Both the position numbers and the translations under genes were made by a program. Positions 1 through 64,000 of a stretch of 64,000 bases of DNA are shown piece by piece. The first letter of the stretch is position 1. Each line of letters begins with the position of its first letter. The notes beneath the pieces were generated by a model. It saw only the letters and a program-made list of their open reading frames with translations, did not search any database and was not told where the DNA came from. The stretch is from Candidatus Kaiserbacteria bacterium (GTDB taxonomy: Bacteria; Patescibacteriota; Minisyncoccia; Phycocordibacterales; UBA2100), in the NCBI GenBank assembly GCA_963767115.1, contig CAVYCR010000012.1, positions 16,598-80,597 of the forward strand, written 5' to 3'.

Positions 1-544
1 AATGCTCGAAAAAGAGTGACGCTATTTCTTCTTGTTCAGCTGGTGAAAAATTCTTCTCAATTTCAACTAAAGAAAGCTGGTATTTACTCTTAAATTGTTC
101 AATTTCCTTCTCAAGGGTCATAAACGGAGCCTCAGTAAGATTGAGTTCGTGGAGTTGTTTAAGAAATCCTCCAATCCGACGACCTATTAACTTTCGATCA
201 GCTTCGGTTAGATTTTCTATCGACAATTCAAGCCTATCTCCCATGATGCCTTCGTAGCCGAAGTAGTCGAGATAAGGGTGCTCCCATTTAACATTAGGAA
301 TGGCGATTTCAGTTTCAATCTGTGAGGCAAGTTTGTAGGCGGCAACTTCCAACTTGTACTGTTCTTTGATTTCTTCAGATCGAGGAAACTTAAAAACGAA
401 TTCACCCGAGTTAATTATATATACGCGACTATCCCAACCAATATCATTTACGACTATGCCTTTGTCATCATTTAATTGGAGTAAATCTAAAATCACCCTC
501 TTTTCTTGCTCTATTGGCTCTTTGTCTGCTATTTGTGACATCAT
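1..544 (-). CDS. phosphotransferase-family protein (APH/choline-kinase-like), N-terminal part; truncated by left window edge
   Basis: Hand translation of minus strand from ATGATG at 544/541: MMSQIADKEPIEQEKRVILDLLQLNDDKGIVVNDIGWDSRVYIINSGEFVFKFPRSEE... stays open to position 1. G-W-D-x-x-V-Y...F-K-F-P-R resembles the N-lobe of aminoglycoside/kinase-like phosphotransferases. Absent from the ORF track because it runs off the edge. Region is AT-rich. Confidence 0.55.
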   Translation of the reverse strand, partial: MMSQIADKEPIEQEKRVILDLLQLNDDKGIVVNDIGWDSRVYIINSGEFVFKFPRSEEIKEQYKLEVAAYKLASQIETEIAIPNVKWEHPYLDYFGYEGIMGDRLELSIENLTEADRKLIGRRIGGFLKQLHELNLTEAPFMTLEKEIEQFKSKYQLSLVEIEKNFSPAEQEEIASLFFEH

Positions 545-610
545 ACCTTCATTTTATCCTAAAAAGGATACGATAGCCCTCGTCATACCTCCGATACTTT
601 TTTCTTAAGG

Positions 611-681
611 CGGGCGATGAGGGAATCGAACCCCCGATAGCGGTTTTGGAGACCGCAGTTATGCCATTTAACTAATCGCCC
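611..681 (-). tRNA. tRNA-Trp (anticodon CCA)
   Basis: Reverse complement folds as a cloverleaf: acceptor GGGCGAT/ATCGCCC, anticodon stem GCGGT/ACCGC, loop CUCCAAA, T-loop TTCGATT. No encoded CCA. Confidence 0.85.
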
Positions 682-787
682 AAAACAGCTTGTAGCCGTT
701 AGCTTGTAGCTTATAGTTAAAATGCAAAAAATCCAACATTTTGAGTGGCTTTTCTACAAGCTACCAGCTATCAAGCTAAAAGCTATG

Positions 788-943
788 TTATTTCTTCGTC
801 TCCTTGAAGACGACGTGCTTGCGGAGCTTCTTGCTGTACTTCTTGAGAGTGACCTTGCGCTCGACGAGCTTCCTGTTCTTGCGCGTCCAATACACCTCGC
901 CAGTGGGCGCGTGCTTGAGCATTATCAATTGATCCTGCGACAT
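788..943 (-). CDS. rpmG: 50S ribosomal protein L33
   Basis: 51-aa ORF (below ORF-track cutoff), hand-translated: MSQDQLIMLKHAPTGEVYWTRKNRKLVERKVTLKKYSKKLRKHVVFKETKK. Typical L33 length and basic pattern; classic tRNA-Trp/rpmG neighbourhood. Confidence 0.8.
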   Translation of the reverse strand: MSQDQLIMLKHAPTGEVYWTRKNRKLVERKVTLKKYSKKLRKHVVFKETKK

Positions 944-996
944 AGTGTGTCAACTATAGCTGAAAAGGTACGATAAGTCAAAACACGAGCAGTCTC

Positions 997-1392
997 TTAG
1001 AGGTTGCAGACCGACCCCCAGGGTATGAGCGGCGCCCCCACGAGCGTCCGCATGACCGTGTCGACGACCAAGTACGCTGCCAAGATCACGACGAGCCCGA
1101 TCACGACATTGCCGAAGACTTGCTTGGCTTTCTTGAATTTGCCCGCGTCTCCCCCCGCCGTAGCGCTCAAGAAGCCTGCGTAGACGAAGGCGATCGCGGA
1201 GAAGAAGACGGCCAGATAGATGGCGTCGGTCAGCATGTTTTGGGCAAACTGCGCGATGTCGCAGATCGATGCACAACCGCCGGCGTTGTTGCAATCACTC
1301 GGCACGATCTGTACCAAACCTGCGGCGGAGGCGAGTGCAGGGGCCGAGACGATGACCGTCATCGCTATAGTCATGAGCCACAGGCGCCACAT
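997..1392 (-). CDS. TrbC/VirB2-like (T4SS-pilin-like) small membrane protein
   Basis: 131 aa with a signal peptide (…SAPALASAAG) and two hydrophobic helices flanking a GGDAGKFKKAK loop. Same architecture as the five tandem paralogs at 25.5-27.5 kb. Confidence 0.5.
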   Translation of the reverse strand: MWRLWLMTIAMTVIVSAPALASAAGLVQIVPSDCNNAGGCASICDIAQFAQNMLTDAIYLAVFFSAIAFVYAGFLSATAGGDAGKFKKAKQVFGNVVIGLVVILAAYLVVDTVMRTLVGAPLIPWGSVCNL

Positions 1393-1440
1393 ATGATGAA
1401 TATTGTATCACGCGGCAAAATGCGGCATACTAACACCACT

Positions 1441-1524
1441 GCGTCGGTGGCGGAGCGGTCAATCGCACTTGGCTGTAAACCAAGCGACTTCGGTCTACGG
1501 GGGTTCGAATCCCTCCCGGCGCAC
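1441..1524 (+). tRNA. tRNA-Tyr (anticodon GTA), long variable arm
   Basis: Acceptor GCGTCGG/CCGGCGC (one G-U), anticodon stem CTTGG/CCAAG, loop CUGUAAA, variable arm GAC-TTCG-GTC, T-loop TTCGAAT. Confidence 0.85.
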
Positions 1525-1530
1525 AAAAAG

Positions 1531-1567
1531 CCAAAGCCAGAGCATGTCTCTGGCTTTGTGCGTTTTT
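1531..1567 (+). terminator. intrinsic terminator-like hairpin after tRNA-Tyr
   Basis: CAAAGCCAGAG-catgt-CTCTGGCTTTG followed by TGCGTTTTT. Confidence 0.55.
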
Positions 1568-1570
1568 GTA

Positions 1571-1678
1571 GCGTCCGGAGGGATTCGAAAGCCGCAGCCG
1601 AAGCCCCGCACAGTAGTGCGGGCGGCGAGGCGGGGTCGCGAAAAAATACTTGCGGCGGCAAGTATTTTATTTGTGACC
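1571..1678 (+). repeat. tRNA-trailer structured repeat, array A (GGATTCGAAAGCC module, CAGTAG-loop hairpin, full unit 1627-1678)
   Basis: GAGGCGGGGTCGCG-aaaaaatacttgcggcggcaagtattttattt-GTGACC. The outer stem GGTCGC/GTGACC encloses an AT-rich inner hairpin. Homologous units lie at 12.1, 19.1, 25.4 and 57.7-57.9 kb. Confidence 0.7.
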
Positions 1679-2146
1679 GAACCTTATGGAGCATAACAAC
1701 CTCCAAGGCAGGAGATGCGACGGTACTGGTGAACATCCGACAGGCATTGTCGATGAAAGCGACTTCGACATCGACGACGAATATGACCCCGACGATGATG
1801 GTTCGTTTGACGTGCCTTGGGGTTAGGCAACACTGATCGCCTCAACGTAACCAAGCAAAGCCATGCATTCTGATTAACTGCTCAACCTAAATGCCGCTCG
1901 ATCCTCTGTGGGTCGGGCGGTTCTTTTTTGCTCAGGCTAAGTTTTTATTATGCATTCGCATCACTTTGTCCCGTACAGTCCTTTGCTGATAATGCCGCAA
2001 AAGGTTGCCCCCGAGGGGCCCAAAAAAATATAACCCGTAGTTATTTTTAGATTCTTTTCTTCTTCCTGTTTTGAGCCAACAGAAGGTCGGTGTATCTCAC
2101 AAAGATCATCAATGATATAATTCCGATCATAAGGTAACTGGAAATT

Positions 2147-2449
2147 ATGATACTCTTCCTCATTCTTGGGATCCTCTTGGGCGCCGCTGCAGTGCTCTTC
2201 GCGCTGCAAAACGTCACGGTAATAACGGTGAGTTTCTTCGCGTGGCATCTGCAAGGCTCACTTGCGCTCATTCTACTGGTGTCGATCGGGGTCGGCATGA
2301 TTATTTCCCTCCTCATCATTCTTCCCGAAAGTATTTCCAACTATTTCAACTTCAGGCGTCTCAAGAAAGAAAACGCGAACCTCGAAGAGGCTCTTCGCAA
2401 ACAAAAAGAACTGACCGTCTTCGCGAAGCAAGCTCCGCCGACTCTATAA
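2147..2449 (+). CDS. LapA-domain (DUF1049-like) small inner-membrane protein
   Basis: 100 aa. Two N-terminal TM helices are followed by a charged coiled tail (RRLKKENANLEEALRKQKEL), the typical LapA_dom layout. Confidence 0.55.
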   Translation: MILFLILGILLGAAAVLFALQNVTVITVSFFAWHLQGSLALILLVSIGVGMIISLLIILPESISNYFNFRRLKKENANLEEALRKQKELTVFAKQAPPTL

Positions 2450-2500
2450 ATAAAAAGAGGGCCAAGCAGATCATAGCGATCTGCCTGGCTGTGGCCTGCC

Positions 2501-2845
2501 CTATGGGCGGCCGAGAACGGTGACCTCAAGAGAGGCGACGCCATCCTGCTTCATGCCGAGGACTGTGGCGATCTGTGTCGAAACATCGAGATCCCGGTGG
2601 GTCCATTTCTCAGGACCATAATCGCGGACGACGCCAATCGTCGTTCTGCGAGTCTTTGGGTTATAGAGTCTGAGCATCGTTCCTTTGGGATATTTCCTGT
2701 TGGCGACGCAGTCCGCCTTGAACGGGCACGCATACCACGTGGTGACCATCGTCTCAGCGACAGCGGGCGCTGTAGAGATGAGACATGCCGATACCAGTGC
2801 GGAAGACAGCAGGCCCGTCGTCAAAGATGCGCTCATTCGAGACAT
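2501..2845 (-). CDS. RlpA-like double-psi beta-barrel (DPBB) secreted protein
   Basis: Start chosen at ATG 2845 (MSRMSASL…, RBS AAGGAAAA). Signal peptide, then TTWYAC…GTMLRLYNPKTRRTTIGVVRDYGP…RDLDVS…LG, matching the RlpA/DPBB pattern (WY…V.V.DRGP…R.iDLS). Confidence 0.55.
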   Translation of the reverse strand: MSRMSASLTTGLLSSALVSACLISTAPAVAETMVTTWYACPFKADCVANRKYPKGTMLRLYNPKTRRTTIGVVRDYGPEKWTHRDLDVSTQIATVLGMKQDGVASLEVTVLGRP

Positions 2846-2929
2846 TCGATTTTCCTTGTTGAACCCCCCGTGCGCTACCTTACTTCTTCTCTGATGAACA
2901 AGGCATGAAATGAGCACACAAAACATAAT

Positions 2930-2957
2930 TTGACAATGGTATATAATATGCTATAAT
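2930..2957 (+). promoter_or_regulatory. sigma70-like promoter (TTGACA-16 nt-TATAAT)
   Basis: TTGACA at 2930-2935 and TATAAT at 2952-2957, about 25 nt upstream of the ORF starting at 2982. Confidence 0.45.
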
Positions 2958-2981
2958 TTCGAGAGCACTAGGGAGAAGAAA

Positions 2982-3197
2982 ATGAAAGTTGTTATGATCC
3001 TCGGAATAGTCTTGATTTTGGGGACGCCCGCGCTTGCGGATCGTGGTAGTCCTCCGACCGCCGTACCGATCATCGAGAAAGCGAAGGCGCCGACCGAAGT
3101 GCCGCTGCAACCAGTCACGGGCAAAAAGAAATGCATGCCGTACTGGGAGCTGGGCGCTAACGGCGAGTGCACACCGCCGCACTATCCCGAAGAATGA
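2982..3197 (+). CDS. small secreted hypothetical protein
   Basis: 71 aa. RBS GGGAGAAG, signal peptide MKVVMILGIVLILGTPALA, consensus promoter upstream and terminator downstream. Confidence 0.5.
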   Translation: MKVVMILGIVLILGTPALADRGSPPTAVPIIEKAKAPTEVPLQPVTGKKKCMPYWELGANGECTPPHYPEE

Positions 3198-3218
3198 ATA
3201 ATCCGAACGTCGCAACGC

Positions 3219-3256
3219 AAAGGCCGCCCATACTTCGGGCGGCCTTTTACTTTTTA
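3219..3256 (+). terminator. intrinsic terminator between convergent genes
   Basis: AAAGGCCGCCC-atacttc-GGGCGGCCTTT followed by TACTTTTTAT. Confidence 0.6.
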
Positions 3257-3270
3257 TATTGTAAGGTGGC

Positions 3271-5972
3271 TTACGCTCGTGCTGCCGCTCGTGCGCGCAC
3301 CGAGTGCGATCGCTCCGGGCCTTTGCGCACGTCGAATTTGAATTCATCCTCAATGAAATCCACCTTGACCATTCCCCCTTCGAGCACGCCGCGTGCGACC
3401 ATCATGTTGGCGATTGGCGTGAGGATCTTGGTCTGGATCAGACGCTTCAAGGGGCGCGCGCCGTATTGCGGGTTGTAGCCATCTTTGGCGAGATGTTCGA
3501 TCGCCGCTTCGGTGAGCGTGAGCGTGATGCGCTTCTCTTCGAGGCGCTTCGCGACGATGTCGACCTGCATGCGGACGATATCCTTGATCGCTTCCGGCGT
3601 GAGAATGTTGAAGAGAATGATCTCGTCGAGACGGTTGAGGAACTCGGGTCGGAAGAATTCTTTGAGCGAATCCGTGACCTTGTCCTTGGCCTGCTCGTAG
3701 CGGTCGCTGCTCGGTGACCGATGAGCCCGCTACCGAAGCCGAGGCCCGACATCTTGTCGATGTGTTCGGCGCCGATGTTGCTCGTCATGATGATGACGCA
3801 GTTCTTGAAGTTGACCGTGCGACCCTTGGAGTCGGTGAGGCGGCCGTTGTCGAGGACCTGCAGAAGCACGTTGAAGACTTCTGGATGCGCCTTCTCGATC
3901 TCGTCGAAGAGGATGACGGAGTACGGGCGATGGCGCACGAGCTCCGTGAGGTCGCCGCCTTCGTCGTAGCCGACATAGCCTGGCGGCGAGCCGATCATTT
4001 TGGAGACGCGAGTGCTTCTCCATGTATTCCGACATATCGACGCGGATGAGCGATTTATCGCTCGTTGAAGAGGAATTCGGCGAGCGCGCGCGTGAGCTCG
4101 GTCTTGCCGACGCCGGTCGGACCGAGGAAGAGGAACGATCCGACGGGCCTGATTGGGGTCGGAGATGCCCGCGCGCGAGCGCTTGATGGCGTCGGAGACC
4201 TTCTGGACGGCTTCGTCTTGGCCGACGATGCGCGCCTTGAGGTCGACGTCCATGCGCGAAAGTTTCTCGGCTTCTTCTTCGAGCATGCGCGAAACCGGTA
4301 CGCCCGTCCAGCGCGAGACGACGCCGGCGATATCTTCCTCGGTGATCTCTTCTTTGAGGACGCGGCGCGTCTGCTGGAGCTTCTTGAGACGTTTCATCGC
4401 AGCTTCGATGTCGCGTTCGAGCGCCGGGATCGTGCCGTAGCGCATCTCGGCGGTCTTGGTGAGGTCGGCGATGTTCTCTGCGGCGTCGGCCTCGCGTGCG
4501 CGCTGCTTCGAGCTCGCCCTTGGCGGTCTTGATCTCGGCGAGCGTTTCTTTCTCGTTCTTCCATTTCATCTCAAGCTCGCGGGTGGAATCGCGAAGGTCG
4601 GCGACCTCGGCCTCGATTGTCTTCACACGCGTCTGTCGCTTTCTCGTCGCCTGCTTCGGCCTCTTTCTTCAGAGCTTCGCTTTCGATCTCGAGGCGCGTG
4701 ATCTTGCGGTGCGCTTCTTCAAGCTGACCGGCGGCATGTTCTCAAGCGAGAGGCGCAGCGCCGAAGACGCCTCATCGATGAGGTCGATCGCCTTGTCGGG
4801 GAGGAATCGCTCGGTGATGTAGCGCGTAGAAAGTTGCACGGCTGCAACGAGCGCGTCGTCGGTGATATGCACGCCATGATAGAGCTCGTAGCGCTCCTTG
4901 AGACCGCGCAGGATCGCGATCGGCGTCTTCGACAGACGGCTCGTTGACGTAGACAGGCTGGAAACGGCGCGTGAGCGCGGCATCGTGCTCGATGTGCTTC
5001 TGATATTCTTTAAGAGTGGTCGCGCCGATGACGCGCATTTCACCACGAGCAAGCGCGGGCTTGAGCATGTTGGAAGCATCCATCGAGCCTTCTGCGGCAC
5101 CGGCTCCCACGAGCGTGTGGATCTCGTCGATGAAAAGGATGATCTTGCCTTCGGAGCGTTCGACTTCTTTCATGACCGCCTTGAGACGCTCTTCGAATTC
5201 GCCGCGATATTTCGTACCGGCAATCAAGAGCCCAAGGTCGAGCTGGACGATCTCCTTGCCGCGCAAGGACTCTGGCACATCGCCGGAAGCGATGCGCTTG
5301 CAAGACCTTCGGCAACGGCGGTCTTGCCGACGCCTGCTTCGCCGATAAGGATGGGGTTGTTCTTGGTGCGACGCGAGAGGATCTGAATGACGCGCGTGAT
5401 CTCGGTGTCGCGGCCAATGACCGGGTCGAGCTTGTTCTCGCGAGCGCGCTCCGTGAGTGAACGCGCGAAGCGCGAGAGCGCGCGCGGTTTGCGACGCTGC
5501 TTCCGTGTCGCCGCGGATCTTGCCCTCCTTGATATCGGTGAGTACGCGAGCGAGCGCGGTGCGGTCGATGCGGAAACGCGCGAAGAGATCCGAGGCAGGG
5601 CCCGGATGTTCGGCAATACCGAGCAAGCAAGATGCTCGGGCGAGACGAACTGATCGTTGAAAGAAGCCGCGATGCGCGGCGCAGCCTCGAAGACGCGGAC
5701 GAGCTCTGGCGTGAGATAGAGTTGGAAGCTCGGAGAGACCGCGGTCGCGCCGCTCGAGCCTTCGATCATTTCGAGGACCGAATCAGTGAGATGCGCCGTG
5801 TCGATCTCGACTTGCTCGAGCATCGGCAAGACCATGACTCTCTTCTTGCATGAGAAGCGCGGCGAGCAAGATGCAGGGTCGAGACCTGGTTGTGGCCGCG
5901 CTCGACAGCAAGCTGATGCGCGCGATGGATCGCTTCCTTTGCTTTGGTCGTGTAGTTGTTGAATGGTGCCAT
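3271..5972 (-). pseudogene. clpB: ClpB chaperone (AAA+ disaggregase), reading frame broken roughly ten or more times
   Basis: ClpB-like segments are spread over all three minus frames of the ORF track. Segments: [22 protein letters not shown]…; …[15 protein letters not shown]…; …[16 protein letters not shown]…; …[21 protein letters not shown]; [17 protein letters not shown]; [18 protein letters not shown]…; …[10 protein letters not shown]…. Length 2702 nt is not a multiple of 3. Confidence 0.85.
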
Positions 5973-6016
5973 GAGATATTTATAGGTTAGTTCCCTTCTA
6001 TACTATCATCAGTATA

Positions 6017-6877
6017 TTACTGCTCGGAGGTACCTGTTTCTTTCGCGGATTCATTAGTACTTTCCGCTATGATCGATGACGCGGGGATGAAGTCGCCGGC
6101 TCCTTGGGCGCGCGAAGCGCTCGTGCTGATGCCGATGAGCTCTCCCGCAGTGTCGATGAACGGGCTTCCGTACGTTAGATTATCACCCGAAATGTTGCTT
6201 TCTGCAAGGGCTGGCGCATGGCTATCGGCCGGGATGATCTGAGTGATGAGCCCTGAGGCAATACGAGTGCTCGCCTTGCCCGCAAAAGAGATGACATTTT
6301 CCCCGAGTGAAGGCTCTACCGCGGCGAGCGCTACAGGCGACCACTGCGAGGTCGATGTGGCAAGGCTCGAAGTGGCGGGCGAGAGAAACGCGAGCTGATT
6401 GAATGAATCACGCGTACCGACTGTGCCGGAGATACTGGTACCATCGGAGCGCAAGATCATGACCTGTGAGGTGCCGGGAATGGTGCTCATGTCTGTCACG
6501 ATAGTGCCTGAGGAGTTGATCACAACACCAAGGCCGAGGAAAGTCGTACCGTCACTCGAATACAGGCGCACGAGCGAAGGCGTCACCTTGGCCACCGATT
6601 GCGCGCTCTGATCAGAAATCACCACGATGGATTTGGTGGGCAGAGGAGATGCTGCCGAAGCGACCGACGTCTTGCTCGGCGCCGCCGCCTCGTCGATCGT
6701 CTGCTCTATCACCCGGTTGACCGTCTGCGCCACTTCAGGTGTGGACTGCGACATGAGCGAGATAGTCACGATGCAGGTGGCTGTCGAAGTAATGAACGAT
6801 ATAAGGAGAGTCAGAAGAACCAATTGGGATCGTGAGAGTTCTTCAATATCCATGAACGAAGCATACCACTGCCTCAA
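6017..6877 (-). CDS. membrane-anchored trypsin-like (S1) serine-protease-like protein, divergent catalytic motif
   Basis: 286 aa with an N-terminal TM anchor and a chymotrypsin-fold-like pattern (…SLVRLY…GLGVVINSSGTIVTD…, …YGSPFIDTAGELIGIST…). The canonical GNSGGP is not present. Confidence 0.45.
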   Translation of the reverse strand: MRQWYASFMDIEELSRSQLVLLTLLISFITSTATCIVTISLMSQSTPEVAQTVNRVIEQTIDEAAAPSKTSVASAASPLPTKSIVVISDQSAQSVAKVTPSLVRLYSSDGTTFLGLGVVINSSGTIVTDMSTIPGTSQVMILRSDGTSISGTVGTRDSFNQLAFLSPATSSLATSTSQWSPVALAAVEPSLGENVISFAGKASTRIASGLITQIIPADSHAPALAESNISGDNLTYGSPFIDTAGELIGISTSASRAQGAGDFIPASSIIAESTNESAKETGTSEQ

Positions 6878-8106
6878 ACGTGCCCAAAATCAGCCGCTAG
6901 TGTACAAGCTTTCGCGAGCGCTTGAGCGGCAAGAGAGAGGTCGAGGACAGTCGTTGCGCGTCCAAATGAGAAACGCAACGTGCTTGTCGCACGCCAGTGT
7001 AGTCCCGCCTCCTTCGCCAAAGCTTCGGCGGCCACGGCAAGCGCCTTCACTACGTGTGATTCCCGCGCCTCCCCTTCGCGGCAAGCACTTTTGGTCGAGA
7101 GCGCGAAGCCCGCATGGTCGAGCGCGAGGACGACGTATTCGCTGTTGATATTCGGTACTGAAATATTGAGGATGTGCGGGAGTGAATTCCGCAGATCGGT
7201 GTTGAAAACCACAGCAGGAATGAGTGCGGCGATTTCGCGTGCGAAGTCATTGCGAAGCTCGCGCAGACGTCTTCCTTCATCAACACGCTCGAGAGCGATG
7301 ATATCGAACGCTTTTGCAAAACCGGCGGCAAGCGCGACGTTTTCCGTCCCGGCACGCAATCCCCGCTCCTGCGAACCGCCAAAAGTGACCCCCGAGATAT
7401 CTGCACGATCGCTCATATACAAAGCGCCGATTCCCCGCGGACCATAGAGCTTACCGGAGTCTAGTGAGAGCAGGTCGACGCCAAGCGAGCGTGGATGTGC
7501 GGCTTCGTAGAGTGGCGCTTGGCCTGCGTCGCTATGCAAGAGGATCGTCGTGCCGTATACCTTCCCATGCGCGGCAATGACCCGTGCGATCCGTGCGAGC
7601 GGCTGGATCGTCCCGATCTCGCCGTTGCCCCAGCCGATCGATACAAAAACGGTTTCTTTACGAAGCAGTCGCTCTATTTCTTCAGGCATTATCACACCGT
7701 GCGCATCGCATGGCGCAAACGTGACTTCGCCGCCGAGGCGTTCGACTTCCCCATATGCTTCGAGCACCGAAGGATGCTCGATCGCGCTCACGATCCAATG
7801 CGTGTGCGCAAGCGTGCCACGCAGCAAAAGCTGCTTACGTGCAAAACCAAGGATCGCAAGGTTGTTGCCCTCGGTACCACCGGAGGTAAAAATTATTTCC
7901 CGCGGCTTGCAGCCGAGCTGCCGTGCCACAGACTCTCGTGCACGGGTCAGTGAGACATGTGCTTCCACGCCTTCTGTATGAATCGCTCCGGGATTACCAT
8001 ACTCTTGAGAGGCCACCTCATACGCACGTATTGCCTCAGGCAAGACCGGTGTCGAGCCCGCATAATCGAGGTAGATACGGGTTTTTATTGCTGTGTCATC
8101 AGACAT
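6874..8106 (-). CDS. cysteine desulfurase (class V aminotransferase, NifS/IscS-like)
   Basis: Start at ATG 8106 (MSDDTAIKTRIYLDYAGSTP…). Shows TSGGTEGNN, the PLP-lysine context SLDSGKLYGPRGIGALY and the active-site Cys context ALSTKSAC. Confidence 0.8.
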   Translation of the reverse strand: MSDDTAIKTRIYLDYAGSTPVLPEAIRAYEVASQEYGNPGAIHTEGVEAHVSLTRARESVARQLGCKPREIIFTSGGTEGNNLAILGFARKQLLLRGTLAHTHWIVSAIEHPSVLEAYGEVERLGGEVTFAPCDAHGVIMPEEIERLLRKETVFVSIGWGNGEIGTIQPLARIARVIAAHGKVYGTTILLHSDAGQAPLYEAAHPRSLGVDLLSLDSGKLYGPRGIGALYMSDRADISGVTFGGSQERGLRAGTENVALAAGFAKAFDIIALERVDEGRRLRELRNDFAREIAALIPAVVFNTDLRNSLPHILNISVPNINSEYVVLALDHAGFALSTKSACREGEARESHVVKALAVAAEALAKEAGLHWRATSTLRFSFGRATTVLDLSLAAQALAKACTLAADFGHV

Positions 8107-8198
8107 AAGCGTATTGTGTACGGAGGAGGAATTTTTTGCAAAGACCATGATTTTGAAGTATAATACTGCGATAAGGCCTATGGCTGAATACATCCGTT

Positions 8199-9697
8199 AT
8201 GTCTCAAAAGCAATCACACTCGATAGAGCGTCCTCCCGTCGTGGTGGTGATGGGACATGTCGACCACGGCAAGTCGACGCTGCTTGACTTCATCCGCCAA
8301 TCCAACACGGTCGCCAAGGAAGCCGGCGGCATCACGCAGCACGTCGCGGCATACGAAGTAGAACGCGAACGAGGTGGTTTGCACAAAAAGATAACCTTTA
8401 TCGATACCCCCGGCCACGCGGCCTTCAGCGCGATCCGCGCGCGCGGCGCCAACGTCGCCGACATAGCGATCCTCGTCGTCGCAGCTGACGACGGCGTCAA
8501 GGCGCAGACGCTCGAAGCGCTCGCGCAGATCCGCGAAGCGGGCATCCCCTTCATCGTCGCGATCAACAAGATCGACAAGCCAAACGCGAGCGTCGAGCGC
8601 ACGCAAGCGTCGCTCCTGGAGCAGCAGGTCTTCCTCGAAAACCTCGGCGGCGACGTGCCGTGGGCGGCAATCTCCGCGAAGGCCGGCACCGATGTCGAAG
8701 AATTGCTCGACCTGATCCTCCTCGTCGCCGAATTGAACGAGTTCAAAGCCGACCCTTCGCTAAGCGCATCCGGCTACGTCATAGAAGCGCATCGCGACCA
8801 GAAGCGCGGCATCGCAGCAACGCTCATCATCAAGAAGGAGCGCTCGAGAGCGGCATGGCAGTGCTTGCAGGAAGCGCGATCGCGCCGGTGCGCATCATGG
8901 AAGACTACGCCTCGCATACGTTGAAGTCCGCTTCTTTTTCGACACCGGTCACGCTCGTCGGCTTCGATACCCTGCCGGAAGTCGGCGCGGAATTTCAAAC
9001 ATTCAAGAACAAACGCGAGGCTGAAACAGCGCGCGGTGAAATCACCACAGCACGCGAGATCCCTACGGTCGGAGTATCGAGCGCGAGTCGGTACCTTCTG
9101 CCGGTCATCGTCCGCGCCGACGCAAGCGGCTCTCTCGAAGCGATCGCACACGAGATCGTGAAAATCGGCGACGAGCACGCTGGCGTCTCGATCGTACTCT
9201 CGGGCATCGGCAATATTTCGGAAAACGACGTGAAAACCGCGATGGCGGGCTCCACACAGGCGCTCCTCATCGGCTTCAACGTGACCATCGACCCCGTCGC
9301 CGAAGCACTCGCCCGCCAGCATGCGGTGCCGATCGAGACATTCGCCATCATCTACAAGCTCACCGAGCATCTTGAGGAGCGGCTCGCTGCGCTCAAGCCG
9401 AGCCGCACCGTCGAAGTGGTCTCCGGCGTCGCACGCATCCTGCGCCGCTTCAGCTCGCAGCACAACGTGCATGTGGTCGGCGGATCGGTGAGCGAAGGCA
9501 TCCTTGAGGTCCACAAAGACGTGCGCATCAACCGTCGCAAGATCATGATCGGCAAGGGCGAGATCATCAACATCCAGATCAACAAGCAAAATGCCTCGAA
9601 GGTCGAGGCAGGCAACGAATTCGGCGCGCAGATAGAAGCGACCTTTGAGATCGCCGAGGGTGATACGCTCGAATACATAACGACCAAAAAAGAATAA
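8199..9697 (+). pseudogene. infB: translation initiation factor IF-2 (short form) with one apparent -1 frameshift near 8833
   Basis: G-domain GHVDHGKSTLLD/DTPGH/NKID lies in frame 8199; domains II-IV (…GALESGMAVLAGSAIAPVRIM…EGDTLEYITTKKE) lie in frame 8660..9697. The junction aagaaGGAGcgc looks like loss of one G. The 1499-nt length needs +1 nt. Confidence 0.85.
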
Positions 9698-9822
9698 TAT
9701 GGTGGGACACTCGCGCGGAATAAGTATTTTGGGGTCTTTGCATCGCGGCGGCGCGAAACAGAGTTCTTTTTCAGCAGAAAAAGAACGACCCCAAAATACC
9801 TATTCCGCGCGAGTGTCCATAT
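9697..9822. repeat. long inverted-repeat element filling the infB-rbfA spacer
   Basis: Arms 9697-9736 and 9787-9822 (ATATGG(TG)GGACACTCGCGCGGAATAAGTATTTTGGGGTC vs its complement, few mismatches). The core contains the hairpin TTCTTTTT-CAGCAG-AAAAAGAA. Confidence 0.8.
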
Positions 9823-9826
9823 AGAT

Positions 9827-10147
9827 ATGAGCCGTCGTACCAACCAATTTGGTGAGCAAATCGCGCATCTTGCTGCCGACTTTTTCGCACGCGAGAGCAA
9901 TGGCACGTCTTTGATTACGGTCACCCATGCCGATATTTCGCCCGATCTCCGCAATGTTAGGATATTCTTCTCCGTGATACCCGAGAGTTACGAAGAATCC
10001 GCGCTTCATTTCGCCCGGCGCAGCCGCACCGACTTCCGCGAATACCTTAAGCATCACGCCCGCATGCAATACCTCCCCAACGTCGATTTCGAAATCGATT
10101 ACGGCGAGAAAAACCGCCAGCGCGTGGATGAGCTTACCAGAAAATAA
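9827..10147 (+). CDS. rbfA: ribosome-binding factor A
   Basis: 106 aa directly after infB. RbfA-like sequence (…ITVTHADISPDLRNVRIFFSV…FEIDYGEKN…). Confidence 0.8.
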   Translation: MSRRTNQFGEQIAHLAADFFARESNGTSLITVTHADISPDLRNVRIFFSVIPESYEESALHFARRSRTDFREYLKHHARMQYLPNVDFEIDYGEKNRQRVDELTRK

Positions 10148-10264
10148 GAGCGGATTGTCTTTTGTAGACAACCCGCCTTGTTGGAATTCCTCAATCGACT
10201 GATTCGCTCAATACCGTTCTTGAATGTCCAATTTGAGGTACCCCGTGTCATTGGATGTTAGATG

Positions 10265-10609
10265 TTATACGATGGCGAGATTGGCGACACCTACTTTGTA
10301 AATGTCCGAAAACGGGGACGGTACAGCCCCCTTTAAAGACTCAGCTGATTGCGTGGCGCGCGACCACATCGTTTCGTATTCCTCATCAACTTCCTGATTC
10401 AGGATCGCGTCAACTTGCTGCGGTCGAAAGCCTTTTTGAAGTTTCTTGGCAGCCTCAAGGTATCCGATCACAGCTTCCTGAAGCTCAGCCTCGACAACGC
10501 GCGGGTCGTCCCCTTCGACGACGATGTTGAATTCCAAGGCAACGCCGAACCACGCATCATCTTCCCTGAAAATCATCCACCGATATGTCCCGGACGAGGT
10601 AGTGTTCAT
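10265..10609 (-). CDS. HicB-like / UPF0150-fold small protein (tentative)
   Basis: Start at ATG 10609 (MNTTSSGTYRWMIFREDDAWFGVALEFNIVVEGDDPRVVEAELQEAVIGYLE…). The 'W.a.…l.…v.G.…eeA.…l.eai…l' pattern is typical of HicB-type antitoxin N-domains. Confidence 0.4.
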   Translation of the reverse strand: MNTTSSGTYRWMIFREDDAWFGVALEFNIVVEGDDPRVVEAELQEAVIGYLEAAKKLQKGFRPQQVDAILNQEVDEEYETMWSRATQSAESLKGAVPSPFSDIYKVGVANLAIV

Positions 10610-10692
10610 AAAAGTCACTGTATCATTTGAAATACTGACTGACAAACGATGATCCCGCGATGAAAATCGGAGTGACACGTCTCTATAATAAA

Positions 10693-11259
10693 CTAACTAG
10701 AAGGTATTGAACGACCTTCGATATATCTATTTTCGATCTGGTTAACCAATTCTGCGTATGGAGTACTACGAATAATCTGAAACCCTTTCTCCTCAAACGA
10801 TTTAAAACTTTCAGGAAGAATGTTAATGAGTCGGACAGCGTAATCGCTTTCCGGGAAGTCAGAATGTGTCAGTTTTCCAAGTCTTAGTAAATACCATGCA
10901 GCTATAAATAAGGAGCAGGGGTATTTCTTACTCTTTACGATGTAATCAGTAATCTCCTCTCGCAATTTACCTTCTATCATTAGAGCGAGAACTTGATCGC
11001 ATTGCGGAATAAGTTGAGATTCTCTTATTACAACGCCAGGCTTATGTCCTTGCTCACTAAGCCAAACAATAAAGGAAACATAATCAAAAGACGGATCAGG
11101 AAACGAGTAGTCATCTACCATTACCACGAGAGACTCGTTTGATCCTCGCACATCATTCAATTGTTTGATAGAAAGTTCGTGTTCTTCACTAATCTTAGAA
11201 TTTGTATAGATATGAGCATATTCAATGGAAACATCTTTCATAGAATATTTTTGTTGCAA
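10693..11259 (-). CDS. hypothetical protein in an AT-rich island
   Basis: 188-aa ORF in an uninterrupted frame. Local GC is roughly 35-40% by hand count, against about 60% in neighbours. No family recognised. Confidence 0.5.
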   Translation of the reverse strand: MQQKYSMKDVSIEYAHIYTNSKISEEHELSIKQLNDVRGSNESLVVMVDDYSFPDPSFDYVSFIVWLSEQGHKPGVVIRESQLIPQCDQVLALMIEGKLREEITDYIVKSKKYPCSLFIAAWYLLRLGKLTHSDFPESDYAVRLINILPESFKSFEEKGFQIIRSTPYAELVNQIENRYIEGRSIPSS

Positions 11260-11272
11260 GTTTCCAACTGAT

Positions 11273-12034
11273 TCAAGATGTAGATATTGAATCTTGCTTG
11301 AGTGTCTTCAAGGCCTCTTCAACAGTAGTCATAAACTGCGCGGGGAAAATAATCGTCGAATTCTTCTCGGTGGCGATCTCGGCCATGGTCTGAAGCGTGC
11401 GCAGCTGAAGTGCTACAGGATGCGCAGTGATCACGTCGGCTGCTTCGCCGAGCTTGGTCGCCGCTTGGAACTCCCCTTCTGCCGCGACGATCTTGGCGCG
11501 GCGCTCGCGCTCAGCCTCCGCTTCTTTCGCCATCGCGCGCTGCATGTTGTCGGGCAGTGTGATGTCTTTGATCTCGACCGCGGTCACCTGTGTGCCCCAC
11601 GGCTCGGTGTGCGAATCGATCACGTCCTTGATCTGCTCGTTGATCGTCGAAGTGTCGGAGAGGAGCTGGTCGAGGCTGAAGCGGCCGACGACGTTGCGCA
11701 CCGTCGTCTGGCTGATCTGGTTGATCGCGCTCTGCACATTTTCGATAGCGATCACGGCCTTCTCCGGGTCCATGATGTGATAGTACGCGACCGCCGCGAT
11801 GTCGATCGAGACATTGTCTTTCGTAATGATCTTCTGCGAAGGGATCTGCATGGTAATGGTGCGGAGCGACACACGCGTCATTGTCTGAAAAAGCGGAAAG
11901 ACGAGCGTGAGCCCCGGCCCACGCACGCCGGTAAACTTGCCGAGGGAGAAGACAACGCCGCGCTCGTATTGGCGCAAAACCCTGATCGAACCGAGGATGT
12001 AGAGTGCGACGAGGCCGACGATGATCCATGTCAT
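11273..12034 (-). CDS. SPFH/band-7 (stomatin/prohibitin-like) membrane protein
   Basis: 253 aa. N-terminal TM helix then …[17 protein letters not shown]…GPGL…[15 protein letters not shown]…[12 protein letters not shown]…, the classic SPFH domain. Confidence 0.85.
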
Positions 12035-12078
12035 GAGGCAACTCTAGCACTCCCTACGCGCGATGCAATCACTGATTT

Positions 12079-12289
12079 TTTTGAGGCCACAGTGGGAGTT
12101 CCACGGATAATTTCCTCGCCGTCGCTCGGAAATTTCCGTGGCCGAGCTCGCCGCCCGCGCTACTGCGCGGGACCCCGGCACCACAAGAGTACTTCCATTT
12201 TTCCAATCGGAATACCGCTAAGAAAAATTGGTCGCTGCGCTTTGCAACTCCCACCCTCAAAACTGCGTTTTGAGGCCACAGTGGGAGTT
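12079..12289 (-). repeat. 22-bp direct duplication of the tRNA-Cys 3' end bracketing a 167-bp insert made of tRNA-trailer repeat sequence
   Basis: TTTTGAGGCCACAGTGGGAGTT occurs at 12079-12100 and 12268-12289. The second copy is the 3' end of tRNA-Cys. The insert 12101-12267 carries a minus-oriented unit (…CGCGCAGTAGCGCGGGCGGCGAG-CTCGG-CCACGG…CCGTGG). Confidence 0.8.
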
Positions 12290-12345
12290 GCACCCACCCA
12301 ATAGCGGTTTTGCAGACCGCCGCGTTGCTACTTCGCCATATGGCC
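12273..12345 (-). tRNA. tRNA-Cys (anticodon GCA), non-canonical T-loop
   Basis: Reverse complement: acceptor GGCCATA/TGTGGCC (one G-U), anticodon stem GCGGT/ACCGC, loop CUGCAAA. The T-arm GTGGG-TGCAACT-CCCAC has G rather than U at position 55. Confidence 0.75.
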
Positions 12346-12454
12346 TATGTGCGTGTACTGTATCACAAAACAGCGGTATCATGCGCATGTCCGCCTCCGC
12401 CCCACGGCTTCGGCGTGACGAAGGCAGCCCTCGCTCAAGCTACGGCTTGCCGAA

Positions 12455-12536
12455 GCCGGGATGATGAAACTGGTAGACATAGGGGACTTAAAATCCCCAG
12501 ACGCAAGTCGTGTGGGTTCGATTCCCACTCCCGGCA
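12455..12536 (+). tRNA. tRNA-Leu (anticodon TAA)
   Basis: Acceptor GCCGGGA/TCCCGGC, anticodon stem GGGGA/TCCCC, loop CUUAAAA, long variable arm, T-loop TTCGATT. Confidence 0.85.
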
Positions 12537-12539
12537 CAC

Positions 12540-13190
12540 ATGAGATGGATTTTTCATAGGCGGTCTGTACAGACTGAGAAAAACGGCGCGCTCAGCGTGC
12601 AGACTATTCTCGGGACTACGCGGATCCTCAGCGGCTCTATCGAAAAGAGTGGTCCTGCTCTCACGAAGGTAATTGGGCTTGCTTTGAGAGAAGTCAGGGG
12701 TCGCATCCGACCAAACCCTTCTGTATTATTCATTGGTCTCGGAATGGGAGGTGGCACCTACGAGGTATATAAGCTCTTTGATGGAGCGTGCATCACCGCT
12801 ATCGAGTATGATTCCGATATGATTTCTTTTGCGAAAGAATTCAAGCCGTGGCAGCCGTTTCCCGAGCCCACAATACTCTACCGGGACGCGGCCGCGGTCC
12901 TCAAGGATCTGGCGCGCGGTGCTTTTGACCTCGTCGTAGTAGATATATTTGAACTGACCGAGGCCGACGATTGGAAATCGAGCCGACCCTCTCACCTGCT
13001 ACTCCAAGAAGAATTCATCGCGGATCTCAAGTGCGTGCTCAAACAAGACGGGTTGGTCGTCGTGAATGCTTTCCGCAATCCCGAGTACCTCGCGAATCTC
13101 AGTGATCATTTCCACACTGAGACCAGTCTCATCGGCGAAAATCATATCGGATATTTTTCTCACAAGCCTGAGACTGAATCATTACTATGA
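12540..13190 (+). CDS. spermidine-synthase-like SAM-dependent methyltransferase-fold protein
   Basis: Start at ATG 12540, just after the tRNA. VLFIGLGMGGGTYEV…ITAIEYDSDMISFAKEF…DLVVVD matches the Rossmann motif I/II layout of spermidine-synthase-like enzymes. Confidence 0.5.
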   Translation: MRWIFHRRSVQTEKNGALSVQTILGTTRILSGSIEKSGPALTKVIGLALREVRGRIRPNPSVLFIGLGMGGGTYEVYKLFDGACITAIEYDSDMISFAKEFKPWQPFPEPTILYRDAAAVLKDLARGAFDLVVVDIFELTEADDWKSSRPSHLLLQEEFIADLKCVLKQDGLVVVNAFRNPEYLANLSDHFHTETSLIGENHIGYFSHKPETESLL

Positions 13191-14095
13191 CAGACATCGA
13201 TGCTATGCCTGCAGAGTTACTGCCGCGTGAACTGTGGGGCCCGGCGGGATACCAGGAAGTCGAGATGTTTGCTCCATGGTACATGTTTGCCCGGCGTGTC
13301 GGACCGGAGAAAGAAATAGTGCGAGTCGGACTCTGGCCGGTCTGTAGCGAATGGCATTCGTCTCGGAAAGAACCTCTGAAGAATGCGGCGGGTCATCGAT
13401 GGCCAGGGATGCAGATTGTTTATTGGAACAAATTTGAAGACTCTCCAGCCGAGAAGGGGTGGTCGCGAGTGACGCAGTCTCCTCGCGCCAAGATAGGATA
13501 TGTAATACTCGAAGCAGAAAAGGCATATTATGCGTCATGGTCCCCGCGCATGCGGACTCATAGAAGAAACCAGTGGCTCAAACTTCTGGGCGAAGGAGTA
13601 TACTCGATTGAGACAATCGACAAAGCAAGTTTTGTCAGCGCCTTTAGTACGAGTGATTCGGTCAGGAAGTTTGACGCACGTCATCGGCGCGGATATCGCA
13701 AGCTCCTTGATACATGCACCGGAGATACGGAGTTTTATGTGATGCGACGTTCAGAAGACGGCTCGATAGCCGCAGGCAGGGCCGTCGCATACAACGTACG
13801 ACACAAGACCGCCGAAGCGCTCGTTTATTTTCATAATTTCCGTAAGACGGATCTGCACACGGCAGTAGGTCTGTGGGATCATCTCTATAGAGAAGCAAGC
13901 CAAAAAGGCATTCGCTATATCACTTTTGGAGAATCGTGGATGAAAGGAAGACCGGAGGCGTGGAAGGGATTCTCTGATTTCAAATCAAAGTTCGGTTTGC
14001 GGTACTTCTACCTGCCGAGTACTCTCTGCCGTATCGAGATCACCAACCCATTCCATTCCCTCTTCAAGAAATGTAATACTTATAAAAAAGATTGA
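13187..14095 (+). CDS. FemAB-like / GNAT-fold acyltransferase (tentative)
   Basis: 302 aa, overlapping the upstream gene by 4 nt. The C-terminal …GIRYITFGESW…WKGFSDFKSKFG… resembles the conserved FemAB/Acetyltransf_6 tail (G.…FK.…FG). Confidence 0.4.
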   Translation: MTDIDAMPAELLPRELWGPAGYQEVEMFAPWYMFARRVGPEKEIVRVGLWPVCSEWHSSRKEPLKNAAGHRWPGMQIVYWNKFEDSPAEKGWSRVTQSPRAKIGYVILEAEKAYYASWSPRMRTHRRNQWLKLLGEGVYSIETIDKASFVSAFSTSDSVRKFDARHRRGYRKLLDTCTGDTEFYVMRRSEDGSIAAGRAVAYNVRHKTAEALVYFHNFRKTDLHTAVGLWDHLYREASQKGIRYITFGESWMKGRPEAWKGFSDFKSKFGLRYFYLPSTLCRIEITNPFHSLFKKCNTYKKD

Positions 14096-15290
14096 CGAGT
14101 GCATCTGCTACAGTACGGACCACACGTTCGTCGGTCTCAGCATGTATATCGATGCCGGGTAAGTTGTTGATCTCGAGAACGGCAGAGCGTTGTGTGTACC
14201 ATGCACGTGATATGTCCTCCATAAGGACATCGACTCCGGCGCAATGTATGTCTATGTACTCAGCTATAGACTCAAATAAAGCCTTGTTTTCAGGATGCAT
14301 ATCATGAGTCTGATCGATCGTTTCGGCCCCCAATCGAAGGAAGGGGTATTTTTGCAGTTCAATCCTGTGCCCACGGGAAGGCACGTCTTCGTATTGCATT
14401 CCCGATTCTTTCAATACAGATAGCATCGTTTCATCTTGTGGTATTTTCCAAGTAAGCGAAACGTGGCTCTGAGATGCATGTCGAGAATCGTGAGCGTTCT
14501 TTGCTACGAGCAATTCGTGAATGCTCGATACGCCGTCCCCTACTACATGCGCGGTATCATAGCGCGCGCAGGCGATATATCTCTTGTCGATCAAAGTAAC
14601 ACGATACGCACGGGTCTCAGGTAAATATGTTTCTATGAGAAATCTCGGCTGATACTCGAGCGCCCGCGAGACCGCTTCTCTCAACTGCGCAACTGTCTTG
14701 ATAGCGAGCGTGACGTGGCGTCCGTACGTCCCGGCGTCAGGCTTCACTACGAGTGGAAAACCAAATTGCACTGGTACTTCTCTGAGAGCTCGTTCTTTTT
14801 GCCAGAACCAATAAGCCTTCCCAGCAGCAACAGGAAATCCACCCGTCGCCAAATACTTTTTTATCGTATGCTTGCGCGCGACAAGCGCCGCCTTCGGTCC
14901 GTCGAGAAATCCCGCCGTCGGGTAGGCTTCGCAATAATATATGCGGCCCTTCCAATACAACACGACATGTTCGGTATATCTATTTCTTATCATTAGTATT
15001 TTGCAACGTAAACCTCTCTCCCGAGCAGTCTGTACAAAAAAACGTGTACGTGGTTCCAGTCGATTCAAGTCTTGTTCATCGTTCAAATCTCCACAACGAA
15101 GCATGACGACAGCACGTATGAGAAATATCGCCACGGCATTTTCTAACCAATATGGGATATGCCGGCCTCGAGGTATACAATAACTAACCAGAGAATCGAT
15201 CCATGTGATGATATGAATCGAACGAGATGCTTCGCAATCAGAGCAAATGGTATCGGAGGCCATATACGCCATTATAAGCGTACCTCTCAA
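14064..15290 (-). CDS. ATP-grasp ligase (cyanophycin-synthetase-N/RimK-like)
   Basis: 408 aa. FGFPLVVKPDAGTYGRHV…RFLIETYLPETRAYRVTLID…HVVGDG…AGVDVLMEDI…AVLEINNLPGI is the typical ATP-grasp core. Confidence 0.65.
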   Translation of the reverse strand: MRGTLIMAYMASDTICSDCEASRSIHIITWIDSLVSYCIPRGRHIPYWLENAVAIFLIRAVVMLRCGDLNDEQDLNRLEPRTRFFVQTARERGLRCKILMIRNRYTEHVVLYWKGRIYYCEAYPTAGFLDGPKAALVARKHTIKKYLATGGFPVAAGKAYWFWQKERALREVPVQFGFPLVVKPDAGTYGRHVTLAIKTVAQLREAVSRALEYQPRFLIETYLPETRAYRVTLIDKRYIACARYDTAHVVGDGVSSIHELLVAKNAHDSRHASQSHVSLTWKIPQDETMLSVLKESGMQYEDVPSRGHRIELQKYPFLRLGAETIDQTHDMHPENKALFESIAEYIDIHCAGVDVLMEDISRAWYTQRSAVLEINNLPGIDIHAETDERVVRTVADALVNLFYKYYIS

Positions 15291-15344
15291 TCCAAGATAC
15301 TGATCCCCTTATCAAAGAAACAATTTCATGTAAAATGCCTCAAT

Positions 15345-15417
15345 CCGCCCGTAGCTCAGTTGGTAGAGCAGTCGCCTCTTAAGCGAACGGTCGTTGGTTC
15401 GAATCCAACCGGGCGGA
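15345..15417 (+). tRNA. tRNA-Lys (anticodon CTT)
   Basis: Acceptor CCGCCCG/CGGGCGG, D-loop AGCTCAGTTGGTAGAGC, anticodon loop CUCUUAA, T-arm GTTGG-TTCGAAT-CCAAC. Confidence 0.9.
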
Positions 15418-16360
15418 CACTATAGGACTTTGCGAGTAGATTTCCTCATAATCGCTTTGGTTCATGCGGTCTTTTTGAGGTTCGAGCGCTGCGTGAATAT
15501 CGCGTATCGCATCCGCGAGCCTTCGCATGGGCAAAAGCGTTTTCTCCACGTCAATGCCCACTATTCTGTCTTTCAGCGTGAGGTTCGAGCCGATCGCAAG
15601 GAAGATGCGGCGGCGCTTCTCCAAACTGCCATTCTCAAACTCCTCTTTGGCGCGGGTAACGAACTTAAATGCGCTTTCCATGTTGTTTGCCCAGCGCGTG
15701 ATCCGCGCATCCGTATCGTTCAAGAGTCCAAAGCGGCGTTTTTTCTCCTTGAGCCAGTGTTCCTTCTTTTCTCGGTACTCATCCTCGCTCAACTCCTCAC
15801 GAGCCCGCATATCGGAGTATCGGTCGAGCATCTGTACCGCCTCATCGTAGGATTTTTGCTGCGTGGTGCGTATACCCTCGCGCAGGTCGATCTCTTTTGC
15901 GTTTTCGTTCTCCAGCCACTTCATGCCCCATTGGTGGAAACTGTCGGGAAACTCGAACTTCATCAGCTTGTCGGTTATCTGCTCCATCAATTTCGACTCT
16001 TCGATTGAACCCTGCGTGCACGGCCCACTTTTTTTGGTGCAGTGATAGTAGATGTAGCGGTGGACGTTGCCGTTTTTCTGCGTCTTTATTTTCTCCTCGG
16101 CGGTGATCGCCAAGCCACACTCGCCGCATTTCATCGTGCCGATAAAGGCGAACGCGCGGCTTTTTGGCCGAGGTCGTCCGCGCCTGCCGAGCAATGCCTG
16201 CACTCTGTCGTACTCGTCTATCGTTATCATCGGCTCGTGTGCGCCCTGATACCAGTTGCCGCTTCCGCGCGGCCACTCAAACGAGCCGTAGTAAAACGGG
16301 TTGGTGAGCAGGTGGTAGATGTTGCTACGCGCCATCAGTCTCGACTTGCTCCTCTTGTGG
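15379..16360 (-). pseudogene. large serine recombinase, C-terminal two-thirds only (catalytic resolvase domain missing)
   Basis: …RLMARSNIYHLLTNPFYYGSFEWPRGSGNWYQGAHEPMITIDEYDRVQALL…GTMKCGECGLAITAEEK…YIYYHCTKK… gives the recombinase-domain end, zinc ribbon and coiled coil. Upstream of about 16360 the 539-aa ORF is read-through with no resolvase motifs. The last 13 codons are tRNA-Lys sequence. Confidence 0.75.
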
Positions 16361-16384
16361 GGTCGCATCCGGAGCCCCCATTCG

Positions 16385-16606
16385 GCCGCATTCCTCAGTC
16401 GCGACGAGAAAATGCCGTATGTGCGGCTCGCCGCGCGGAAGATCGACGCGCTCAAACTGCTTCTGATGGTTCTCTGGGAAACGAAATCACTCGAGCCGAA
16501 GAAATATGCCGCGCTCTCGGAAAAGATGGACGAAATCGGCAAGATGCTCGGCGGATGGGGCGGACAGCTTAAAAAACAAAACTCCCCCGCCAAAAAAGAT
16601 AATTGA
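16385..16606 (+). pseudogene. four-helix-bundle protein (Avd / 23S-IVS-protein family) C-terminal fragment
   Basis: …RLAARKIDALKLLLMVLWETKSLEPKKYAALSEKMDEIGKMLGGWGGQLKK matches the C-terminal half of CPR-type four-helix-bundle proteins. The N-terminal half is absent, and the fragment lies head-to-head with the truncated recombinase. Confidence 0.5.
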
Positions 16607-16628
16607 CGGAGGAGAAACGGAGAGAGTA

Positions 16629-16763
16629 GCGGAGACGGAACACGATGCGATTGTCGAGCTTCCAGCGATCGTCGGGATTTGTCCAATCGTTGTTGAGCCA
16701 CAACTTGCCGTCGTCGTTGCGCTTCACATCGAAGACGTTCGGGTTGCCATCGGAGTCGGGATT
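16629..16763 (-). repeat. DGR template repeat (TR)
   Basis: 135-nt repeat of 17107-17241. It holds 34 adenines (minus strand), 17 of which are substituted in the other copy. No other position differs. In the VR frame it translates to an Asn/Asp/Lys-rich peptide. Confidence 0.85.
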
Positions 16764-17061
16764 GTGCGCCGCGCCATCTATGCCACTGCCCGTCGAATAC
16801 TCTCAGGGCTGAATCTAATTCGGGATCTAAAATCCACCAGCGCAACGCACCAAGTATCTTCGTTTTTTGAAGTTTCTGCATACACCACGCCGTTTCAAAC
16901 CGTAATCGGAAACGTTCCGGATGTATGGATACTGGTTTCGGCAGCGGGAAACCGTAATCGCCCGCATATTCGCCTACTACCGCTCCTAAGTGTATCAAAA
17001 AGAATGAGCCCTCGGCGCGAGATGCGTCGAGGACTCGAATGCAAGGGCAAAGCCCAAAGGA

Positions 17062-17790
17062 TCAAGTGCAGTGCAAGGGTAAAACAGCCGAAGCCGAGGA
17101 TACCTTGCGGAGACGGAACACGACGCGATAGTCGAGCCCCCAGCGACCGTCGGGACTCGTCCAACCGTCGTAGAGCCACAACCTGCCGTCGTCGTTGCGC
17201 TCCACAGCGAAGACGTACGGGTGGCCAACGGAGTCGGGAATCCGTTCCATCGCAATCCACAGGACTTCGCCTTTCGGCTGATCCTTGTATTGGATTGCGA
17301 GATGCGGGCCGGTCTCAGCGGGACAGAGATCGAGGACGTGGCCGTCGAGGTTCGCTTCGCTCCACGCCGTGAGGCGCTTCACGTCGAAAAGCTCGGTGGT
17401 CGTCGGGTTCTCGGTGAAGCCGAGATCCGCCGGGCACAGGTCGATCAGCGTGATCATCTCCGGCTCGGCGAGCGTGGTGAACAGCTTGTGGTTCATCATG
17501 CTTTTGGCGTAGCCGCTGATTTCGCGGGTTGCCGTTCCGAGCTGCACGATGAGATCGTCCTTCGACACGCCGCCGATCAAGATCGGCATCGTGCGGATGA
17601 AACGACCGCGCAAGCCACTCGCAAATGGGGTGAGCTTGCCTTCGGTCATGCCCTGCAGAGTAGCGATGACACGCTCAGGATCGAGCGCGGTATCGTTCTG
17701 TAGGAAAACCTGTCGCTGCAACTCAGCGATTCTCTTTGAGATCCGGTGAGCTTGGTCGCGGTCAACAACGAACCTTTCGGTCGTCGCCAT
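17062..17790 (-). CDS. DGR target (variable) protein, no signal peptide
   Basis: Start at ATG 17790 (MATTERF…, RBS GGAGG). The C-terminal roughly 45 aa are encoded by the VR. The …NRIVFRLR ending is reminiscent of the conserved end of C-type-lectin-fold VRs; the fold assignment is an inference. Confidence 0.7.
   Translation of the reverse strand: MATTERFVVDRDQAHRISKRIAELQRQVFLQNDTALDPERVIATLQGMTEGKLTPFASGLRGRFIRTMPILIGGVSKDDLIVQLGTATREISGYAKSMMNHKLFTTLAEPEMITLIDLCPADLGFTENPTTTELFDVKRLTAWSEANLDGHVLDLCPAETGPHLAIQYKDQPKGEVLWIAMERIPDSVGHPYVFAVERNDDGRLWLYDGWTSPDGRWGLDYRVVFRLRKVSSASAVLPLHCT
17107..17241 (-). repeat. DGR variable repeat (VR) at the 3' end of CDS 17062..17790
   Basis: In frame with the target CDS (…IPDSVGHPYVFAVERNDDGRLWLYDGWTSPDGRWGLDYRVVFRLR). 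It differs from the TR only at TR adenines (A>G x10, A>T x5, A>C x2). Confidence 0.85.
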
Positions 17791-17953
17791 AACAACCTCC
17801 ACTATGATTGCTGCTGCGAAATCGCACTTAGGCATCGCGTTTGCTTTGCCGCAGCGGAAAGAAGCTCTAACAGAGCCGCTTTCAGCTGTGGCAAATGTCT
17901 AAACCGCTGTGTGAAAGATCGAATCACGATTATACATTTGTGCGGACTCCGTG

Positions 17954-18301
17954 TCAACTTGCTGCGGTAATGTGTCCGGCCTCAAGCATCCCCTTAAACC
18001 TTCGACTTCGATATTCCAGTCCAAGGCACTTCCTGCAGCCGATTGCACCCGTGAACGGATGCACAAAAAGCGTTCCGGCGCGGTGAGCGCCGAGCGGACA
18101 CTTGAACCAATATCGAGTACCGCCGAATTGTGTCTTTGAGGGCATCAGCTCGATTGTTAGATTGTAGAGCGCGATCTCTGTCGCGATCAGTTCCTTTTTC
18201 AGCCTCGCTTTTGCTTTGCGGAGATACGCAGAGATCGAGACGCGCTGACAGTCCTCCACCAAAATTGGTGTTCCTGAATCGTATGGGCGTGATACTTTCA
18301 C
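17954..18301 (-). CDS. hypothetical protein with putative zinc ribbon
   Basis: 115 aa. …RYWFKCPLG…GCRKCLGLEY gives a C-x-n-C…C-x2-C arrangement. The start overlaps the stop of the upstream gene by 4 nt. Lies inside the tRNA-Lys island. Confidence 0.4.
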   Translation of the reverse strand: MKVSRPYDSGTPILVEDCQRVSISAYLRKAKARLKKELIATEIALYNLTIELMPSKTQFGGTRYWFKCPLGAHRAGTLFVHPFTGAIGCRKCLGLEYRSRRFKGMLEAGHITAAS

Positions 18302-18924
18302 GGTTTTGCAGGTGTCGCGTTGATTTGCTGGTTGCCCGCCACAAAAGCGTTCTTGGCTCTTATATTCACCTCGAGCTGCGGTTGCTTGATCTGCCTCAAC
18401 ATTGCGAACGACGATAAGAACTGCCTGTGCGCTCGGTCAATCTGTTTGCTCATCACTGCAAGGAGGTGGTTCTGCTCAGAGGAAGTGGAATCTCCGGGTA
18501 CATAACTGTTGTACCGCTTTGAACTATCGATATATCGAACAAACGAGCCTGCGATGGTTTCAGCAAGCATTTTCTCCATGTGAGTTGAGCAGTTGTTTTC
18601 CCGTATGATCTGGGCACAGAGCTCTTTTGCCATACCGCGATATTTTTCATTAAAGCTGTCCATCAGAGCAACATGAGTCTCGACCTCAAGCGCGAACATT
18701 GCAGATAGCGCCGGTTCCTGAAGCTCCCTTTGCTCCTCATCTTTATCACGCCTACCTTTGGATTTCGGTCTTGAAAAGATCTCGCTACAGCGCTCAAGCG
18801 CGTCGCCAAGATCTCCTTTTACTTTTGAGTTTTGTAGCAGTAGCGCTTTTGCGTCTTCTGGCGTGTAGCGTTTTACGAGAGCCTTCGATTTCTGTATTGG
18901 CGTGCTTGGGCTGGGCATCTGCAT
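18298..18924 (-). CDS. hypothetical protein (island-encoded)
   Basis: 208-aa ORF, lower GC than the core genome. No recognisable family. Confidence 0.4.
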   Translation of the reverse strand: MQMPSPSTPIQKSKALVKRYTPEDAKALLLQNSKVKGDLGDALERCSEIFSRPKSKGRRDKDEEQRELQEPALSAMFALEVETHVALMDSFNEKYRGMAKELCAQIIRENNCSTHMEKMLAETIAGSFVRYIDSSKRYNSYVPGDSTSSEQNHLLAVMSKQIDRAHRQFLSSFAMLRQIKQPQLEVNIRAKNAFVAGNQQINATPAKP

Positions 18925-19034
18925 AAAGTAAATCTGACGTTGTGCTGCTCATGCAACGATATCAAAAGCCGTGCAGTAAAACGGGCTCGGCTCTCCGGCG
19001 GCCTCTATAAAAATGGTTCGAGCGTCGTACAACA

Positions 19035-19230
19035 GGGCGGACAAGTACACAACAACGTTGCGGGGCAACGTTTTGTGACTTGTCCGGGCCGCAGCTCGTT
19101 TCGCGAGCTCGCGAAACGAGCGAGGCGGGGTCGCGGAAACTCTTTTGAGGCGACAAAAGAATTATCCGTGACGACATGAACTCTCCAAGGCGGGCCCGCG
19201 CAAATTTTCAGTAGAAAATTATGCGTGGGG
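19035..19230 (+). repeat. tRNA-trailer structured repeat, array B (three units: 19035-19090, 19122-19172, 19187-19230)
   Basis: Unit 1: GGCGGACAAGT…ACTTGTCC. Unit 2: GAGGCGGGGTCGCGG…CCGTGAC. Unit 3: AAGGCGGGCCCGCG-caaattttCAGTAGaaaattatg-CGTGGGG. Outer stems differ in sequence but stay complementary. Confidence 0.7.
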
Positions 19231-19263
19231 ACAAGATATCAAGTATACTATTCGTAAGCTGCG

Positions 19264-22200
19264 ATGAAGGAGCGCCACATCGATAATCAAAAAGGATCAC
19301 TGCGCGCGTTGCTTACGACGACCTTTCTGGCGTCGCTTCTCTTTACCACTATGACAGGCACAGCATTCGCAAGTGCTCCGCCAAGCTGGTTGCAAGCGCA
19401 CCCGCCGTTCCATCTAAGAATCAGAAGAATAAGTGCTAATCAAACAATAAGTCCAAACGCTCTGACGCCACAAGGTCTCACCCCGGCGCAGATAAAAAGC
19501 ATCTACAATCTTCCCTCGACGGGAGGGTCTGGAACGATCGCACTCATCGAGGCGTATGACAACCCTAATGCCGAAAGCGATTTAGGGACCTTTGATACGC
19601 AATTCAGTCTCGCGCCGTGTACCACCGCAAACACCTGCTTCACAAAACATCAGATGTCGGTGAGCACATCGACCAACAGCGGCTGGACCGTCGAATCGTC
19701 GCTCGACGTAGAATGGGCGCATGCGATCGCTCCCAACGCGAAGATTCTTCTCGTGGAAGCACAGAGCTCGAGTGATAACGATCTTATCGCCGCGGTCGAT
19801 TATGCGCGCAACCAGCCGGGCGTCGTTGCGATATCGATGAGCTGGGGCAGTGCGGAATTTTCGGGCGAATCATCCGACGATTACCACTTTGTCTCGCCGT
19901 ACGGAGCCGTATTCTTTGCTTCCACCGGTGACACAGGGAGCGGTGTAGCGTGGCCGGCCGTTTCCACAAACGTGGTCGCGGTCGGCGGAACCACACTTAA
20001 TTTCACTGGTAATACCTTTACCTCAGAGACAGCGTGGAGTGGGAGCGGCGGAGGCTTGAGCAAATATGTGAACGAACCCAGCTATCAATTACTGTATGGC
20101 GTGCCGCAAGCAAACGGCTTTCGGGCAATTCCCGACGTCTCCTACGACGCAGATCCCAACTCCGGTTTTTCTATCTACGACAGCACGGGCTATCAAGGCC
20201 AGTCGGGCTGGCTCGTTGTCGGTGGGACAAGTGCCGGCGCGCCTCAATGGGCTGCAATTGATGCTCTCGCGAGTACCACGAATAATACAAACCTGTATGC
20301 TGTTGCTTCGAGCAGCGGCAGCTATGCTTCAGACTTTCGGGACATTACAAGCGGGACCAACGGGAGTTGCGGATTCGATTGTACCGCACAGGTGGGTTAT
20401 GATTACGTAACCGGGCTCGGCAGCCCTCTCACCGATATCTTCAACACTCCGCCGACATATGCCCATGTCACACCGGCAACAGGCGCAGTGAACGTCTCGA
20501 TAGACACAACATCATATGCGGGGGGCACGGCCACGTGGACCACTCTTACCGGACCGGTGATTCAGGAAACGTCCGCTGATCAAATCACTTCGGGCGTTTA
20601 TACGCTCACATTGCCTTCAGGCTGGCAGTTCAATACGACACACAATGTAAACATAACAACAGGAGGCGGCACCTCTTTGAGCGTGGCGTCGACGACAATA
20701 ACGCCAAATGCCAGCAGTCTTTCCTTTGACGTGACGGCGGTATCAGCAACCGGAACCGCGACACTCACATTGAGTGGCATTCAGGTACAGCCGACCGGAA
20801 CCAGTTCGCCGTCGATCGGCACGATCACGTATTCCGGCCCCACGATTGCCGGAGCCGACAACACCACCTCGTTCGGTACACTTTCAACGACGGCAGGCGC
20901 CTCCACGACGGTGAATGTGGAAACTGTGGCAAACGGCACTGGTACTGTAGTCCAAGCGCAGAATCTTGCCTCAGGAAGCAGTACTACGGTCTATACAGTT
21001 ACCAGGGACCAATTCGGAAATTTTGTCGCAAATGCTCCCGCCGTCTGGTCTCTCGTATCCAAAACTGGCGGCGTTGCAAACGGAGACCTCTCCGCAAGTA
21101 GCAGCCAAGAAAGCGCAACTCTGACGGGAACCTTGGACGGCAGCTGCAAGATCCATGCCTCCATTGGCGGTCTTGCCAGTGTTGATTCGGGCTTGATCAC
21201 GGTCGTTCCCGGTACAATAACCAGCCTTTCGCTTTCTCCACAGAGTGCGACCACCACGACAGGCACTACGGTAACGTACTCCGTACAGGGATTTGACACG
21301 CAAGGCAACGGCGCAACGACCACCGCGAGCAGCACCTTTTCTATATCATCGGGTGCAGGCGGGTCCTTCAGCGGGTCCACATACGCTCCGCAGAACACGG
21401 GGAATTGGATTGTTTCCGCTTTGTATGGGAGCCTCACGGGTAGCTCGACCCTCACTGTCATACCGCAAGTTGCACAGAAGCTCATCTTCTCCACTGAGCC
21501 CACAAGCACTGCCGCGAGTTCGAGCCTGACCACAACAGTCAGTACTGAAGATTCATTGGGCAATCTAGATACAAATTACTCCGGCATCATAACGCTCGAC
21601 GTTTATAACAACCCGGGACTTTTACAAGGAGTGACATCCACTCCCGCCGTCGCCGGCGTGGCAGCATTTAATGCCATCACGATCAATCAGCCCGGAAGCG
21701 GTTATGTTTTGGACGCGACTGCCGCCGGATTAACGAGTACCACATCGAGCGCATTCGATATGACCGCTGCGCCATCGGTGCTTCCCGCGGCAGGTACCTA
21801 CACTTCCAATCAAAGCGTCGTGCTTTCCGCTGCGCCCGGATCAAACGGCTTGTACTATACAGTTGACGGATCCACTCCCGATTGCACCGTTCCCACAGGC
21901 ATAAGCGGAACAAGCAGCGTATCGATTTCCGTTGCCTCAACTGAGACAATTTCCGCCCGCTCTTGCTATGCAGGCGCAGTTCAATCGAGCGTAGGATCCT
22001 TCGCGTACACATTGCAATGCACTGTGCCTTCGGTAAGTAACGGTTCCGTCGCGAGTTATCCCGCATGCACTATTACCTGCAATGTGGGTTACTCGCTTTC
22101 GGGAAATTCGTGCGTCGCTGTTGGCGGCGGTAGTGGCGGGGGCGGGGGTGGAGGCGCGCCCATCAGTGCCTCCGCAATTTCTTTAGCGTCGACCTCAACA

Positions 22201-22848
22201 ACTGTTGCTACGAATACCGTGCAGGTTGTATCGAACACCGCGGCGGCTCTCGCAAGCACATCAAACACCGTGCGCGTTCCCGCCGCCACGAGTCTCGTAT
22301 CGACCAACGATGGGGTCGCACTGCCTAGCTTTTCGCGCAATCTCTGGAAAGGCATGACCGACCCGCTCGTTCGTTCACTACAGGAGTTGCTTAATCACCT
22401 CGGCTTTACTATCGCGCAGAGCGGCCCGGGCTCTCCGGGCGATGAAAGCGATTATTTTGGGGCAGCCACGCAGCGCGCACTGATCGCATTCCAGAGTGCC
22501 CACGCTATCACGCCCGCGAGCGGCTATCTCGGGCCGGCCACGCGAGCACTCATTAGCACGATGACGAGCAGTACAACGCCGCCGATCCAGACAACCCAAG
22601 TAGCGAGCAACACGCCAAGCACGCCGACGCCGTTCACCCGCAATCTCCAGCTCGGCTCTCAAGGCAGCGATGTCGCTTCGCTCCAGCAATTGCTGATTAC
22701 CGCGGGATATTCGCTTCCTGCTGGTGCGACCGGCTATTTCGGCACGCAGACACGCGAAGCGCTCATGCAATATCAGGGCGCTCACGGCATCACACCCGCC
22801 AGCGGATACTTCGGACCTGCGACACGCGCTTTCGTCGCAGGACAATAA
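19264..22848 (+). CDS. secreted multidomain S53 (sedolisin-like) peptidase with Ig-like repeats and two C-terminal peptidoglycan-binding domains
   Basis: 1194 aa with a signal peptide. The S53 core shows (…ESSLDVEWAHAIAPNAKILLVEA…STGDTGSG…GGTSAGAPQWAA…). Long T/S-rich beta-repeat region, poly-Gly linker, and two PG_binding_1-like repeats (…YFGAATQRALIAFQ…; …YFGTQTREALMQYQ…). Confidence 0.8.
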   Translation: MKERHIDNQKGSLRALLTTTFLASLLFTTMTGTAFASAPPSWLQAHPPFHLRIRRISANQTISPNALTPQGLTPAQIKSIYNLPSTGGSGTIALIEAYDNPNAESDLGTFDTQFSLAPCTTANTCFTKHQMSVSTSTNSGWTVESSLDVEWAHAIAPNAKILLVEAQSSSDNDLIAAVDYARNQPGVVAISMSWGSAEFSGESSDDYHFVSPYGAVFFASTGDTGSGVAWPAVSTNVVAVGGTTLNFTGNTFTSETAWSGSGGGLSKYVNEPSYQLLYGVPQANGFRAIPDVSYDADPNSGFSIYDSTGYQGQSGWLVVGGTSAGAPQWAAIDALASTTNNTNLYAVASSSGSYASDFRDITSGTNGSCGFDCTAQVGYDYVTGLGSPLTDIFNTPPTYAHVTPATGAVNVSIDTTSYAGGTATWTTLTGPVIQETSADQITSGVYTLTLPSGWQFNTTHNVNITTGGGTSLSVASTTITPNASSLSFDVTAVSATGTATLTLSGIQVQPTGTSSPSIGTITYSGPTIAGADNTTSFGTLSTTAGASTTVNVETVANGTGTVVQAQNLASGSSTTVYTVTRDQFGNFVANAPAVWSLVSKTGGVANGDLSASSSQESATLTGTLDGSCKIHASIGGLASVDSGLITVVPGTITSLSLSPQSATTTTGTTVTYSVQGFDTQGNGATTTASSTFSISSGAGGSFSGSTYAPQNTGNWIVSALYGSLTGSSTLTVIPQVAQKLIFSTEPTSTAASSSLTTTVSTEDSLGNLDTNYSGIITLDVYNNPGLLQGVTSTPAVAGVAAFNAITINQPGSGYVLDATAAGLTSTTSSAFDMTAAPSVLPAAGTYTSNQSVVLSAAPGSNGLYYTVDGSTPDCTVPTGISGTSSVSISVASTETISARSCYAGAVQSSVGSFAYTLQCTVPSVSNGSVASYPACTITCNVGYSLSGNSCVAVGGGSGGGGGGGAPISASAISLASTSTTVATNTVQVVSNTAAALASTSNTVRVPAATSLVSTNDGVALPSFSRNLWKGMTDPLVRSLQELLNHLGFTIAQSGPGSPGDESDYFGAATQRALIAFQSAHAITPASGYLGPATRALISTMTSSTTPPIQTTQVASNTPSTPTPFTRNLQLGSQGSDVASLQQLLITAGYSLPAGATGYFGTQTREALMQYQGAHGITPASGYFGPATRAFVAGQ

Positions 22849-22891
22849 TATCGCGAACATTGGGCATGTGCCGCTCCGCTGTTTTTAGGCT

Positions 22892-24694
22892 TTAGTGGCT
22901 GATATTGATCTGCACTGCCTGCTGCGCAATCATGTTGCCGATGCCGTCTTTGGCGACGAAGTTCACCGTATAAGGCCCGCTCCCGCGCCATGTCCACTGC
23001 GAGAGATCGACGTCGGACTCCATATGCGGGCTGTCTGTAGATGAGGGCTGCATCTGGTTGAGCGCTCCGCTATCGACCTGCCAGTACATGGTGTATTGCG
23101 AAGTAGGAAGAGTATTCACGACAGCCTTAAATGGCTGCACGCCCGAGACACTCACGCCATTGGTCGGCCACCACACATGTATTATTTGTCCGCCCTGACT
23201 ACTCGTCGATCCCCCGCTCGATCCAGTCGAAGCGCTTACAGCGATAGTTGCTGCACTGTTATTCCAAGTATACAGTGTCGACCAATCGCTACTAAAGACC
23301 CCGATCTTGATCGTATAGGTGCCGCTGCTACTGGGTGTCCAGGAAACCGCGTACTGTAGATTTTGGCCCGATGAGAAATTCTGCGATCCGAATGTGTGCT
23401 GCAACACCTGCGCACCCGATGAGTTATAGACTTCAATATCGACATTGGCGTTTGAGATTGCACTGCCCTGGTCGGTGATCGAGGCCGTGAGATTCACGCT
23501 CCCGCCAGTAGAAGCCGAAGATGGATTCGCGCCGCCAGCGACAGCAAATGCCGCGTTGCTGGTAGTTCCTCCATTAGACCCTCCGCCATTTGAAGCCGGC
23601 GGCGACAGGAAGTATTGCTGTATCGTCTGCTCCGCCGGTTTGTTGGCTATCAAATAATCGGTATCGCCGCTTCCTCCGGAAGAAGGATTGCTGTTGTCGT
23701 ACCAGATGCCGAGCCCTTGCATATATGAATAGTTGTTCCAGTATTGCAGGAGCGCCGTATAATCGTTCACCTGTTCCTGCGGGTCGTAGCTGCCGCCCAT
23801 GCTCGAATTCCACGGCTCGAGATGGGCGTTTGTGACGCTTCGGTAGCCAACTTCGGAGAACAGGATCGGCTTGCCCCACTGACTCTCAAGCGGCTCTATC
23901 GTCGAGCTGTTGATCGTACTCCAGTCGTTCTCCAAGTTTGCCACAGAATCATCGCCGTCGAGGTTGTAATACGCCGAGATGCCGATATAGTCGAGGTCGC
24001 TCCAGAAACCGATCTGCGGCGGCTCGTCTACGGCACTGCTGCCGCCCCAATTGGCGTCGTAGAAGAGCTTGCCGTGGTAGACGCTTCGCACCGCGCTGAT
24101 CATACTCTCCCATGCCGAGGTATTGCCCGGATTGACCGTTGCCGAAGACATGTCGATGAGCTCGGTGCCGATGCAGTATTCCTCAACGCCGTATAGTTCT
24201 GCCATCTGCGCATATTTCATCAAAGCGGTCTTGTAATTGCTAAACCAAGTCGTGCGGTCGCTCGGGTTTATAGTGGCACGCCAAGCACCGTCTTCGGGGT
24301 CGAGGTGGAGCTTGAGTATCACGCCCATCCCCTGGGCATGCGCGTATTGGATCGCTGAGATAAGCGAGGAGTCAGTCGGCGTGTTGCCGCCCGGAGCGAC
24401 ATCGGTCGAGTAGATGTTGGACTGGTAGTACGGGATCACGAGCGTGACGTAGTTGAAGCCGAGCGATTTCGCATGCGTCACTACTTGTTCGAAGCCGCTA
24501 CTGCCGAAATCGCTCGGCGAATCGGGATAGATACTGATACTGCGCTGCCATGAAGCTATGTCGGCGTTTGCAAATCCCGCAGGCAGCAGAATCATCGCGG
24601 TAAGCGTCGCGATGCATGCTCGCGCGGCTAATGCGCGATAGCCGAATATTTGGAAGCTGCTTCTAGTAGGACTCTTTTGCGCAGCCGCTTTCAT
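22892..24694 (-). CDS. secreted glycoside hydrolase (TIM-barrel, clan GH-A-like) with C-terminal Ig-like domains
   Basis: 600 aa with a signal peptide. …GFNYVTLVIPYY…GMGVILKLHLDPEDG…EEYCIGTELI…PILFSEVGYRS… suggests NE…E catalytic glutamates on a (beta/alpha)8 barrel. Two C-terminal beta-sandwich-like repeats. Confidence 0.65.
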   Translation of the reverse strand: MKAAAQKSPTRSSFQIFGYRALAARACIATLTAMILLPAGFANADIASWQRSISIYPDSPSDFGSSGFEQVVTHAKSLGFNYVTLVIPYYQSNIYSTDVAPGGNTPTDSSLISAIQYAHAQGMGVILKLHLDPEDGAWRATINPSDRTTWFSNYKTALMKYAQMAELYGVEEYCIGTELIDMSSATVNPGNTSAWESMISAVRSVYHGKLFYDANWGGSSAVDEPPQIGFWSDLDYIGISAYYNLDGDDSVANLENDWSTINSSTIEPLESQWGKPILFSEVGYRSVTNAHLEPWNSSMGGSYDPQEQVNDYTALLQYWNNYSYMQGLGIWYDNSNPSSGGSGDTDYLIANKPAEQTIQQYFLSPPASNGGGSNGGTTSNAAFAVAGGANPSSASTGGSVNLTASITDQGSAISNANVDIEVYNSSGAQVLQHTFGSQNFSSGQNLQYAVSWTPSSSGTYTIKIGVFSSDWSTLYTWNNSAATIAVSASTGSSGGSTSSQGGQIIHVWWPTNGVSVSGVQPFKAVVNTLPTSQYTMYWQVDSGALNQMQPSSTDSPHMESDVDLSQWTWRGSGPYTVNFVAKDGIGNMIAQQAVQINISH

Positions 24695-24761
24695 CTGCTT
24701 ATTGTATGCGCAGATGAGATAAGTTTATGTGAAGTCTTTTAGACTTTGTCCTAAAAACCTC

Positions 24762-25205
24762 TTAGTAGTAATACGACGATGAGGGGCTGTACCCGTAGTT
24801 GTATCCGTAAGAATAGTTGTACGATGGCATCATGTAGCTGTACGTCATCGGATAACTAGAGCTGTATCCGGTGTTGTATGTGTACGACGGGGAGTACGAA
24901 TATTGTTGTTGCGGATAATAGCTGGAGTAGGAATACGGCACATATCCGCCACAGGGCGTGCTTGAGTAGAAACCGCCAGTGCAAACGAAACCGCCGTTAT
25001 TGTCTGACTGACCATAATTGGGCGAATAATAATAGCCAGTATTCTGCATATATTGGTACTGCTGATACTGCGGTTGGTATTGCGACTGATACTGATACGT
25101 CGGCTGATACTGATACTGGTAGTAACTTCCTGCTGAGGCGGTCAACGGCATTATGGTAAGGACTGCTCCTGCGACTACTGATGCGATTGCTGTTATATTC
25201 TTCAT
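24762..25205 (-). CDS. secreted Tyr/Gln/Ser-rich low-complexity protein
   Basis: 147 aa. Signal peptide MKNITAIASVVAGAVLTIMPLTASA, then YYQYQYQPTYQYQSQYQPQYQQYQY…YSYGYNYGYSPSSSYYY; about one residue in three is Tyr. Confidence 0.55.
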   Translation of the reverse strand: MKNITAIASVVAGAVLTIMPLTASAGSYYQYQYQPTYQYQSQYQPQYQQYQYMQNTGYYYSPNYGQSDNNGGFVCTGGFYSSTPCGGYVPYSYSSYYPQQQYSYSPSYTYNTGYSSSYPMTYSYMMPSYNYSYGYNYGYSPSSSYYY

Positions 25206-25278
25206 AAGTACATACTATAGAAAGTCTCCCGAATAATCAATGAAATTTGAGCTACATAATGCTACTATACTCTCGTAA

Positions 25279-25360
25279 GGGCAGATGGCGGAATTGGTAT
25301 ACGCGCCAGCCTTAGGAGCTGGTCCCGCAAGGGTTGGGAGTTCGAGTCTCCCTCTGCCCA
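25279..25360 (+). tRNA. tRNA-Leu (anticodon TAG)
   Basis: Acceptor GGGCAGA/TCTGCCC, anticodon stem CCAGC/GCTGG, loop CUUAGGA, long variable arm, T-loop TTCGAGT. Confidence 0.85.
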
Positions 25361-25488
25361 CCGAAGCGAAGCGAAGAGTGGTCAGAGAGCACAGTGCGGG
25401 GCACTGTGCGTGGAGACTCGAAAGCCGGACCCACCTTGGGCGGGGAGGCGGGGTCGCGCAAAATTTCAGCAGAAATTTATGCGTGACC
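25361..25488 (+). repeat. tRNA-trailer structured repeat, array C (unit 25445-25488)
   Basis: GCACAGTGC-ggg-GCACTGTGC hairpin, GGAGACTCGAAAGCC module, then GAGGCGGGGTCGCGC-aaaatttCAGCAGaaatttat-GCGTGACC. Confidence 0.7.
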
Positions 25489-25530
25489 GAGCTCCCTCTA
25501 CTTATAGATAGTATGAAGGAAAGCTAAAAA

Positions 25531-25848
25531 CTACGGGTTGGTAAATATATTACCCGTCGAGGGCGCGTTCAGCGTGGGGTTGGGGTTCGAGACTTGCAGG
25601 TTGAACGTGCTATCGAGGAGCGAAATGATCCCGTATACCGAGACCATGATGAACATCCCGAAGACACCGGAGATCATATGGCGCTTGCCGTTCTCGATGC
25701 CCGCTTTCTCACCGGTGCTCTGCGCCACCATGAACTCAAAGAGTCCCCACATAAACATGAAGAATCCCGCAGCGAATATCACCAACAAGATGGGGTTGAT
25801 GATATAGGTACTGATCGCAGTTACGATCTGGTTGGTCGCATTATTCAT
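25531..25848 (-). CDS. TrbC/VirB2-like pilin paralog 1
   Basis: 105 aa. Two TM helices flank a STGEKAGIENGKR loop. Tandem with four similar genes. Confidence 0.5.
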   Translation of the reverse strand: MNNATNQIVTAISTYIINPILLVIFAAGFFMFMWGLFEFMVAQSTGEKAGIENGKRHMISGVFGMFIMVSVYGIISLLDSTFNLQVSNPNPTLNAPSTGNIFTNP

Positions 25849-25900
25849 GACTCTGTGAGTCCGTTATCGGACTTGATACTAACGAGACTAGTCGGTGAGA

Positions 25901-26278
25901 TTATGGGACCTGCAGTGATTGAGGTGCTTGCGCTTGATCAGTACTACTCACGCCGAAGGTCGATTGCAAGACGTGAATGATGCCCCAGATAGATACCATC
26001 ACGAAGATGGCGATGATGCCGTAGATCATCGTGTTGAGACCGTCGCTTCTCTCTTCGGTATTGCTCTTGTTGAAGATGTACCGTACGAGGCCCCAGAAGA
26101 AGGCGGCGATGGCACAGGTAATGAGGAGAATGATGATGTCGTTGAGCGCTGAGTTGGCGAAACGAATAAGGCCAACGATGCCCGACGATACGGTATAGGT
26201 GCTGCTCTGTGCATTTGCGATGAAGGGCGCAGCAAGCATCGCTGCCGTCGATCCTAGAAGTACGATACTTTTGCGCAT
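25901..26278 (-). CDS. TrbC/VirB2-like pilin paralog 2
   Basis: 125 aa. Signal peptide (…PFIANAQ), two TM helices and a charged loop NKSNTEERSDG. The C-terminal …VSIWGIIHVLQSTF is shared with paralog 4. Confidence 0.5.
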   Translation of the reverse strand: MRKSIVLLGSTAAMLAAPFIANAQSSTYTVSSGIVGLIRFANSALNDIIILLITCAIAAFFWGLVRYIFNKSNTEERSDGLNTMIYGIIAIFVMVSIWGIIHVLQSTFGVSSTDQAQAPQSLQVP

Positions 26279-26373
26279 AACGATTCTTGAAATTTACTAT
26301 TTTTAAGTCCCCTCATTGTATATTCAGGCTCCCTCCGCACAAGGCCCTCCGACCTAGGCTGTGGATAAGGGTT

Positions 26374-26748
26374 TTACTCGCTTTTGGGCGCTACTTTGCT
26401 CGCACTCACCGAGATCGCCATGAAACCGACGACTACGATGACGAAGCCGACGACGGCAAAGAAGGCTGCTTGGATGATGTCGGCAACGGCGACAAGGAGC
26501 ACGTCGACGAACAGGACGGTCACGCCCCATGCCATCCTATGAAGCCCGCGTACGCGGTAGTCGCTCCCGAGGAAAACGAGGTATTCGATGAAGCCGGCGA
26601 GAAACAGAAGCAGCGAGAGCACGATGAGTACGCCGACCACGATGTTGAGGAGGCCGAGTACGGTGGAGATCGTGTCGGTCGTTTGCGCAAACGCGACAGC
26701 GGGAGCGACAAGAGACACTATCCCCGCTGAGAATAAAAGGCGACGCAT
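26374..26748 (-). CDS. TrbC/VirB2-like pilin paralog 3 (divergent)
   Basis: 124 aa. Signal peptide (…AVAFAQT) and multiple hydrophobic helices. Confidence 0.4.
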   Translation of the reverse strand: MRRLLFSAGIVSLVAPAVAFAQTTDTISTVLGLLNIVVGVLIVLSLLLFLAGFIEYLVFLGSDYRVRGLHRMAWGVTVLFVDVLLVAVADIIQAAFFAVVGFVIVVVGFMAISVSASKVAPKSE

Positions 26749-26751
26749 ACC

Positions 26752-27120
26752 TTATGGTGTAGTCGCAGGACCGCTATACACGCCGCTTCCGTTGCCGTTT
26801 GCAGCCTCTGGAGAACCGAAGACGGTGTATTGGAGTACTTGGACGATGCCCCAGATCGAGACCGCGACGAAGAGAATGATGATGCCCTGCAAGAGCAGCT
26901 TGCGGAACGCTCCCCTGTCGACCTTGCCTGATTGTGCGTCCCAGATGTGCTTCGTGATGCCGTAAAAATAATACATGATCATCGCGGTGATCAGGAGTAT
27001 CGCGCCGTCGTTGAGGATCTGCACAATGGCAGTTGCGAGGTCGGATAGGTCGCTGCTCGCCGCCGAAGCGGCGATGGGCATCGCGAGAATGACGAGCGGG
27101 CTGTAGTTGATAAGACGCAT
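26752..27120 (-). CDS. TrbC/VirB2-like pilin paralog 4
   Basis: Start at ATG 27120 (MRLINYSPLVILAMPIAASAA…); the longer 226-aa ORF upstream is Arg-rich read-through. Two TM helices; …VSIWGIVQVLQYTV. Confidence 0.5.
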   Translation of the reverse strand: MRLINYSPLVILAMPIAASAASSDLSDLATAIVQILNDGAILLITAMIMYYFYGITKHIWDAQSGKVDRGAFRKLLLQGIIILFVAVSIWGIVQVLQYTVFGSPEAANGNGSGVYSGPATTP

Positions 27121-27125
27121 ACATG

Positions 27126-27500
27126 CTATGGGTTGGTCGTGCTGGTCGTGATCTGCGAGACGGTCCCGCCTATGATGTTGGCGAGTTCCCACGCGCCGAG
27201 TATGAGGATAGCGCCGATGATCACATACACGAAGTTGTCCCTCGCCTTGGTGATCTGCGCTTCCTTGCCTTGTGCCGTCACGAAGAGAAAACCAGAATAG
27301 ACGATGAAAAGAGTAAGGATTGGGAGCGATATTTCGACGATCGCTTTGAGAAGCGCCGCAATCAGGTCTTGGATAGATGAGACACTGAGGGGGTTTTGGA
27401 GACTGTTGCTCGAGGTCTGCGCATGTGCGCACGCGATCATGAGGGAGAAGACGATTACTCCAAATAACACTGGGGCTGTGCGTCGGATTGTAGTGGTCAT
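27126..27500 (-). CDS. TrbC/VirB2-like pilin paralog 5
   Basis: 124 aa. Signal peptide (…ACAHAQT), then …IVYSGFLFVTAQGKEAQITKARDNFVYVIIGAILILGA…, the same pattern as the gene at 997..1392. Confidence 0.5.
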   Translation of the reverse strand: MTTTIRRTAPVLFGVIVFSLMIACAHAQTSSNSLQNPLSVSSIQDLIAALLKAIVEISLPILTLFIVYSGFLFVTAQGKEAQITKARDNFVYVIIGAILILGAWELANIIGGTVSQITTSTTNP

Positions 27501-27508
27501 ATCGCGTA

Positions 27509-28822
27509 TTAATTTTGACTATTGATAGCCTCCCCTATCTGCCCGTCGGCGCGCGAGACGGCGTTGTTGCCCGAGAGCGCTCCGCTTGCCGTGTCTTCGA
27601 TCATAGCTTGGAAAATACCGGCTGTCGCCTGCGGATCGGGGTCAACCCATGAATACGACATGACGGCGGCCTTGTCGATAAGTACTTGGTTGCCTTGCGT
27701 GATCTCAGCGAGCACGTCGCGTCGGGCCGGAGCCATGCCAAAGGCGAGAGCGAGCGCGCTTGTGTTGGCCTGTGATGCGAGGTCATACGCGACAGCAATT
27801 GCACCCGTGGGGTTCTTGCTCGTGCGCGCGACCGCGAGCGCGTAGACTTCTGATGAGTCGACGGAGACGGAGCTGCTCCTGATCTGCGGCAGAAGCGCCA
27901 CGCCGTAATTGAGGTTGGGGTTCTTCTGCGCGATGATGGATTGCTCGCTTGCGCGTCCGATATAGAGGCCTAAGCTTCCGTCGGCAAAGGCTTGGATACT
28001 CTCAGGAAGCGAACCGTTCCACGTGTATTCCTCGTTCGAAGGGTCGGCGAATTCGATATAGAAATCGAGCGCGGTGAGCGTCGGCGGGGTCGATCCGGAA
28101 AGCGAGCCCCCGTTTGAGGCGATAGCGGAGACAAGCTTACTCTGGTCGTAGCGGGTGATCTGCCCGCCTGCCTGCATGATGAGTGTCGAGAGGATATCCT
28201 TGGCGTGGTCGACGTTGGCGTAGGTACCGAAGTCGATAGCGCTCTTTTTGATATTTCCCGAGTCGTCTTTGACCGTGAGCGCGGTTGTAATGCTCAAGAG
28301 CTGGTCCCAGTATTGCGGAGGCTGCGAAAGGCCCGCGGAGGCAAGCATGTCTTTGTTCCAGTAGAGCATCAGCGGGTCGGCGATGATCGGTATCGCGATC
28401 GCTTGGCCCGCCTGCGAGAAAAAAGGATCGGCCGCCTCGATGAAAGTGTTTTGGAATTGCGAGAGCGAGAGCGAGGTGGACTGTATCGGAGTCGCCTCGC
28501 CGGCGTCGATAATGGTCTCGTCTTGGGTCATCAGGAAAAGATCAGGGCCCTGCCCACTCGCGAGGGCCTTGGCGAGATCTGACTGATAGGTCGAAGGATC
28601 CTTCTGCACGTAGGTCGTCTGCTGGAGCGTCGTATCTCCCGCCTCGGACGCAGTTTGGATCGCTGCCGAGAAGGTGTTGGCGTCAAGTGTACCCCAGATA
28701 ACGACCGGCCCCGTCGAGGAAGACTTACTCGTGTTGGTTGCGATCGCAAATATAATGACCCCGACTACGGCAAATGCGCCGAAGGCCGCGAGAAGAATGA
28801 TCTGAAAGGGGCTGAGTTTCAT
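27509..28822 (-). CDS. ABC-transporter extracellular solute-binding protein (family 1-like), membrane-anchored
   Basis: 437 aa. N-terminal TM anchor then a periplasmic-binding-protein-like sequence (…VVIWGTLD…GPDLFLM…LMLYWNKDML…YWDQL…). No cognate permease or ATPase lies adjacent. Confidence 0.6.
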   Translation of the reverse strand: MKLSPFQIILLAAFGAFAVVGVIIFAIATNTSKSSSTGPVVIWGTLDANTFSAAIQTASEAGDTTLQQTTYVQKDPSTYQSDLAKALASGQGPDLFLMTQDETIIDAGEATPIQSTSLSLSQFQNTFIEAADPFFSQAGQAIAIPIIADPLMLYWNKDMLASAGLSQPPQYWDQLLSITTALTVKDDSGNIKKSAIDFGTYANVDHAKDILSTLIMQAGGQITRYDQSKLVSAIASNGGSLSGSTPPTLTALDFYIEFADPSNEEYTWNGSLPESIQAFADGSLGLYIGRASEQSIIAQKNPNLNYGVALLPQIRSSSVSVDSSEVYALAVARTSKNPTGAIAVAYDLASQANTSALALAFGMAPARRDVLAEITQGNQVLIDKAAVMSYSWVDPDPQATAGIFQAMIEDTASGALSGNNAVSRADGQIGEAINSQN

Positions 28823-28828
28823 AGCTTT

Positions 28829-29413
28829 TTATGCGGGGACTACAGCCGGACGCAGGAGAAGCCCGTAATGATGCGCGCCGGCGGCAAATTCGCCCACCAG
28901 ATCAAACCCCGCCTTGCGCGCGATATCGAATGCCTCGTCTTTCTTGATGACATCAGCCTTCTGCGGCCCCATGCCACCATATGAGTCGCTCCAATCGACG
29001 AGCGCGAGACGGCCCGTGCTCTTCAAGACACGACGAGCTTCAAGGAGTGCTGCGCGCTTGTCAGGCAGCTGGAAGAGTAGATTGGAGACCAGTACAAAGT
29101 CTAAGAGACCATCGGCAATTTTAGAGCCATTGCGCTCCTCGACGTCGCCCCAGATGAATTCAATATGCGAATCGAAACCGCGCGCGTGAGAATCGTTCCT
29201 GATGCGCCGCAGAAGATCCCTTTGGACCTCGATCGCGTACACGCGGCCGCTCTCGCCGACCGCGCGCGCAAGCTCGAGCGTATACGCGCCGCTCCCTGCC
29301 CCGAAGTCCGCCGCTTTCATGCCTTCTTCCACGCCAAGGGCGGCGATATTTTTCGCCGGATCAGCGAAGCCTACTGTCGGCATATGCAAAGTACGGTGCG
29401 AGTGCACATTCAT
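28829..29413 (-). CDS. class I SAM-dependent methyltransferase
   Basis: Start at ATG 29413. Motif I is AADFGAGSGAYTLELA; also …VYAIEVQ… and …DFVLVSNLLFQLPD…. Confidence 0.7.
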   Translation of the reverse strand: MNVHSHRTLHMPTVGFADPAKNIAALGVEEGMKAADFGAGSGAYTLELARAVGESGRVYAIEVQRDLLRRIRNDSHARGFDSHIEFIWGDVEERNGSKIADGLLDFVLVSNLLFQLPDKRAALLEARRVLKSTGRLALVDWSDSYGGMGPQKADVIKKDEAFDIARKAGFDLVGEFAAGAHHYGLLLRPAVVPA

Positions 29414-29547
29414 GCCGTAATTATACCGCGCCGCAAGCATTATTTGTTGCGCTGCTGGGGAGATGTACAGTGTGCGGAAACCCAAGCACAAAAGACGACG
29501 TGAAAACGCCTTCGAAAAATCTCGCGGGCATCATCTTTGTTTTGAAT

Positions 29548-30334
29548 ATAGTGATGTCGGACATCGCTATTTATTGTATTTGGAATTGGATGATACAATA
29601 GTGTGTAATGGGGGTCGGGGTCTACCATGCTCTGAATCGCGGCGTCGACAAACGTCAGACTTTTATGTGTGAAATAGATTATGTGCGTTTCGTGCATGAT
29701 CTCTACGAATTTAACGACGTACATCCAGCAACAAACACATGGTATGAATTCAAAAATAGTGATGTCCGACATCCCTATATCGTGCGCGAACGGCAACCCA
29801 TCGTGCAGATTCATGCGTGGTCGCTTATGGAAAACCACTACCACTTGCTCCTCTCAGAAATCCGCGAAGGTGGCATTACGTCATTCTTACGAAAAATTAA
29901 TACCGGGTATACGAATTATTTCAATGACAAATACGAACGAAGCGGCGTATTGTTCCAAGGCAAGACGAAGAAGATTCTCATCCATGAGGAAGCTCATTTC
30001 TTACATATGCCGCATTACATACACTTGAATCCGCTCGATTATCTGGAAGGCGCAAGCGATTGGCGCTCATATGCCCTAGAAGACCCAGTTGCCGCGCTCG
30101 AGTATCTTTCTACCTATCGTTGGAGCAGCTATCTCGATTACTGCAACATGGATAATTTTCCTTCTATCATAGAGAAGGGTCTGTATTCGGATATATTTCC
30201 AGACTACGCCCCAACGATCAAATCCTACTTACAATCTTTAGATAGACCTTCAATCGATCTCGAACCAGTGACTTTGGAATAAAAATCAATACTATGGCTT
30301 ATTTCTTATATATTAGTGATGTCCGACATCACTA
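29548..30334 (+). mobile_element. RAYT/IS200-like Y1-transposase cassette 1 with flanking REP-type hairpins
   Basis: Hairpins ATAGTGATGTCgGACATCGCTAT (29548-29570) and TAGTGATGTCcGACATCACTA (30314-30334) flank the transposase in opposite polarity. A third copy (29756-29778) lies inside the CDS. Confidence 0.65.
29608..30282 (+). CDS. HUH/Y1 tyrosine transposase (REP-associated, IS200-like fold)
   Basis: 224 aa. YHALNRGVDKRQTF…, HUH motif MENHYHLLL, and catalytic-Tyr helix HMPHYIHLNP. Confidence 0.7.
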   Translation: MGVGVYHALNRGVDKRQTFMCEIDYVRFVHDLYEFNDVHPATNTWYEFKNSDVRHPYIVRERQPIVQIHAWSLMENHYHLLLSEIREGGITSFLRKINTGYTNYFNDKYERSGVLFQGKTKKILIHEEAHFLHMPHYIHLNPLDYLEGASDWRSYALEDPVAALEYLSTYRWSSYLDYCNMDNFPSIIEKGLYSDIFPDYAPTIKSYLQSLDRPSIDLEPVTLE

Positions 30335-30344
30335 TTTTTGATCA

Positions 30345-32856
<2,512 letters not shown>

Positions 32857-32899
32857 ACGTTGTTGACTTCATTATAGCAAAAACTGTTTCTTTGTGCAC

Positions 32900-33017
32900 G
32901 GCCACATACGAAAAGGGCCTGTTTTGCCGTCGCTATCTGGCCTTGCTAGGCCAGCGCTCGGACTCGGCCCCGCCGGGCCTGCGTAGACGGCAAAACAGGC
33001 CCTTTTCGTATGTGGCC
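32900..33017. repeat. long inverted-repeat element upstream of gyrA (perfect 32-bp arms)
   Basis: GGCCACATACGAAAAGGGCCTGTTTTGCCGTC (32900-32931) and its exact complement (32986-33017). The 54-nt core is about 80% identical to the reverse complement of the core of the element at 41228-41347. Confidence 0.85.
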
Positions 33018-33037
33018 GCCGCGAAGACTCGCGAGCA

Positions 33038-33322
33038 TTATTGCGAACCAACCTCCATCACCTGCAGCTGCTGTGCGGTATCCAAGTCATATGATGTGCT
33101 CGAGGCTTTCTCTGCCGCTTCTTCGGCCGCGGCGGCTTGCTGTGCACGCGCATCGGCGGCTGCAGTCTGCGCCTGCACGGTCTGGTCGAGATTGGTAAAG
33201 AAAAAAACGACCGAGACAAAGGTGAGCACGCCGACGACGCCGAGAGACACCATCGCAGCTATCGCACGCCGCTCGTGGTGGGGACGGCTGCGCAGATTTT
33301 CCAGATGCCTCTGAAGAGCCAT
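33038..33322 (-). CDS. small single-pass membrane protein (hypothetical)
   Basis: 94 aa. Basic N-terminus, one TM helix (AIAAMVSLGVVGVLTFVSVVFFF) and an Ala/Gln-rich tail. Confidence 0.4.
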   Translation of the reverse strand: MALQRHLENLRSRPHHERRAIAAMVSLGVVGVLTFVSVVFFFTNLDQTVQAQTAAADARAQQAAAAEEAAEKASSTSYDLDTAQQLQVMEVGSQ

Positions 33323-33334
33323 ACCACTATTGTA

Positions 33335-33955
33335 TCAGTTCGAAAGCACGACCACTTCGTTTTCCTTGTCGGCCACATCACGCGCCTTGAGCGTGAGCTT
33401 GTCGACTGGCACCACGGCTTCAGAAGCAGCCTCCTTGAGAAACGTCTTGAGCGATTTGTCGTCGTAGAGTATCGGGATCACGACCTTGGCCTCGAGCTTC
33501 ACCGCGAGCTTCTGAGCTTCTGAAGGATTGAGCGTACCCTCGCCGCCAACCGGAATGATGAGGATGTCCGGCGCATCCATCTCCAAGACTTCGGCAGGCA
33601 GGTCGAGATCGCCGAGCGCGCCGAGGTAGAGCACCGAGAGCCCGTCGAAGTGCACGGAGTACACAGTGTTGATCCGTCCGGCACCGCCGTACATCGAGCC
33701 CGAAGGAAAACCTGCGACCGTGATTTCCTTTACTTCGTATTCACCCGGGCCGGAGATCACGAAAGGTTGACGCTCTCCGCGAGCTGCTTCATCAGCACCG
33801 TTCATGTCGGGATGGTTGAGTGAGATGAAAGCGACGTCGGCGCCGAAGTTCACTGCCTTGAAACTCTTAGAGGCCTTTGAGACAGGGCCGAAAACAAGCG
33901 TCGTATCCCCTGCCGTAGCCTTCACGCACGCGCCTTCATGGAATGTCAGTATCAT
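33335..33955 (-). CDS. MBL-fold metal-dependent hydrolase (UPF0173-like)
   Basis: Start at ATG 33955 (MILTFHEGACVK…). …DVAFISLNHPDMNG…YLGALGD…ILIIPVGGEGTLNPSEA… The longer 383-aa ORF upstream is unsupported. Confidence 0.65.
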   Translation of the reverse strand: MILTFHEGACVKATAGDTTLVFGPVSKASKSFKAVNFGADVAFISLNHPDMNGADEAARGERQPFVISGPGEYEVKEITVAGFPSGSMYGGAGRINTVYSVHFDGLSVLYLGALGDLDLPAEVLEMDAPDILIIPVGGEGTLNPSEAQKLAVKLEAKVVIPILYDDKSLKTFLKEAASEAVVPVDKLTLKARDVADKENEVVVLSN

Positions 33956-34366
33956 GAGCGACAGTATAGCAGAAGAGGCCTCAAATACGCCATCTTTGGG
34001 CGATATCCACAGCCTGCTTGACAAATATTCATGAGGGTATATAACGCCACCACTCGAAATAGTTCGAGAATATTGAGGAGTCGGAAATGACGAAATCAGA
34101 AAAAGAAGCTCTTTCCCTTGAATTGGCCCCAACATCATCGCGCGGGACGGCGCCCAGTGCGCAAATGCAGACCTCGACGGTCGACGGCGGCGGTACCCAG
34201 AACGATCCCGCGGCGCGCCTGTTTCGTCGGCACGTGTCCGGCCTGATCGCTGCGCGCCGGCCCCTCTCTTCGGAGAGGGGTTTCTTTTTGTATATGCAAT
34301 CAAGTGATTCAAGTGATTAAAATAAGAGTAGTCAGGGACGGGGTATTTTTCATGAACAGATCTGCA

Positions 34367-34395
34367 TTGCAATTCATGCTCTTTTGCGTTACACT
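34367..34395 (+). promoter_or_regulatory. candidate sigma70-like promoter for rpsA (TTGCAA-17 nt-TACACT)
   Basis: TTGCAA at 34367-34372 and TACACT at 34390-34395, about 100 nt upstream of the rpsA start. Confidence 0.35.
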
Positions 34396-34491
34396 CTCCG
34401 AGCTCATTATTAATTGAGCGTGACAGGCTAACCCTGCTTCCCTTCCCGGCCCGGTTGCATGCGAAGCAAAACCTGAAACGCCCCAACTACA

Positions 34492-35622
34492 ATGACAGAC
34501 GAAACAAAGGCTCCCGAAATGGAGCTCGATAACGAGACAGTGGTCTCGTCAGACATTACTACCAAGGAAGGCCCGATGGCCGAACTCCTCAAGAACGCTG
34601 GCAAGCCGCCTGCGCTCGACGACGTGGTCGAAGGACCGGTCGTTGCTGTGGGCCGCGCGCGCGTCTTCATCGACCTGCATCCGTACGGCACCGGCATCAT
34701 CTACGGCCGCGAATACCTCTCGGCGCGCGAGACGTTGAAAAATGTAAACATCGGCGACGTCGTGACGGCGAAGGTCGTCGGCACCGACAACGCCGAAGGC
34801 TACGTCGAGCTCTCGCTGCGCGAGGCGCGCCAAGCCCTGATGTGGAGCGAAGCGGAAGTCGGCACTGCAGAAGAAGACTGTCTTCGAACTCGAGATCAGC
34901 GACGCCAACAAGGGCGGACTCATCATCAACTGGAACGGCATCCAAGGATTCTTGCCGGCATCGCAACTCGGCACAGCGCACTATCCGCGCGTCGCTGACG
35001 GCGACAAGGACAAGATCTTCGTCGAGCTCAAGCGCATGATCGGCACCAAGATCGAGGTCATGATCATCACCGCGAATCCCGAAGGAGCAGAAGCTGATCT
35101 TCAGCGAGAAGGGCGCGGCCCCGACCGAGCGCGGATCGCTCGTGGAGAAATACCATGTCGGCGATACGATCGACGGCATCGTCACCGGCGCGACGGAGTT
35201 CGGCGTCTTCGTGAAGCTCGAGGAAGGCCTCGAGGGCTTGGTGCACATCTCGGAGATGGACTGGGCGCTCGTCGAAAACCCGAAGACCCGCTACAAAGGC
35301 GGCGACGCGGTGAAGGTCAAGGTCATCGAGATCAAGGACGACAAGATCTCACTCTCGATCAAGGCGCTCTTGGAAGATCCGTGGAAATCCGCTGCCGCGA
35401 AGTACAAGAAGGACCAGCGCGTCGAGGCAGTCGTCATCAAGTACAACAAGCACGGCGCACTCGCCTCTATCGAGGAAGGTGTCGCGGGCTTGGTGCACAT
35501 CTCGGAGTTCGGCAAGCGAAGACGAGCTGCGCGCGAAGCTCGAGCTCGGCAAGGTGTATCCGTTCACGATCACCTTCTTCGAGCCGAAAGAACGCCGCAT
35601 GACTCTCAAACCCATCGCCTGA
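34492..35622 (+). pseudogene. rpsA: 30S ribosomal protein S1 (short, multi-S1-domain) with three apparent frameshifts
   Basis: S1-domain segments lie in three frames. Segments: …GPVVAVGRARVFIDL…; …LIINWNGIQGFLPASQLG…; …GDTIDGIVTGATEFGVFVKLEEGLEGLVHISEM…GVAGLVHISEFG; the tail …ELGKVYPFTITFFEPKERRMTLKPIA ends at TGA 35620-35622. Breaks are near 34860, 35090 and 35517. Net length is a multiple of 3. Confidence 0.85.
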
Positions 35623-36421
35623 GGTTAAACCTCGACAAATATAAGCCACATTTCCACCCGTCGAGGTTAAACCTCGACGGGTTTTGGCTTTTTGCGGTAT
35701 ACTATTTACATGGCGCGAGGGGTCACGCTAGCTCAGGGAGAGTTTTATCATATTTACAACCGCGGAACTGACAGGCGGCGAGTCTTTGAAACACATCATG
35801 ATTACGATCGTTTTTTAGCGCTTCTTTTCATTTGCAATCAGGCGCATCCGATTCAGAATCAAATTCGCGAACTGACATCAGATATATTTATTCTCGCAAG
35901 AAACACGGACACTATTGTTGATATAACCGCGTATTGTTTGATGCCCAATCATTTTCATATTGTAGTCAGGGAAAAGACGGACGGAGGTATTAGCAAATTC
36001 ATGCAAAAGGTCACGACCGGCTATACCATGTACTTCAATAAGAAATACGAGCGCACTGGAAGCTTGTTCGAGGGCACCTTCAAAGCACAACACGCGGCCG
36101 ACGACGAATATCTAAGGTACCTGCTCACCTATGTTCATTTGAATCCAGTAAAACTTTGGGATCCAGACTGGAAAACAAACGGGATTAGAGACCTAGTCAA
36201 GACCATGCAGGATTTGGACGAGTACAAATACTCGAGTTACAAGGAATACGTTGGGAAGTTTCGTCCTGAGAGTTCCATATTAAATAGGACTGTTCTGCCC
36301 GAATACTTTAATTTACCAAGAGATTTCAAGTCCGAGCTTATGGATTGGCTTACAATCCGAGGTTAAACCTCGACAACGTTAAGCCATTTTTTGGCATTTG
36401 AGGTTTAACCTCGACAAATAT
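35621..36421 (+). mobile_element. RAYT/IS200-like Y1-transposase cassette 2, bounded by 22-bp direct repeats and paired REP palindromes
   Basis: GAGGTTAAACCTCGACAAATAT (35621-35642) and GAGGTTTAACCTCGACAAATAT (36400-36421) bound the cassette. Further GAGGTTAAACCTCGAC copies lie at 35660-35678 and 36359-36374. The cassette sits exactly between the rpsA stop and the pth stop. Confidence 0.7.
35710..36366 (+). CDS. HUH/Y1 tyrosine transposase (REP-associated, IS200-like fold), paralog 2
   Basis: Start at ATG 35710 (MARGVTLAQGEFYHIYNRGTDRRRVF…). HUH motif MPNHFHIVV; Tyr helix YLLTYVHLNP. The stop codon lies inside a REP copy. Confidence 0.7.
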   Translation: MARGVTLAQGEFYHIYNRGTDRRRVFETHHDYDRFLALLFICNQAHPIQNQIRELTSDIFILARNTDTIVDITAYCLMPNHFHIVVREKTDGGISKFMQKVTTGYTMYFNKKYERTGSLFEGTFKAQHAADDEYLRYLLTYVHLNPVKLWDPDWKTNGIRDLVKTMQDLDEYKYSSYKEYVGKFRPESSILNRTVLPEYFNLPRDFKSELMDWLTIRG

Positions 36422-37012
36422 TCAATTAAACGCATTCATCGCGATCTGCGGACCTTTGGTGACGATCAACCCGATCGCTTCGCCCGCTTTTTTGAAGACT
36501 TTTTTCAATTCATCGCCCTCGGAGACTTTGAAGCGCGCGAGAATGAATTCCGCCACCTCATCTTCGCCCTTGGGCTTCTTGAGCGTGCCAGCAGGTGTCG
36601 ACGGCGAGATGCCGATGCGCACGCGGGTAAACTTTTTTGTCTTCAAGGCGGTCATGATCGACTCGACACCCTTGTGTCCCCCACTTCCACGGTCAAACGA
36701 GAGCTTGAACGTGCCTACAGAGAGGTCGAGATCGTCATACACGACGATCAGGCGTTCTGCGGCCTTGACTGACTTCACATATTTGCCTACCGCAGCGCCC
36801 GATTTGTTCATAAAGGTGTCGGGCAAGACGAGAGCTGCAAGAGTTTTGTCGATTGCGCCCTTCGCGACTGTCGCTTTTGCATTTTTGTCTTCCTTCCAAT
36901 CACTGAAGTTATGACTTCTTGCAAAATGTTCGAGCATCATGCGACCCGTGTTGTGCCGCGTGCCCACGTATTCCTCTCCAGGATTCCCGAGACCGACGAT
37001 TACCCATGTCAT
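36422..37012 (-). CDS. pth: peptidyl-tRNA hydrolase
   Basis: Start at ATG 37012 (MTWVIVGLGNPGEEYVGTRHNTGRMM…). Also …LPDTFMNKSG… and …DDLDLSVGTFKL…GGHKG…. Confidence 0.9.
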   Translation of the reverse strand: MTWVIVGLGNPGEEYVGTRHNTGRMMLEHFARSHNFSDWKEDKNAKATVAKGAIDKTLAALVLPDTFMNKSGAAVGKYVKSVKAAERLIVVYDDLDLSVGTFKLSFDRGSGGHKGVESIMTALKTKKFTRVRIGISPSTPAGTLKKPKGEDEVAEFILARFKVSEGDELKKVFKKAGEAIGLIVTKGPQIAMNAFN

Positions 37013-37167
37013 ATGCAAACATACTACCTCAAATTTCAAATCTCAAAACTAGTTGTACGCAGTTTTGAATTTTATTTTTGAGATTTGAGATTTAAATTTT
37101 GAGATTTTACGGTGGAACACCGCAAATGCTTTGCGTCAACGGCATCGTTGATATACAATGCGCGCAC

Positions 37168-37830
37168 ATGAATGACTCTGAGATGCACAGTGATTCATCA
37201 TCGGATGCTCTTGAAGCTCATTCTTCTCTCGCTCAAACTAAACGTGCTACTGCACAAGAAAAAATTCCCGCCAAGCAATCCGACCGCACACTTTTTGCTT
37301 CAGTCGCCGTCGCACTCGCGCTCGCATTCCTGATTCGCTTCTTCGTCGCGGCGCCCTACGTCGTCTCCGGCACTTCGATGGAGCCAAATTTCCAAAATTG
37401 GAATTATTTGATCGTCGATCGGCTCACGTATGACTTCATCGGCCCCGCGCGCGGCGACGTGATAGTACTCGACCTTCCGCAAGACACGAGCCGCGCCTTG
37501 ATCAAGCGTGTCATCGGGCTCCCAGGCGACACAGTCGTGCTCTCGGGCACCGATCCGACTGTCACGATCTACAACAAAGCGCATCCACAGGGCTTCACGC
37601 TCAACGAGCCGTATATTTCTCCCGCAAATTATGGCGGCACCACCAATACGAGCTATACGCTCGGACCAAACCAGTACTTCGTGCTCGGCGACAACCGCGT
37701 CGTCTCTGCCGACTCGCGCATCTGGGGCATCTTGCCGCGCTCCGACATCGTCGGCCGCGTCCTGTTGCGCCTCTATCCCTTCAACGAGATCTCGATCCTT
37801 CCGGAGGAAGCGCGTTACTCAGACGATTAA
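37168..37830 (+). CDS. lepB: signal peptidase I
   Basis: Start chosen at ATG 37168. TM helix, catalytic Ser box VSGTSMEPN, …RGDVIV…IKRVIGLPGD…, and box E FVLGDNRVVSADSR. Confidence 0.8.
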   Translation: MNDSEMHSDSSSDALEAHSSLAQTKRATAQEKIPAKQSDRTLFASVAVALALAFLIRFFVAAPYVVSGTSMEPNFQNWNYLIVDRLTYDFIGPARGDVIVLDLPQDTSRALIKRVIGLPGDTVVLSGTDPTVTIYNKAHPQGFTLNEPYISPANYGGTTNTSYTLGPNQYFVLGDNRVVSADSRIWGILPRSDIVGRVLLRLYPFNEISILPEEARYSDD

Positions 37831-37866
37831 ACTTCTCGTACGTTTATCAATATAAGTATTGAAGCG

Positions 37867-39066
37867 ATGATACGTCTCAAAGATACAACTTATCAGAAGA
37901 CAAGCGACCTACTTGAGGACGCCGTGCGGATTGCGGAGTATTACGGCTTCGCACCGCTTGAGGAGATCCCGCGCGCACCGCGCGAAGGCAAGCGCGAGGG
38001 AGGCGCCACAGAACCGGATATCAGCTTCGCGCGGCGCGATGAGCGTGCGCTCGCCGCAAGTGCACGACGCACACTCATGTGTATGCGCCCGGCACATGGG
38101 ACACTGCTCGCGTGGCGTCTGAGCAACCCGGGTAGTTCAGTACCTGCAGCATCTTTTGAATTGCACGTAGTAGGCAGTAGCTCAATGATCGCAGAAGCAC
38201 TTCTCATCGTCGTTACGCAAGCGATCGCACGCGGCGCCGGCATTGCCGAGCCCCTGCTCTCCATCAACAACATCGGCGGCGCCGAATCCTCCGGCCGCTA
38301 CGTGCGCGACGTCGGCACTTACTTGCGCAAACACATCGATTCAATCAGCCCGACGCTGCGAGAGCGCGCCTCGAGCGACCCCGTCGGCACGCTCGTGCAG
38401 CTGATCGAGAAGGGGCATCCGGCCGTACCGCGCGCACCGCAAGCAATGGAATATCTCACTGAGGAGGAGCGGCGGCGCTTCTGGGAATTGCTCGAATATC
38501 TCGAGACAGCCAATATCCCGTACGAGCTCAACCCTCAAATTCTCGGCAGCCGCGATTGTTGGTCGCACACACTCTACGAGATCGGCTCCGTCGACCAGGA
38601 GACCGGCACGCGCGTGCCCTTCGCACTCGGCGGCCGCTACGACCCGCTTGCGAGTCGCTTCAAGAAAGGCCCTGAGAAAAGCGCGATGATCGCTATCTCG
38701 ATCGAGGCACGCGGCAAGGTGCGTGCGCGCCGAAGCAGCATCGGTGTACCACTTATCTATTTCACCCAGCTCGGCCCCGAAGCACGACGACGAGCGATCC
38801 CTGTCCTTGAGGTGCTGCGCCAAGCCTCCATCTCAGTGCATCACGGACTTTGGTACGATCGTATGGGCGACCAGATGCTCGAGGCGCGCAATCTCGGCAC
38901 TCCTTATATACTCATCCTCGGCCATAAAGAAGCAGTAGAAGGCACCGTGATCGTGCGCGAAGTCGCCACCAACTCACAACAAGCAGTTCCCGTCGCAGAG
39001 CTTCCTGGCTATCTCAAACGCCGACGAGTCTTTCTCAATGCGCCGCTACAGGCCTCGCGGGGATAA
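37867..39066 (+). CDS. HisRS-like class II aaRS paralog (HisZ-like; motif 2 degenerate)
   Basis: 399 aa, collinear with histidyl-tRNA synthetase from the insertion domain onward (…INNIGG…SGRYVRD…, motif-3-like ALGGRYDPLA, C-terminal anticodon-binding-like …PYILILGHKEAVEGTVIVREV…). The motif-2 region reads LLAWRLSNPGSSVPAASFELH. Confidence 0.5.
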   Translation: MIRLKDTTYQKTSDLLEDAVRIAEYYGFAPLEEIPRAPREGKREGGATEPDISFARRDERALAASARRTLMCMRPAHGTLLAWRLSNPGSSVPAASFELHVVGSSSMIAEALLIVVTQAIARGAGIAEPLLSINNIGGAESSGRYVRDVGTYLRKHIDSISPTLRERASSDPVGTLVQLIEKGHPAVPRAPQAMEYLTEEERRRFWELLEYLETANIPYELNPQILGSRDCWSHTLYEIGSVDQETGTRVPFALGGRYDPLASRFKKGPEKSAMIAISIEARGKVRARRSSIGVPLIYFTQLGPEARRRAIPVLEVLRQASISVHHGLWYDRMGDQMLEARNLGTPYILILGHKEAVEGTVIVREVATNSQQAVPVAELPGYLKRRRVFLNAPLQASRG

Positions 39067-39116
39067 ATGACTAGGCCTTGCCCCTTTATGAAGGGCGTGC
39101 TACACTTCTCCCACCT

Positions 39117-39428
39117 ATGATAAATGCAGAAGTGCAGAAGAGCGGCAGCGAAAATTCCCTTTCGACGATCCGCAAATTCTCCCGCCGTGTGCAGGGCACC
39201 GGCCTTGTGAAGACCACACGCGCCAACCGCTACTACGTCCGCCCCGGCTCCAAGATCGTCAAGAAGAAGCGCGCACTTAAGCTCATTAAGCGCCGCGAGG
39301 ATTACCGCCAGCAGATCAAGGAGGGCAAGATCACGGAGACCCCCAAGCGCGGATATCAAAACCAACAGCAGCAGCCTCGTGAGACCGGTCCGGCTAAGTT
39401 TGGCGAAAGTACTCCGATCGCCCGCTAA
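39117..39428 (+). CDS. rpsU: 30S ribosomal protein S21 (with extended basic/Gln-rich tail)
   Basis: Start at ATG 39117 (MINAEVQKSGSENSLSTIRKFSRRVQGTGLVKTTRANRYYVRPGSKIVKKKRAL…), an S21-like pattern. Confidence 0.6.
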   Translation: MINAEVQKSGSENSLSTIRKFSRRVQGTGLVKTTRANRYYVRPGSKIVKKKRALKLIKRREDYRQQIKEGKITETPKRGYQNQQQQPRETGPAKFGESTPIAR

Positions 39429-39821
39429 ATGCTTGACATAAGAGTCACACTGCGCCGCAAGATGTCGAGAGATGTCTTGCGGCGTATTCCTTTTGCGCGC
39501 ATAGCCGAACATATTTTGGGCCAGAAGTATGAGCTCTCCCTCGTCGTCTGCGGCGACGACCTCGCGCAGCAGATGAACAAGAAATATCGTAAGAAAGAGT
39601 ACAAACCCAACGTGCTCTCCTTCCCACTCGACAAAGATGAAGGCGAGATTTTCCTCAATGTCCGCAAAGCCGAGCGCGAAGCCAAAGAGTACGACGCGAC
39701 ATTCATGGCGCATCTCGCTTATCTCTATGTCCACGGATGTTTTCACCTACGCGGGCTTGATCATGGTGCGCAGATGGAGCGCCTCGAGGAACAAGTAATG
39801 AAACGATTCAAGTTGAAGTAA
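39429..39821 (+). CDS. ybeY: rRNA maturation endoribonuclease YbeY
   Basis: 130 aa with the zinc motif HGCFHLRGLDH. Confidence 0.8.
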   Translation: MLDIRVTLRRKMSRDVLRRIPFARIAEHILGQKYELSLVVCGDDLAQQMNKKYRKKEYKPNVLSFPLDKDEGEIFLNVRKAEREAKEYDATFMAHLAYLYVHGCFHLRGLDHGAQMERLEEQVMKRFKLK

Positions 39822-39824
39822 TTA

Positions 39825-39949
39825 TCGAGACAGATTGCCCCCTGAGAATTCTCGCAGCCGAGGACTCGAACCCGCAGACCGCGAAGCGGGCGTGAGGGCG
39901 CTTGCGTCCCGCAGGCAAGAGAATTCTCAGGGGGCAATCTGCCTCGATT
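39825..39949. repeat. long inverted-repeat element filling the ybeY-ftsA spacer (30-bp arms, 1 mismatch)
   Basis: ATCGAGACAGATTGCCCCCTGAGAATTCTC (39825-39854) pairs with 39920-39949. The core contains CAGCCGAGGACTCGAACCC, a module shared with the tRNA-trailer repeats. Confidence 0.8.
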
Positions 39950-40038
39950 ATCCACGGTTTTTTTTGAATACGTGGCGTAATGCCGTACAATGCTTCATAA
40001 GAACCGCAAGTTCTTGTTTGAGTGCGGTGCTTTTAAGT

Positions 40039-41214
40039 ATGGCCAAAGGGAAAATTTACACTGGAATAGATATCGGCACGTATCACGTCAAGGTCGTGAT
40101 CGCAAGCGCACCAGAGCGTCCCGATGTACCGATGCAAATACTTGGCACCGGCACTGCCTCGAGCAAAGGCATGCGGCACGGTTACATCATCGACCAAGCC
40201 GAGGCAAGCCGTTCGATCCGCGAAGCTCTGATGCGCGCGCAGGGCGCCGCAAAAGTCTCGGTGAAGAGCGCGCGTGTATCCGTCGGCGGAGTTTCTCTGG
40301 ACGAGGTGCGCTCGACCGGGGACATCTCACTGACTGCTTCGGGTGGCATCGTGACAGAGCGTGAAATAGCACGGGTCAAGAACGAAGCCGAGAAGCGCGC
40401 TTCAAGCAAGCTTGCCAACCGCACCGTCATTCACGTGATCCCGATCGAGTACCGTCTCGACGGCCAGAAGATCCTCGGCACGCCGGAGGGCATGCAAGGT
40501 ACGAAGCTCTCCCTCGATACACTCCTGGTCACTATGCTCAGCCAGCACCACGACGATCTCATCGCCGCTGTCGAGAAAACCGGCGTCGAAGTCGAAGATG
40601 TGATGGCTTCCCCGCTTGCCGCGAGCCTCGTCACCCTTACCAAAGCGCAGAAGACCGCGGGCGTCGTCCTTGCAAACATCGGCGCGGAGACACTCTCGAT
40701 CATTGTTTTCGACAACGACATCCCGATCTCCTTGAAGATGTTCCCGGTCGGCAGTAGCGACATTACCAACACGATCGCACTTTCCTTCCAGATACCACTC
40801 TCGGAAGCAGAACAAATGAAACGAGGCGCGGTCACCGGCTCCGACATTCCGCAGAAGAAAATGCAGACGATCGTAAGCAACCGGCTGAAGGATATGTTTG
40901 AACTCGTGAATGCGCATCTCAAATCGATCGGCCGGGCACGACTTCTCCCTGCAGGTATCGTGATCACGGGCGGTGGCAGCGGCCTTATGAATGCATCAGA
41001 TGTCGCACGTGCCGTACTGAAGCTGCCTTCACAGATCGGCCACGTAGGATTCATGACACGCACGTCTTCTGTTGACGCTACGTGGGCCGTAGCATATGGA
41101 CTCTGTCGTTGGGGTTTTGCCGATGATATGTCAGGCCCCACACATTCGATGCTCGATGTCGTTGGAAGTGCTTGGGATGCACTCAAACAAACACTTCGAT
41201 CTCTGCTCCCATAG
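40039..41214 (+). CDS. ftsA: cell division protein FtsA
   Basis: Start at ATG 40039 (MAKGKIYTGIDIGTYHVKVVIA…). Actin-like ATPase motifs; …AGIVITGGGSGL… The ORF-track extension upstream runs through the inverted repeat. Confidence 0.85.
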   Translation: MAKGKIYTGIDIGTYHVKVVIASAPERPDVPMQILGTGTASSKGMRHGYIIDQAEASRSIREALMRAQGAAKVSVKSARVSVGGVSLDEVRSTGDISLTASGGIVTEREIARVKNEAEKRASSKLANRTVIHVIPIEYRLDGQKILGTPEGMQGTKLSLDTLLVTMLSQHHDDLIAAVEKTGVEVEDVMASPLAASLVTLTKAQKTAGVVLANIGAETLSIIVFDNDIPISLKMFPVGSSDITNTIALSFQIPLSEAEQMKRGAVTGSDIPQKKMQTIVSNRLKDMFELVNAHLKSIGRARLLPAGIVITGGGSGLMNASDVARAVLKLPSQIGHVGFMTRTSSVDATWAVAYGLCRWGFADDMSGPTHSMLDVVGSAWDALKQTLRSLLP

Positions 41215-41227
41215 ATCAAAAATACGG

Positions 41228-41347
41228 GAGACATATCGGGCCACGCAGTATTTTGCCGGCTACGCAGGCGCGACGGCGCCGAGTCCGAGCGCTGGGTCAG
41301 CAGACCCAGATAGCGACGGCAAAATACTGCGTGGCCCGATATGTCTC
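41228..41347. repeat. long inverted-repeat element in the ftsA-ftsZ spacer (perfect 31-bp arms)
   Basis: GAGACATATCGGGCCACGCAGTATTTTGCCG (41228-41258) and its exact complement (41317-41347). Core: GCTACGCAGGCGCGACGGCGCCGAGTCCGAGCGCTGG-GTCAGCAGAC-CCAGATAGCGA. Confidence 0.85.
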
Positions 41348-41439
41348 TATTGTTATAGATATGAAGTGCATTTTTGAATGCGACGCCTATACTTCGGTGT
41401 CAAGTTTGCTTTTCGAAAAATCTGCTATGATGTCGACAT

Positions 41440-42698
41440 ATGAAGCAAGTTAAGTCCGACGTCGAATCATTTGCTCGAATCCGCGTCATGGGCGTCGGCG
41501 GCTCCGGCGGCAACGCCGTCAACCACATGGTCGCACGCACGTCCAGGGCGTCGAATTCATCGCGGTCAACACCGACGCGCAAGACCTCCACAAGTGCAAG
41601 GCGCCAAGAAGAAGATCCACATCGGCAAGACCCTCACCCGCGGCCTCGGCACGGGCATGAACCCGGACCTCGGCAAGCAAGCCGCGGAAGAGACGCGCGA
41701 GGAGATCCAGGAAGCGATCAAAGGCTCCGACATGGTGTTCATCACCTGCGGCATGGGCGGCGGCACCGGCACCGGCGCTGCACCGGTCGTCGCGAAGATC
41801 GCGCGCGAGCTCGGCGCACTCACCGTCGGCGTCGTGACAAGGCCGTTCGTCTTCGAAGGCGCACAGCGCCTGCGCCTCGCCGAGCAAGGCCTCGCAGAGC
41901 TTCAAGAAGGCAGTCGACGCGCTCATCATGATCCCCAACGACAAGCTTCTCCAGATCGTCTCTCGCGACACTGGCATCAAGAACGCCTTCGCGATGTGCG
42001 ACGACATCCTGAAGCAAGCAGTCGAGGGTATCTCCGACCTCATCACCACGACCGGCATCATCAACGTCGACTTCGCCGACGTCCGCGCGATCATGCAAAA
42101 CGCTGGCTCCGCGCTCATGGGCATCGGCATCGCAATCGGCGAGAAGCGTGCCGAGAACGCCGCACGCGCCGCTATCAACTCCCCGCTTCTCGAAGTCTCG
42201 ATCCACGGTGCCAAGGGCGTGCTCTTCTCGATCGCCGGCGGCGACGACCTCGGTATGCTCGAAGTGCAGGATGCGGCCAACGTCATCACCGAGGCGATCG
42301 ATCCGGACGCAAAGGTCATCTTCGGCGCCGTCACCGACGAGACCCTCAAGAAAGGTCAGGTCCGCGTCACCGTCATCGCCACCGGCTTCCCCGAGACAAG
42401 CCAATTGACGCAACAACAGCGACCTGTGAGTACTCCGAGCGCGCCAGCAAGCGTATTTTCCAGCTCACAACGCTTCAGTGCCAAGAAGGATCAGGATGTA
42501 CCACCCGCACGCGCCGAGCGCGAGTCAAAAGAACCCAGGAAGATCATCGATGCGGGCGTTGATCGACCCGAGAAAGACAAGTCAGTCAAAGAGATCAAGA
42601 TTGCGCCGGCAGAGCCGACGCATGATGCGACATCACAAAGCGATGAGGATTCTGATGATGCATGGGGTGGCCTGCCTTCGTTCCTGCGCAGAAAGTAA
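41440..42698 (+). pseudogene. ftsZ: cell division GTPase FtsZ with three apparent frameshifts
   Basis: Frame 1: [32 protein letters not shown]. Frame 2: …[21 protein letters not shown]…[16 protein letters not shown]…. Frame 3: …[12 protein letters not shown]…[10 protein letters not shown]…. Breaks are near 41540, 41605 and 41905. The first two look like single-base losses in short A runs. Confidence 0.85.
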
Positions 42699-42799
42699 AT
42701 AGCTTTCAGGTTCTAGTTGTCAGCTTTCAGCACACATCGTGCAAATGCGGTATACTACGCGCATTATTACTGAAAGCTGAAACCTGACACCTGAAAGTT

Positions 42800-43722
42800 A
42801 TGTATGATCTGATTATCGTGGGCGGCGGACCAGCAGGGACAAGTGCGGCAGTGTACGCCGCACGCAAGCGTCTCAAGACACTCTTCATTACTTCTGAGTG
42901 GGGCGGTCAGAGCACTGTCTCGACAGAGATCCAAAACTGGATCGGATCTACAGCAATCTCCGGTGCCGATCTCGGCAAGCGATTGCGCGAGCACGTGGAG
43001 AAATACGCAGGCGACGCACTCACTATCCACTCGGGCACAACTGCCGAGACACTCGTCTTGCATGACGACATGGTCGAGGTAAAGACTGCAGACGACACAA
43101 GCTATCAGGGCCGCACGCTTCTCGTAGCCTCGGGCGCAAGCCGCCGCAAGTTGGAGTGCCCGGCGCCCTAGAGTTCGACCAGAAAGGTCTCACCTACTGT
43201 GCGAGCTGCGACGGCCCGCTTTTTGCAGGAGCTGATGTCGCGGTCATCGGCGGCGGAAACGCTGCCTTCGAGACCGCGCTCCAGTTGCTGGCGTATTGCA
43301 AGAGTGTCACGCTCGTCAATCGCACTGAGACCTTCCGCGCCGACGAGATCACCGTTGCTGCCGCGACCGCACACGAAAACATGCGCATCATCACCAATGC
43401 AGAAATCCTCGCTGTGGAGGGCGAAAAGTTCGTCTCCGGGATCCGCTACAAAGATGGAAAGACGAACTCAGAGATTGCACTTCCCGTTACCGGCGTCTTC
43501 GTCGAGATCGGCCTTCTGCCCAACACGGGATGGATCGGTACCTCGCTTGAGAAGAATCCAATCGGTCAGATCAAGGTCGACCCACGCACGCAGAAAGCAT
43601 CGCATGCGCGCGTTTGGGCCGCAGGAGATTGCACCGACGGTCTCTACCATCAGAACAACATCGCCGCCGGCGACGCTGTGAAGGCACTTGAGGATATTTA
43701 CTTGTTTGTACACAAGGGATAA
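42800..43722 (+). pseudogene. trxB: thioredoxin-disulfide reductase with one apparent -1 frameshift near 43150
   Basis: N-terminal half 42800..43171 (IIVGGGPAGTSAAVYAAR…) and C-terminal half 43156..43722 (…YCASCDGPLF…VIGGGNAAFE…AAGDC…). The junction ttGGAGtgccc is consistent with loss of one G. Length 923 nt. Confidence 0.85.
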
Positions 43723-43730
43723 GAAGTGCG

Positions 43731-43938
43731 GGCACATTCGCAGCCACAGGGTTTTGCGAACATGCCGCAATAGCTTGCGTAACGACCCCTAAAATAAAAG
43801 CGCCTTGCTAGGCGTTTTTATTTTCCCCTACCGTATGATGTGGGGATGTGATATCTGCTGCGCGAGGTTCGCAAAACCCTGTGGCTGCGAATGTGCCGAG
43901 GCGTGAGTAGGTATTCATATTTGCGAACCTCGCGCAGC
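43731..43938. repeat. long inverted-repeat element downstream of trxB with a second, overlapping inverted repeat
   Basis: Perfect 31-bp arms GGCACATTCGCAGCCACAGGGTTTTGCGAAC (43731-43761) and 43867-43897. Inner hairpin AAAAGCGCC-ttgctag-GGCGTTTTT. A second pair, 43857-43875 and 43920-43938 (GCTGCGCGAGGTTCGCAAA), shares the GTTCGCAAA segment. Confidence 0.8.
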
Positions 43939-44034
43939 ACACTCTCCATCAATGATCAGTACTGTAGTGGATGTAGATGATACATTATTAATCAGTAACA
44001 GTTCGCAAACACTGATACTCTTCGCGCCCTCAAT

Positions 44035-45167
44035 TCAAAACACATCAGTAATGGGTGAGCCCAAGCCAGTCACATAATCATAATGCGCTCGCGCGCTGCA
44101 GAGATAACCGCAAGCGCCGTTGGTACCGCTCATGATGTCCCTGAAGTAGTCGCTCGCGTTTGCCGAGAGCTTGTCCGAATAGAGGTTCTTGAGGCTGATG
44201 CCTTTGCCGAGTGCCGTGATCGCTGCCCATTGCGGCGAACCGGCCGAGGTCCCGCCGACTTCCTCCCATTTGCCCGCGTGATAAATCGGGAAACCTGATG
44301 GACGGATCAGCATCATAAGAGACATCGGGGATCGCGCGCATACCGCCGGATTTGGGTATCTCGTATGAGGATTGGAAACGTCGGTTCTTTTTCGTACGCC
44401 GAGACGCCACCTCCCGAGCCGGCCCATGCCGTTTCTTTGGCGAACGATCCGTCTGGCCTCGTCATAAGAGATGTGCCGCCGACCCCAATGACATCCGGTG
44501 AGCTCGCCGGCCAGCTGGCGCCCGCACCGTTGTCGCCGGAAGAAGCAAAGAATACAGCGCCGTATTTCGAGACAAAATGCGAATCGAGCGAAGTCTCTTC
44601 GGGGAATTCCGCGCCTCCCCAGCTCATCGAGATCGCGACGACGTCGCTGCGGCTTGTCGCATAATCGACTGCGGCGAGCAGGTTGGCGCCGCTCTGAGTC
44701 TTCGCTTCGACCAAGAGGATCTTGGCGCTTGGCGCGATCGCATGCGCCCATTCGATATCGAGCGAGGTCTCGGTGTCCCAGCCGCTATTGTCGCTTCTCG
44801 CTCGCACTCATCAGATGCTGTTCGAAGCAGCCATCGGCTTTGGTGCATGCGGGCAGCCCAAACTGCTTGCTAAAAGCCGCAAGATCGGCTTCCGCGCTCT
44901 TGTCATCGTAAGCGCCGATGATCGCGATCGTGCCTTTGCCGCCGCTTGACGGAAGATTATAGAGAGCTTTTTGATCTCGGTCGGCGTCATACCGACCGGC
45001 ACCTTGGTCTTCGCATAGACATGTATCGGCGGCGTACCTTTGTAATTGGAGAAATGATATGCAGCTTCAGCGGTATGCGGCATGAGCGCCATACATATAC
45101 ACGCGATCACTCCGGCAAATACCGTTGTACTAATGTCTAGTCTCCAAAATAATGACCCCATATACAA
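44035..45167 (-). pseudogene. stand-alone S53 (sedolisin-like) peptidase, paralog of the N-terminal domain of 19264..22848, frame broken at least four times
   Basis: Signal peptide + …MTPTEIKKL | YNLPSSGGKGTIAIIGAYDD… | …SGWDTETSLDIEWAHAIAPSAKILLVEA…SSGDNGAG…GVGGTS… | …MRAIPDVSYDADP… | …VGGTSAGSPQWAAITAL…GLGSPITDVF lie in different minus frames. Confidence 0.8.
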
Positions 45168-45220
45168 GATACGGTATCAGCGCCAAGGCAAAAGCCTCCG
45201 ACTTATCCCCTTTTCCATTA

Positions 45221-45237
45221 CAGAGGTCAGACCTCTG
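45221..45237. repeat. REP-like palindrome CAGAGGTCAGACCTCTG (identical copy inside tsaD at 60523-60539)
   Basis: Perfect 8-bp stem. Same GAGGT-nnn-ACCTC design as the REP copies flanking transposase cassette 2. Confidence 0.6.
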
Positions 45238-45307
45238 CAAGATAACTCTCTAGAAAGAGCCCCTAACCCCTAGTTGTCATTTTGGGGATCTGCGTTAGCA
45301 TACAGCG

Positions 45308-46090
45308 ATGAGAAACGATCAAACGACCCAGCTGTGGATCGCCGGCGGATTCATCGTGCTGGTCATTATTATCACTATTATTGCGGCCGTTGTATCTGCT
45401 CATCAGAGCACCACAGCCGCGAGCTTCGACGCGACCAAAACCTCGGCGATCACTTCGACCGACCATCAACACGGCGACGGAAGTGCCAAAGTCACCCTGA
45501 TCGAATATGGCGACTTCGAATGTCCTGCCTGCGGCGCCTACGAGCCTCTGGTAGAGCAGCTCTATCAGCAGTACGGCAACCAAGTACTCTTCGTCTTCCG
45601 CAACTTCCCGCTCTACCAGATCCATCCCTTCGCTATGATCGCAGCTCAAGCCGCTGAGGCGGCCAACCTGCAAGGCAAATATTGGGAAATGCATGATCTC
45701 TTGTACAAGGACCAGAGTCAGTGGACTGCCGACACGACACTCTCCACCGACACTGTCGTATCCAAATACTTCGACCAATACGCCCAGCAGCTCGGCCTCA
45801 ACGTGACGCAGTTCAACACAGACATCAACTCTGCGGCGGTCAAAAGTAAGGTGCAGGCCGACCTCGCGCTCGGCAACGCCGCGCAGATCGATCACACGCC
45901 GACTTTCTTCATCAACCTTACACAGATCCAGAACCCCGGCAGTTATCAAGATTTCGTGAAAGTACTCGACGCCGCGATCGCATCATCGACTGGTTCTGCA
46001 GCCGTACCGCAAACGTCTAGCTCTTCGGCACCTTCTCTCAACGGCGCCACGAGTTCAAGTGCCTCATCGCGAACAAGCACCGCCAAATAA
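45308..46090 (+). CDS. DsbA-family thiol:disulfide oxidoreductase, membrane-anchored
   Basis: 260 aa. TM anchor, thioredoxin fold with active site FECPACG, …FRNFPL…, and a Ser-rich C-terminal tail. Confidence 0.75.
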   Translation: MRNDQTTQLWIAGGFIVLVIIITIIAAVVSAHQSTTAASFDATKTSAITSTDHQHGDGSAKVTLIEYGDFECPACGAYEPLVEQLYQQYGNQVLFVFRNFPLYQIHPFAMIAAQAAEAANLQGKYWEMHDLLYKDQSQWTADTTLSTDTVVSKYFDQYAQQLGLNVTQFNTDINSAAVKSKVQADLALGNAAQIDHTPTFFINLTQIQNPGSYQDFVKVLDAAIASSTGSAAVPQTSSSSAPSLNGATSSSASSRTSTAK

Positions 46091-46091
46091 T

Positions 46092-46610
46092 ATGATCATC
46101 CTGATGGCCGTGGGGACCGTTCTACTCGGCGTCGCAATCATCGTGAGTATACTTGCACTCTTCAATGCTCGGTGGCGCGTACAGGTCCGCAGTTTGTGCA
46201 GACAATACGGTATCCTCGCACTTTTCCTTCTTTCGGGCGTCTCGATCGCCGGTTCGCTGTATCTACAGTACGGCGTCAACCTCAACCCCTGCCTCTTCTG
46301 TTGGTGGCAACGCATCTGCATGTACCCGGTCGCGCTCATCGCGCTTGTAGCGCTCGTCAAAGGCCGCAGACTCTCAGACATCGCCGACTACGTGCTCTCG
46401 CTCTCGGTAATTGGCACAGTAATCGCGCTCTATCAGTCGCTCCTACAAATGCTTCCGAGCGGCTCCTTGATCCCTTGTGACGCAGCAGACGACTGCGCCG
46501 TGCGGAGCGTCTTGGAATTCGGATTTGTCACACTACCCTTGATGGCAGCAGTCGTCTTCATAGCGCTCGCGCTCGTCGCCTTGCTCGGGCGCCAAGAATA
46601 TTCTGAATAA
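46092..46610 (+). CDS. disulfide bond formation protein B (DsbB/BdbC family)
   Basis: Start at ATG 46092 (MIILMAVGT…). Four TM helices, CLFCWWQR motif and a second Cys pair (PCDAADDC). Confidence 0.7.
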   Translation: MIILMAVGTVLLGVAIIVSILALFNARWRVQVRSLCRQYGILALFLLSGVSIAGSLYLQYGVNLNPCLFCWWQRICMYPVALIALVALVKGRRLSDIADYVLSLSVIGTVIALYQSLLQMLPSGSLIPCDAADDCAVRSVLEFGFVTLPLMAAVVFIALALVALLGRQEYSE

Positions 46611-46613
46611 CCT

Positions 46614-47729
46614 ATGGAAAAGCCCTTGCTCTATGATGAGATGAAGGAGAAGACGGACATTGCGATCTCGTACAAGCCCCTCCTGGTGAGTGGTGTCACA
46701 CTCGAAGTAGTTCAAGATGCCCTGCCGCCGATAAGTGCATGGTTTACCGCGGGTAGGATCGACGAAGCGCACATACTCTATATGGAGGCGACGGAGCTCG
46801 TCCGCTCGCGTGTCAGTATTGGCCAGAGTCCGAGCCAGATCTTGGAGGCACTCAAAGTGCTTTTTGCGCTCTTCCGCAACGAGAAGGTCTTACCACAAGA
46901 GATCGTTGCAGTCAGTGTCCCTCGTGTGACGTCGTTGAAACTCAAAGAAGAGGGTACGTCACTTACAGCCTCAGTCCCCAATCCCGGCAAGTCGCTCGAA
47001 ATCGACGTCGATGGCGTCACGTACCTGCGCCTGCCAGTGAAGACACGGCTCATCGATACGCACGACAAAGACATTCTCCCTGTCATCGAAGAGTACGCCC
47101 TGCCAAGAATTCATCATGGGGATCTTTTCTTCGTCAGCGAAAAGGCGCTCACCATCACGCAAGGTCGCGTCGTCGACATGAGCGACATTCATCCTGGATC
47201 GCTCGCGCGCATGCTCGCGCGCAACGTCGGCAACTCCTACGGCACGCAAGACTTCCACGGCTTCGGCCATGGCACATCACTCGCCATGCAGCTCTTTATC
47301 GAAGAAGCAGGCTATATGCGAGTACTCTTCGCCGCCGCAGTTTCTGCCATCACCCGTCCGCTCGGCATCCGCGGTGCCTTCTATTATCTCTGCGGCAAGA
47401 GCGCCAAATCGATCGACTGTCCGATGTCATTTCTCATCCTTGAATACGCACATGCAGCCAAGCTCGCACCCAAGGATAGCGACGGCGAGGCCAGACGTAT
47501 CAGAGAGAAGATCGGCTGCGAGACGGTCATCCTCGACGCCAACTACCGCGGCGCATTCAGCCTCGGCAAATCATCAAGCGCTATCACCGAAGAATTTATC
47601 GGTAAGCTCTTCCGAGACAATCCGCTGGGCCAGAGCGACGAAATGACGCCGTTTTGCATCGTGCGCAAAGCAAATATAAAATCGCAGGCCCTAGATTTTA
47701 CTCCGGGGCCTGCAACGAAACACGGGTAA
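46614..47729 (+). CDS. F420-0:gamma-glutamyl ligase (CofE)-like domain protein
   Basis: 371 aa. …HHGDLFFVSEKALTITQGRVVDM… and the C-terminal …NPLGQSDEMTPFCIVRK resemble the CofE-family signature. The N-terminal roughly 130 aa are unassigned. Confidence 0.5.
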   Translation: MEKPLLYDEMKEKTDIAISYKPLLVSGVTLEVVQDALPPISAWFTAGRIDEAHILYMEATELVRSRVSIGQSPSQILEALKVLFALFRNEKVLPQEIVAVSVPRVTSLKLKEEGTSLTASVPNPGKSLEIDVDGVTYLRLPVKTRLIDTHDKDILPVIEEYALPRIHHGDLFFVSEKALTITQGRVVDMSDIHPGSLARMLARNVGNSYGTQDFHGFGHGTSLAMQLFIEEAGYMRVLFAAAVSAITRPLGIRGAFYYLCGKSAKSIDCPMSFLILEYAHAAKLAPKDSDGEARRIREKIGCETVILDANYRGAFSLGKSSSAITEEFIGKLFRDNPLGQSDEMTPFCIVRKANIKSQALDFTPGPATKHG

Positions 47730-47737
47730 AACTTTTT

Positions 47738-49561
47738 TTACCCGAAGGTGAAGGTATACGCATCCAAGGTCCCCGATTCAAGATCGATCTCGAGCGTGTG
47801 AGTGCCATAATCAGGCAGGCTGATGATCTTGTAGAGACGGTCTTGGTCGATCGTCATTTCGCTGTTGCTATCGACATCCGCTCCCGCGTCCGCTCCTACC
47901 GGCTTGCCGTCGAGTAAGACCCTTACCTTAGCAGTTGGGTTGCCTGTCGCTACCATGTACACATTCTTGGCTTGGAATTGGTACTCGATCTTGCCTGCCG
48001 CTGTGTCAGACGTCTCGGCGTATTCAGCGTCGAAGGTCCAGGTGCCGCCGAGGTAGAGGCCGTTGGTCTGCAGCGAGGAAGGAATGGTCATGGTAGTCGT
48101 CGTTGCGTCTCCCACGGGCCCGTCAGCGAGCGGCTGATTGCGGTTGTAGCCGAAGTAGGTCTCGGGGCTGCCGAGCTCAGCAGCGTTGACCTCAGGCGCG
48201 TTTGGCGAGACGGTGCCTGTCGAGACCGTATCGGGGAGATTCTCATTTTGATCACGCTGCGTGAGCGCTTTCTGGATAGCGGCTTCGGTCTGCGCGTAAT
48301 CCCCTTCGCCCGAGTGGCTGTAGACGACAAAGCCGTCGCTGTTGATGAGATAGATCTGCGGCCAATATTCGTTTTGGAAGGCGTTCCATGTGGCATAGTC
48401 GTTGTCCATAACGACCGGGTACGTGATCCCGAGCGAAGTCACTGCAGCCTGTAGGTTGGATTGCAGTTTCTCGAAGGCAAACTCCGGCGTATGCACGCCG
48501 ATGATCGTCAATCCCTCGCTCTTGTACTTGTTCCACCACGCATTCACATAGGGGATCTCGCGCTGGCAGTTGATGCAGCTGTAGTCCCAGAAGTCGACCA
48601 GGACTACATTGCCCTTGGCCACCTGTCCTGCAATCGTGATCGGCTGCCCGCCGGTATTGATGTATCCGGCAGCGCCCGTGATCTCAGGAGACTTCGAGTA
48701 TTGCTGCGCTTCCTCGCTGATACGCTCTGCACTCGACGTCGCCGAAGCGCCCACTGCCGGAGCGTTACTCGTCGCATAGTCAGTGCCCGGCGCGATCAGC
48801 GCGGTCGAGGTGCCACTGCCGGTGTTCAAGGGTCCGGCGCTGTTGATGAGACCCTCTTCGAGCCCTGAGAATTTCTGGAAAGCGGCGGAGTTGGCGAAGA
48901 AGAGCTCCACATTGGCCTCGACGCCGAAGCCTATCGCAAGACCGATCGCTATGAAGAGGACGCCGATCGCCTTCTTGAAGATGCTGTTTGGGTTGGACGC
49001 AGCGCCGAATCTCTCGAGCAATTTTTGCCCAGCCACCGCCACGATAAGAAGCGTCACGCAGAGGCCAAATGTATATGCAAGCAGATACACGAGCCCCGCC
49101 AAGAAGCTGCGCGGCAGGACGGTCGCAATGATGAGGAAGTAGGTAGGGCTGCAGGAGGAAAAGACCGGCCCGAGCGAAGCGCCGACCAGGATATCTCCCG
49201 CGATGTTCTGCTTCTGATAGCCGGTGGCGAGGAGCTTGTTGGACTCGCGATTGATGCTGTTGACGAACGAGAGCCGGTCCCAGATCGACGGAAAAATGAT
49301 CGTAAGACCCAAGAAAACGATCACGACGCCCGAGAAGATCTGCCAGAAAGCGGGCGGGATGTTGATGAAAGCCGTACTGACCTTCAAGAACAAAGTAAAA
49401 AGTATCACCGATACGCCAAGCGAGATGGTCACCGTTATGGCACGCTTGATGCTCGTGCCTCCTGCAAGCGATCCGCCGACTATGATCGGCAAGAGCGAGA
49501 TCGTACAGGGCGCGAGCACAGTGAGGACGCCAGCAAGGAGTGATATAAGAAAGAGAATCAT
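47738..49561 (-). CDS. DipZ-like fusion: CcdA/DsbD-type thiol-disulfide transporter + thioredoxin-like domain + C-terminal beta-domain
   Basis: 607 aa. N-terminal multi-TM region with …VLAPCTISLLP…, central redoxin domain …VVLVDFWDYSCINCQREIPY…, and a C-terminal roughly 150-aa soluble domain. Confidence 0.7.
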   Translation of the reverse strand: MILFLISLLAGVLTVLAPCTISLLPIIVGGSLAGGTSIKRAITVTISLGVSVILFTLFLKVSTAFINIPPAFWQIFSGVVIVFLGLTIIFPSIWDRLSFVNSINRESNKLLATGYQKQNIAGDILVGASLGPVFSSCSPTYFLIIATVLPRSFLAGLVYLLAYTFGLCVTLLIVAVAGQKLLERFGAASNPNSIFKKAIGVLFIAIGLAIGFGVEANVELFFANSAAFQKFSGLEEGLINSAGPLNTGSGTSTALIAPGTDYATSNAPAVGASATSSAERISEEAQQYSKSPEITGAAGYINTGGQPITIAGQVAKGNVVLVDFWDYSCINCQREIPYVNAWWNKYKSEGLTIIGVHTPEFAFEKLQSNLQAAVTSLGITYPVVMDNDYATWNAFQNEYWPQIYLINSDGFVVYSHSGEGDYAQTEAAIQKALTQRDQNENLPDTVSTGTVSPNAPEVNAAELGSPETYFGYNRNQPLADGPVGDATTTTMTIPSSLQTNGLYLGGTWTFDAEYAETSDTAAGKIEYQFQAKNVYMVATGNPTAKVRVLLDGKPVGADAGADVDSNSEMTIDQDRLYKIISLPDYGTHTLEIDLESGTLDAYTFTFG

Positions 49562-49634
49562 AATGAATGTAGTATACCAGCCTCTCCGATTATGCGTCGG
49601 AGAGGCTGGATGAAAGTCTGATAACTACCAAGTA

Positions 49635-50522
49635 TTAGTTGGTCGGCATCAGGACAGTGTCGACGACGAAGGTCACGCCATTGCTGGAGATGACATCCGG
49701 AGTCTCGACCATCGATACGCCGTTGACGCTGATCTGGCCGCTCGCCGACTTGTTGATCGTGAGCTGGCCGCCTTCGACAGTCGTGAGTTTCTCACCGTCG
49801 GTAAGGTCAGCCGAAGTATAGCGACCCGGTACGACATGGTACTCGAGAATCTTCGTGAGCTGTGAGACGTTTTGCGGAAGCAAGAGGCTCGCAAGCGTCG
49901 AAGACGAGATCTTCGCAAAAGCGTTGTTGTCTGGAGCAAAGACCGTGAACGGTCCGGTGCCCTCAAGTGTCGATACAAGTCCTGCAGCCTTCACTGCTGC
50001 GACGAGCGTCGTCACGTTGTTGGCGTTGACCGCATTCTGCACAATGTCCTTGTCGGGAGTCATGAGTGCGCCACCGACCATAACGCCGGTCATCGTGGAT
50101 CCCGTTGAACCACTCGATCCCATTGACCCTGAGGTAGATCCACTCATTGAAGTGCTACCTGAGGTCATGCTCATCGAGCCCATAGAACTCTGTATCTCAG
50201 CGCGCGTGAGCGCGCCGAAGTAGCCGTGCGCCGGCAAGCCGACGGAAGACTGGTACGAGGCGAGCGCCGCTTTGGTCAGAGAGCCGAAATAGCCCATCGA
50301 GACGCCCGCAGGCATGGTAAGGAAGCCGCCGGAGACCAAGAAGCTCTGGAGCGCGGAGACGTTGTCTCCAGTCGATCCGTAGCTCAAGTCGCTGCTCGAG
50401 GTGAGCGTGCTCTCAGTCGTCATCATGGTCATCGGAGCCTCGTTCATCGCGGTCTGTGCAAATGCTGATGCCGCAGGCACGAGCGCGAGTGCTACGAGTG
50501 CTGCAAACGATACTTTTTTCAT
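49635..50522 (-). CDS. secreted protein with peptidoglycan-binding domain + fasciclin (FAS1) domain
   Basis: 295 aa. Signal peptide; …VSALQSFLVSGGFL…YFGSLTKAALASYQ… is PG_binding_1-like; …[14 protein letters not shown]…ILEYHVV… is FAS1. Confidence 0.75.
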   Translation of the reverse strand: MKKVSFAALVALALVPAASAFAQTAMNEAPMTMMTTESTLTSSSDLSYGSTGDNVSALQSFLVSGGFLTMPAGVSMGYFGSLTKAALASYQSSVGLPAHGYFGALTRAEIQSSMGSMSMTSGSTSMSGSTSGSMGSSGSTGSTMTGVMVGGALMTPDKDIVQNAVNANNVTTLVAAVKAAGLVSTLEGTGPFTVFAPDNNAFAKISSSTLASLLLPQNVSQLTKILEYHVVPGRYTSADLTDGEKLTTVEGGQLTINKSASGQISVNGVSMVETPDVISSNGVTFVVDTVLMPTN

Positions 50523-50556
50523 AATTGTAGTGATAAGAATTAATTACTGCTGCTGA

Positions 50557-51066
50557 TTAATAGTGATAATAGCCTTTCGAATCTTTGTCCGAATCTTTGC
50601 CCAAATATTTATTGCTGGGCACATTCTCGATAATCGATTCAAGGACGGTGAGATACCCGAGGAGATCACGCGTACTTGCGCCTTTGACCAGCGGCCGCAT
50701 GCGCGAACGCAATACGACCTCCGTATCGGCGACGAACTTCCTGCCTGCTTCCGAAAGCCGCAGGGATTTGCGCCGCGCATCCTTCTCGTCACGCTCTTCG
50801 AGCATGAAGCCCTTCTCCTTGAGCTTGCCGACGAGCGATGTCACGAACGGTGCTTCTACGCCGAGCTCGTGCGCCGCCACTGTCGGGCTCATTGATCGCT
50901 CGTATAGAAGCCCGAGAAACGCCCATTCGACGGTCGAAATGCCGTGCTCGTCCAAGATCATTCCCGTCGTTTGCTTGAGCGCGCGGTACGCCTTGGCTTG
51001 CAAGAGTCCGACGCTGTAGCTCGTGCGGTTATCCCGGACGCGCTTGATCTGCTTGAAGATGCTCAT
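50557..51066 (-). CDS. MarR-family transcriptional regulator
   Basis: 169 aa. Winged-helix pattern …GISTVEWAFLGLLYE…MSPTVAAHELGVEAPFVTSLVGKLKEKGFM…DARRKSLRLSEAG…. Confidence 0.75.
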   Translation of the reverse strand: MSIFKQIKRVRDNRTSYSVGLLQAKAYRALKQTTGMILDEHGISTVEWAFLGLLYERSMSPTVAAHELGVEAPFVTSLVGKLKEKGFMLEERDEKDARRKSLRLSEAGRKFVADTEVVLRSRMRPLVKGASTRDLLGYLTVLESIIENVPSNKYLGKDSDKDSKGYYHY

Positions 51067-51254
51067 AGTGGCATAGAGGGTCGATCGATACTGATGCGAC
51101 TGTGATGAACGTTCGAATACAAAGATTGATCATATGTTTATAAAATCGACCACTGTGCCCCTATCTCATGTGGATAGTTAAGCTACTTAAGTATACAGTT
51201 TCCAGCGTAAGATGCAATGAAGCATCGTGTGAATAATCGTGGTACGCTTGCCGG

Positions 51255-51494
51255 ATGGATGCGATGGCATTAGCCCAGCTCAAAAGACAGGCAGAATGGC
51301 ACGCGCAGGAAGAGCGCCATACCGCGCAAGAGCTCCAGAGCGCGGAGCTGGCGCTCGAAGGCGACAAGAAGAAGATCGAAGCGCTGCGCAAAAAGCTCGC
51401 CGAGAGCAAGCGCAAGACAGAAAGCTTCAACCAAGAGGTCATGCACGCGCAAGAAGAAATGCGCAAGCACATCGCCAATGGGGAGCGACCTTAG
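51255..51494 (+). CDS. small coiled-coil hypothetical protein
   Basis: 79-aa ORF, Glu/Lys/Ala/Gln-rich with a heptad-like pattern. Terminator hairpin downstream. Confidence 0.35.
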   Translation: MDAMALAQLKRQAEWHAQEERHTAQELQSAELALEGDKKKIEALRKKLAESKRKTESFNQEVMHAQEEMRKHIANGERP

Positions 51495-51516
51495 CCCTCG
51501 CCGGTTTCGAGTACAC

Positions 51517-51545
51517 GAAAAGAGCCACGCAGGTGGCTTCTTTCG
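51517..51545. terminator. bidirectional terminator-like hairpin
   Basis: AGCCAC-gcag-GTGGCT, flanked by GAAAAG on one side and TCTTTC on the other, between the + ORF and the minus-strand tRNA-Glu. Confidence 0.45.
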
Positions 51546-51551
51546 GTCTCA

Positions 51552-51623
51552 TGACCCCACGGGGAATCGAACCCCGATTAACGGCTTGAAAAGCCGGCGT
51601 CCTAACCGTTAGACGATGGGGCC
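51552..51623 (-). tRNA. tRNA-Glu (anticodon TTC)
   Basis: Reverse complement GGCCCCATCGTCTAACGGTTAGGACGCCGGCTTTTCAAGCCGT…GGGGTTCGATTCCCCGTGGGGTCA. Anticodon loop UUUUCAA; closely resembles bacterial tRNA-Glu. Confidence 0.85.
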
Positions 51624-51807
51624 TCTATAAAAAGGCATACGCATCATAGCGCATTGGAAGCATGTATGAAAGTGTGGTATTTTATGCGCTGACAATGATC
51701 TTTATACGGGCGGTTTCCCCTATTGGGAAACGGCCAGGCCCGAGACGGAAGGTACATTTCGTGTCGGGTCTACCGGGCAAGCCTCACTTATGTCAGGCTT
51801 GCCCAAA

Positions 51808-51894
51808 GGAGAGGTGGCTGAGTGGTCGAAGGCACCGGTTTCGAAAACCGGCATGCTCGTAAGGGCATCAAGAGTTCGAATCTCTTCCTCTCCG
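51808..51894 (+). tRNA. tRNA-Ser (anticodon CGA)
   Basis: Acceptor GGAGAGG/CCTCTCC, anticodon stem CCGGT/ACCGG, loop UUCGAAA, long variable arm, T-loop TTCGAAT. Confidence 0.85.
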
Positions 51895-51953
51895 CCTTCG
51901 TCACGACGTAGCTTTAGCGAAGTCGGGATTCGGAAGCTGTGTAGAGTCAAGTT

Positions 51954-51969
51954 TGCAATTTAAATTGCA
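51954..51969. promoter_or_regulatory. perfect 16-bp palindrome TGCAATTTAAATTGCA (candidate operator)
   Basis: Seen directly about 140 nt upstream of the fasciclin gene at 52109. A MarR regulator is encoded about 0.9 kb away. Confidence 0.3.
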
Positions 51970-52108
51970 TCGTAGGGCTTGCCGAGCGTTTATAAAGAAA
52001 CACTTAGAGCGATCGTCACAGGTCGACAAAGAATCATGAGATATTCATCGGTGATAGGTGATGATGTACTTTCGACCATTATAAGTACATCTAATAATAA
52101 CCACACCT

Positions 52109-52507
52109 ATGAAAAACATCATCGAAACTGCATCAAGCAACCCGGACTTCTCGACGCTCGTCACTGCGATCAAAGCCGCAGGGCTTGTCGATACACTTTC
52201 AGCAACTGGCCCGTTCACCGTCTTCGCGCCGACCAACGAGGCTTTTGCAAAGATCCCGAAGGCCACCCTCGACTCTGTGCTCGCAGACAAAAAGAAACTG
52301 ACATCCATCCTCACCTACCATGTCGTCGCCGGCAAAGTGATGTCTAAGGACGTCGCCGCAATGAAAGAAGCCAAAACCCTTGAGGGCTCCGAAGTGAAGA
52401 TAAGCATGAAAGACGGCGTCATGATCAACGATGCGAAGGTTACCTCAGCGGATCTTGAATGCACCAACGGCGTGATCCATGTGATCGACACGGTACTGAT
52501 GCCGTAA
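52109..52507 (+). CDS. fasciclin (FAS1) domain protein
   Basis: 132 aa. …[38 protein letters not shown]…[10 protein letters not shown]…[13 protein letters not shown]. Confidence 0.8.
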
Positions 52508-52520
52508 GGCTGTATTTCTG

Positions 52521-53063
52521 CTATCTCTTGCGCGACCTCCGTCCGATGAAGGTCGTCACACGTCCTTCGGAGAGACTGCGGCCAAGGATACGGATACCGC
52601 GCGAGAGGTTGGTCGCCGCGACGATGAGAGAGAACTGCGAGAGCAGCAAGATGATGCCGAGCAGGACCTTTATGTATCTCCCCCACGCATAGTGCGAGGT
52701 CACTGCGTCCACTCGGAAGGTGAACCAACCGATGAGGAGCGTGATGAGAATGATCAGAAGCGCGTAGAAAAACATCTGCCCCGCCGAGACGAGCTCCATG
52801 CGCGCTTCTTCGTCGTTGGTCTTGGTCATCGAGTAGGTGAAGGTCACCGAAGCGAGGCTTATCACGAGCGCGATCGCGGAGAAGAAGGTCGCCGCGGTAT
52901 CGGTGAATGCGTCGCTTTGCACGAACTCCGTGAAAGACGAGACGATCAGGAGCGCGAGCGCGATCCACACGAGCACGTCGAGCACGTACGGCAAAGAATC
53001 GATCAGAAGGTTGATAGAACGTCGGATAATCGCCCACGTTCCAGTGTCGGTTTTGGTATTCAT
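52521..53063 (-). CDS. multi-pass membrane protein (hypothetical)
   Basis: Start at ATG 53063 (MNTKTDTGTW…). Four predicted TM helices. The upstream part of the 314-aa ORF is charged read-through antisense to the next gene. Confidence 0.45.
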   Translation of the reverse strand: MNTKTDTGTWAIIRRSINLLIDSLPYVLDVLVWIALALLIVSSFTEFVQSDAFTDTAATFFSAIALVISLASVTFTYSMTKTNDEEARMELVSAGQMFFYALLIILITLLIGWFTFRVDAVTSHYAWGRYIKVLLGIILLLSQFSLIVAATNLSRGIRILGRSLSEGRVTTFIGRRSRKR

Positions 53064-53126
53064 GATAGAGCAATAATAGAGTGCTTTCGCCAAAAGGAAA
53101 GGTCTCGAACATGATAGTATTGCAGT

Positions 53127-54161
53127 ATGAAAAATGATCGTACAGCCGCCAATTTCTTCCTCGCGCTTTTCATCATCGCGGCGGCCTTGGTGTGCTATCT
53201 CTTCCTGCCGACATTGAATGCGCTCACGCTCGGCGCGGTCTTTACCGTCCTCGCGCATCCGGTCTATCGCAGACTCCTGCGCCTGATGCCCAAGCATGAA
53301 TCGCTCGCCGCGATTCTCTCGCTCATACTTATATTCGTCGTCATCGTGGTACCGGTCGTCTTGCTCGCGTCTATCGTCTTCAACGAGGCGCAAGGCGTGT
53401 ATGCGAGCCTCACGATGGGCAGCGATTCGACCCTCGAGCAAAGGATCCTTGGCTATCTCGCACACGTAAGCCCGTCACTCGGGAGCGTCGACCTCAGCCA
53501 ATACACGAGAGACTTCTTCGTGTGGCTCATCGGCAACATTGGAGTGCTTTTCTCGCAGATCGCGAGCTCGGCTATCACGGTGATCTTGTCGGCCTTCACG
53601 CTCTTCTACCTCTTGCGCGACGGTGCACGCCTGCGCGAAGAGATCATCGAGACTTCGCCACTCACACACACCGATACGGCAAATATCCTGGACACGCTCA
53701 CCAGTATGGTCGGCTCTGTCATCCGCGGCACGCTCGTGGTCGCCGTGGTGCAAGGTGTGATAGTAGGCATCGGCTTCTATCTCTTCGGCTTGCACAACTC
53801 TGTCCTGTGGGGCTCCGTCTCGATCCTCTGCGCGCTCGTGCCTCTGATCGGCGCAGGTATCGTCTATATACCAGCCGCACTCGTACTTTGGGGTTGGGGG
53901 CACACGCTCGCCGCGATCGGCCTCGCGGTATGGGGATTCATTCTGTGCGGTTCGGTCGACAATTTCCTGCGCCCGCACCTCATCAAAAGCAGTGCCAACA
54001 TCAATCCCCTCCTGATACTCTTGAGCGTGATCGGCGGGCTCTCAGTCTTTGGGCCGATGGGGCTCGTCCTTGGCCCGCTCGCGCTGAGCCTTCTTTTGAC
54101 CCTCCTGCGGATCTACCCTTCCATGCGCGCCAAAGGACGGCAAAGTGCTAAGGCTTCCTAG
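53127..54161 (+). CDS. AI-2E family transporter (PerM/UPF0118-like)
   Basis: 344 aa with roughly 8 TM helices. The size and loop layout (…LRDGARLREEI…, …GSVIRGTLVVAVVQG…, C-terminal …FLRPHLI…NPLLILLSVIGG…GP) are typical of the family. Confidence 0.65.
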   Translation: MKNDRTAANFFLALFIIAAALVCYLFLPTLNALTLGAVFTVLAHPVYRRLLRLMPKHESLAAILSLILIFVVIVVPVVLLASIVFNEAQGVYASLTMGSDSTLEQRILGYLAHVSPSLGSVDLSQYTRDFFVWLIGNIGVLFSQIASSAITVILSAFTLFYLLRDGARLREEIIETSPLTHTDTANILDTLTSMVGSVIRGTLVVAVVQGVIVGIGFYLFGLHNSVLWGSVSILCALVPLIGAGIVYIPAALVLWGWGHTLAAIGLAVWGFILCGSVDNFLRPHLIKSSANINPLLILLSVIGGLSVFGPMGLVLGPLALSLLLTLLRIYPSMRAKGRQSAKAS

Positions 54162-54233
54162 CGAAGTAAAGATACTAAATGATTCTTAAAAAAAGAAAAC
54201 GCCCCTGTAAGGGAGCGCTGTTAGTCGTGGAGA

Positions 54234-54530
54234 TTACGATCGGAGTCTCTGGAAGTACGAAGTGATGCTCCGCGCGTATCTGTGGACCAAGTAATTGGCG
54301 GCGATCAGTAGCACGTACAAGATGAACGGGGCACAAATCGCCACGGCCCAACCGATACTTCCCGCGTAGAGAAGGAATATGTCAGTTACGCCGATAATAA
54401 ACGTCGGTGTGAGTGGCGGGAGATGGAATCGTTCATCGGTCCAATTGAAACGATTCATCCCAATACTTAGGATGAAACCGAGCCCGACGAGCCCAATGCT
54501 TTCCTCCAACCATGGGTACAAATCAAACAT
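54234..54530 (-). CDS. small membrane protein (hypothetical)
   Basis: 98-aa ORF with three hydrophobic helices. Confidence 0.35.
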   Translation of the reverse strand: MFDLYPWLEESIGLVGLGFILSIGMNRFNWTDERFHLPPLTPTFIIGVTDIFLLYAGSIGWAVAICAPFILYVLLIAANYLVHRYARSITSYFQRLRS

Positions 54531-54620
54531 GTCACTCTCCTGTGCTGCAATATATTATACCTATGATGTTCATATTGTCAATAAATCCTCAACAAAGGAA
54601 AGGCGTTTCCGTAGAGACGC

Positions 54621-54854
54621 CTAGACCAATCTTTTAGTCGCAAAATCACAAGTTATGTAACCATAGAAGATCAGAATCCATTGAAGACAAATCCCCGGGA
54701 TTGTTTCAAGCCCGTTCATATCTCCGTGGTACCAGAAATAGAAGGACGCCGGAATAGAAACCACGAAGCAGTACTGCGGCACTACTTCGAGGTCATATAC
54801 CCTCGAGAGTATCCCCACAAAGAAGTGGAGCGTGAGATACACTATGAAGAACAT
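54621..54854 (-). CDS. small membrane protein (hypothetical)
   Basis: 77-aa ORF with two or three hydrophobic helices. Confidence 0.35.
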   Translation of the reverse strand: MFFIVYLTLHFFVGILSRVYDLEVVPQYCFVVSIPASFYFWYHGDMNGLETIPGICLQWILIFYGYITCDFATKRLV

Positions 54855-54908
54855 CGCATTTCTCCTTCCCTGAAAAATATAATACTTCTCGTCTCTCTTG
54901 TAAACGGA

Positions 54909-55298
54909 TCATGCCACCGTGCCGGGCGCGATCGATTGGTGCTTCTTGATCTCGGTCACCTGGTTCTTGTCGTCGACAAACACCACCACGGGGTTGAGCG
55001 TCTCAAACTCCTTGGGCTCGATGAGGACCTCAGCAAGAATAATGATCTTGTCGCCTGGCGCGAAGAGCCGCGCGGGCGGGCCGTTGAGACAGATGTCGCC
55101 CTTCCCTCTCGCTCCGGCCATGATGTAGGTGCGCCACAGGGTCGCGTTGGAGAGATTGGTGATGTTCACGTATTGGAAGGGCTTCATGCCGCTCGCATCG
55201 AGTAGCGCTTCGTCGATCGTGATCGAGCCGACGTAATTGAGATCAGCCTGCGTGACCGTCGCGCGATGGATCTTGGCGGCACAAGCATGGATGAGCAT
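54909..55298 (-). CDS. panD: aspartate 1-decarboxylase
   Basis: 129 aa. MLIHACAAKIHRATVTQADLNYVGSITIDEALL… carries the self-processing G-S site. Confidence 0.85.
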   Translation of the reverse strand: MLIHACAAKIHRATVTQADLNYVGSITIDEALLDASGMKPFQYVNITNLSNATLWRTYIMAGARGKGDICLNGPPARLFAPGDKIIILAEVLIEPKEFETLNPVVVFVDDKNQVTEIKKHQSIAPGTVA

Positions 55299-55351
55299 GG
55301 GGCGATTGTACGCCTTTGGATCGATATGTAAACGCGTGATAACCTTGGCTT

Positions 55352-55657
55352 ATGAATACTCCCGAGAAAGGTTTCTACTATCATTACAAGCACGATCCGA
55401 ACGGAACCGTGAACAATTACGCTTACGAAGTAATGGGCGTCGGGCATCACACGGAAGACGATTCCCTTCTCGTAATGTATCGTCCGATTTACGAAGGCGA
55501 ACATTTGGATGCAAACGCCAATGCTTACCTGAGGCCGCGTGAGATCTTCTTGGAAGAAGTTACCAAAGAAGGCAAGACATTCCCCCGCTTCCGGAAAATC
55601 ACTGATCCAGCGGTCATCGCTGAGCTCGAAAATCTCCGCGATCAAATGTACCAATAA
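55352..55657 (+). CDS. DUF1653-like protein
   Basis: 101 aa. …GFYYHYKHDPNGTVNNYAYEVMGVGHHTEDDSLLVMYRPIY… matches my recollection of the DUF1653 signature. Confidence 0.55.
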   Translation: MNTPEKGFYYHYKHDPNGTVNNYAYEVMGVGHHTEDDSLLVMYRPIYEGEHLDANANAYLRPREIFLEEVTKEGKTFPRFRKITDPAVIAELENLRDQMYQ

Positions 55658-55712
55658 GAGAAAGGGCCGCGTAATACGCGGCCCCCGTTGTAGACAATCA
55701 GATTGTCTCAGA

Positions 55713-56288
55713 TTACGACTTCTTATACTCCTTCCAGAGCGGCTCCCAGCCTTCGCGGAAGACCGCCATCAATATCTCATCGCAGTATTCGCCATCGACG
55801 AAATGATGATCCTTGAGCTGCGCCTCGACTACATACCCGCATTTCTCGCTATAGCGCACACTCCGCTCGTTAAATGCAAATACACGTGAGCAGATCTTGC
55901 GCAAACCGAGAGAATTGAATGCGTAGTCCAAGAGCAACATCTTCGCATCGGTGCCGTACCCCTTCCCGATGAACTGCTTGGCTCCAATCACGGTACCCGT
56001 TGTCGCACGTCGATTGATCCAATCGATACTGTGTAACCCAATGAAGCCGATATGCTTGCCATCGAGTGTATCGATCGCAAACGAGATATCGCTGTGGTGC
56101 TTCTTATGATCGGCCGCAATCCATTCATCTTCTTCGAAGTACGAGAGCGGCATGCGCCTATTGAGAAACTTCGTTGTTTTTGGATGGTTTAGCCAGCGTA
56201 CCGCGCGCTCGCCATCGCCTTTTTCTTTGGGACGCAAGATCGTCTTCTTGCCTTTGCGGAAGATTATCTGTGAGGTCGTATCATTCAT
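55713..56288 (-). CDS. GNAT-family N-acetyltransferase (RimJ/RimL-like)
   Basis: Start at ATG 56288 (MNDTTSQIIFRKGKKTILRP…). …IGFIGLHSIDWINRRATTGTVIG…GKGYGTDA…AFNSLGLRKI…NERSVRYSEKCGY…. Confidence 0.7.
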   Translation of the reverse strand: MNDTTSQIIFRKGKKTILRPKEKGDGERAVRWLNHPKTTKFLNRRMPLSYFEEDEWIAADHKKHHSDISFAIDTLDGKHIGFIGLHSIDWINRRATTGTVIGAKQFIGKGYGTDAKMLLLDYAFNSLGLRKICSRVFAFNERSVRYSEKCGYVVEAQLKDHHFVDGEYCDEILMAVFREGWEPLWKEYKKS

Positions 56289-56529
56289 TACCATTCTCCT
56301 TTCAAGGTGCTTTGCCAAACAAAAACCTCGGCTTCCGTTCAGCCGAGGTCTTTCAAGGAGAGTTCTATGAATTACTGCGGCTGAGCACAAGCATCACTAG
56401 GAAGCGTGGCGATTGAGACGCCGCGCATCCAGAAATGTGTATTCTTACCGCAGTTATAGTGCTGCATAAATTGAAAGTAACACTGTATATGGATATGTCA
56501 AGTGCGCCCGATATGGTACCCTTCTTGGT

Positions 56530-57165
56530 ATGAAAAAGCCGGATTATTTCGAATCGCTGAAAGTGCTTAAGAAAGACCCGTTTTTGGCACCGCTTATCAA
56601 GCTATACGGCGAGCCGGATATGCGCTGGGGAGAGCGTACGGTCGTCTTCGAATCACTGCTTCGCTCGATCATCTATCAACAGCTCTCAGGCCGTGCGGCA
56701 GGCGCAATACACGCACGAGTACTCGCCCTCTTCCCCAAAAATAAACCAACGCCTGAATTGCTTTTGAAGATTCGCGCGCCAAGGCTTCGCAAGGCGGGCC
56801 TCTCTGCGCAGAAAGTCGACTATGTGCGCGACCTCGCACACAAGTGCCTCGACGGCACGATCGACGAGAAGAAGCTACCCAAGATGTCGAGCGCGGAGAT
56901 CATCGAGCATCTCACTGCGGTGCATGGCGTGGGCGAGTGGACGGCGCACATGGTCCTGATATTCACCCTGCACCGGCCCGACATCCTCCCCATCGGCGAC
57001 CTCGGGATCCGCAAAGGCTTCCAAACAGTCTACAAGCTCAAAAAGCTGCCGGGCAAGAAAGAAATGCAAAAGCTCGCTAGTGAATGGTCCGCCCACGCCT
57101 CGATCGCCTCGTGGTACCTATGGCGGGTCGCTGACGAGGAGAAGTCTGCCAAGCGCGACAAATGA
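56530..57165 (+). CDS. HhH-GPD base-excision DNA glycosylase (AlkA-type 3-methyladenine glycosylase II)
   Basis: 211 aa. …SIIYQQLSGRAA…, HhH LTAVHGVGEWTAHMVLIF, and the catalytic Asp context PIGDLGIRKG. Confidence 0.7.
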   Translation: MKKPDYFESLKVLKKDPFLAPLIKLYGEPDMRWGERTVVFESLLRSIIYQQLSGRAAGAIHARVLALFPKNKPTPELLLKIRAPRLRKAGLSAQKVDYVRDLAHKCLDGTIDEKKLPKMSSAEIIEHLTAVHGVGEWTAHMVLIFTLHRPDILPIGDLGIRKGFQTVYKLKKLPGKKEMQKLASEWSAHASIASWYLWRVADEEKSAKRDK

Positions 57166-57167
57166 TC

Positions 57168-57563
57168 TTAGTTTGCCTTTGAGCGATTCTCAATTATTTT
57201 GTAGGCAAGCGCGAGCGCAAATGCTGCACTTTCCAGCTTCTCCCCTTGAATCGAATCAGGAAAGAATTCCTCATTTTCTTTGGCGATTTGTCGGCAGATA
57301 ATCTCCTGCTTGCCTTCTCGCGAAGAGCGGATTTCCTGCAATCGTGCTTCGACCACCGCGACCAATCTTTTGGTATCTTCTCCGTTATCTTTGAGTGCCC
57401 TTTCGGCCTGCGGAGCGAATTTATTTGCCAATTCAACAAAGGGAGTCTGATCCTCTTTGAGCACCAAGGCTTTTTCTGGTGTGCTCTTCCCTTTTCTATA
57501 CCACGGTATTTCCATTGACATAGCTCTATAAAAGCACGATCGCGAGGCAATGTAACCCTTCAA
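57168..57563 (-). CDS. hypothetical protein
   Basis: 131-aa ORF (true start may be the internal MSMEIPW…). Helical and charged; no family recognised. Confidence 0.35.
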   Translation of the reverse strand: MKGYIASRSCFYRAMSMEIPWYRKGKSTPEKALVLKEDQTPFVELANKFAPQAERALKDNGEDTKRLVAVVEARLQEIRSSREGKQEIICRQIAKENEEFFPDSIQGEKLESAAFALALAYKIIENRSKAN

Positions 57564-57619
57564 ATCGAATAAGCTAAAACTACCGAAAATCAGACCATTC
57601 TGCTATACTAGCCCCGTTG

Positions 57620-57692
57620 CGCGGTTAGCTCAGTTGGTAGAGCATCGTCTTGACGTGACGAGGGTCATAGGTTCGAGTCCTATACCGCGCAC
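57620..57692 (+). tRNA. tRNA-Val (anticodon GAC)
   Basis: Acceptor GCGCGGT/ACCGCGC, D-loop AGCTCAGTTGGTAGAGC, anticodon stem TCGTC/GACGA, loop UUGACGU, T-loop TTCGAGT. Confidence 0.9.
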
Positions 57693-57920
57693 AAACCGAC
57701 GACAGGCAGGTTTGTGCGAGCCGGAGGCCGGCGGGCCGAGGCGGGGTCGCGCAATTTTCCAGCAGGAAAATATGGGTGACCACAAGAATGAAAAAGAGTG
57801 CCTGCGCACTGTTTTTTCATTACCAGTGCGGGCCCGGAGCTATGTTTCGCCAGCAGGTGAAACCAGCGAGGCGGGGTCGCGGAAATTTTCGAGCGACGGC
57901 GAGAAAATTATCTGTGACCA
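57693..57920 (+). repeat. tRNA-trailer structured repeat, array D (units 57739-57782 and 57869-57920)
   Basis: Unit 1: GAGGCGGGGTCGCGC-aattttcCAGCAGgaaaatatgg-GTGACC. Unit 2: GAGGCGGGGTCGCGG-aaattttcgagcgacggcgagaaaattatc-TGTGACC. Each is preceded by its own hairpin (e.g. GTTTCgCCAGCAGgTGAAAC). Confidence 0.75.
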
Positions 57921-57943
57921 CAAGGTCTACAAAATTCCATAGA

Positions 57944-57966
57944 AAAAGCCGCGCGTGAGCGCGGCC
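57944..57966 (-). terminator. intrinsic terminator of the minus-strand gene 57976..58392
   Basis: GCCGCGC-gtga-GCGCGGC. On the minus strand it is followed by TTTTT. Confidence 0.55.
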
Positions 57967-57975
57967 CTCGAGTTT

Positions 57976-58392
57976 CTACGCCGACTGAGTTCCTGACGGC
58001 GCCGTCTTTTTCAAGACAAAACGTTTTAGCAACGGCCAAACGAGGAACAGAAATGCGAGTGCGAGAAGCGTGCATGCAACTCTGACGGAAACGAATATAG
58101 TAGTTAGAAATATATACCTCATCAACAGAGGCTTGTATGACCTCTCATCGTAATGAGCAGCCGGCATGATGTCTGATAGAGCGATCAGAGGCGGAGTATA
58201 AGAATCATCGCATCCGCCGCTTACCGGGAAGAGAATCGTTCGGATAATGTTCCAAACGCGACCCTTCCTGCCGTATGATTTCTGGGTCAGGATCGCGATA
58301 CACGGCCCAAGGCATGTGCAGATTTCCACATAACGAAGCAGATACGTCAGCATATGAGACACCATGATTAACCTCCCTGTTGCTACCAACAT
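57976..58392 (-). CDS. membrane protein (hypothetical)
   Basis: 138-aa ORF with hydrophobic N- and C-terminal helices and a terminator downstream. Confidence 0.35.
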   Translation of the reverse strand: MLVATGRLIMVSHMLTYLLRYVEICTCLGPCIAILTQKSYGRKGRVWNIIRTILFPVSGGCDDSYTPPLIALSDIMPAAHYDERSYKPLLMRYIFLTTIFVSVRVACTLLALAFLFLVWPLLKRFVLKKTAPSGTQSA

Positions 58393-58459
58393 AATACCAC
58401 ACTATCTATTTTATGACAAATGAAAACCCCGCCACGCGTATATCGCTTGAATACAAGCT

Positions 58460-60241
58460 TTATTCCTCATCCTTCAAGAACCCTCCCGCCTGTATGCTCC
58501 AAAGCTTCTGATAGAGCCCGTCTTCCTTGAGAAGCTCGGTGTGCGTGCCCTGCGCCGCGATCTTGCCTTCTTCGATAACGAGAATGCGGTCCATGTTCCT
58601 GATGGTCGAGAGACGGTGCGCGATCACGAGCGTCGTGCGGCCCTGCATGAGCGTGCGCAGAGAATCTTGAATGAATGATTCGGATTCGCTATCGAGGCTC
58701 GAGGTCGCTTCGTCCAAGACGAGGATCGGCGCGTTTTTAAGTATTGCGCGGGCGATAGCGACGCGCTGACGCTCGCCGCCCGAGAGCTTCACGCCGCGCT
58801 CACCGACGAAGGTGTTGTAGCCCTCGGGCAGCTGCGCGATGAATTCATGACAATGCGCTTTCTTGGCGGCTTCTATCACCTCTTCGTCGCTTGCATCGCG
58901 CCTGCCATAGCGGATGTTTTCTAAGAGAGAGCGGTGGAAAAGTATCGGCTCCTGCGGCACAAATGCGATCGCGTTGCGCAGACTTTCCTGCGTCACTTGA
59001 GCGATATTTTGCCCGTCGATCTCGATCGTACCACTCTTTACGTCGTAGAAACGAAGCAAGAGCCGCGTGATCGTCGATTTACCCGCACCAGAGTGCCCTA
59101 CTAAAGCGATCTTCTCGCCGCCCTGCACTGAGAGGTTGAAACCGGTAAGGATCGGGCGTTCGGGGTTGAAGAAGAAGCCGACGTCTTTGAAATCCACCCC
59201 TCCTTTGGGCACGACAAGTGCGGGAGCGTCTGGTATATCGTGTATCTCGTGCTCAAGGTCGAGGATCTCGACCATTTCCGTGGCATTGGCGAATGCATCA
59301 TAAAACCGACGCAATTGTTGCCCGACACTACCGCAGACATTGAACGTGCCGATGAGATACGTCTGGATCAGTACGAAATCACCGATCGTGAGCTGCCCGC
59401 GTTCCCAGAAGGCGAGCGCGCCAAAAAGCAGCACGACGTTGATACCGACCATGAAAAACGCTTGCGAGCCCCACATGTACTCTTCTGCATTCCACGAACG
59501 AACCGTCGAATCCTGCCATCGCTCGACAAAGCCCTTGAACAACGCGTATTCATAGGCGATGCCCGCAAACATCACGACGGTGTTTTGGTTTGAGATGGCG
59601 TCTGAGAGCGCGCCCACCATCGCACTGTCGTCGGCCGAACGCTTGACACGCAGCGGCTGGCGCAGCTTGGAGACATAGATCTGAAACCAGATGAAAAGTA
59701 CGACCCAGACCGCGAGTACGAAGCCGAGCAAGTGGTTGCTCAGAAAGAGAATGCCCACCGCGCCAATGACGAAGACAGCCGACGGCAAGAAAGTCTGGAA
59801 GAAGACATCGAAAATAGTTTCAAACGCGTCGGAGAATTTGGAGACGCGTCGCGTAAGCGTGCCGGCGAAATGCGACGTGAAGAAGAAATACGAGTGCCCG
59901 AGAAGGTATTGAAACGCGGTGAGATACAGATCCGGCATTACGGCCGTCTCGAGATCAATGGTGGCGAAAATCTGAAGGCGCAAAAATGCCCAAGCGACAA
60001 AAGACGCAAGCCCGATCAAAGCGATCACGATTACCAAATGATGATTGGTATCCGCGGAAGGAGTGCCGCTCGCGAGCGTATTGAAAAGATCACGCATATA
60101 AAGCGGGCTGATGAGGCTCGCTACCTGCGTACCGATCGTGCCAATGACGACGAGTATGCTTGCGATCGGGTGCTTGCCGACTTCACGCAAATACATGCGC
60201 AACACATTGAGGTCAGAAACTGCTGTCTTGTCTGTTGCCAT
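58460..60241 (-). CDS. ABC exporter, fused permease/ATPase (MsbA-like)
   Basis: 593 aa. Six-TM N-terminal domain, Walker A GHSGAGKST, signature LSGGERQR, Walker B ILVLDEATS. Confidence 0.85.
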   Translation of the reverse strand: MATDKTAVSDLNVLRMYLREVGKHPIASILVVIGTIGTQVASLISPLYMRDLFNTLASGTPSADTNHHLVIVIALIGLASFVAWAFLRLQIFATIDLETAVMPDLYLTAFQYLLGHSYFFFTSHFAGTLTRRVSKFSDAFETIFDVFFQTFLPSAVFVIGAVGILFLSNHLLGFVLAVWVVLFIWFQIYVSKLRQPLRVKRSADDSAMVGALSDAISNQNTVVMFAGIAYEYALFKGFVERWQDSTVRSWNAEEYMWGSQAFFMVGINVVLLFGALAFWERGQLTIGDFVLIQTYLIGTFNVCGSVGQQLRRFYDAFANATEMVEILDLEHEIHDIPDAPALVVPKGGVDFKDVGFFFNPERPILTGFNLSVQGGEKIALVGHSGAGKSTITRLLLRFYDVKSGTIEIDGQNIAQVTQESLRNAIAFVPQEPILFHRSLLENIRYGRRDASDEEVIEAAKKAHCHEFIAQLPEGYNTFVGERGVKLSGGERQRVAIARAILKNAPILVLDEATSSLDSESESFIQDSLRTLMQGRTTLVIAHRLSTIRNMDRILVIEEGKIAAQGTHTELLKEDGLYQKLWSIQAGGFLKDEE

Positions 60242-60286
60242 TTCCTCACTCTAGCGCACACTACGACTTCAAGCTATAACGATGAT

Positions 60287-61465
60287 ATGAAAGTACTTGG
60301 GATAGAGACGAGTTGCGACGAGACAGGGGTCTGCATAATCGACGCGCAGGGCAACTTCGGCGCGGATTTCTCATACCAAATACTCGGCAATGCGCTCTAC
60401 AGCCAGGTCGCCATACACGCGCCGTACGGCGGCGTCTTCCCCAACCTCGCCAAGCGCGAGCACGCCAAGAACCTCGTCCCGCTCATGAGCCAAGCGCTTG
60501 ATCAGGCAGGACTTCTCCGGCGCAGAGGTCAGACCTCTGCAGGCACGGAAGAAGAAGCGCGGTTGATAGTGCCGGAGATCCTAGCGCGCGAGCCCGAGCT
60601 GCTCGAGCAATGGGAAGTGTTTTTTAGAGAGTACGAGAAGCCCGACATCGACTGCATTGCGGTCACACACGGGCCGGGGCTCGAGCCTGCGCTCTGGGTC
60701 GGTGTGAACTTCGCTCGCTCGCTTGCGCTCAACTGGGGCGTGCCGCTCGTCGCAGTCAACCACATGGAAGGACACGTGGTGATGTCGATGATGCAGGATG
60801 ATCATCTTGGTGAATTTGAATTCCCTGTGCTTTCATTACTCATCTCCGGCGGCCACACCGAGCTCGTTTTGTCGCAAGGCTGGCTGCAGTACGAGCTTCT
60901 TGGTGCCACCCGCGACGACGCGGTCGGCGAGGCATTCGACAAAGTCGCGCGCCTGCTCGACCTTCCCTACCCCGGCGGCCCCGAGATCTCGCGCCTCGCG
61001 AAAGAAGCTCGAGAACTCGAGCAAGGCGAAACCTTGCTCAAATTCACGCCGCCGATGTTGCATAGTGGCGATTATGATTTCTCATTCTCGGGCCTCAAGA
61101 CTGAGGTGCGCAAATATGTCGAGCAACATGCACCACTTGCTGATGATATGAAAAAAGAAATTGCCTGCGCTTTCGAGAATGCTGTAGCCGAAGTGCTCGT
61201 AGAGAAAACCATGAAAGCAGGCGACGAGTTTGGCGCACAATCGATCCTCGTGGGCGGCGGCGTCTCTGCCAACACCTACATTCGCCATCGCCTCGCTGAA
61301 GCGATTCGTAAAGCCCCGGCCTTTACAAAATTATTGATCCCGCCGGCACAGCTCGCGACGGACAACGCCCTCATGATCGCGCTTGCCGGCTATTTCCATG
61401 CAATCAAAGGCGATCTCGCCGACCCCCAGACGCTCAAAGCAAACGGTAATTTACGTCTCGCATAG
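60287..61465 (+). CDS. tsaD: tRNA N6-adenosine threonylcarbamoyltransferase
   Basis: Start at ATG 60287 (MKVLGIETSCDETGVCII…). …VNHMEGHV… and …GGGVSAN… The upstream part of the 577-aa ORF is antisense to the ABC exporter. Confidence 0.85.
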   Translation: MKVLGIETSCDETGVCIIDAQGNFGADFSYQILGNALYSQVAIHAPYGGVFPNLAKREHAKNLVPLMSQALDQAGLLRRRGQTSAGTEEEARLIVPEILAREPELLEQWEVFFREYEKPDIDCIAVTHGPGLEPALWVGVNFARSLALNWGVPLVAVNHMEGHVVMSMMQDDHLGEFEFPVLSLLISGGHTELVLSQGWLQYELLGATRDDAVGEAFDKVARLLDLPYPGGPEISRLAKEARELEQGETLLKFTPPMLHSGDYDFSFSGLKTEVRKYVEQHAPLADDMKKEIACAFENAVAEVLVEKTMKAGDEFGAQSILVGGGVSANTYIRHRLAEAIRKAPAFTKLLIPPAQLATDNALMIALAGYFHAIKGDLADPQTLKANGNLRLA

Positions 61466-61493
61466 ATGGCCATCACTGTGCTAAAGTGAAGCA

Positions 61494-63629
61494 ATGGAGC
61501 CACAAAAGTCAGTTCCCGAGGCATTTCTCAAGCCCTATAATCCTCAGGAAAATGAGGACGCGATATATACGCTTTGGAACGACAGCGGTTATTTTAATCC
61601 CGACAACCTTCCCGGAAACAGGAGCGAGCCATTTACCATCATCATGCCGCCGCCAAACGCCAACGGCTCGTTGCACGCCGGCCATGCGCTTTTCGTTACG
61701 CTGCAAGACATCATGATCCGCTTCGCCCGTATGAGGGGCAAGAGGGCGATGTGGGTGCCGGGCGCTGATCACGCAGGATTTGAGACGCAGGTCGTGTACG
61801 AAAAGAAATTGGAAAAAGAAGGCCGTTCGCGCTTCGACATGAAGCCTGATGAGCTTTACAAGGAGATTCTTGATTTCACACTTGAAAATAAATCATTCAT
61901 GGAGGGCCAGATCCGTCAGCTCGGTGCGAGCTGCGATTGGTCGCGCGAAGTATTCACCCTCGACGAGCGCGTGATCCGCACCGTTTACGACACGTTTCAG
62001 AAACTTTCTGATGACGGCTTGCTCTATCGCGGCGAGCGCATCGTCAACTGGTGCCCGAAGCACCAGACGTCGCTGAGCAATCTTGAGACCGAGCGTGAGA
62101 CGCGCACGGATCCTTTCTACTACCTCACATACGGACCATTCACGATTGCCACCGCGCGCCCCGAGACGAAGTTTGGCGACAAGTACGTGGTCATTCACCC
62201 CGACGATCCGCGTTACGCGCAATACAAAGACGGCGATGTCTTCGATCTTGAATGGATCAACGGCCCTATCAAGGCCACACTCATCAAAGACGACGTAATC
62301 GACACGGCGCTCGGCACTGGTGCAATGACGATCACGCCCTGGCACGACCCTATCGACTTCGAGATCGCGCAGCGGCATCACTTGCCCTACGAACAGGTCA
62401 TCGATTGGCGCGGCAAATTACTTCCTATCGCAGGAGAATTCGCCGGTATGAACATCAAGGAGGCACGCGGCAAGATCATCGAGAAACTGCAGAGCAAAGG
62501 CCTCGTCGAGAAAATCGATGACAAATACGTGCACGAAGTGCCGGTCTGCTACAAATGCGGTCGCGAGATCGAGCCGCAGGTGCGCCCGCAGTGGTTCGTG
62601 AATATGAAGCCGCTTGCCGCGCGCGCGATCGAAGCGGTAAAGAGCAAAGAGGTGCATGTACTTACCGAAAACCATGAACGAATCCTCTTGAATTGGCTCG
62701 GAAACATCCAGGATTGGAATATTTCCCGCCAGATCGTCTGGGGCATTCCGATCCCTGCGTGGCAAAAAGGCGATGAATGGAAGATCGGCGAGGAGTGCCC
62801 CGGCGAAGGCTGGACGCGCGATCCCGATACCTTCGACACATGGTTCTCATCGGGCCAATGGCCTTTTACTACGCTCGGATATCCCGACCACAGCGATTTC
62901 AAAACGTATTATCCGACTTCAGTAATGGAAACGGCCGCCGACATCCTCTTCTTCTGGGTAGCGCGCATGATCATGCTCGGGCTGTATCGCACGGGCCAAG
63001 TCCCCTTCAAATACGTGTACTTGCACGGGCTCGTGCGTGATGCTAAAGGCATCAAGATGAGCAAATCGAAGGGCAACGTGATCTCGCCACTCGAAGTATC
63101 AAATGAATACGGCACCGATGCACTGCGCATGGGACTTATCGTAGGCAATACACCCGGCACCGACCTCAACCTCGATACGCGCAAGATCGGCGCGTACAAG
63201 AAGTTCGCCAACAAGCTCTGGAACGTCACTCGCTTCGTCCTGACTGCAAGCGCTCCTTTTGACCTTTCGACTCACCCGCCTCTTACGGAGAGTGATGATG
63301 CGCTCTACAAGCAATTCGAGGGCATCGCAATCGATATCACGGCCGACATCGACAACTTCCGCTTCCACTTGGCTGCCGAGAAGATTTACCATTATATCTG
63401 GCACAATTTCGCCGATGAGATCATCGAGACAAGCAAGCCGGTGCTCGATACCGGCACCGCTGAGGAGAAAACTTCTCGCGCATGCCTGTTGTATATGATC
63501 CTGCGCGATTCGCTCAAGCTTCTGCACCCTTTCATGCCCTTCGTCACCGAGGCCATCTGGCAGCAATTGCCGTATAAGGATTCGGATTTATTGATGGTAG
63601 CCGAGTGGCCCGCAAAATCGGGCTCATAG
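61494..63629 (+). CDS. valS: valine--tRNA ligase (short form without long C-terminal coiled coil)
   Basis: 711 aa. HIGH-type PPPNANGSLHAGHAL, …VPGADHAGFETQ…, …NWCPKHQTSLSNLE…, and KMSKSKGN. Confidence 0.85.
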   Translation: MEPQKSVPEAFLKPYNPQENEDAIYTLWNDSGYFNPDNLPGNRSEPFTIIMPPPNANGSLHAGHALFVTLQDIMIRFARMRGKRAMWVPGADHAGFETQVVYEKKLEKEGRSRFDMKPDELYKEILDFTLENKSFMEGQIRQLGASCDWSREVFTLDERVIRTVYDTFQKLSDDGLLYRGERIVNWCPKHQTSLSNLETERETRTDPFYYLTYGPFTIATARPETKFGDKYVVIHPDDPRYAQYKDGDVFDLEWINGPIKATLIKDDVIDTALGTGAMTITPWHDPIDFEIAQRHHLPYEQVIDWRGKLLPIAGEFAGMNIKEARGKIIEKLQSKGLVEKIDDKYVHEVPVCYKCGREIEPQVRPQWFVNMKPLAARAIEAVKSKEVHVLTENHERILLNWLGNIQDWNISRQIVWGIPIPAWQKGDEWKIGEECPGEGWTRDPDTFDTWFSSGQWPFTTLGYPDHSDFKTYYPTSVMETAADILFFWVARMIMLGLYRTGQVPFKYVYLHGLVRDAKGIKMSKSKGNVISPLEVSNEYGTDALRMGLIVGNTPGTDLNLDTRKIGAYKKFANKLWNVTRFVLTASAPFDLSTHPPLTESDDALYKQFEGIAIDITADIDNFRFHLAAEKIYHYIWHNFADEIIETSKPVLDTGTAEEKTSRACLLYMILRDSLKLLHPFMPFVTEAIWQQLPYKDSDLLMVAEWPAKSGS

Positions 63630-63744
63630 GTATTTCGAACCTCGCCTGCGAAATCAACAGCACTACAGGGTACGGCCGTAGTGGGGTGCATAGCATTGTA
63701 CTCATAGTACGGTTCGCAAATACCTATGAGCCCGATTTTGCGGG
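63610..63744. repeat. long inverted repeat overlapping the valS stop codon
   Basis: CCCGCAAAATCGGGCTCATAGGTATTT(G)CGAACC at 63610-63642 pairs with 63711-63744 (one indel). Shares the GGTATTTGCGAACC string with the 43.9-kb element. Confidence 0.7.
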
Positions 63745-63759
63745 CTATAATGGCACTCA

Positions 63760-64000
63760 ATGGACATAAACTGGACCTCGATAGCCTGGTCTGCCACCGG
63801 GGGCATCATCCCCGCACTCTTGTGGCTGTGGTTCTGGCTGCGCGAGGACAGCAAAAGGCCGGAACCGCGCCGATTGATCGCGCTCGCTTTCTTTGCCGGC
63901 ATGTGTACCGTGGTCGTCGCCATGCCTGTCGAGCAATACGTGCAGCTCTACATCTCCAACCAAACCGAGCTTTTTAGCGCTTGGTCGGCTATCGAGGAGA
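63760..64000 (+). CDS. PrsW-family intramembrane protease, N-terminal part; runs off the right window edge
   Basis: Hand translation from ATG 63760: MDINWTSIAWSATGGIIPALLWLWFWLREDSKRPEPRRLIALAFFAGMCTVVVAMPVEQYV… stays open to the window end. The W..…ED…PEP…L…F..G pattern is typical of PrsW. Confidence 0.5.
   Translation, partial: MDINWTSIAWSATGGIIPALLWLWFWLREDSKRPEPRRLIALAFFAGMCTVVVAMPVEQYVQLYISNQTELFSAWSAIEE

Follow-up and report, generated by a model that had tools for sequence, protein, structure and literature searches.

A family of strand-asymmetric hairpin repeats with a conserved three-way junction in the gene spacers of Patescibacteria

Element D, a hairpin lying between ftsA and ftsZ in a 64 kb stretch of Candidatus Kaiserbacteria DNA (the whole of which is referred to here as the window), belongs to what is apparently an undescribed family of ~90-135-nt hairpin repeats of the Patescibacteria (candidate phyla radiation). 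The family is best explained as a REPIN-like, structure-recognized, non-autonomous mobile element, which is neither a classical MITE nor simply an mRNA element, and we give this reading an even chance of being correct. Patescibacterial genomes are tiny and tightly packed, and are usually thought to be poor in repeats. It is the occurrence of multi-copy repeats inside essential operons of these compact genomes, such as infB-rbfA, ybeY-ftsA-ftsZ and gyrA, that lends the family its interest.

Results and discussion

The hairpin elements of the window

Seven hairpin elements, A to F plus E2, are found within the window (Table 1). A repeat scan recovered all six of the inverted repeats that had been listed in an earlier note on this DNA, at the positions given there, and the copy that the note had regarded as probable, at the valS stop (63.6 kb), is indeed a hairpin with perfectly paired arms. 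The gene contexts also agree with those described: infB|rbfA, upstream of gyrA on the minus strand, ybeY|ftsA, ftsA|ftsZ, after trxB and at the valS stop. Of the genes around the elements, those for IF-2, RbfA, YbeY, FtsA, FtsZ, TrxB and a ValS-like tRNA synthetase of class I are on the plus strand, whereas the minus strand carries those for GyrA and an MBL-fold protein. There are frameshifts in the window assembly, with ftsZ spread over three frames and trxB, gyrA and a subtilase gene split; despite these, the hairpin arms pair free of indels.

Table 1. Positions of the hairpin elements of the window and of the structural parts of element D
Feature	Position	Strand	Arms or pairing	Basis and remarks
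Element A, type I	9697..9826	+	9705-9739/9784-9818, 35 nt, 94% complementary	79.4 bits by covariance model; inverted repeat
Element B, type I	32895..33022	-	32899-32931/32986-33018, 33/33 paired	118.4 bits on - strand; sense orientation
Element C, distant relative with different core	39821..39951	+	39821-39853/39919-39951, 33 nt, 94% complementary	24 bits, E = 1.3e-4
Element D, type I	41215..41360	+	41215-41258/41317-41360, 44 nt, 86% complementary	repeat scan; ftsA|ftsZ spacer
Element D, P1 5' arm	41228..41258	+	31/31 Watson-Crick pairs with 41317-41347	
Element D, three-way-junction core	41259..41316	+		alignment, consensus fold, pair counts
Element D, P2a	41262-63/41283-84	+		
Element D, P2	41267-71/41276-80	+		loop GACG
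Element D, linker between P2 and P3		+		GAGUCCGAGCG
Element D, P3	41292-98/41303-09	+		loop AGCA; core terminates in AUAGCGA
Element D, P1 3' arm	41317..41347	+		inverted repeat
Element E, type II	43731..43897	-	43731-43769/43859-43897, 39 nt, 92% complementary	core UUUUGCGAACCUCGCGCAGCA ... GUUCGCAAAA
Element E2, degenerate type II copy	43920..44012	+		back-to-back with E
Element F, type II	63608..63745	+	63608-63635/63718-63745, 28/28 paired	inverted repeat; shared type II core

Element D begins 1-8 nt past the ftsA stop codon (41212-41214), and a conserved ftsZ promoter-like box sits downstream of it. In its 5' arm the outer 23 nt are variable and the inner portion is the conserved UUUUGCCG, while its P2a, as in the other window copies, is A-U, compensating for the U-A found elsewhere. 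When folded as RNA it reaches -90.4 kcal/mol, as against -44.0 +/- 3.8 kcal/mol in dinucleotide shuffles (z = -12.2), and folding it as DNA gives a comparable deviation (z = -12.1). The type I covariance model scores it at 118.4 bits on the plus strand and at 35.5 bits on the minus strand.

Element A, with an AT-rich P3 and an inner P1 of GGGG/CCCC, occupies all of the DNA between the stop codon of infB (9695-9697) and the start of rbfA (9827). Element B is flanked by an MBL-fold gene (33335-34486, minus) and gyrA (start near 32856, minus). Element C follows the stop of ybeY and precedes the promoter region of ftsA, with ATTAT on either side (39821-25, 39947-51); it shares the outer end of A, B and D but not their core. 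Element E, in which a long P3-like hairpin with an AGCA loop is seen, lies between the convergent trxB (+) and subtilase (-) genes. The 5' arm of element F codes for the final five codons and the stop of valS, the product of which ends in ..WPAKSGS, as opposed to ..WPVHENK in a relative.

The earlier note had placed these elements in a single family. The relationship is real, but the six copies that it listed are not homogeneous and fall into three subtypes. Once B is read on its minus strand, elements A, B and D can be aligned from end to end; they have in common a 74-nt three-way-junction core with two covarying hairpins, which defines type I. The type II core, UUU(U/G)CGAACCUCGCGCAGCA ... 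AUACGG ... GUUCGCAAA, is common to E (-) and F (+), and recurs in E2 and in a groundwater contig (L049). The type I covariance model gives 118 bits for D, 118 for B, 79 for A, 24 for C and 17 for F, and does not recognize E; because C and F score low and the cores differ, we distinguish three subtypes within one superfamily. The termini said to be shared by the copies proved less general than described, with the inner TTTTGSSG missing from C, and the outer GRSMCA being lineage-specific and unconserved in other genomes. The further observation that the cores at 32.9 and 41.2 kb are alike only as reverse complements was borne out, with ~83% identity and hairpins that differ by compensatory changes.

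Distribution and consensus structure of the family

A degenerate pattern derived from A, B and D, scanned against genomes at one representative per species, produced 37 matches in 35 genome stretches, all but one of which come from Patescibacteria MAGs bearing the labels Kaiserbacteria, Paceibacterota, Parcubacteria, Nomurabacteria and 'Saccharibacteria'. The exception, from Verrucomicrobiaceae, was discarded as a chance match, the covariance model giving it no score. Homologues of the window's FtsA likewise assign its organism to the Kaiserbacteria/Paceibacterota. The same type I pattern is matched by 58 metagenome stretches and by zero viral contigs. Neither a search of the viral contigs with the variable arms of D and B, bearing on the idea of a 'guide RNA', nor a plasmid blastn search with element D gave a match. 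Run over all collected sequence, the covariance model yielded 111 matches, 91 of them distinct, and a single MAG carries at least 14 type I copies. Many of the loci derive from groundwater, for example at the Hainich and Rifle sites. As a side observation, two Logan contigs terminate exactly at hairpins of the family, and these hairpins break short-read assemblies; the elements also give rise to spurious ORFs.

The consensus consists of a 20-35-bp stem, P1, with a variable outer sequence and an invariant inner UUUUGCCGUC paired with GACGGCAAAA, topped by a nearly invariant 74-nt three-way junction. The latter comprises a P2a of 2 bp, a P2 of 5 bp with a GACG loop, the conserved linker GAGACCGAGCG, and a P3 of 7 bp with an AGCA loop and a GC/GC step extension, followed by AUAGC; its unpaired positions are purine-rich on the model strand. 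The stem occurs in three forms, namely one with a tandem G.A (5'-CGAG/5'-CGAG plus a bulged pyrimidine) in ~34 of the 91 copies, one with a 6x6 internal loop (GUCGAA/GAGAAA) of the Kaiserbacteria MAG type, and a fully paired one, as in the window copies and many others.

The compensatory evolution of the arms and core helices, which had been proposed from the window copies, is upheld by the 91 distinct copies. In their alignment, which was fitted to the covariance model and hence favors pairing, 96.8% of the cells are paired, as against 67.8% in column shuffles and 35-49% when the 3' partners are slid. Cells changed on both sides number 857, compared with 247 in column shuffles and 133-211 with slid partners, and of the 36 pairs, 32 show double changes. 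The same pairing picture emerged when 38 copies were aligned independently with MAFFT. The tip is better conserved than the proteins of its hosts, and this covariation support is among the strongest obtainable from sequence alone.

An Rfam search, which the earlier note had recommended, returned no family for the elements at gathering score: the Rfam 15 scan of the window detected only nine tRNAs, and permissive scans of the element regions and of five loci gave chance microRNA-like hairpins and one unrelated sub-threshold leader match outside the element. Likewise, we found no description of this repeat family in the searchable literature on structured RNAs, palindromic repeats, MITEs and RAYTs of Patescibacteria, Kaiserbacteria and Parcubacteria.

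Gain and loss between close relatives

The copies are inserted DNA, gained and lost between close relatives. This is apparent from the pth-lepB-hisS-like-rpsU-ybeY-ftsA-ftsZ-trxB region, which we compared with its orthologues in relatives with 80-94% identical FtsA proteins. The ftsA|ftsZ gap measures 225 nt in the window and 79-87 nt in five relatives, including one with a 94% identical FtsA; the extra DNA is element D, situated between the ftsA stop and a promoter-like box common to all the sequences. Similarly, the ybeY|ftsA gap measures 217 nt in the window and 91-105 nt in four relatives, with the surplus being element C. At the same point of ybeY|ftsA, immediately 5' of the conserved TATCCACGG, the 94% relative holds a type I copy that differs from C in both stem and core, scores 47.5 bits by the model and is truncated by the contig end. 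A further copy, at pth|lepB, is present in one relative (L037), and the window and another relative (L038) are without it.

The same comparisons bear on the idea that the conserved tip alone is mobile and homes into the loops of pre-existing hairpins located after stop codons, with the arms being host sequence. It would account for arms that are unique and often perfect at each locus, for the unconserved outer ends, and for copies that lie directly after stops, with the same spacer being reused by different family members. However, neither a stable hairpin (z -1.7 to +0.8) nor any arm-like sequence exists in the nine orthologous spacers that lack an element; therefore, the arms come with the insert. 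Moreover, near-identical arms along with internal-loop motifs are found at different loci or contigs of one MAG (L003, L010, L033). We consider homing of the tip alone to be extremely unlikely.

Among the relatives compared there is no exact pair of filled and empty sites at nucleotide resolution. Candidate duplications, in the form of AT-rich direct repeats of 5-6 nt, border copy A (ATATG), copy C (ATTAT) and an extended copy D (ATAGAT) in the window. Family-wide, flanking direct repeats of at least 6 nt that are not part of the motif occur in 7 of 82 copies versus 0-2 in controls, at variable offsets. The evidence for a target-site duplication is at best weak, consisting of a slight family-wide excess only.

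One fixed strand folds

A G.U pair on one strand reads as A.C on the complementary strand, and the kind of non-Watson-Crick pair found in a helix accordingly distinguishes the two strands. We counted such pairs at ten variable P1 pairs of the model alignment. The distinct copies together have 62 G.U/U.G and 20 A.C/C.A pairs, and allowing one count per cluster of related arms leaves 57 and 20. The excess is present in copies antisense to their neighboring genes (26 and 11), in sense copies (7 and 3) and in copies between convergent genes (11 and 0). It follows from this wobble excess on the model strand that one fixed strand, that with the purine-rich unpaired core, has been selected to fold, irrespective of the strand of the host gene. 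The bias does not stem from the choice of strand by the model, because it is the asymmetric core that decides the strand (118 bits versus about 38). By reasoning, deamination linked to transcription or replication would bias the antisense copies in the opposite direction. The strand-fixed excess rules out a purely duplex-DNA palindrome and argues against a role confined to the neighboring mRNA; it is compatible with either RNA or single-stranded DNA as the folding strand.

Orientation and placement

The elements had been described as co-oriented with transcription. This is true of the window, where A, B, C, D and F are all sense to their co-directional neighbors and E lies between convergent genes, but it does not extend to the family, in which about 36 copies between co-directional genes are antisense and 17 are sense; another 12 lie between convergent and 5 between divergent genes. 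These contexts rest on gene calls by a codon-usage model trained on the collected loci, with three window copies hand-corrected for frameshifts. The antisense copies are not artefacts of gene calling, because many of them are flanked by ORFs of several hundred codons. The elements are polymorphic at orthologous spacers and oriented independently of the mRNA strand, findings which between them largely undo the earlier proposal of a family tied to the polarity of the mRNA.

Orientation set by replication was rejected, because in the window and in two other contigs (L036, L063) copies of both orientations occur a few kilobases apart. In the commonest layout, a median of ~2 nt separates the 3' end of the element from the stop of a gene on the opposite strand, and copies are in general closer to the stop of the upstream gene than to the following start. 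A function as an intrinsic terminator was also rejected, since in each of the orientation classes only a small minority has flanking A/T runs of at least 4 nt.

Selection on retained copies and the case for a functional RNA

Several copies occupy the same position in different genomes. Four genomes (L017, L019, L054, L097) have orthologous copies at rnc|smc, downstream of rnc, the gene for RNase III; others are found after rpmE (L047, L058), beside tpiA (L005, L020), in the spacer that separates trmD from a KH-domain gene (L016, L017), and in four further pairs. The flanking proteins of these genomes are 56-87% identical. The four-fold degenerate sites of the flanking genes are 41-59% identical, or 75% in the case of L007/L088. 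In the orthologous pairs, helix differences are mostly double, compensatory changes (L043/L065, for instance, has two double changes, two G.U changes and zero pair-breaking ones), and the unpaired core differs at 0-4 of 22 positions; the copies are thus much better conserved than synonymous sites. For the pairs with clearly related arms (L043/L065, L007/L088, L002/L091), the comparison shows purifying selection at the locus. Pairs whose arms have no relationship to each other, those at rnc|smc among them, may instead reflect recurrent insertion into one small free spacer.

Such retention is what might be expected if the elements were cis-acting structured RNAs of operon mRNAs, recruited by the host for RNase III processing, stability or insulation and acting in the mRNA strand. 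The five window copies between co-directional genes, all of them sense, are in keeping with this, as are the placement directly after stops and upstream of conserved promoters, the strong covariation, the purine-rich unpaired core on the model strand, the purifying selection in place and the conservation in four genomes of a copy just downstream of the RNase III gene. Nevertheless, about two-thirds of the copies between co-directional genes are antisense family-wide, and these retain the model-strand wobble excess (26:11), so that the mRNA there would have A.C mismatches; in most cases the mRNA would carry the complement of the asymmetric core. The copies, besides, have no U-tract terminator signature, and they are gained and lost between relatives that are 94% identical. 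We judge a cis-acting mRNA element to be unlikely, though it retains some weight.

The main rival to a mobile element is a true functional RNA, which still draws support from the conservation of the junction, the abundance of purines at unpaired positions and the strong in-place conservation, the last being equally consistent with a host-selected RNA. The three-way junction could be a new functional RNA, for example a self-processing ribozyme or an RNA-protein scaffold, that would be transcribed from the model strand regardless of its neighbors and serve as an RNA-level replicator or a host device; in this particular form we find it distinctly unlikely. One such device, to which we attach the same low likelihood, might stop or destroy transcripts that enter genes from their 3' ends, and an activity of this kind would explain why two-thirds of the copies face into the stop of a gene encoded on the other strand.

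The search for a mobilizer

All-against-all clustering of the flanking ORFs gave only housekeeping orthologues, with no recurrent transposase or reverse transcriptase beside the copies, and about 740 kb of collected sequence contained no split, cargo-bearing or autonomous copies. These results weigh against the possibility of a classical MITE, that is, a deletion derivative of an insertion sequence mobilized by a DDE transposase which binds its terminal inverted repeats and generates target-site duplications, for which neither a parent insertion sequence nor a nearby transposase is seen in the same 740 kb. The distribution of conservation is the reverse of that of a MITE, the outer 10-25 bp being unrelated between copies and genomes and the center nearly invariant. 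The strand-specific wobble asymmetry and the in-place conservation would, moreover, be unexpected for decaying copies recognized as duplex. What does recall a MITE is the small size, the absence of coding capacity, the inverted ends, the many copies and the polymorphic insertions, to which may be added the direct repeats at C, D and A and the 7 of 82 copies with flanking repeats (0-2 in controls), even though no target-site duplication is consistent family-wide. A plain MITE, which the earlier note had kept as an alternative, is poorly matched by unconserved ends, at best weak duplications, a conserved center, a single wobble-bearing strand and purifying selection on retained copies, and we consider it very unlikely.

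The enzymes of the HUH class, such as those of the IS200/IS605 and RAYT families, recognize folded single strands. The only HUH gene of the window (35710-36366) codes for a RAYT-like Y1 protein (Pfam Y1_Tnp, E = 2.8e-9), which scores 31.9 bits with the NCBIfam model for the REP-associated tyrosine transposase, below its cut-off of 80. This raises the question of whether the elements are REPINs proper, moved by this transposase, given that recognition of a folded single strand is typical of HUH enzymes and that a 30%-identical homologue is encoded on another element-bearing contig (L087). However, the RAYT-like gene is bordered by four copies of an unrelated hairpin, GAGGTTAAACCTCGAC, that is found nowhere else in the window, and its one homologue among the collected loci, on L087, by 40-nt palindromes of its own. 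The gene, too, was inserted, being absent from this place in close relatives, and among 93 de-duplicated copies no RAYT is adjacent to a type I copy. Furthermore, the elements have an asymmetric core in place of a REP doublet, and the mixing of orientations within a few kilobases is a misfit for targeting of the lagging-strand template. On present evidence the RAYT of the window was rejected as the mobilizer, on account of its own, different hairpins and its never being adjacent to copies, and we regard a REPIN proper as highly doubtful.

A model for the elements

Returning to the REPIN-like mobile element that we favor, the element inserts, in either orientation, into the few free nucleotides right after stop codons, the only place where it is tolerated on this reading. 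Its conserved tip would be recognized in single-stranded form, as DNA or RNA, by a trans-acting protein; the step from a fixed folding strand to a protein that recognizes and copies the element is one that we infer. Copying or movement would then take place via the folded strand, in the fashion of REPs and REPINs, and not via duplex terminal repeats. Duplexes formed by REP and Correia elements in transcripts act as RNase III substrates or exonuclease blocks. In a read-through transcript of either orientation, the long duplex of the present elements would probably act likewise, as a substrate of RNase III or a block to 3' exonucleases, and might thereby separate the cistrons, a possible reason for the host to tolerate or keep the copies. 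Those that persist at a locus are retained by purifying selection, which acts on the unpaired core as well as on the pairing. Against the model, unrelated perfect arms are common among the copies of one contig, which is unusual for copy-and-paste repeats.

Relationship to known systems and significance

With no description found in Rfam 15 or the searchable literature, we regard the family as one of interspersed structured repeats that have a real chance of being more than that. The covariance model can be used for annotating these hairpins. Should they prove to be RNAs, they would constitute a new, widespread class in a lineage whose RNA biology has hardly been studied by experiment. In common with the structured RNAs of Rfam 15, they have a multi-helix fold supported by covariation and invariant junction and loop nucleotides; unlike them, they have no match at gathering score and occur in multiple copies in either orientation.

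The attC sites of integrons are conserved in structure, are folded and recognized as single-stranded DNA on one specific strand, have a central part of variable length and are about 60-140 nt long. The present elements resemble them in the primacy of structure over sequence, in having one specific folding strand and in size. They differ in having no R''/R' boxes (RYYYAAC / GTTRRRY), no extrahelical-base pattern and no integrase or cassette arrays, and in that their neighbors are syntenic housekeeping genes.

Correia, ERIC and RUP MITEs and the Rickettsia palindromic elements are likewise 100-150-nt non-coding insertions with inverted repeats, which lie in spacers and are co-transcribed with their neighbors, and the stems of Correia elements are RNase III substrates. 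The rewriting of the 3' end of a coding sequence, as effected in valS by element F, has a parallel in the Rickettsia palindromic elements. In contrast to the present family, with its variable ends, invariant center and irregular duplications, those families keep their terminal repeats and regular duplications (TA in the case of Correia).

REPINs are short, non-coding palindromic hairpin repeats that are present in many copies outside genes and show long orthologous persistence (bioRxiv 10.1101/2021.07.10.451892). The elements described here share with the REP/REPIN and RAYT systems of Enterobacteria and Pseudomonas the palindromic hairpins, the multiple copies in spacers and a folded single strand that is thought to be recognized. 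They match their orthologous persistence in the copies at rnc|smc, rpmE, tpiA and trmD|KH, and a RAYT-like gene is likewise present in this genome. They depart from REPINs in being built as an asymmetric three-way junction, with GACG in P2 as opposed to AGCA in P3 and scores of 118 versus 35-39 bits on the two strands, instead of as two inverted REPs. They also depart from REPIN-RAYT systems in that the RAYT-like gene is flanked by a palindrome other than the dispersed element, that the stems differ within one genome, and that the hosts are Patescibacteria. If they are indeed structure-recognized mobile elements, the REPIN type of lifestyle would extend to a distant phylum, in a new architecture and with an unknown enzyme.

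Hairpin-family copies at gene ends, in pairs and at assembly breaks

Element F, a type II copy of the hairpin family, inserted at the very 3' end of the valS coding sequence: the last five valS codons and the stop come from its 5' arm (window 63608-63629), and the predicted C-terminus reads WPAKSGS* as against WPVHENK* in one relative. In four other genomes the RNase III gene is followed, a few nucleotides past its stop codon and before smc, by a type I copy (see table). The protein encoded there ends in ...GEGRSKQEAEQ..A..KAL.AKGW*, and the arms of the four copies are unrelated in sequence. This juxtaposition of a long duplex with the gene of a duplex-cutting enzyme may be coincidental or regulatory.

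Another stretch, L063, carries two copies in opposite orientation, resembling the pairing of the type II copy E with its degenerate neighbor E2 in the window, and back-to-back placement of this kind may be recurrent. Furthermore, two Logan short-read contigs from close relatives, L001 at its end (4667) and L040 at its start (1), break off precisely at a hairpin element or just within one. Such elements disrupt de Bruijn assemblies, so their numbers in metagenome-assembled genomes will be under-counted.

Features of the window and of stretches from other genomes
Feature	Location	Details
ftsZ	window 41440-42698	split, three reading frames
trxB	window 42800-43722	split
gyrA	window 30345-32856	split
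Subtilase gene	window 44035-45167	split
Imperfect inverted repeat	window 42689-42811	42-nt, 76% complementary; covers ftsZ stop and trxB start
tRNA with inverted copy of own 3' part	window 1441-1589	tRNA at 1441-1523
Inverted repeat	window 29546-29572 and 29754-29780	27-nt, 93% complementary
Perfect palindrome GCTCGTTTCGCGAGCTCGCGAAACGAGC	window 19094-19121	28-nt
Type I copy, rnc/smc spacer	L017 7274-7391	antisense to rnc
Type I copy, rnc/smc spacer	L019 7700-7817	antisense to rnc
Type I copy, rnc/smc spacer	L054 3895-4011	antisense to rnc
Type I copy, rnc/smc spacer	L097 4662-4779	antisense to rnc
Two opposed hairpin-family copies	L063 2355-2595	5 nt apart; L075 is the same stretch
RAYT/IS200-like Y1 (HUH) transposase gene	window 35710-36366	218 aa, motif PNHFHIVV
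Two identical perfect palindromes	L087 7340-7379 and 8102-8141	40-nt; flank RAYT homologue

Frame breaks and other inverted repeats

The counterparts of the four split window genes are intact in relatives, with FtsZ spanning 415-418 aa in L037, L038 and L041. Assembly indel errors are the likeliest source of the frame breaks, the alternative being that the split genes are pseudogenes. The ftsZ/trxB inverted repeat, which abounds in CTGAAAG/CTTTCAG motifs, differs from the hairpin family and is not an insertion, because the gap has the same length in relatives. In the tRNA-linked repeat, 1504-1529 pairs with 1564-1589 (26 nt, 81% complementary), and the tRNA 3' part, T-arm included, forms with its inverted copy a 40-bp hairpin, possibly a terminator or the scar of an integration event. 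The arms of the 27-nt repeat, spaced 181 nt apart and each holding the palindrome GATGTCSGACATC, flank the start of an ORF at 29608. The 28-nt palindrome lies ~150 nt upstream of a subtilase-like ORF (1194 aa, at 19264).

RAYT-like transposase units

The transposase gene of the window belongs to a unit spanning 35621-36415, in which two hairpins lie on either side of the gene, all of them containing GAGGTTAAACCTCGAC. The relatives L037 and L038 lack the entire unit at this site, which is bordered by the S1-domain gene and pth, so the unit is itself a recent insertion. The RAYT homologue of L087, which shares 30% identity with the window protein, has palindromes of its own, which suggests that this bacterial group also carries a second, distinct REP-like system.

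Follow-up and report, generated by a model that had tools for sequence, protein, structure and literature searches.

A small, apparently undescribed three-helix element at tRNA and other gene ends in Patescibacteria

Described systems and the copies in the window

In the IS200/IS605 group, the transposase TnpA of IS608 selects its cleavage sites through guide bases that lie beside a bulged hairpin. Integron attC sites are recognised by their R″ (RYYYAAC) and R′ (GTTRRRY) boxes, by cassette arrays and by an intI gene nearby. The attP site of CTX-type phages is folded single-stranded DNA; after integration, an inverted copy of it is retained close to one of the element's ends. Islands that target tRNA genes use integrases whose sublocations are the T-loop and the 3′ end. 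REPs are palindromes of 20–40 nt that are tagged on one side with GTAG or CGTC (PMC3733652), and a RAYT gene lying between palindromes constitutes the classical RAYT arrangement (PMC5581495). Theta ribozymes, which are minimal HDV-like ribozymes, sit behind phage tRNAs (PMC10879173).

Here we describe a small structured non-autonomous repeat that is apparently undescribed and lacks at least one defining feature of each of the families compared. Rfam 15 and the searchable literature outside subscription journals contained no description of the element, and publications on the tRNAs of Patescibacteria yielded only group I introns, which are unrelated to it. Within the window (the whole 64,000-nucleotide stretch of Candidatus Kaiserbacteria DNA that was analysed) only tRNAs matched Rfam at the gathering score; a search at E≤10 with the copy behind tRNA-Leu returned nothing relevant, and 14 loci from other genomes returned rRNA, tRNA and one group I intron, with no family for the element. 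The initial annotation had recognised neither an Rfam family nor an att site. A cmscan-type comparison agrees with the former, the element being without a match to any family, whereas direct repeats of the tRNA 3′ end do flank the elements.

The repeat family behind tRNA genes that had been proposed for this DNA is real. The 14-mer GAGGCGGGGTCGCG is present in five exact copies starting at 1627, 19122, 25445, 57738 and 57868, compared with a chance expectation, by our own arithmetic, of ~5e-4 for an exact 14-mer in 128 kb (both strands). Together with two divergent units, at 19187-19230 on the plus strand and at 12101-12143 on the minus strand, this makes seven, and the unit coordinates first given proved accurate to within one base. 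ARAGORN and Rfam identified nine tRNAs in the window, five of which (Tyr, Cys, Lys, Leu-TAG and Val) are trailed by units on the same strand, and all seven units are downstream of a tRNA and co-oriented with it. A covariance model recovered the seven units and no other strong match. It also gave two weak matches, at 9705-9818 and 41228-41347, which are divergent relatives that do not adjoin tRNAs. The window thus holds up to seven to nine copies of the element in 64 kb.

A strand-specific fold of three helices

Each unit folds up as a long hairpin in which one base of the 3′ side, always at the same place, is bulged (folding z-scores of −2.4 to −4.9). The unit as first delimited is a genuine repeat but only the right-hand part, linker and P3, of a larger element in which three helices are arranged as P1, N-GCC-GGA, P2, GA-GGC-GGG and P3 with its GTGAC end. 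P1 is a segment X paired with a downstream segment, anti-X, across an intervening loop of 1–125 nt; anti-X, the 3′ arm of P1, is followed by one unpaired base, GCC, GGA, P2, GA, GGC, GGG and P3. GCC pairs with GGC and so encloses a GGA/GA internal loop and P2, which is variable (commonest form GCGC-GACG-GCGC). P3 comprises GUCGCG, a variable A/U-rich stem, an AGCA loop, a bulged A and a YGUGAC end. The further hairpin that had been noticed before the units is indeed present but belongs to the element as helix P2. The GGA(C/T)TCGAAAGCC sequence, taken for a module of its own, is actually anti-X plus the junction A-GCC: the module bearing TCGAAAGCC is an exact reverse complement of the T-loop and the 3′ strand of the T-stem of the upstream tRNA, followed by A-GCC, and the module written as GGAYTCGAAAGCC is likewise anti-X plus junction.

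Val-a (57688..57780, plus strand), which scores 82.3 bits with the covariance model, begins within tRNA-Val(GAC) (57619..57692, plus strand), the last bases of which, from 57688, serve as the P1 5′ arm. Its X (CGCACAAACC, 57688-57697) spans the tRNA end and, after a P1 loop of 11 nt, is followed by its reverse complement, anti-X (GGTTTGTGCG, 57709-57718). Directly after anti-X come the junction A, GCC (57720-22) and GGA, then P2 (57726-57737), GA-GGC-GGG (57738-57745) and P3 (57746-57780), which ends in GTGAC at 57776-57780. The sequence CACAAG at 57781..57786, designated X′, repeats the tRNA end and trailer (CACAAA). An unguided minimum free energy fold of Val-a contained P1, GCC/GGC with P2, and P3, and as RNA the plus strand reached −52.4 kcal/mol versus −41.5 kcal/mol for the other strand. 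Further downstream on the plus strand is Val-b (57805..57918; 39 bits), with a P1 of CGCACTG (57805-11) and CAGTGCG (57824-30). Its P2 and P3 are both long; the 14-mer occupies 57868-57881, and P3 ends in GTGAC at 57914-57918, with X′ CACAAGG at 57919.

Covariation supports P2, P3 and the GCC/GGC helix. A gapless alignment of 20 sequences had 98.2% of its cells paired, with two-sided changes in 13 of 22 pairs, and pairing fell to 32–47% when the registers were shifted by 1–3 columns. Among 100 model matches from other genomes, in an alignment that was itself fitted to the covariance model, 97.1% of the cells were paired (34–46% in shifted registers) and 18 of 22 pairs had changed on both sides. 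In the latter set the GCC/GGC helix covaries as well (GC to UA, CG to GC). The individual compensatory swaps that had been named, from GGTCGCG/CGTGACC to GCCCGCG/CGTGGGG and to CCACGG/CCGTGG, are also real. One pair of P3 is G.U in 93 of 96 copies and another is GU in 47 copies and GC in 43; because the complements of G.U pairs would carry A.C mismatches, the fold belongs to one strand. Covariation and strand specificity support the view that a single-stranded nucleic acid, always of the same strand, takes up the fold and that compensatory change preserves it.

The further claim, that selection acts on the fold rather than on sequence, does not hold, since some 25–30 nucleotides of the junctions and loops hardly vary between copies from many bacterial classes, namely GCCGGA, GAGGCGGGGTCGCG, GTGAC and the GACG and AGCA loops. 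The search pattern and the model seed both demanded the exact 14-mer, and the scan GTGAC in addition, and for this reason sequence conservation in the collection is overstated. P3 does not take the form of an intrinsic terminator, its A/T-rich interior leading to X′ (CG.. or CA..) with no T-runs. A P3 variant, TTATGCGTGACC, was considered as the XerC arm of a dif site and dropped, as its TATGCG part is not conserved among copies.

Conserved junction strands would also be expected of a catalytic RNA, here a new self-cleaving or self-splicing three-way-junction ribozyme acting at GG|X and GTGAC|X′. The size of the element, its three-way junction, its invariant junction strands and the conserved G.U pair on the junction side are all reminiscent of small ribozymes. 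Moreover, the P3/P1 junction coincides exactly with the edge of the repeated gene end, and excision of X...GTGAC would be predicted to restore an intact gene. However, no known family matched even at E≤10, searches for the cores of small self-cleaving ribozymes (hammerhead, HDV-like/theta, twister, pistol, hatchet) matched none of these families, and on inspection by hand the junction strands A-GCC-GGA / GA-GGC-GGG misfit both the hammerhead and the HDV topology. Theta ribozymes share with the element that they are small structured motifs immediately downstream of tRNA genes, but the element has neither an HDV-like fold nor an Rfam HDV match, is cellular rather than phage-borne, carries duplicated tRNA ends and also occupies sites other than tRNAs. 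We regard a ribozyme of this kind as quite unlikely, and the same applies to its predicted spread through an RNA intermediate, whether intron-like or as a circular-RNA retroelement. For such spread, one source of reverse transcriptase would be missing, while others remain, as Patescibacteria are reported to lack group II introns (PMC13011429).

Duplicated gene ends, targets and distribution

X mostly corresponds to the end of a conserved gene; in tRNAs it begins at T54 in the T-loop or else with the last acceptor bases. An exact X of at least 8 nt was found within 200 nt upstream of 57 of 100 copies, against a chance rate that we estimate at roughly 2–4%. X′, the sequence straight after GTGAC, repeats the gene end. 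Anti-X pairs worse with X′ than with X, and still forms 3.5 contiguous pairs with X′ versus 1.3 with shuffled partners. That anti-X might be a copy of the 5′ strand of the T-stem was ruled out by one locus (L053), in which the T-loop is not palindromic. The template and variable repeats of diversity-generating retroelements (DGRs) were rejected too, differences between the duplicated gene ends not being adenine-specific (L021).

The element at tRNA-Tyr (1504..1677, plus strand) takes positions T54–C65 of the tRNA as X (TTCGAATCCCTCC, 1504-1516). Its P1 "loop" contains the 3′ strand of the acceptor plus a terminator-like hairpin and T-run (1530-1567), and anti-X (GGAGGGATTCGAA, 1577-1589) is the exact reverse complement of X. 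The core follows, with the 14-mer at 1627-1640 and GTGAC at 1673-1677, and a decayed copy of the tRNA 3′ end starts at 1678. At tRNA-Leu(TAG) (25341..25499, plus strand; 68.9 bits), X (TTCGAGTCTCC, 25341-25351) and anti-X (GGAGACTCGAA, 25412-25422) are matching complements, the core extends from 25423 to 25487 with GTGAC at 25483-87, and X′ (CGAGCTCCCTCT, 25488-25499) is a displaced copy of the tRNA 3′ end. In both copies X′ has decayed and anti-X is still perfectly complementary to the functional tRNA; the pairing so retained could, judging from these sequences, reflect a function in place.

Two units follow tRNA-Lys on the plus strand. Lys-a (19015..19172) begins with a displaced tRNA-Lys 3′ end (19015-19043) and has X GGACAAGT at 19039-46, anti-X ACTTGTCC at 19078-85, the 14-mer at 19122-35 and GTGAC at 19168-72; Lys-b (19187..19230) is truncated to P3 alone, without P2, and shows the compensatory pairs CCCGCG/CGTGGG. 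The element at tRNA-Cys (12080..12289, minus strand; 14.7 bits) is divergent. It lies between the copies of a perfect 21-nt direct repeat (AACTCCCACTGTGGCCTCAAA), one being the 3′ part of the tRNA (12269-12289) and the other the displaced copy (12080-12100), and the 168-nt insert between them contains P2 (12153-12173) and P3 (12101-12143).

P1 arms differ from copy to copy, and the two long-P1 relatives share just GTATTTTG. The first of these (9705..9818, plus strand; fold z −13.6) occupies the gap behind the stop of a protein gene, with a 32-nt P1 enclosing P2 CGCGGCGGCGCG and P3 TTCTTTTTCAGCAGAAAAAGAA. The second (41228..41347, plus strand; fold z −12.3) is downstream of an ftsA-like gene and has a 31-nt P1, P2 GGCGCGACGGCGCC and a P3 with a CAGCAG loop. 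Their long inverted ends recall those of MITEs; the element, however, has no common terminal inverted repeat, and its conserved part is internal.

With the ends of IS200/IS605 elements and their non-autonomous derivatives, the architecture shares a strand-specific folded single strand, a bulged hairpin and an adjacent short complementary guide that defines the join point. IS200/IS605-type elements insert beside a fixed short sequence and duplicate no target; here, GG directly precedes X in 36 of the 57 copies. By extension, a circle junction would join the right to the left end of the element, and true target duplication would be absent. The element differs in that pairing covers 7–20 nt instead of 4 nt, one module serves both ends and a gene end would be carried.

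In other genomes gene-end repeats of 19–60 nt were found, including a perfect repeat of 57 nt, 36 nt of it trailer (L035), and repeats of 19–21 nt that end at the tRNA end (L058, L059, L107, L053, L116). The repeats are spaced 93–201 nt apart, and inserts of this size leave no room for a gene. As in islands that target tRNAs, the 3′ part of the tRNA is duplicated, with a direct repeat at both insert ends (21 nt at tRNA-Cys, 19–60 nt elsewhere), the gene would be restored by a copy that the element carries and the old end displaced. In contrast to such islands, the element measures 100–200 nt, has a structured core with anti-X, carries no integrase and also occurs at protein genes and 5S rRNA.

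The units might instead be attR-side scars of integrase-driven islands or prophages, with the core as the piece next to attP. The direct repeats, which extend to the 3′ end of the tRNA from either its T-loop or its acceptor end, would fit this origin, as the T-loop and the 3′ end are the positions used by tRNA-targeting integrases, and a serine-recombinase island is present in tRNA-Lys of the window, adjoining two units. That island is upstream of the units and separate from them, and was rejected as their source. Scars would hardly be uniform inserts of 93–201 nt, nor would the core be expected to abut the repeat to the base and to have a matching anti-X. A search of 2.9 million viral contigs gave one true match, and phage and plasmid collections contained no copy. 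In two larger inserts, of 2.5 kb (L097) and 1.1 kb (L088), no recombinase-like ORF was seen by eye; they were also dropped as autonomous copies. We therefore consider an origin as island scars very improbable.

To follow the element beyond the window, one genome per species was scanned with the pattern GAGGCGGGGTCGCG-N16-42-GTGAC, which returned at least 120 loci. Some 90 of the matches listed are true copies, the remainder being chance matches in GC-rich genomes. The same core is present in more than 90 genomes from most classes of Patescibacteria and from Elusimicrobia, and the idea that the family is confined to a single genome is accordingly not upheld. True copies came from Saccharibacteria, Paceibacteria, Kaiser-, Adler-, Nomura-, Taylor-, Yanofsky- and Berkelbacteria, WWE3 and Minisyncoccia; six of the matches listed are from Elusimicrobia. 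At strain level, the nearest relatives found are only ~70% identical, and an apparent 155-nt polymorphism at one locus (L133) turned out to be a run of N.

The association with tRNA 3′ ends, for which a test in related genomes had been proposed, extends to 70 of 123 confirmed copies, each on the same strand as a tRNA and no more than 400 nt downstream of it, but not to the 38 that are away from tRNAs; 12 others are upstream of a tRNA on the same strand and three are downstream on the opposite strand. In all, 27 isoacceptors are used as sites. The tRNA link, though strong, is thus not universal, the exceptions being protein genes, the interior of uvrC, sites antisense to 5S rRNA and one site antisense to a tRNA.

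Association with gene ends was observed at these other targets as well. At the 3′ end of topA-like genes (L021, L095) the order is gene, replacement end (diverged, and with a stop and hairpin of its own), anti-X, core and original end, and this layout is repeated behind an rplL-like gene (L115). At the topA-like gene of L021 and at L081 the "spare" end has diverged and possesses a separate stop or terminator. At the 5′ end of GH1 genes (L006, L086) the element separates a displaced fragment of the start from a new start, and several copies upstream of tRNAs (L045, L062 and others) adjoin a displaced 5′ tRNA fragment. Two copies lie on the antisense strand beside 5S rRNA, with displaced 5S fragments (L003, L031), and one is antisense within a tRNA T-loop, its P1 unrelated to the target (L065). 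Tandem units occur, for example, at the loci L013, L016 and L050. Antisense copies would not be co-transcribed with their targets, which speaks against the ribozyme discussed above, as does a 93-nt copy within uvrC (L014) that keeps the reading frame and contains no stop, as an unspliced copy should. This uvrC copy resembles the selfish palindromic repeats that are tolerated inside genes in Rickettsia. Unlike those palindromic elements, the element rarely enters coding sequence: the uvrC copy is the only convincing in-frame case, and coding insertions amount to ~1 in 125 copies.

These targets bear on whether the element is instead a functional cis-acting RNA, a 3′-trailer module in which pairing of anti-X with the T-arm or acceptor would control folding, processing, stability or termination. 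Same-strand copies behind tRNAs are the largest class, the fold with its G.U pairs is kept on the sense strand, the junction and loop nucleotides are highly conserved, and at tRNA-Tyr and tRNA-Leu anti-X has outlasted X′. However, distribution is patchy. Most tRNAs in other Patescibacteria are without the element; 550 kb around RAYT-like genes of other Patescibacteria gave 4 matches, with one of ~17 tRNAs occupied, and the orthologous tRNA-Val(GAC) of a relative that is ~70% identical in AlkA is empty. At tRNA-Tyr and at L081 the core comes after a terminator-like hairpin, and the copies antisense to 5S rRNA or tRNA, within uvrC and at GH1 5′ ends do not fit a trailer. Displaced pseudo-ends and tandem arrays would be unexpected for a regulator. 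Because non-tRNA and antisense copies exist, an obligatory role as a processed tRNA-precursor RNA is argued against. Overall, we judge a cis-acting RNA function to be unlikely, and equally so the corollary that the duplicated gene ends are its by-products.

A candidate enzyme, a proposed route of insertion and what the element means

REP/REPIN-RAYT systems (PMC3116915, PMC5581495, PMC3733652) resemble the element in comprising short non-coding hairpin repeats that are single-strand, non-autonomous and present in many copies per genome, and the window contains a single-copy, syntenic RAYT-like gene with palindromic flanks. This ORF (35710..36366, plus strand), a candidate HUH/Y1 transposase, matches Pfam Y1_Tnp with 37.6 bits, above the cut-off; its best NCBIfam match is REP_Tyr_transpos (REP-associated tyrosine transposase) with 44 bits, below the cut-off of 80, and an HUH-like motif (HFH) and a tyrosine motif were recognised by eye. 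Four AGGTTWAACCT hairpins, at 35622, 35664, 36360 and 36401, flank the gene and are found only there in the window. Homologues number in the thousands at 50–60% identity, all those with a named source being from Patescibacteria, and synteny is kept from Y1 through HIT, Pth and signal peptidase onward to FtsA. At 80 other Y1 loci, genome-specific AGG-N5-CCT palindromes occur on both sides of the gene, many of them T-arm-like (e.g. AAGGTTCGACCTT); this placement is that of classical RAYT genes.

The palindromes flanking the Y1 gene, in the window as elsewhere, are not the three-helix element, and they vary between genomes whereas the element core does not. A Y1 homologue was nearby in one of 129 element loci. 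The element further differs from REPs in its alignments, which show no GTAG or CGTC tag but GAGGCGG(G) before P3 and GG before P1, in its three helices joined by invariant junctions, where REPs have a single palindrome or a doublet, in a core that is kept across classes whereas REPs are lineage-specific, and in being tied to gene ends and carrying a duplicated gene end. The Y1 enzyme is the only candidate strand-transferase found, and we offer it as a faintly indicated hypothesis; from the sequences at hand, that this RAYT-like transposase is the partner of the element seems rather doubtful.

Integron attC sites and the attP of CTX-type phages offer a second parallel, as here too a folded single strand would be the partner, with a stem that is variable but paired and a conserved extrahelical base, and anti-X is retained in the manner of the CTX inverted site copy. 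In contrast to both, the target of the element varies and matches P1, and the sequence of its core is strongly conserved. Compared with attC, the element ends in N-GCC... / ...GTGAC and lacks R″/R′ boxes, cassette arrays and intI; no Phage_integrase-type protein was found among the ~50 window ORFs scanned.

Our preferred reading, which we hold to be probable, is that the three-helix element is a small (~90–200 nt) non-autonomous selfish element, likely mobile, that carries a spare gene end and forms arrays by repeated insertion; mobility we infer purely from architecture. The working form would be a single strand with all three helices folded. Were the element circular or excised, GTGAC would adjoin X, and the three helices would close into a three-way junction at which both element ends meet; in the chromosome, the same junction would bring both flanks together. 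Such a geometry would suit a strand-transfer enzyme acting on folded single strands, and transfer may occur as folded single-stranded DNA by a strand-transferase supplied in trans, for which the Y1 transposase is a candidate. By bringing a spare gene end, the element would leave the interrupted gene intact, and the old end would be pushed downstream and decay there. Serial insertion at one site, together with tandem duplication, would produce arrays in which the newest copy is nearest the tRNA. Val-b may accordingly be an older copy displaced downstream by Val-a, CACAAG following both. Against mobility, a near-invariant core in distant lineages resembles a catalytic or protein-binding RNA more than a transposase end.

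This proposal can be taken one step further, to a guide-bearing single-strand insertion system in which anti-X would pick the site by base-pairing, the core would be a handle for a conserved host enzyme or itself catalytic, and the spare end would neutralise the damage. We regard this as possible but speculative. The antisense copy in a tRNA T-loop (L065), with a P1 unrelated to its target, shows that the anti-X match is not always present.

The invariant three-way junction, the helix that tracks the gene and the duplicated gene end set the element apart from REPs, MITEs and attC, and the three traits together suggest a targeting principle. If base-pairing sets the target, the element would be a tiny, naturally reprogrammable DNA-insertion module, of interest to genome engineers; if the core is catalytic, it would represent a new ribozyme class. 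The covariance model is now usable for annotating copies. The genomes of Patescibacteria are very small, few mobile elements have been described from them, and the element would be a family common to the group. Through it tRNA, 5S rRNA and protein genes have their ends reshaped yet are not inactivated, and it accounts both for tRNA-end fragments scattered in the genomes of Patescibacteria and for the long, structured "trailers" of their tRNAs.

Long-P1 elements and the RAYT-like gene

Two three-way-junction elements were found in the window, at 9705-9818 and 41228-41347. Each occupies an intergenic gap behind a stop codon, and the P1 arms, 31-32 nt long, are perfect. The P2 and P3 loops carry the same motifs (GGCG/GACG, AGCA), but the junction strands are different; TATAGATATG follows each element.

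The RAYT-like Y1 transposase gene, together with its flanking hairpins, spans 35621-36432. Four small hairpins, GAGGTT(A/T)AACCTC, flank the gene, each followed by ..TAAGCC. At Y1 homologues in 80 other Patescibacteria loci the flanking sequences are AGG-N5-CCT palindromes, which are genome-specific and often resemble a T-arm (e.g. GGTTCGACC).

The tRNA-Lys island

A 3.6-kb island (15419-19014) is bounded by tRNA-Lys (15345-15418) on one side and by a degenerate, displaced copy of the tRNA-Lys 3′ end (19015-19043) on the other. It contains a large serine recombinase ORF on the minus strand (15379-16998), the 3′ end of which overlaps tRNA-Lys, and a 133-nt direct repeat with 88% identity between its copies (16629-16761 and 17107-17239). 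Searches of the remaining island ORFs against Pfam returned no match. The same arrangement was observed at L014, a locus from another genome that carries a copy of the element, where tRNA-Ala is overlapped by a 631-aa serine recombinase.

Other features of the window

A 26-nt palindromic motif, AATATAGTGATGTCGGACATCGCTAT, occurs three times (29545-29570, 29753-29778 and 30310-30335) around an ORF at 29608-30282 that had no match in Pfam; its copies look like operator or binding sites. The gyrA-like sequence on the minus strand (30345-32279) is divided among separate ORFs, with DNA_gyraseA_C repeats at 30345-30956 and only a partial DNA_topoisoIV domain at 31383-32279. The split may stem from crude ORF picking, or the gene may contain a frameshift or be interrupted by an intervening sequence. 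AAA+ ORFs at 3447-4445 and 4772-5626 appear to be fragmented in much the same way.

Element copies in other genomes

Among contigs of the viral collection, only L127 (an IMG/VR contig, 1-3319) carries true copies of the element, as a tandem array adjoining tRNA-like ends; the contig may represent the edge of a prophage, or a piece of Patescibacteria DNA that was binned wrongly. At L031, from a Saccharibacteria MAG, a 5S rRNA gene is accompanied by an antisense element copy and displaced 5S fragments. The 23S rRNA gene at the same locus holds a group I intron (L031 2811-3054). Finally, at L014 a 93-nt element copy (3418-3510) lies in frame inside uvrC; the 31 residues that it adds are VRRGRGPVARPERGGVRRGRANLQQQIMRD, with conserved Cys motifs on either side.
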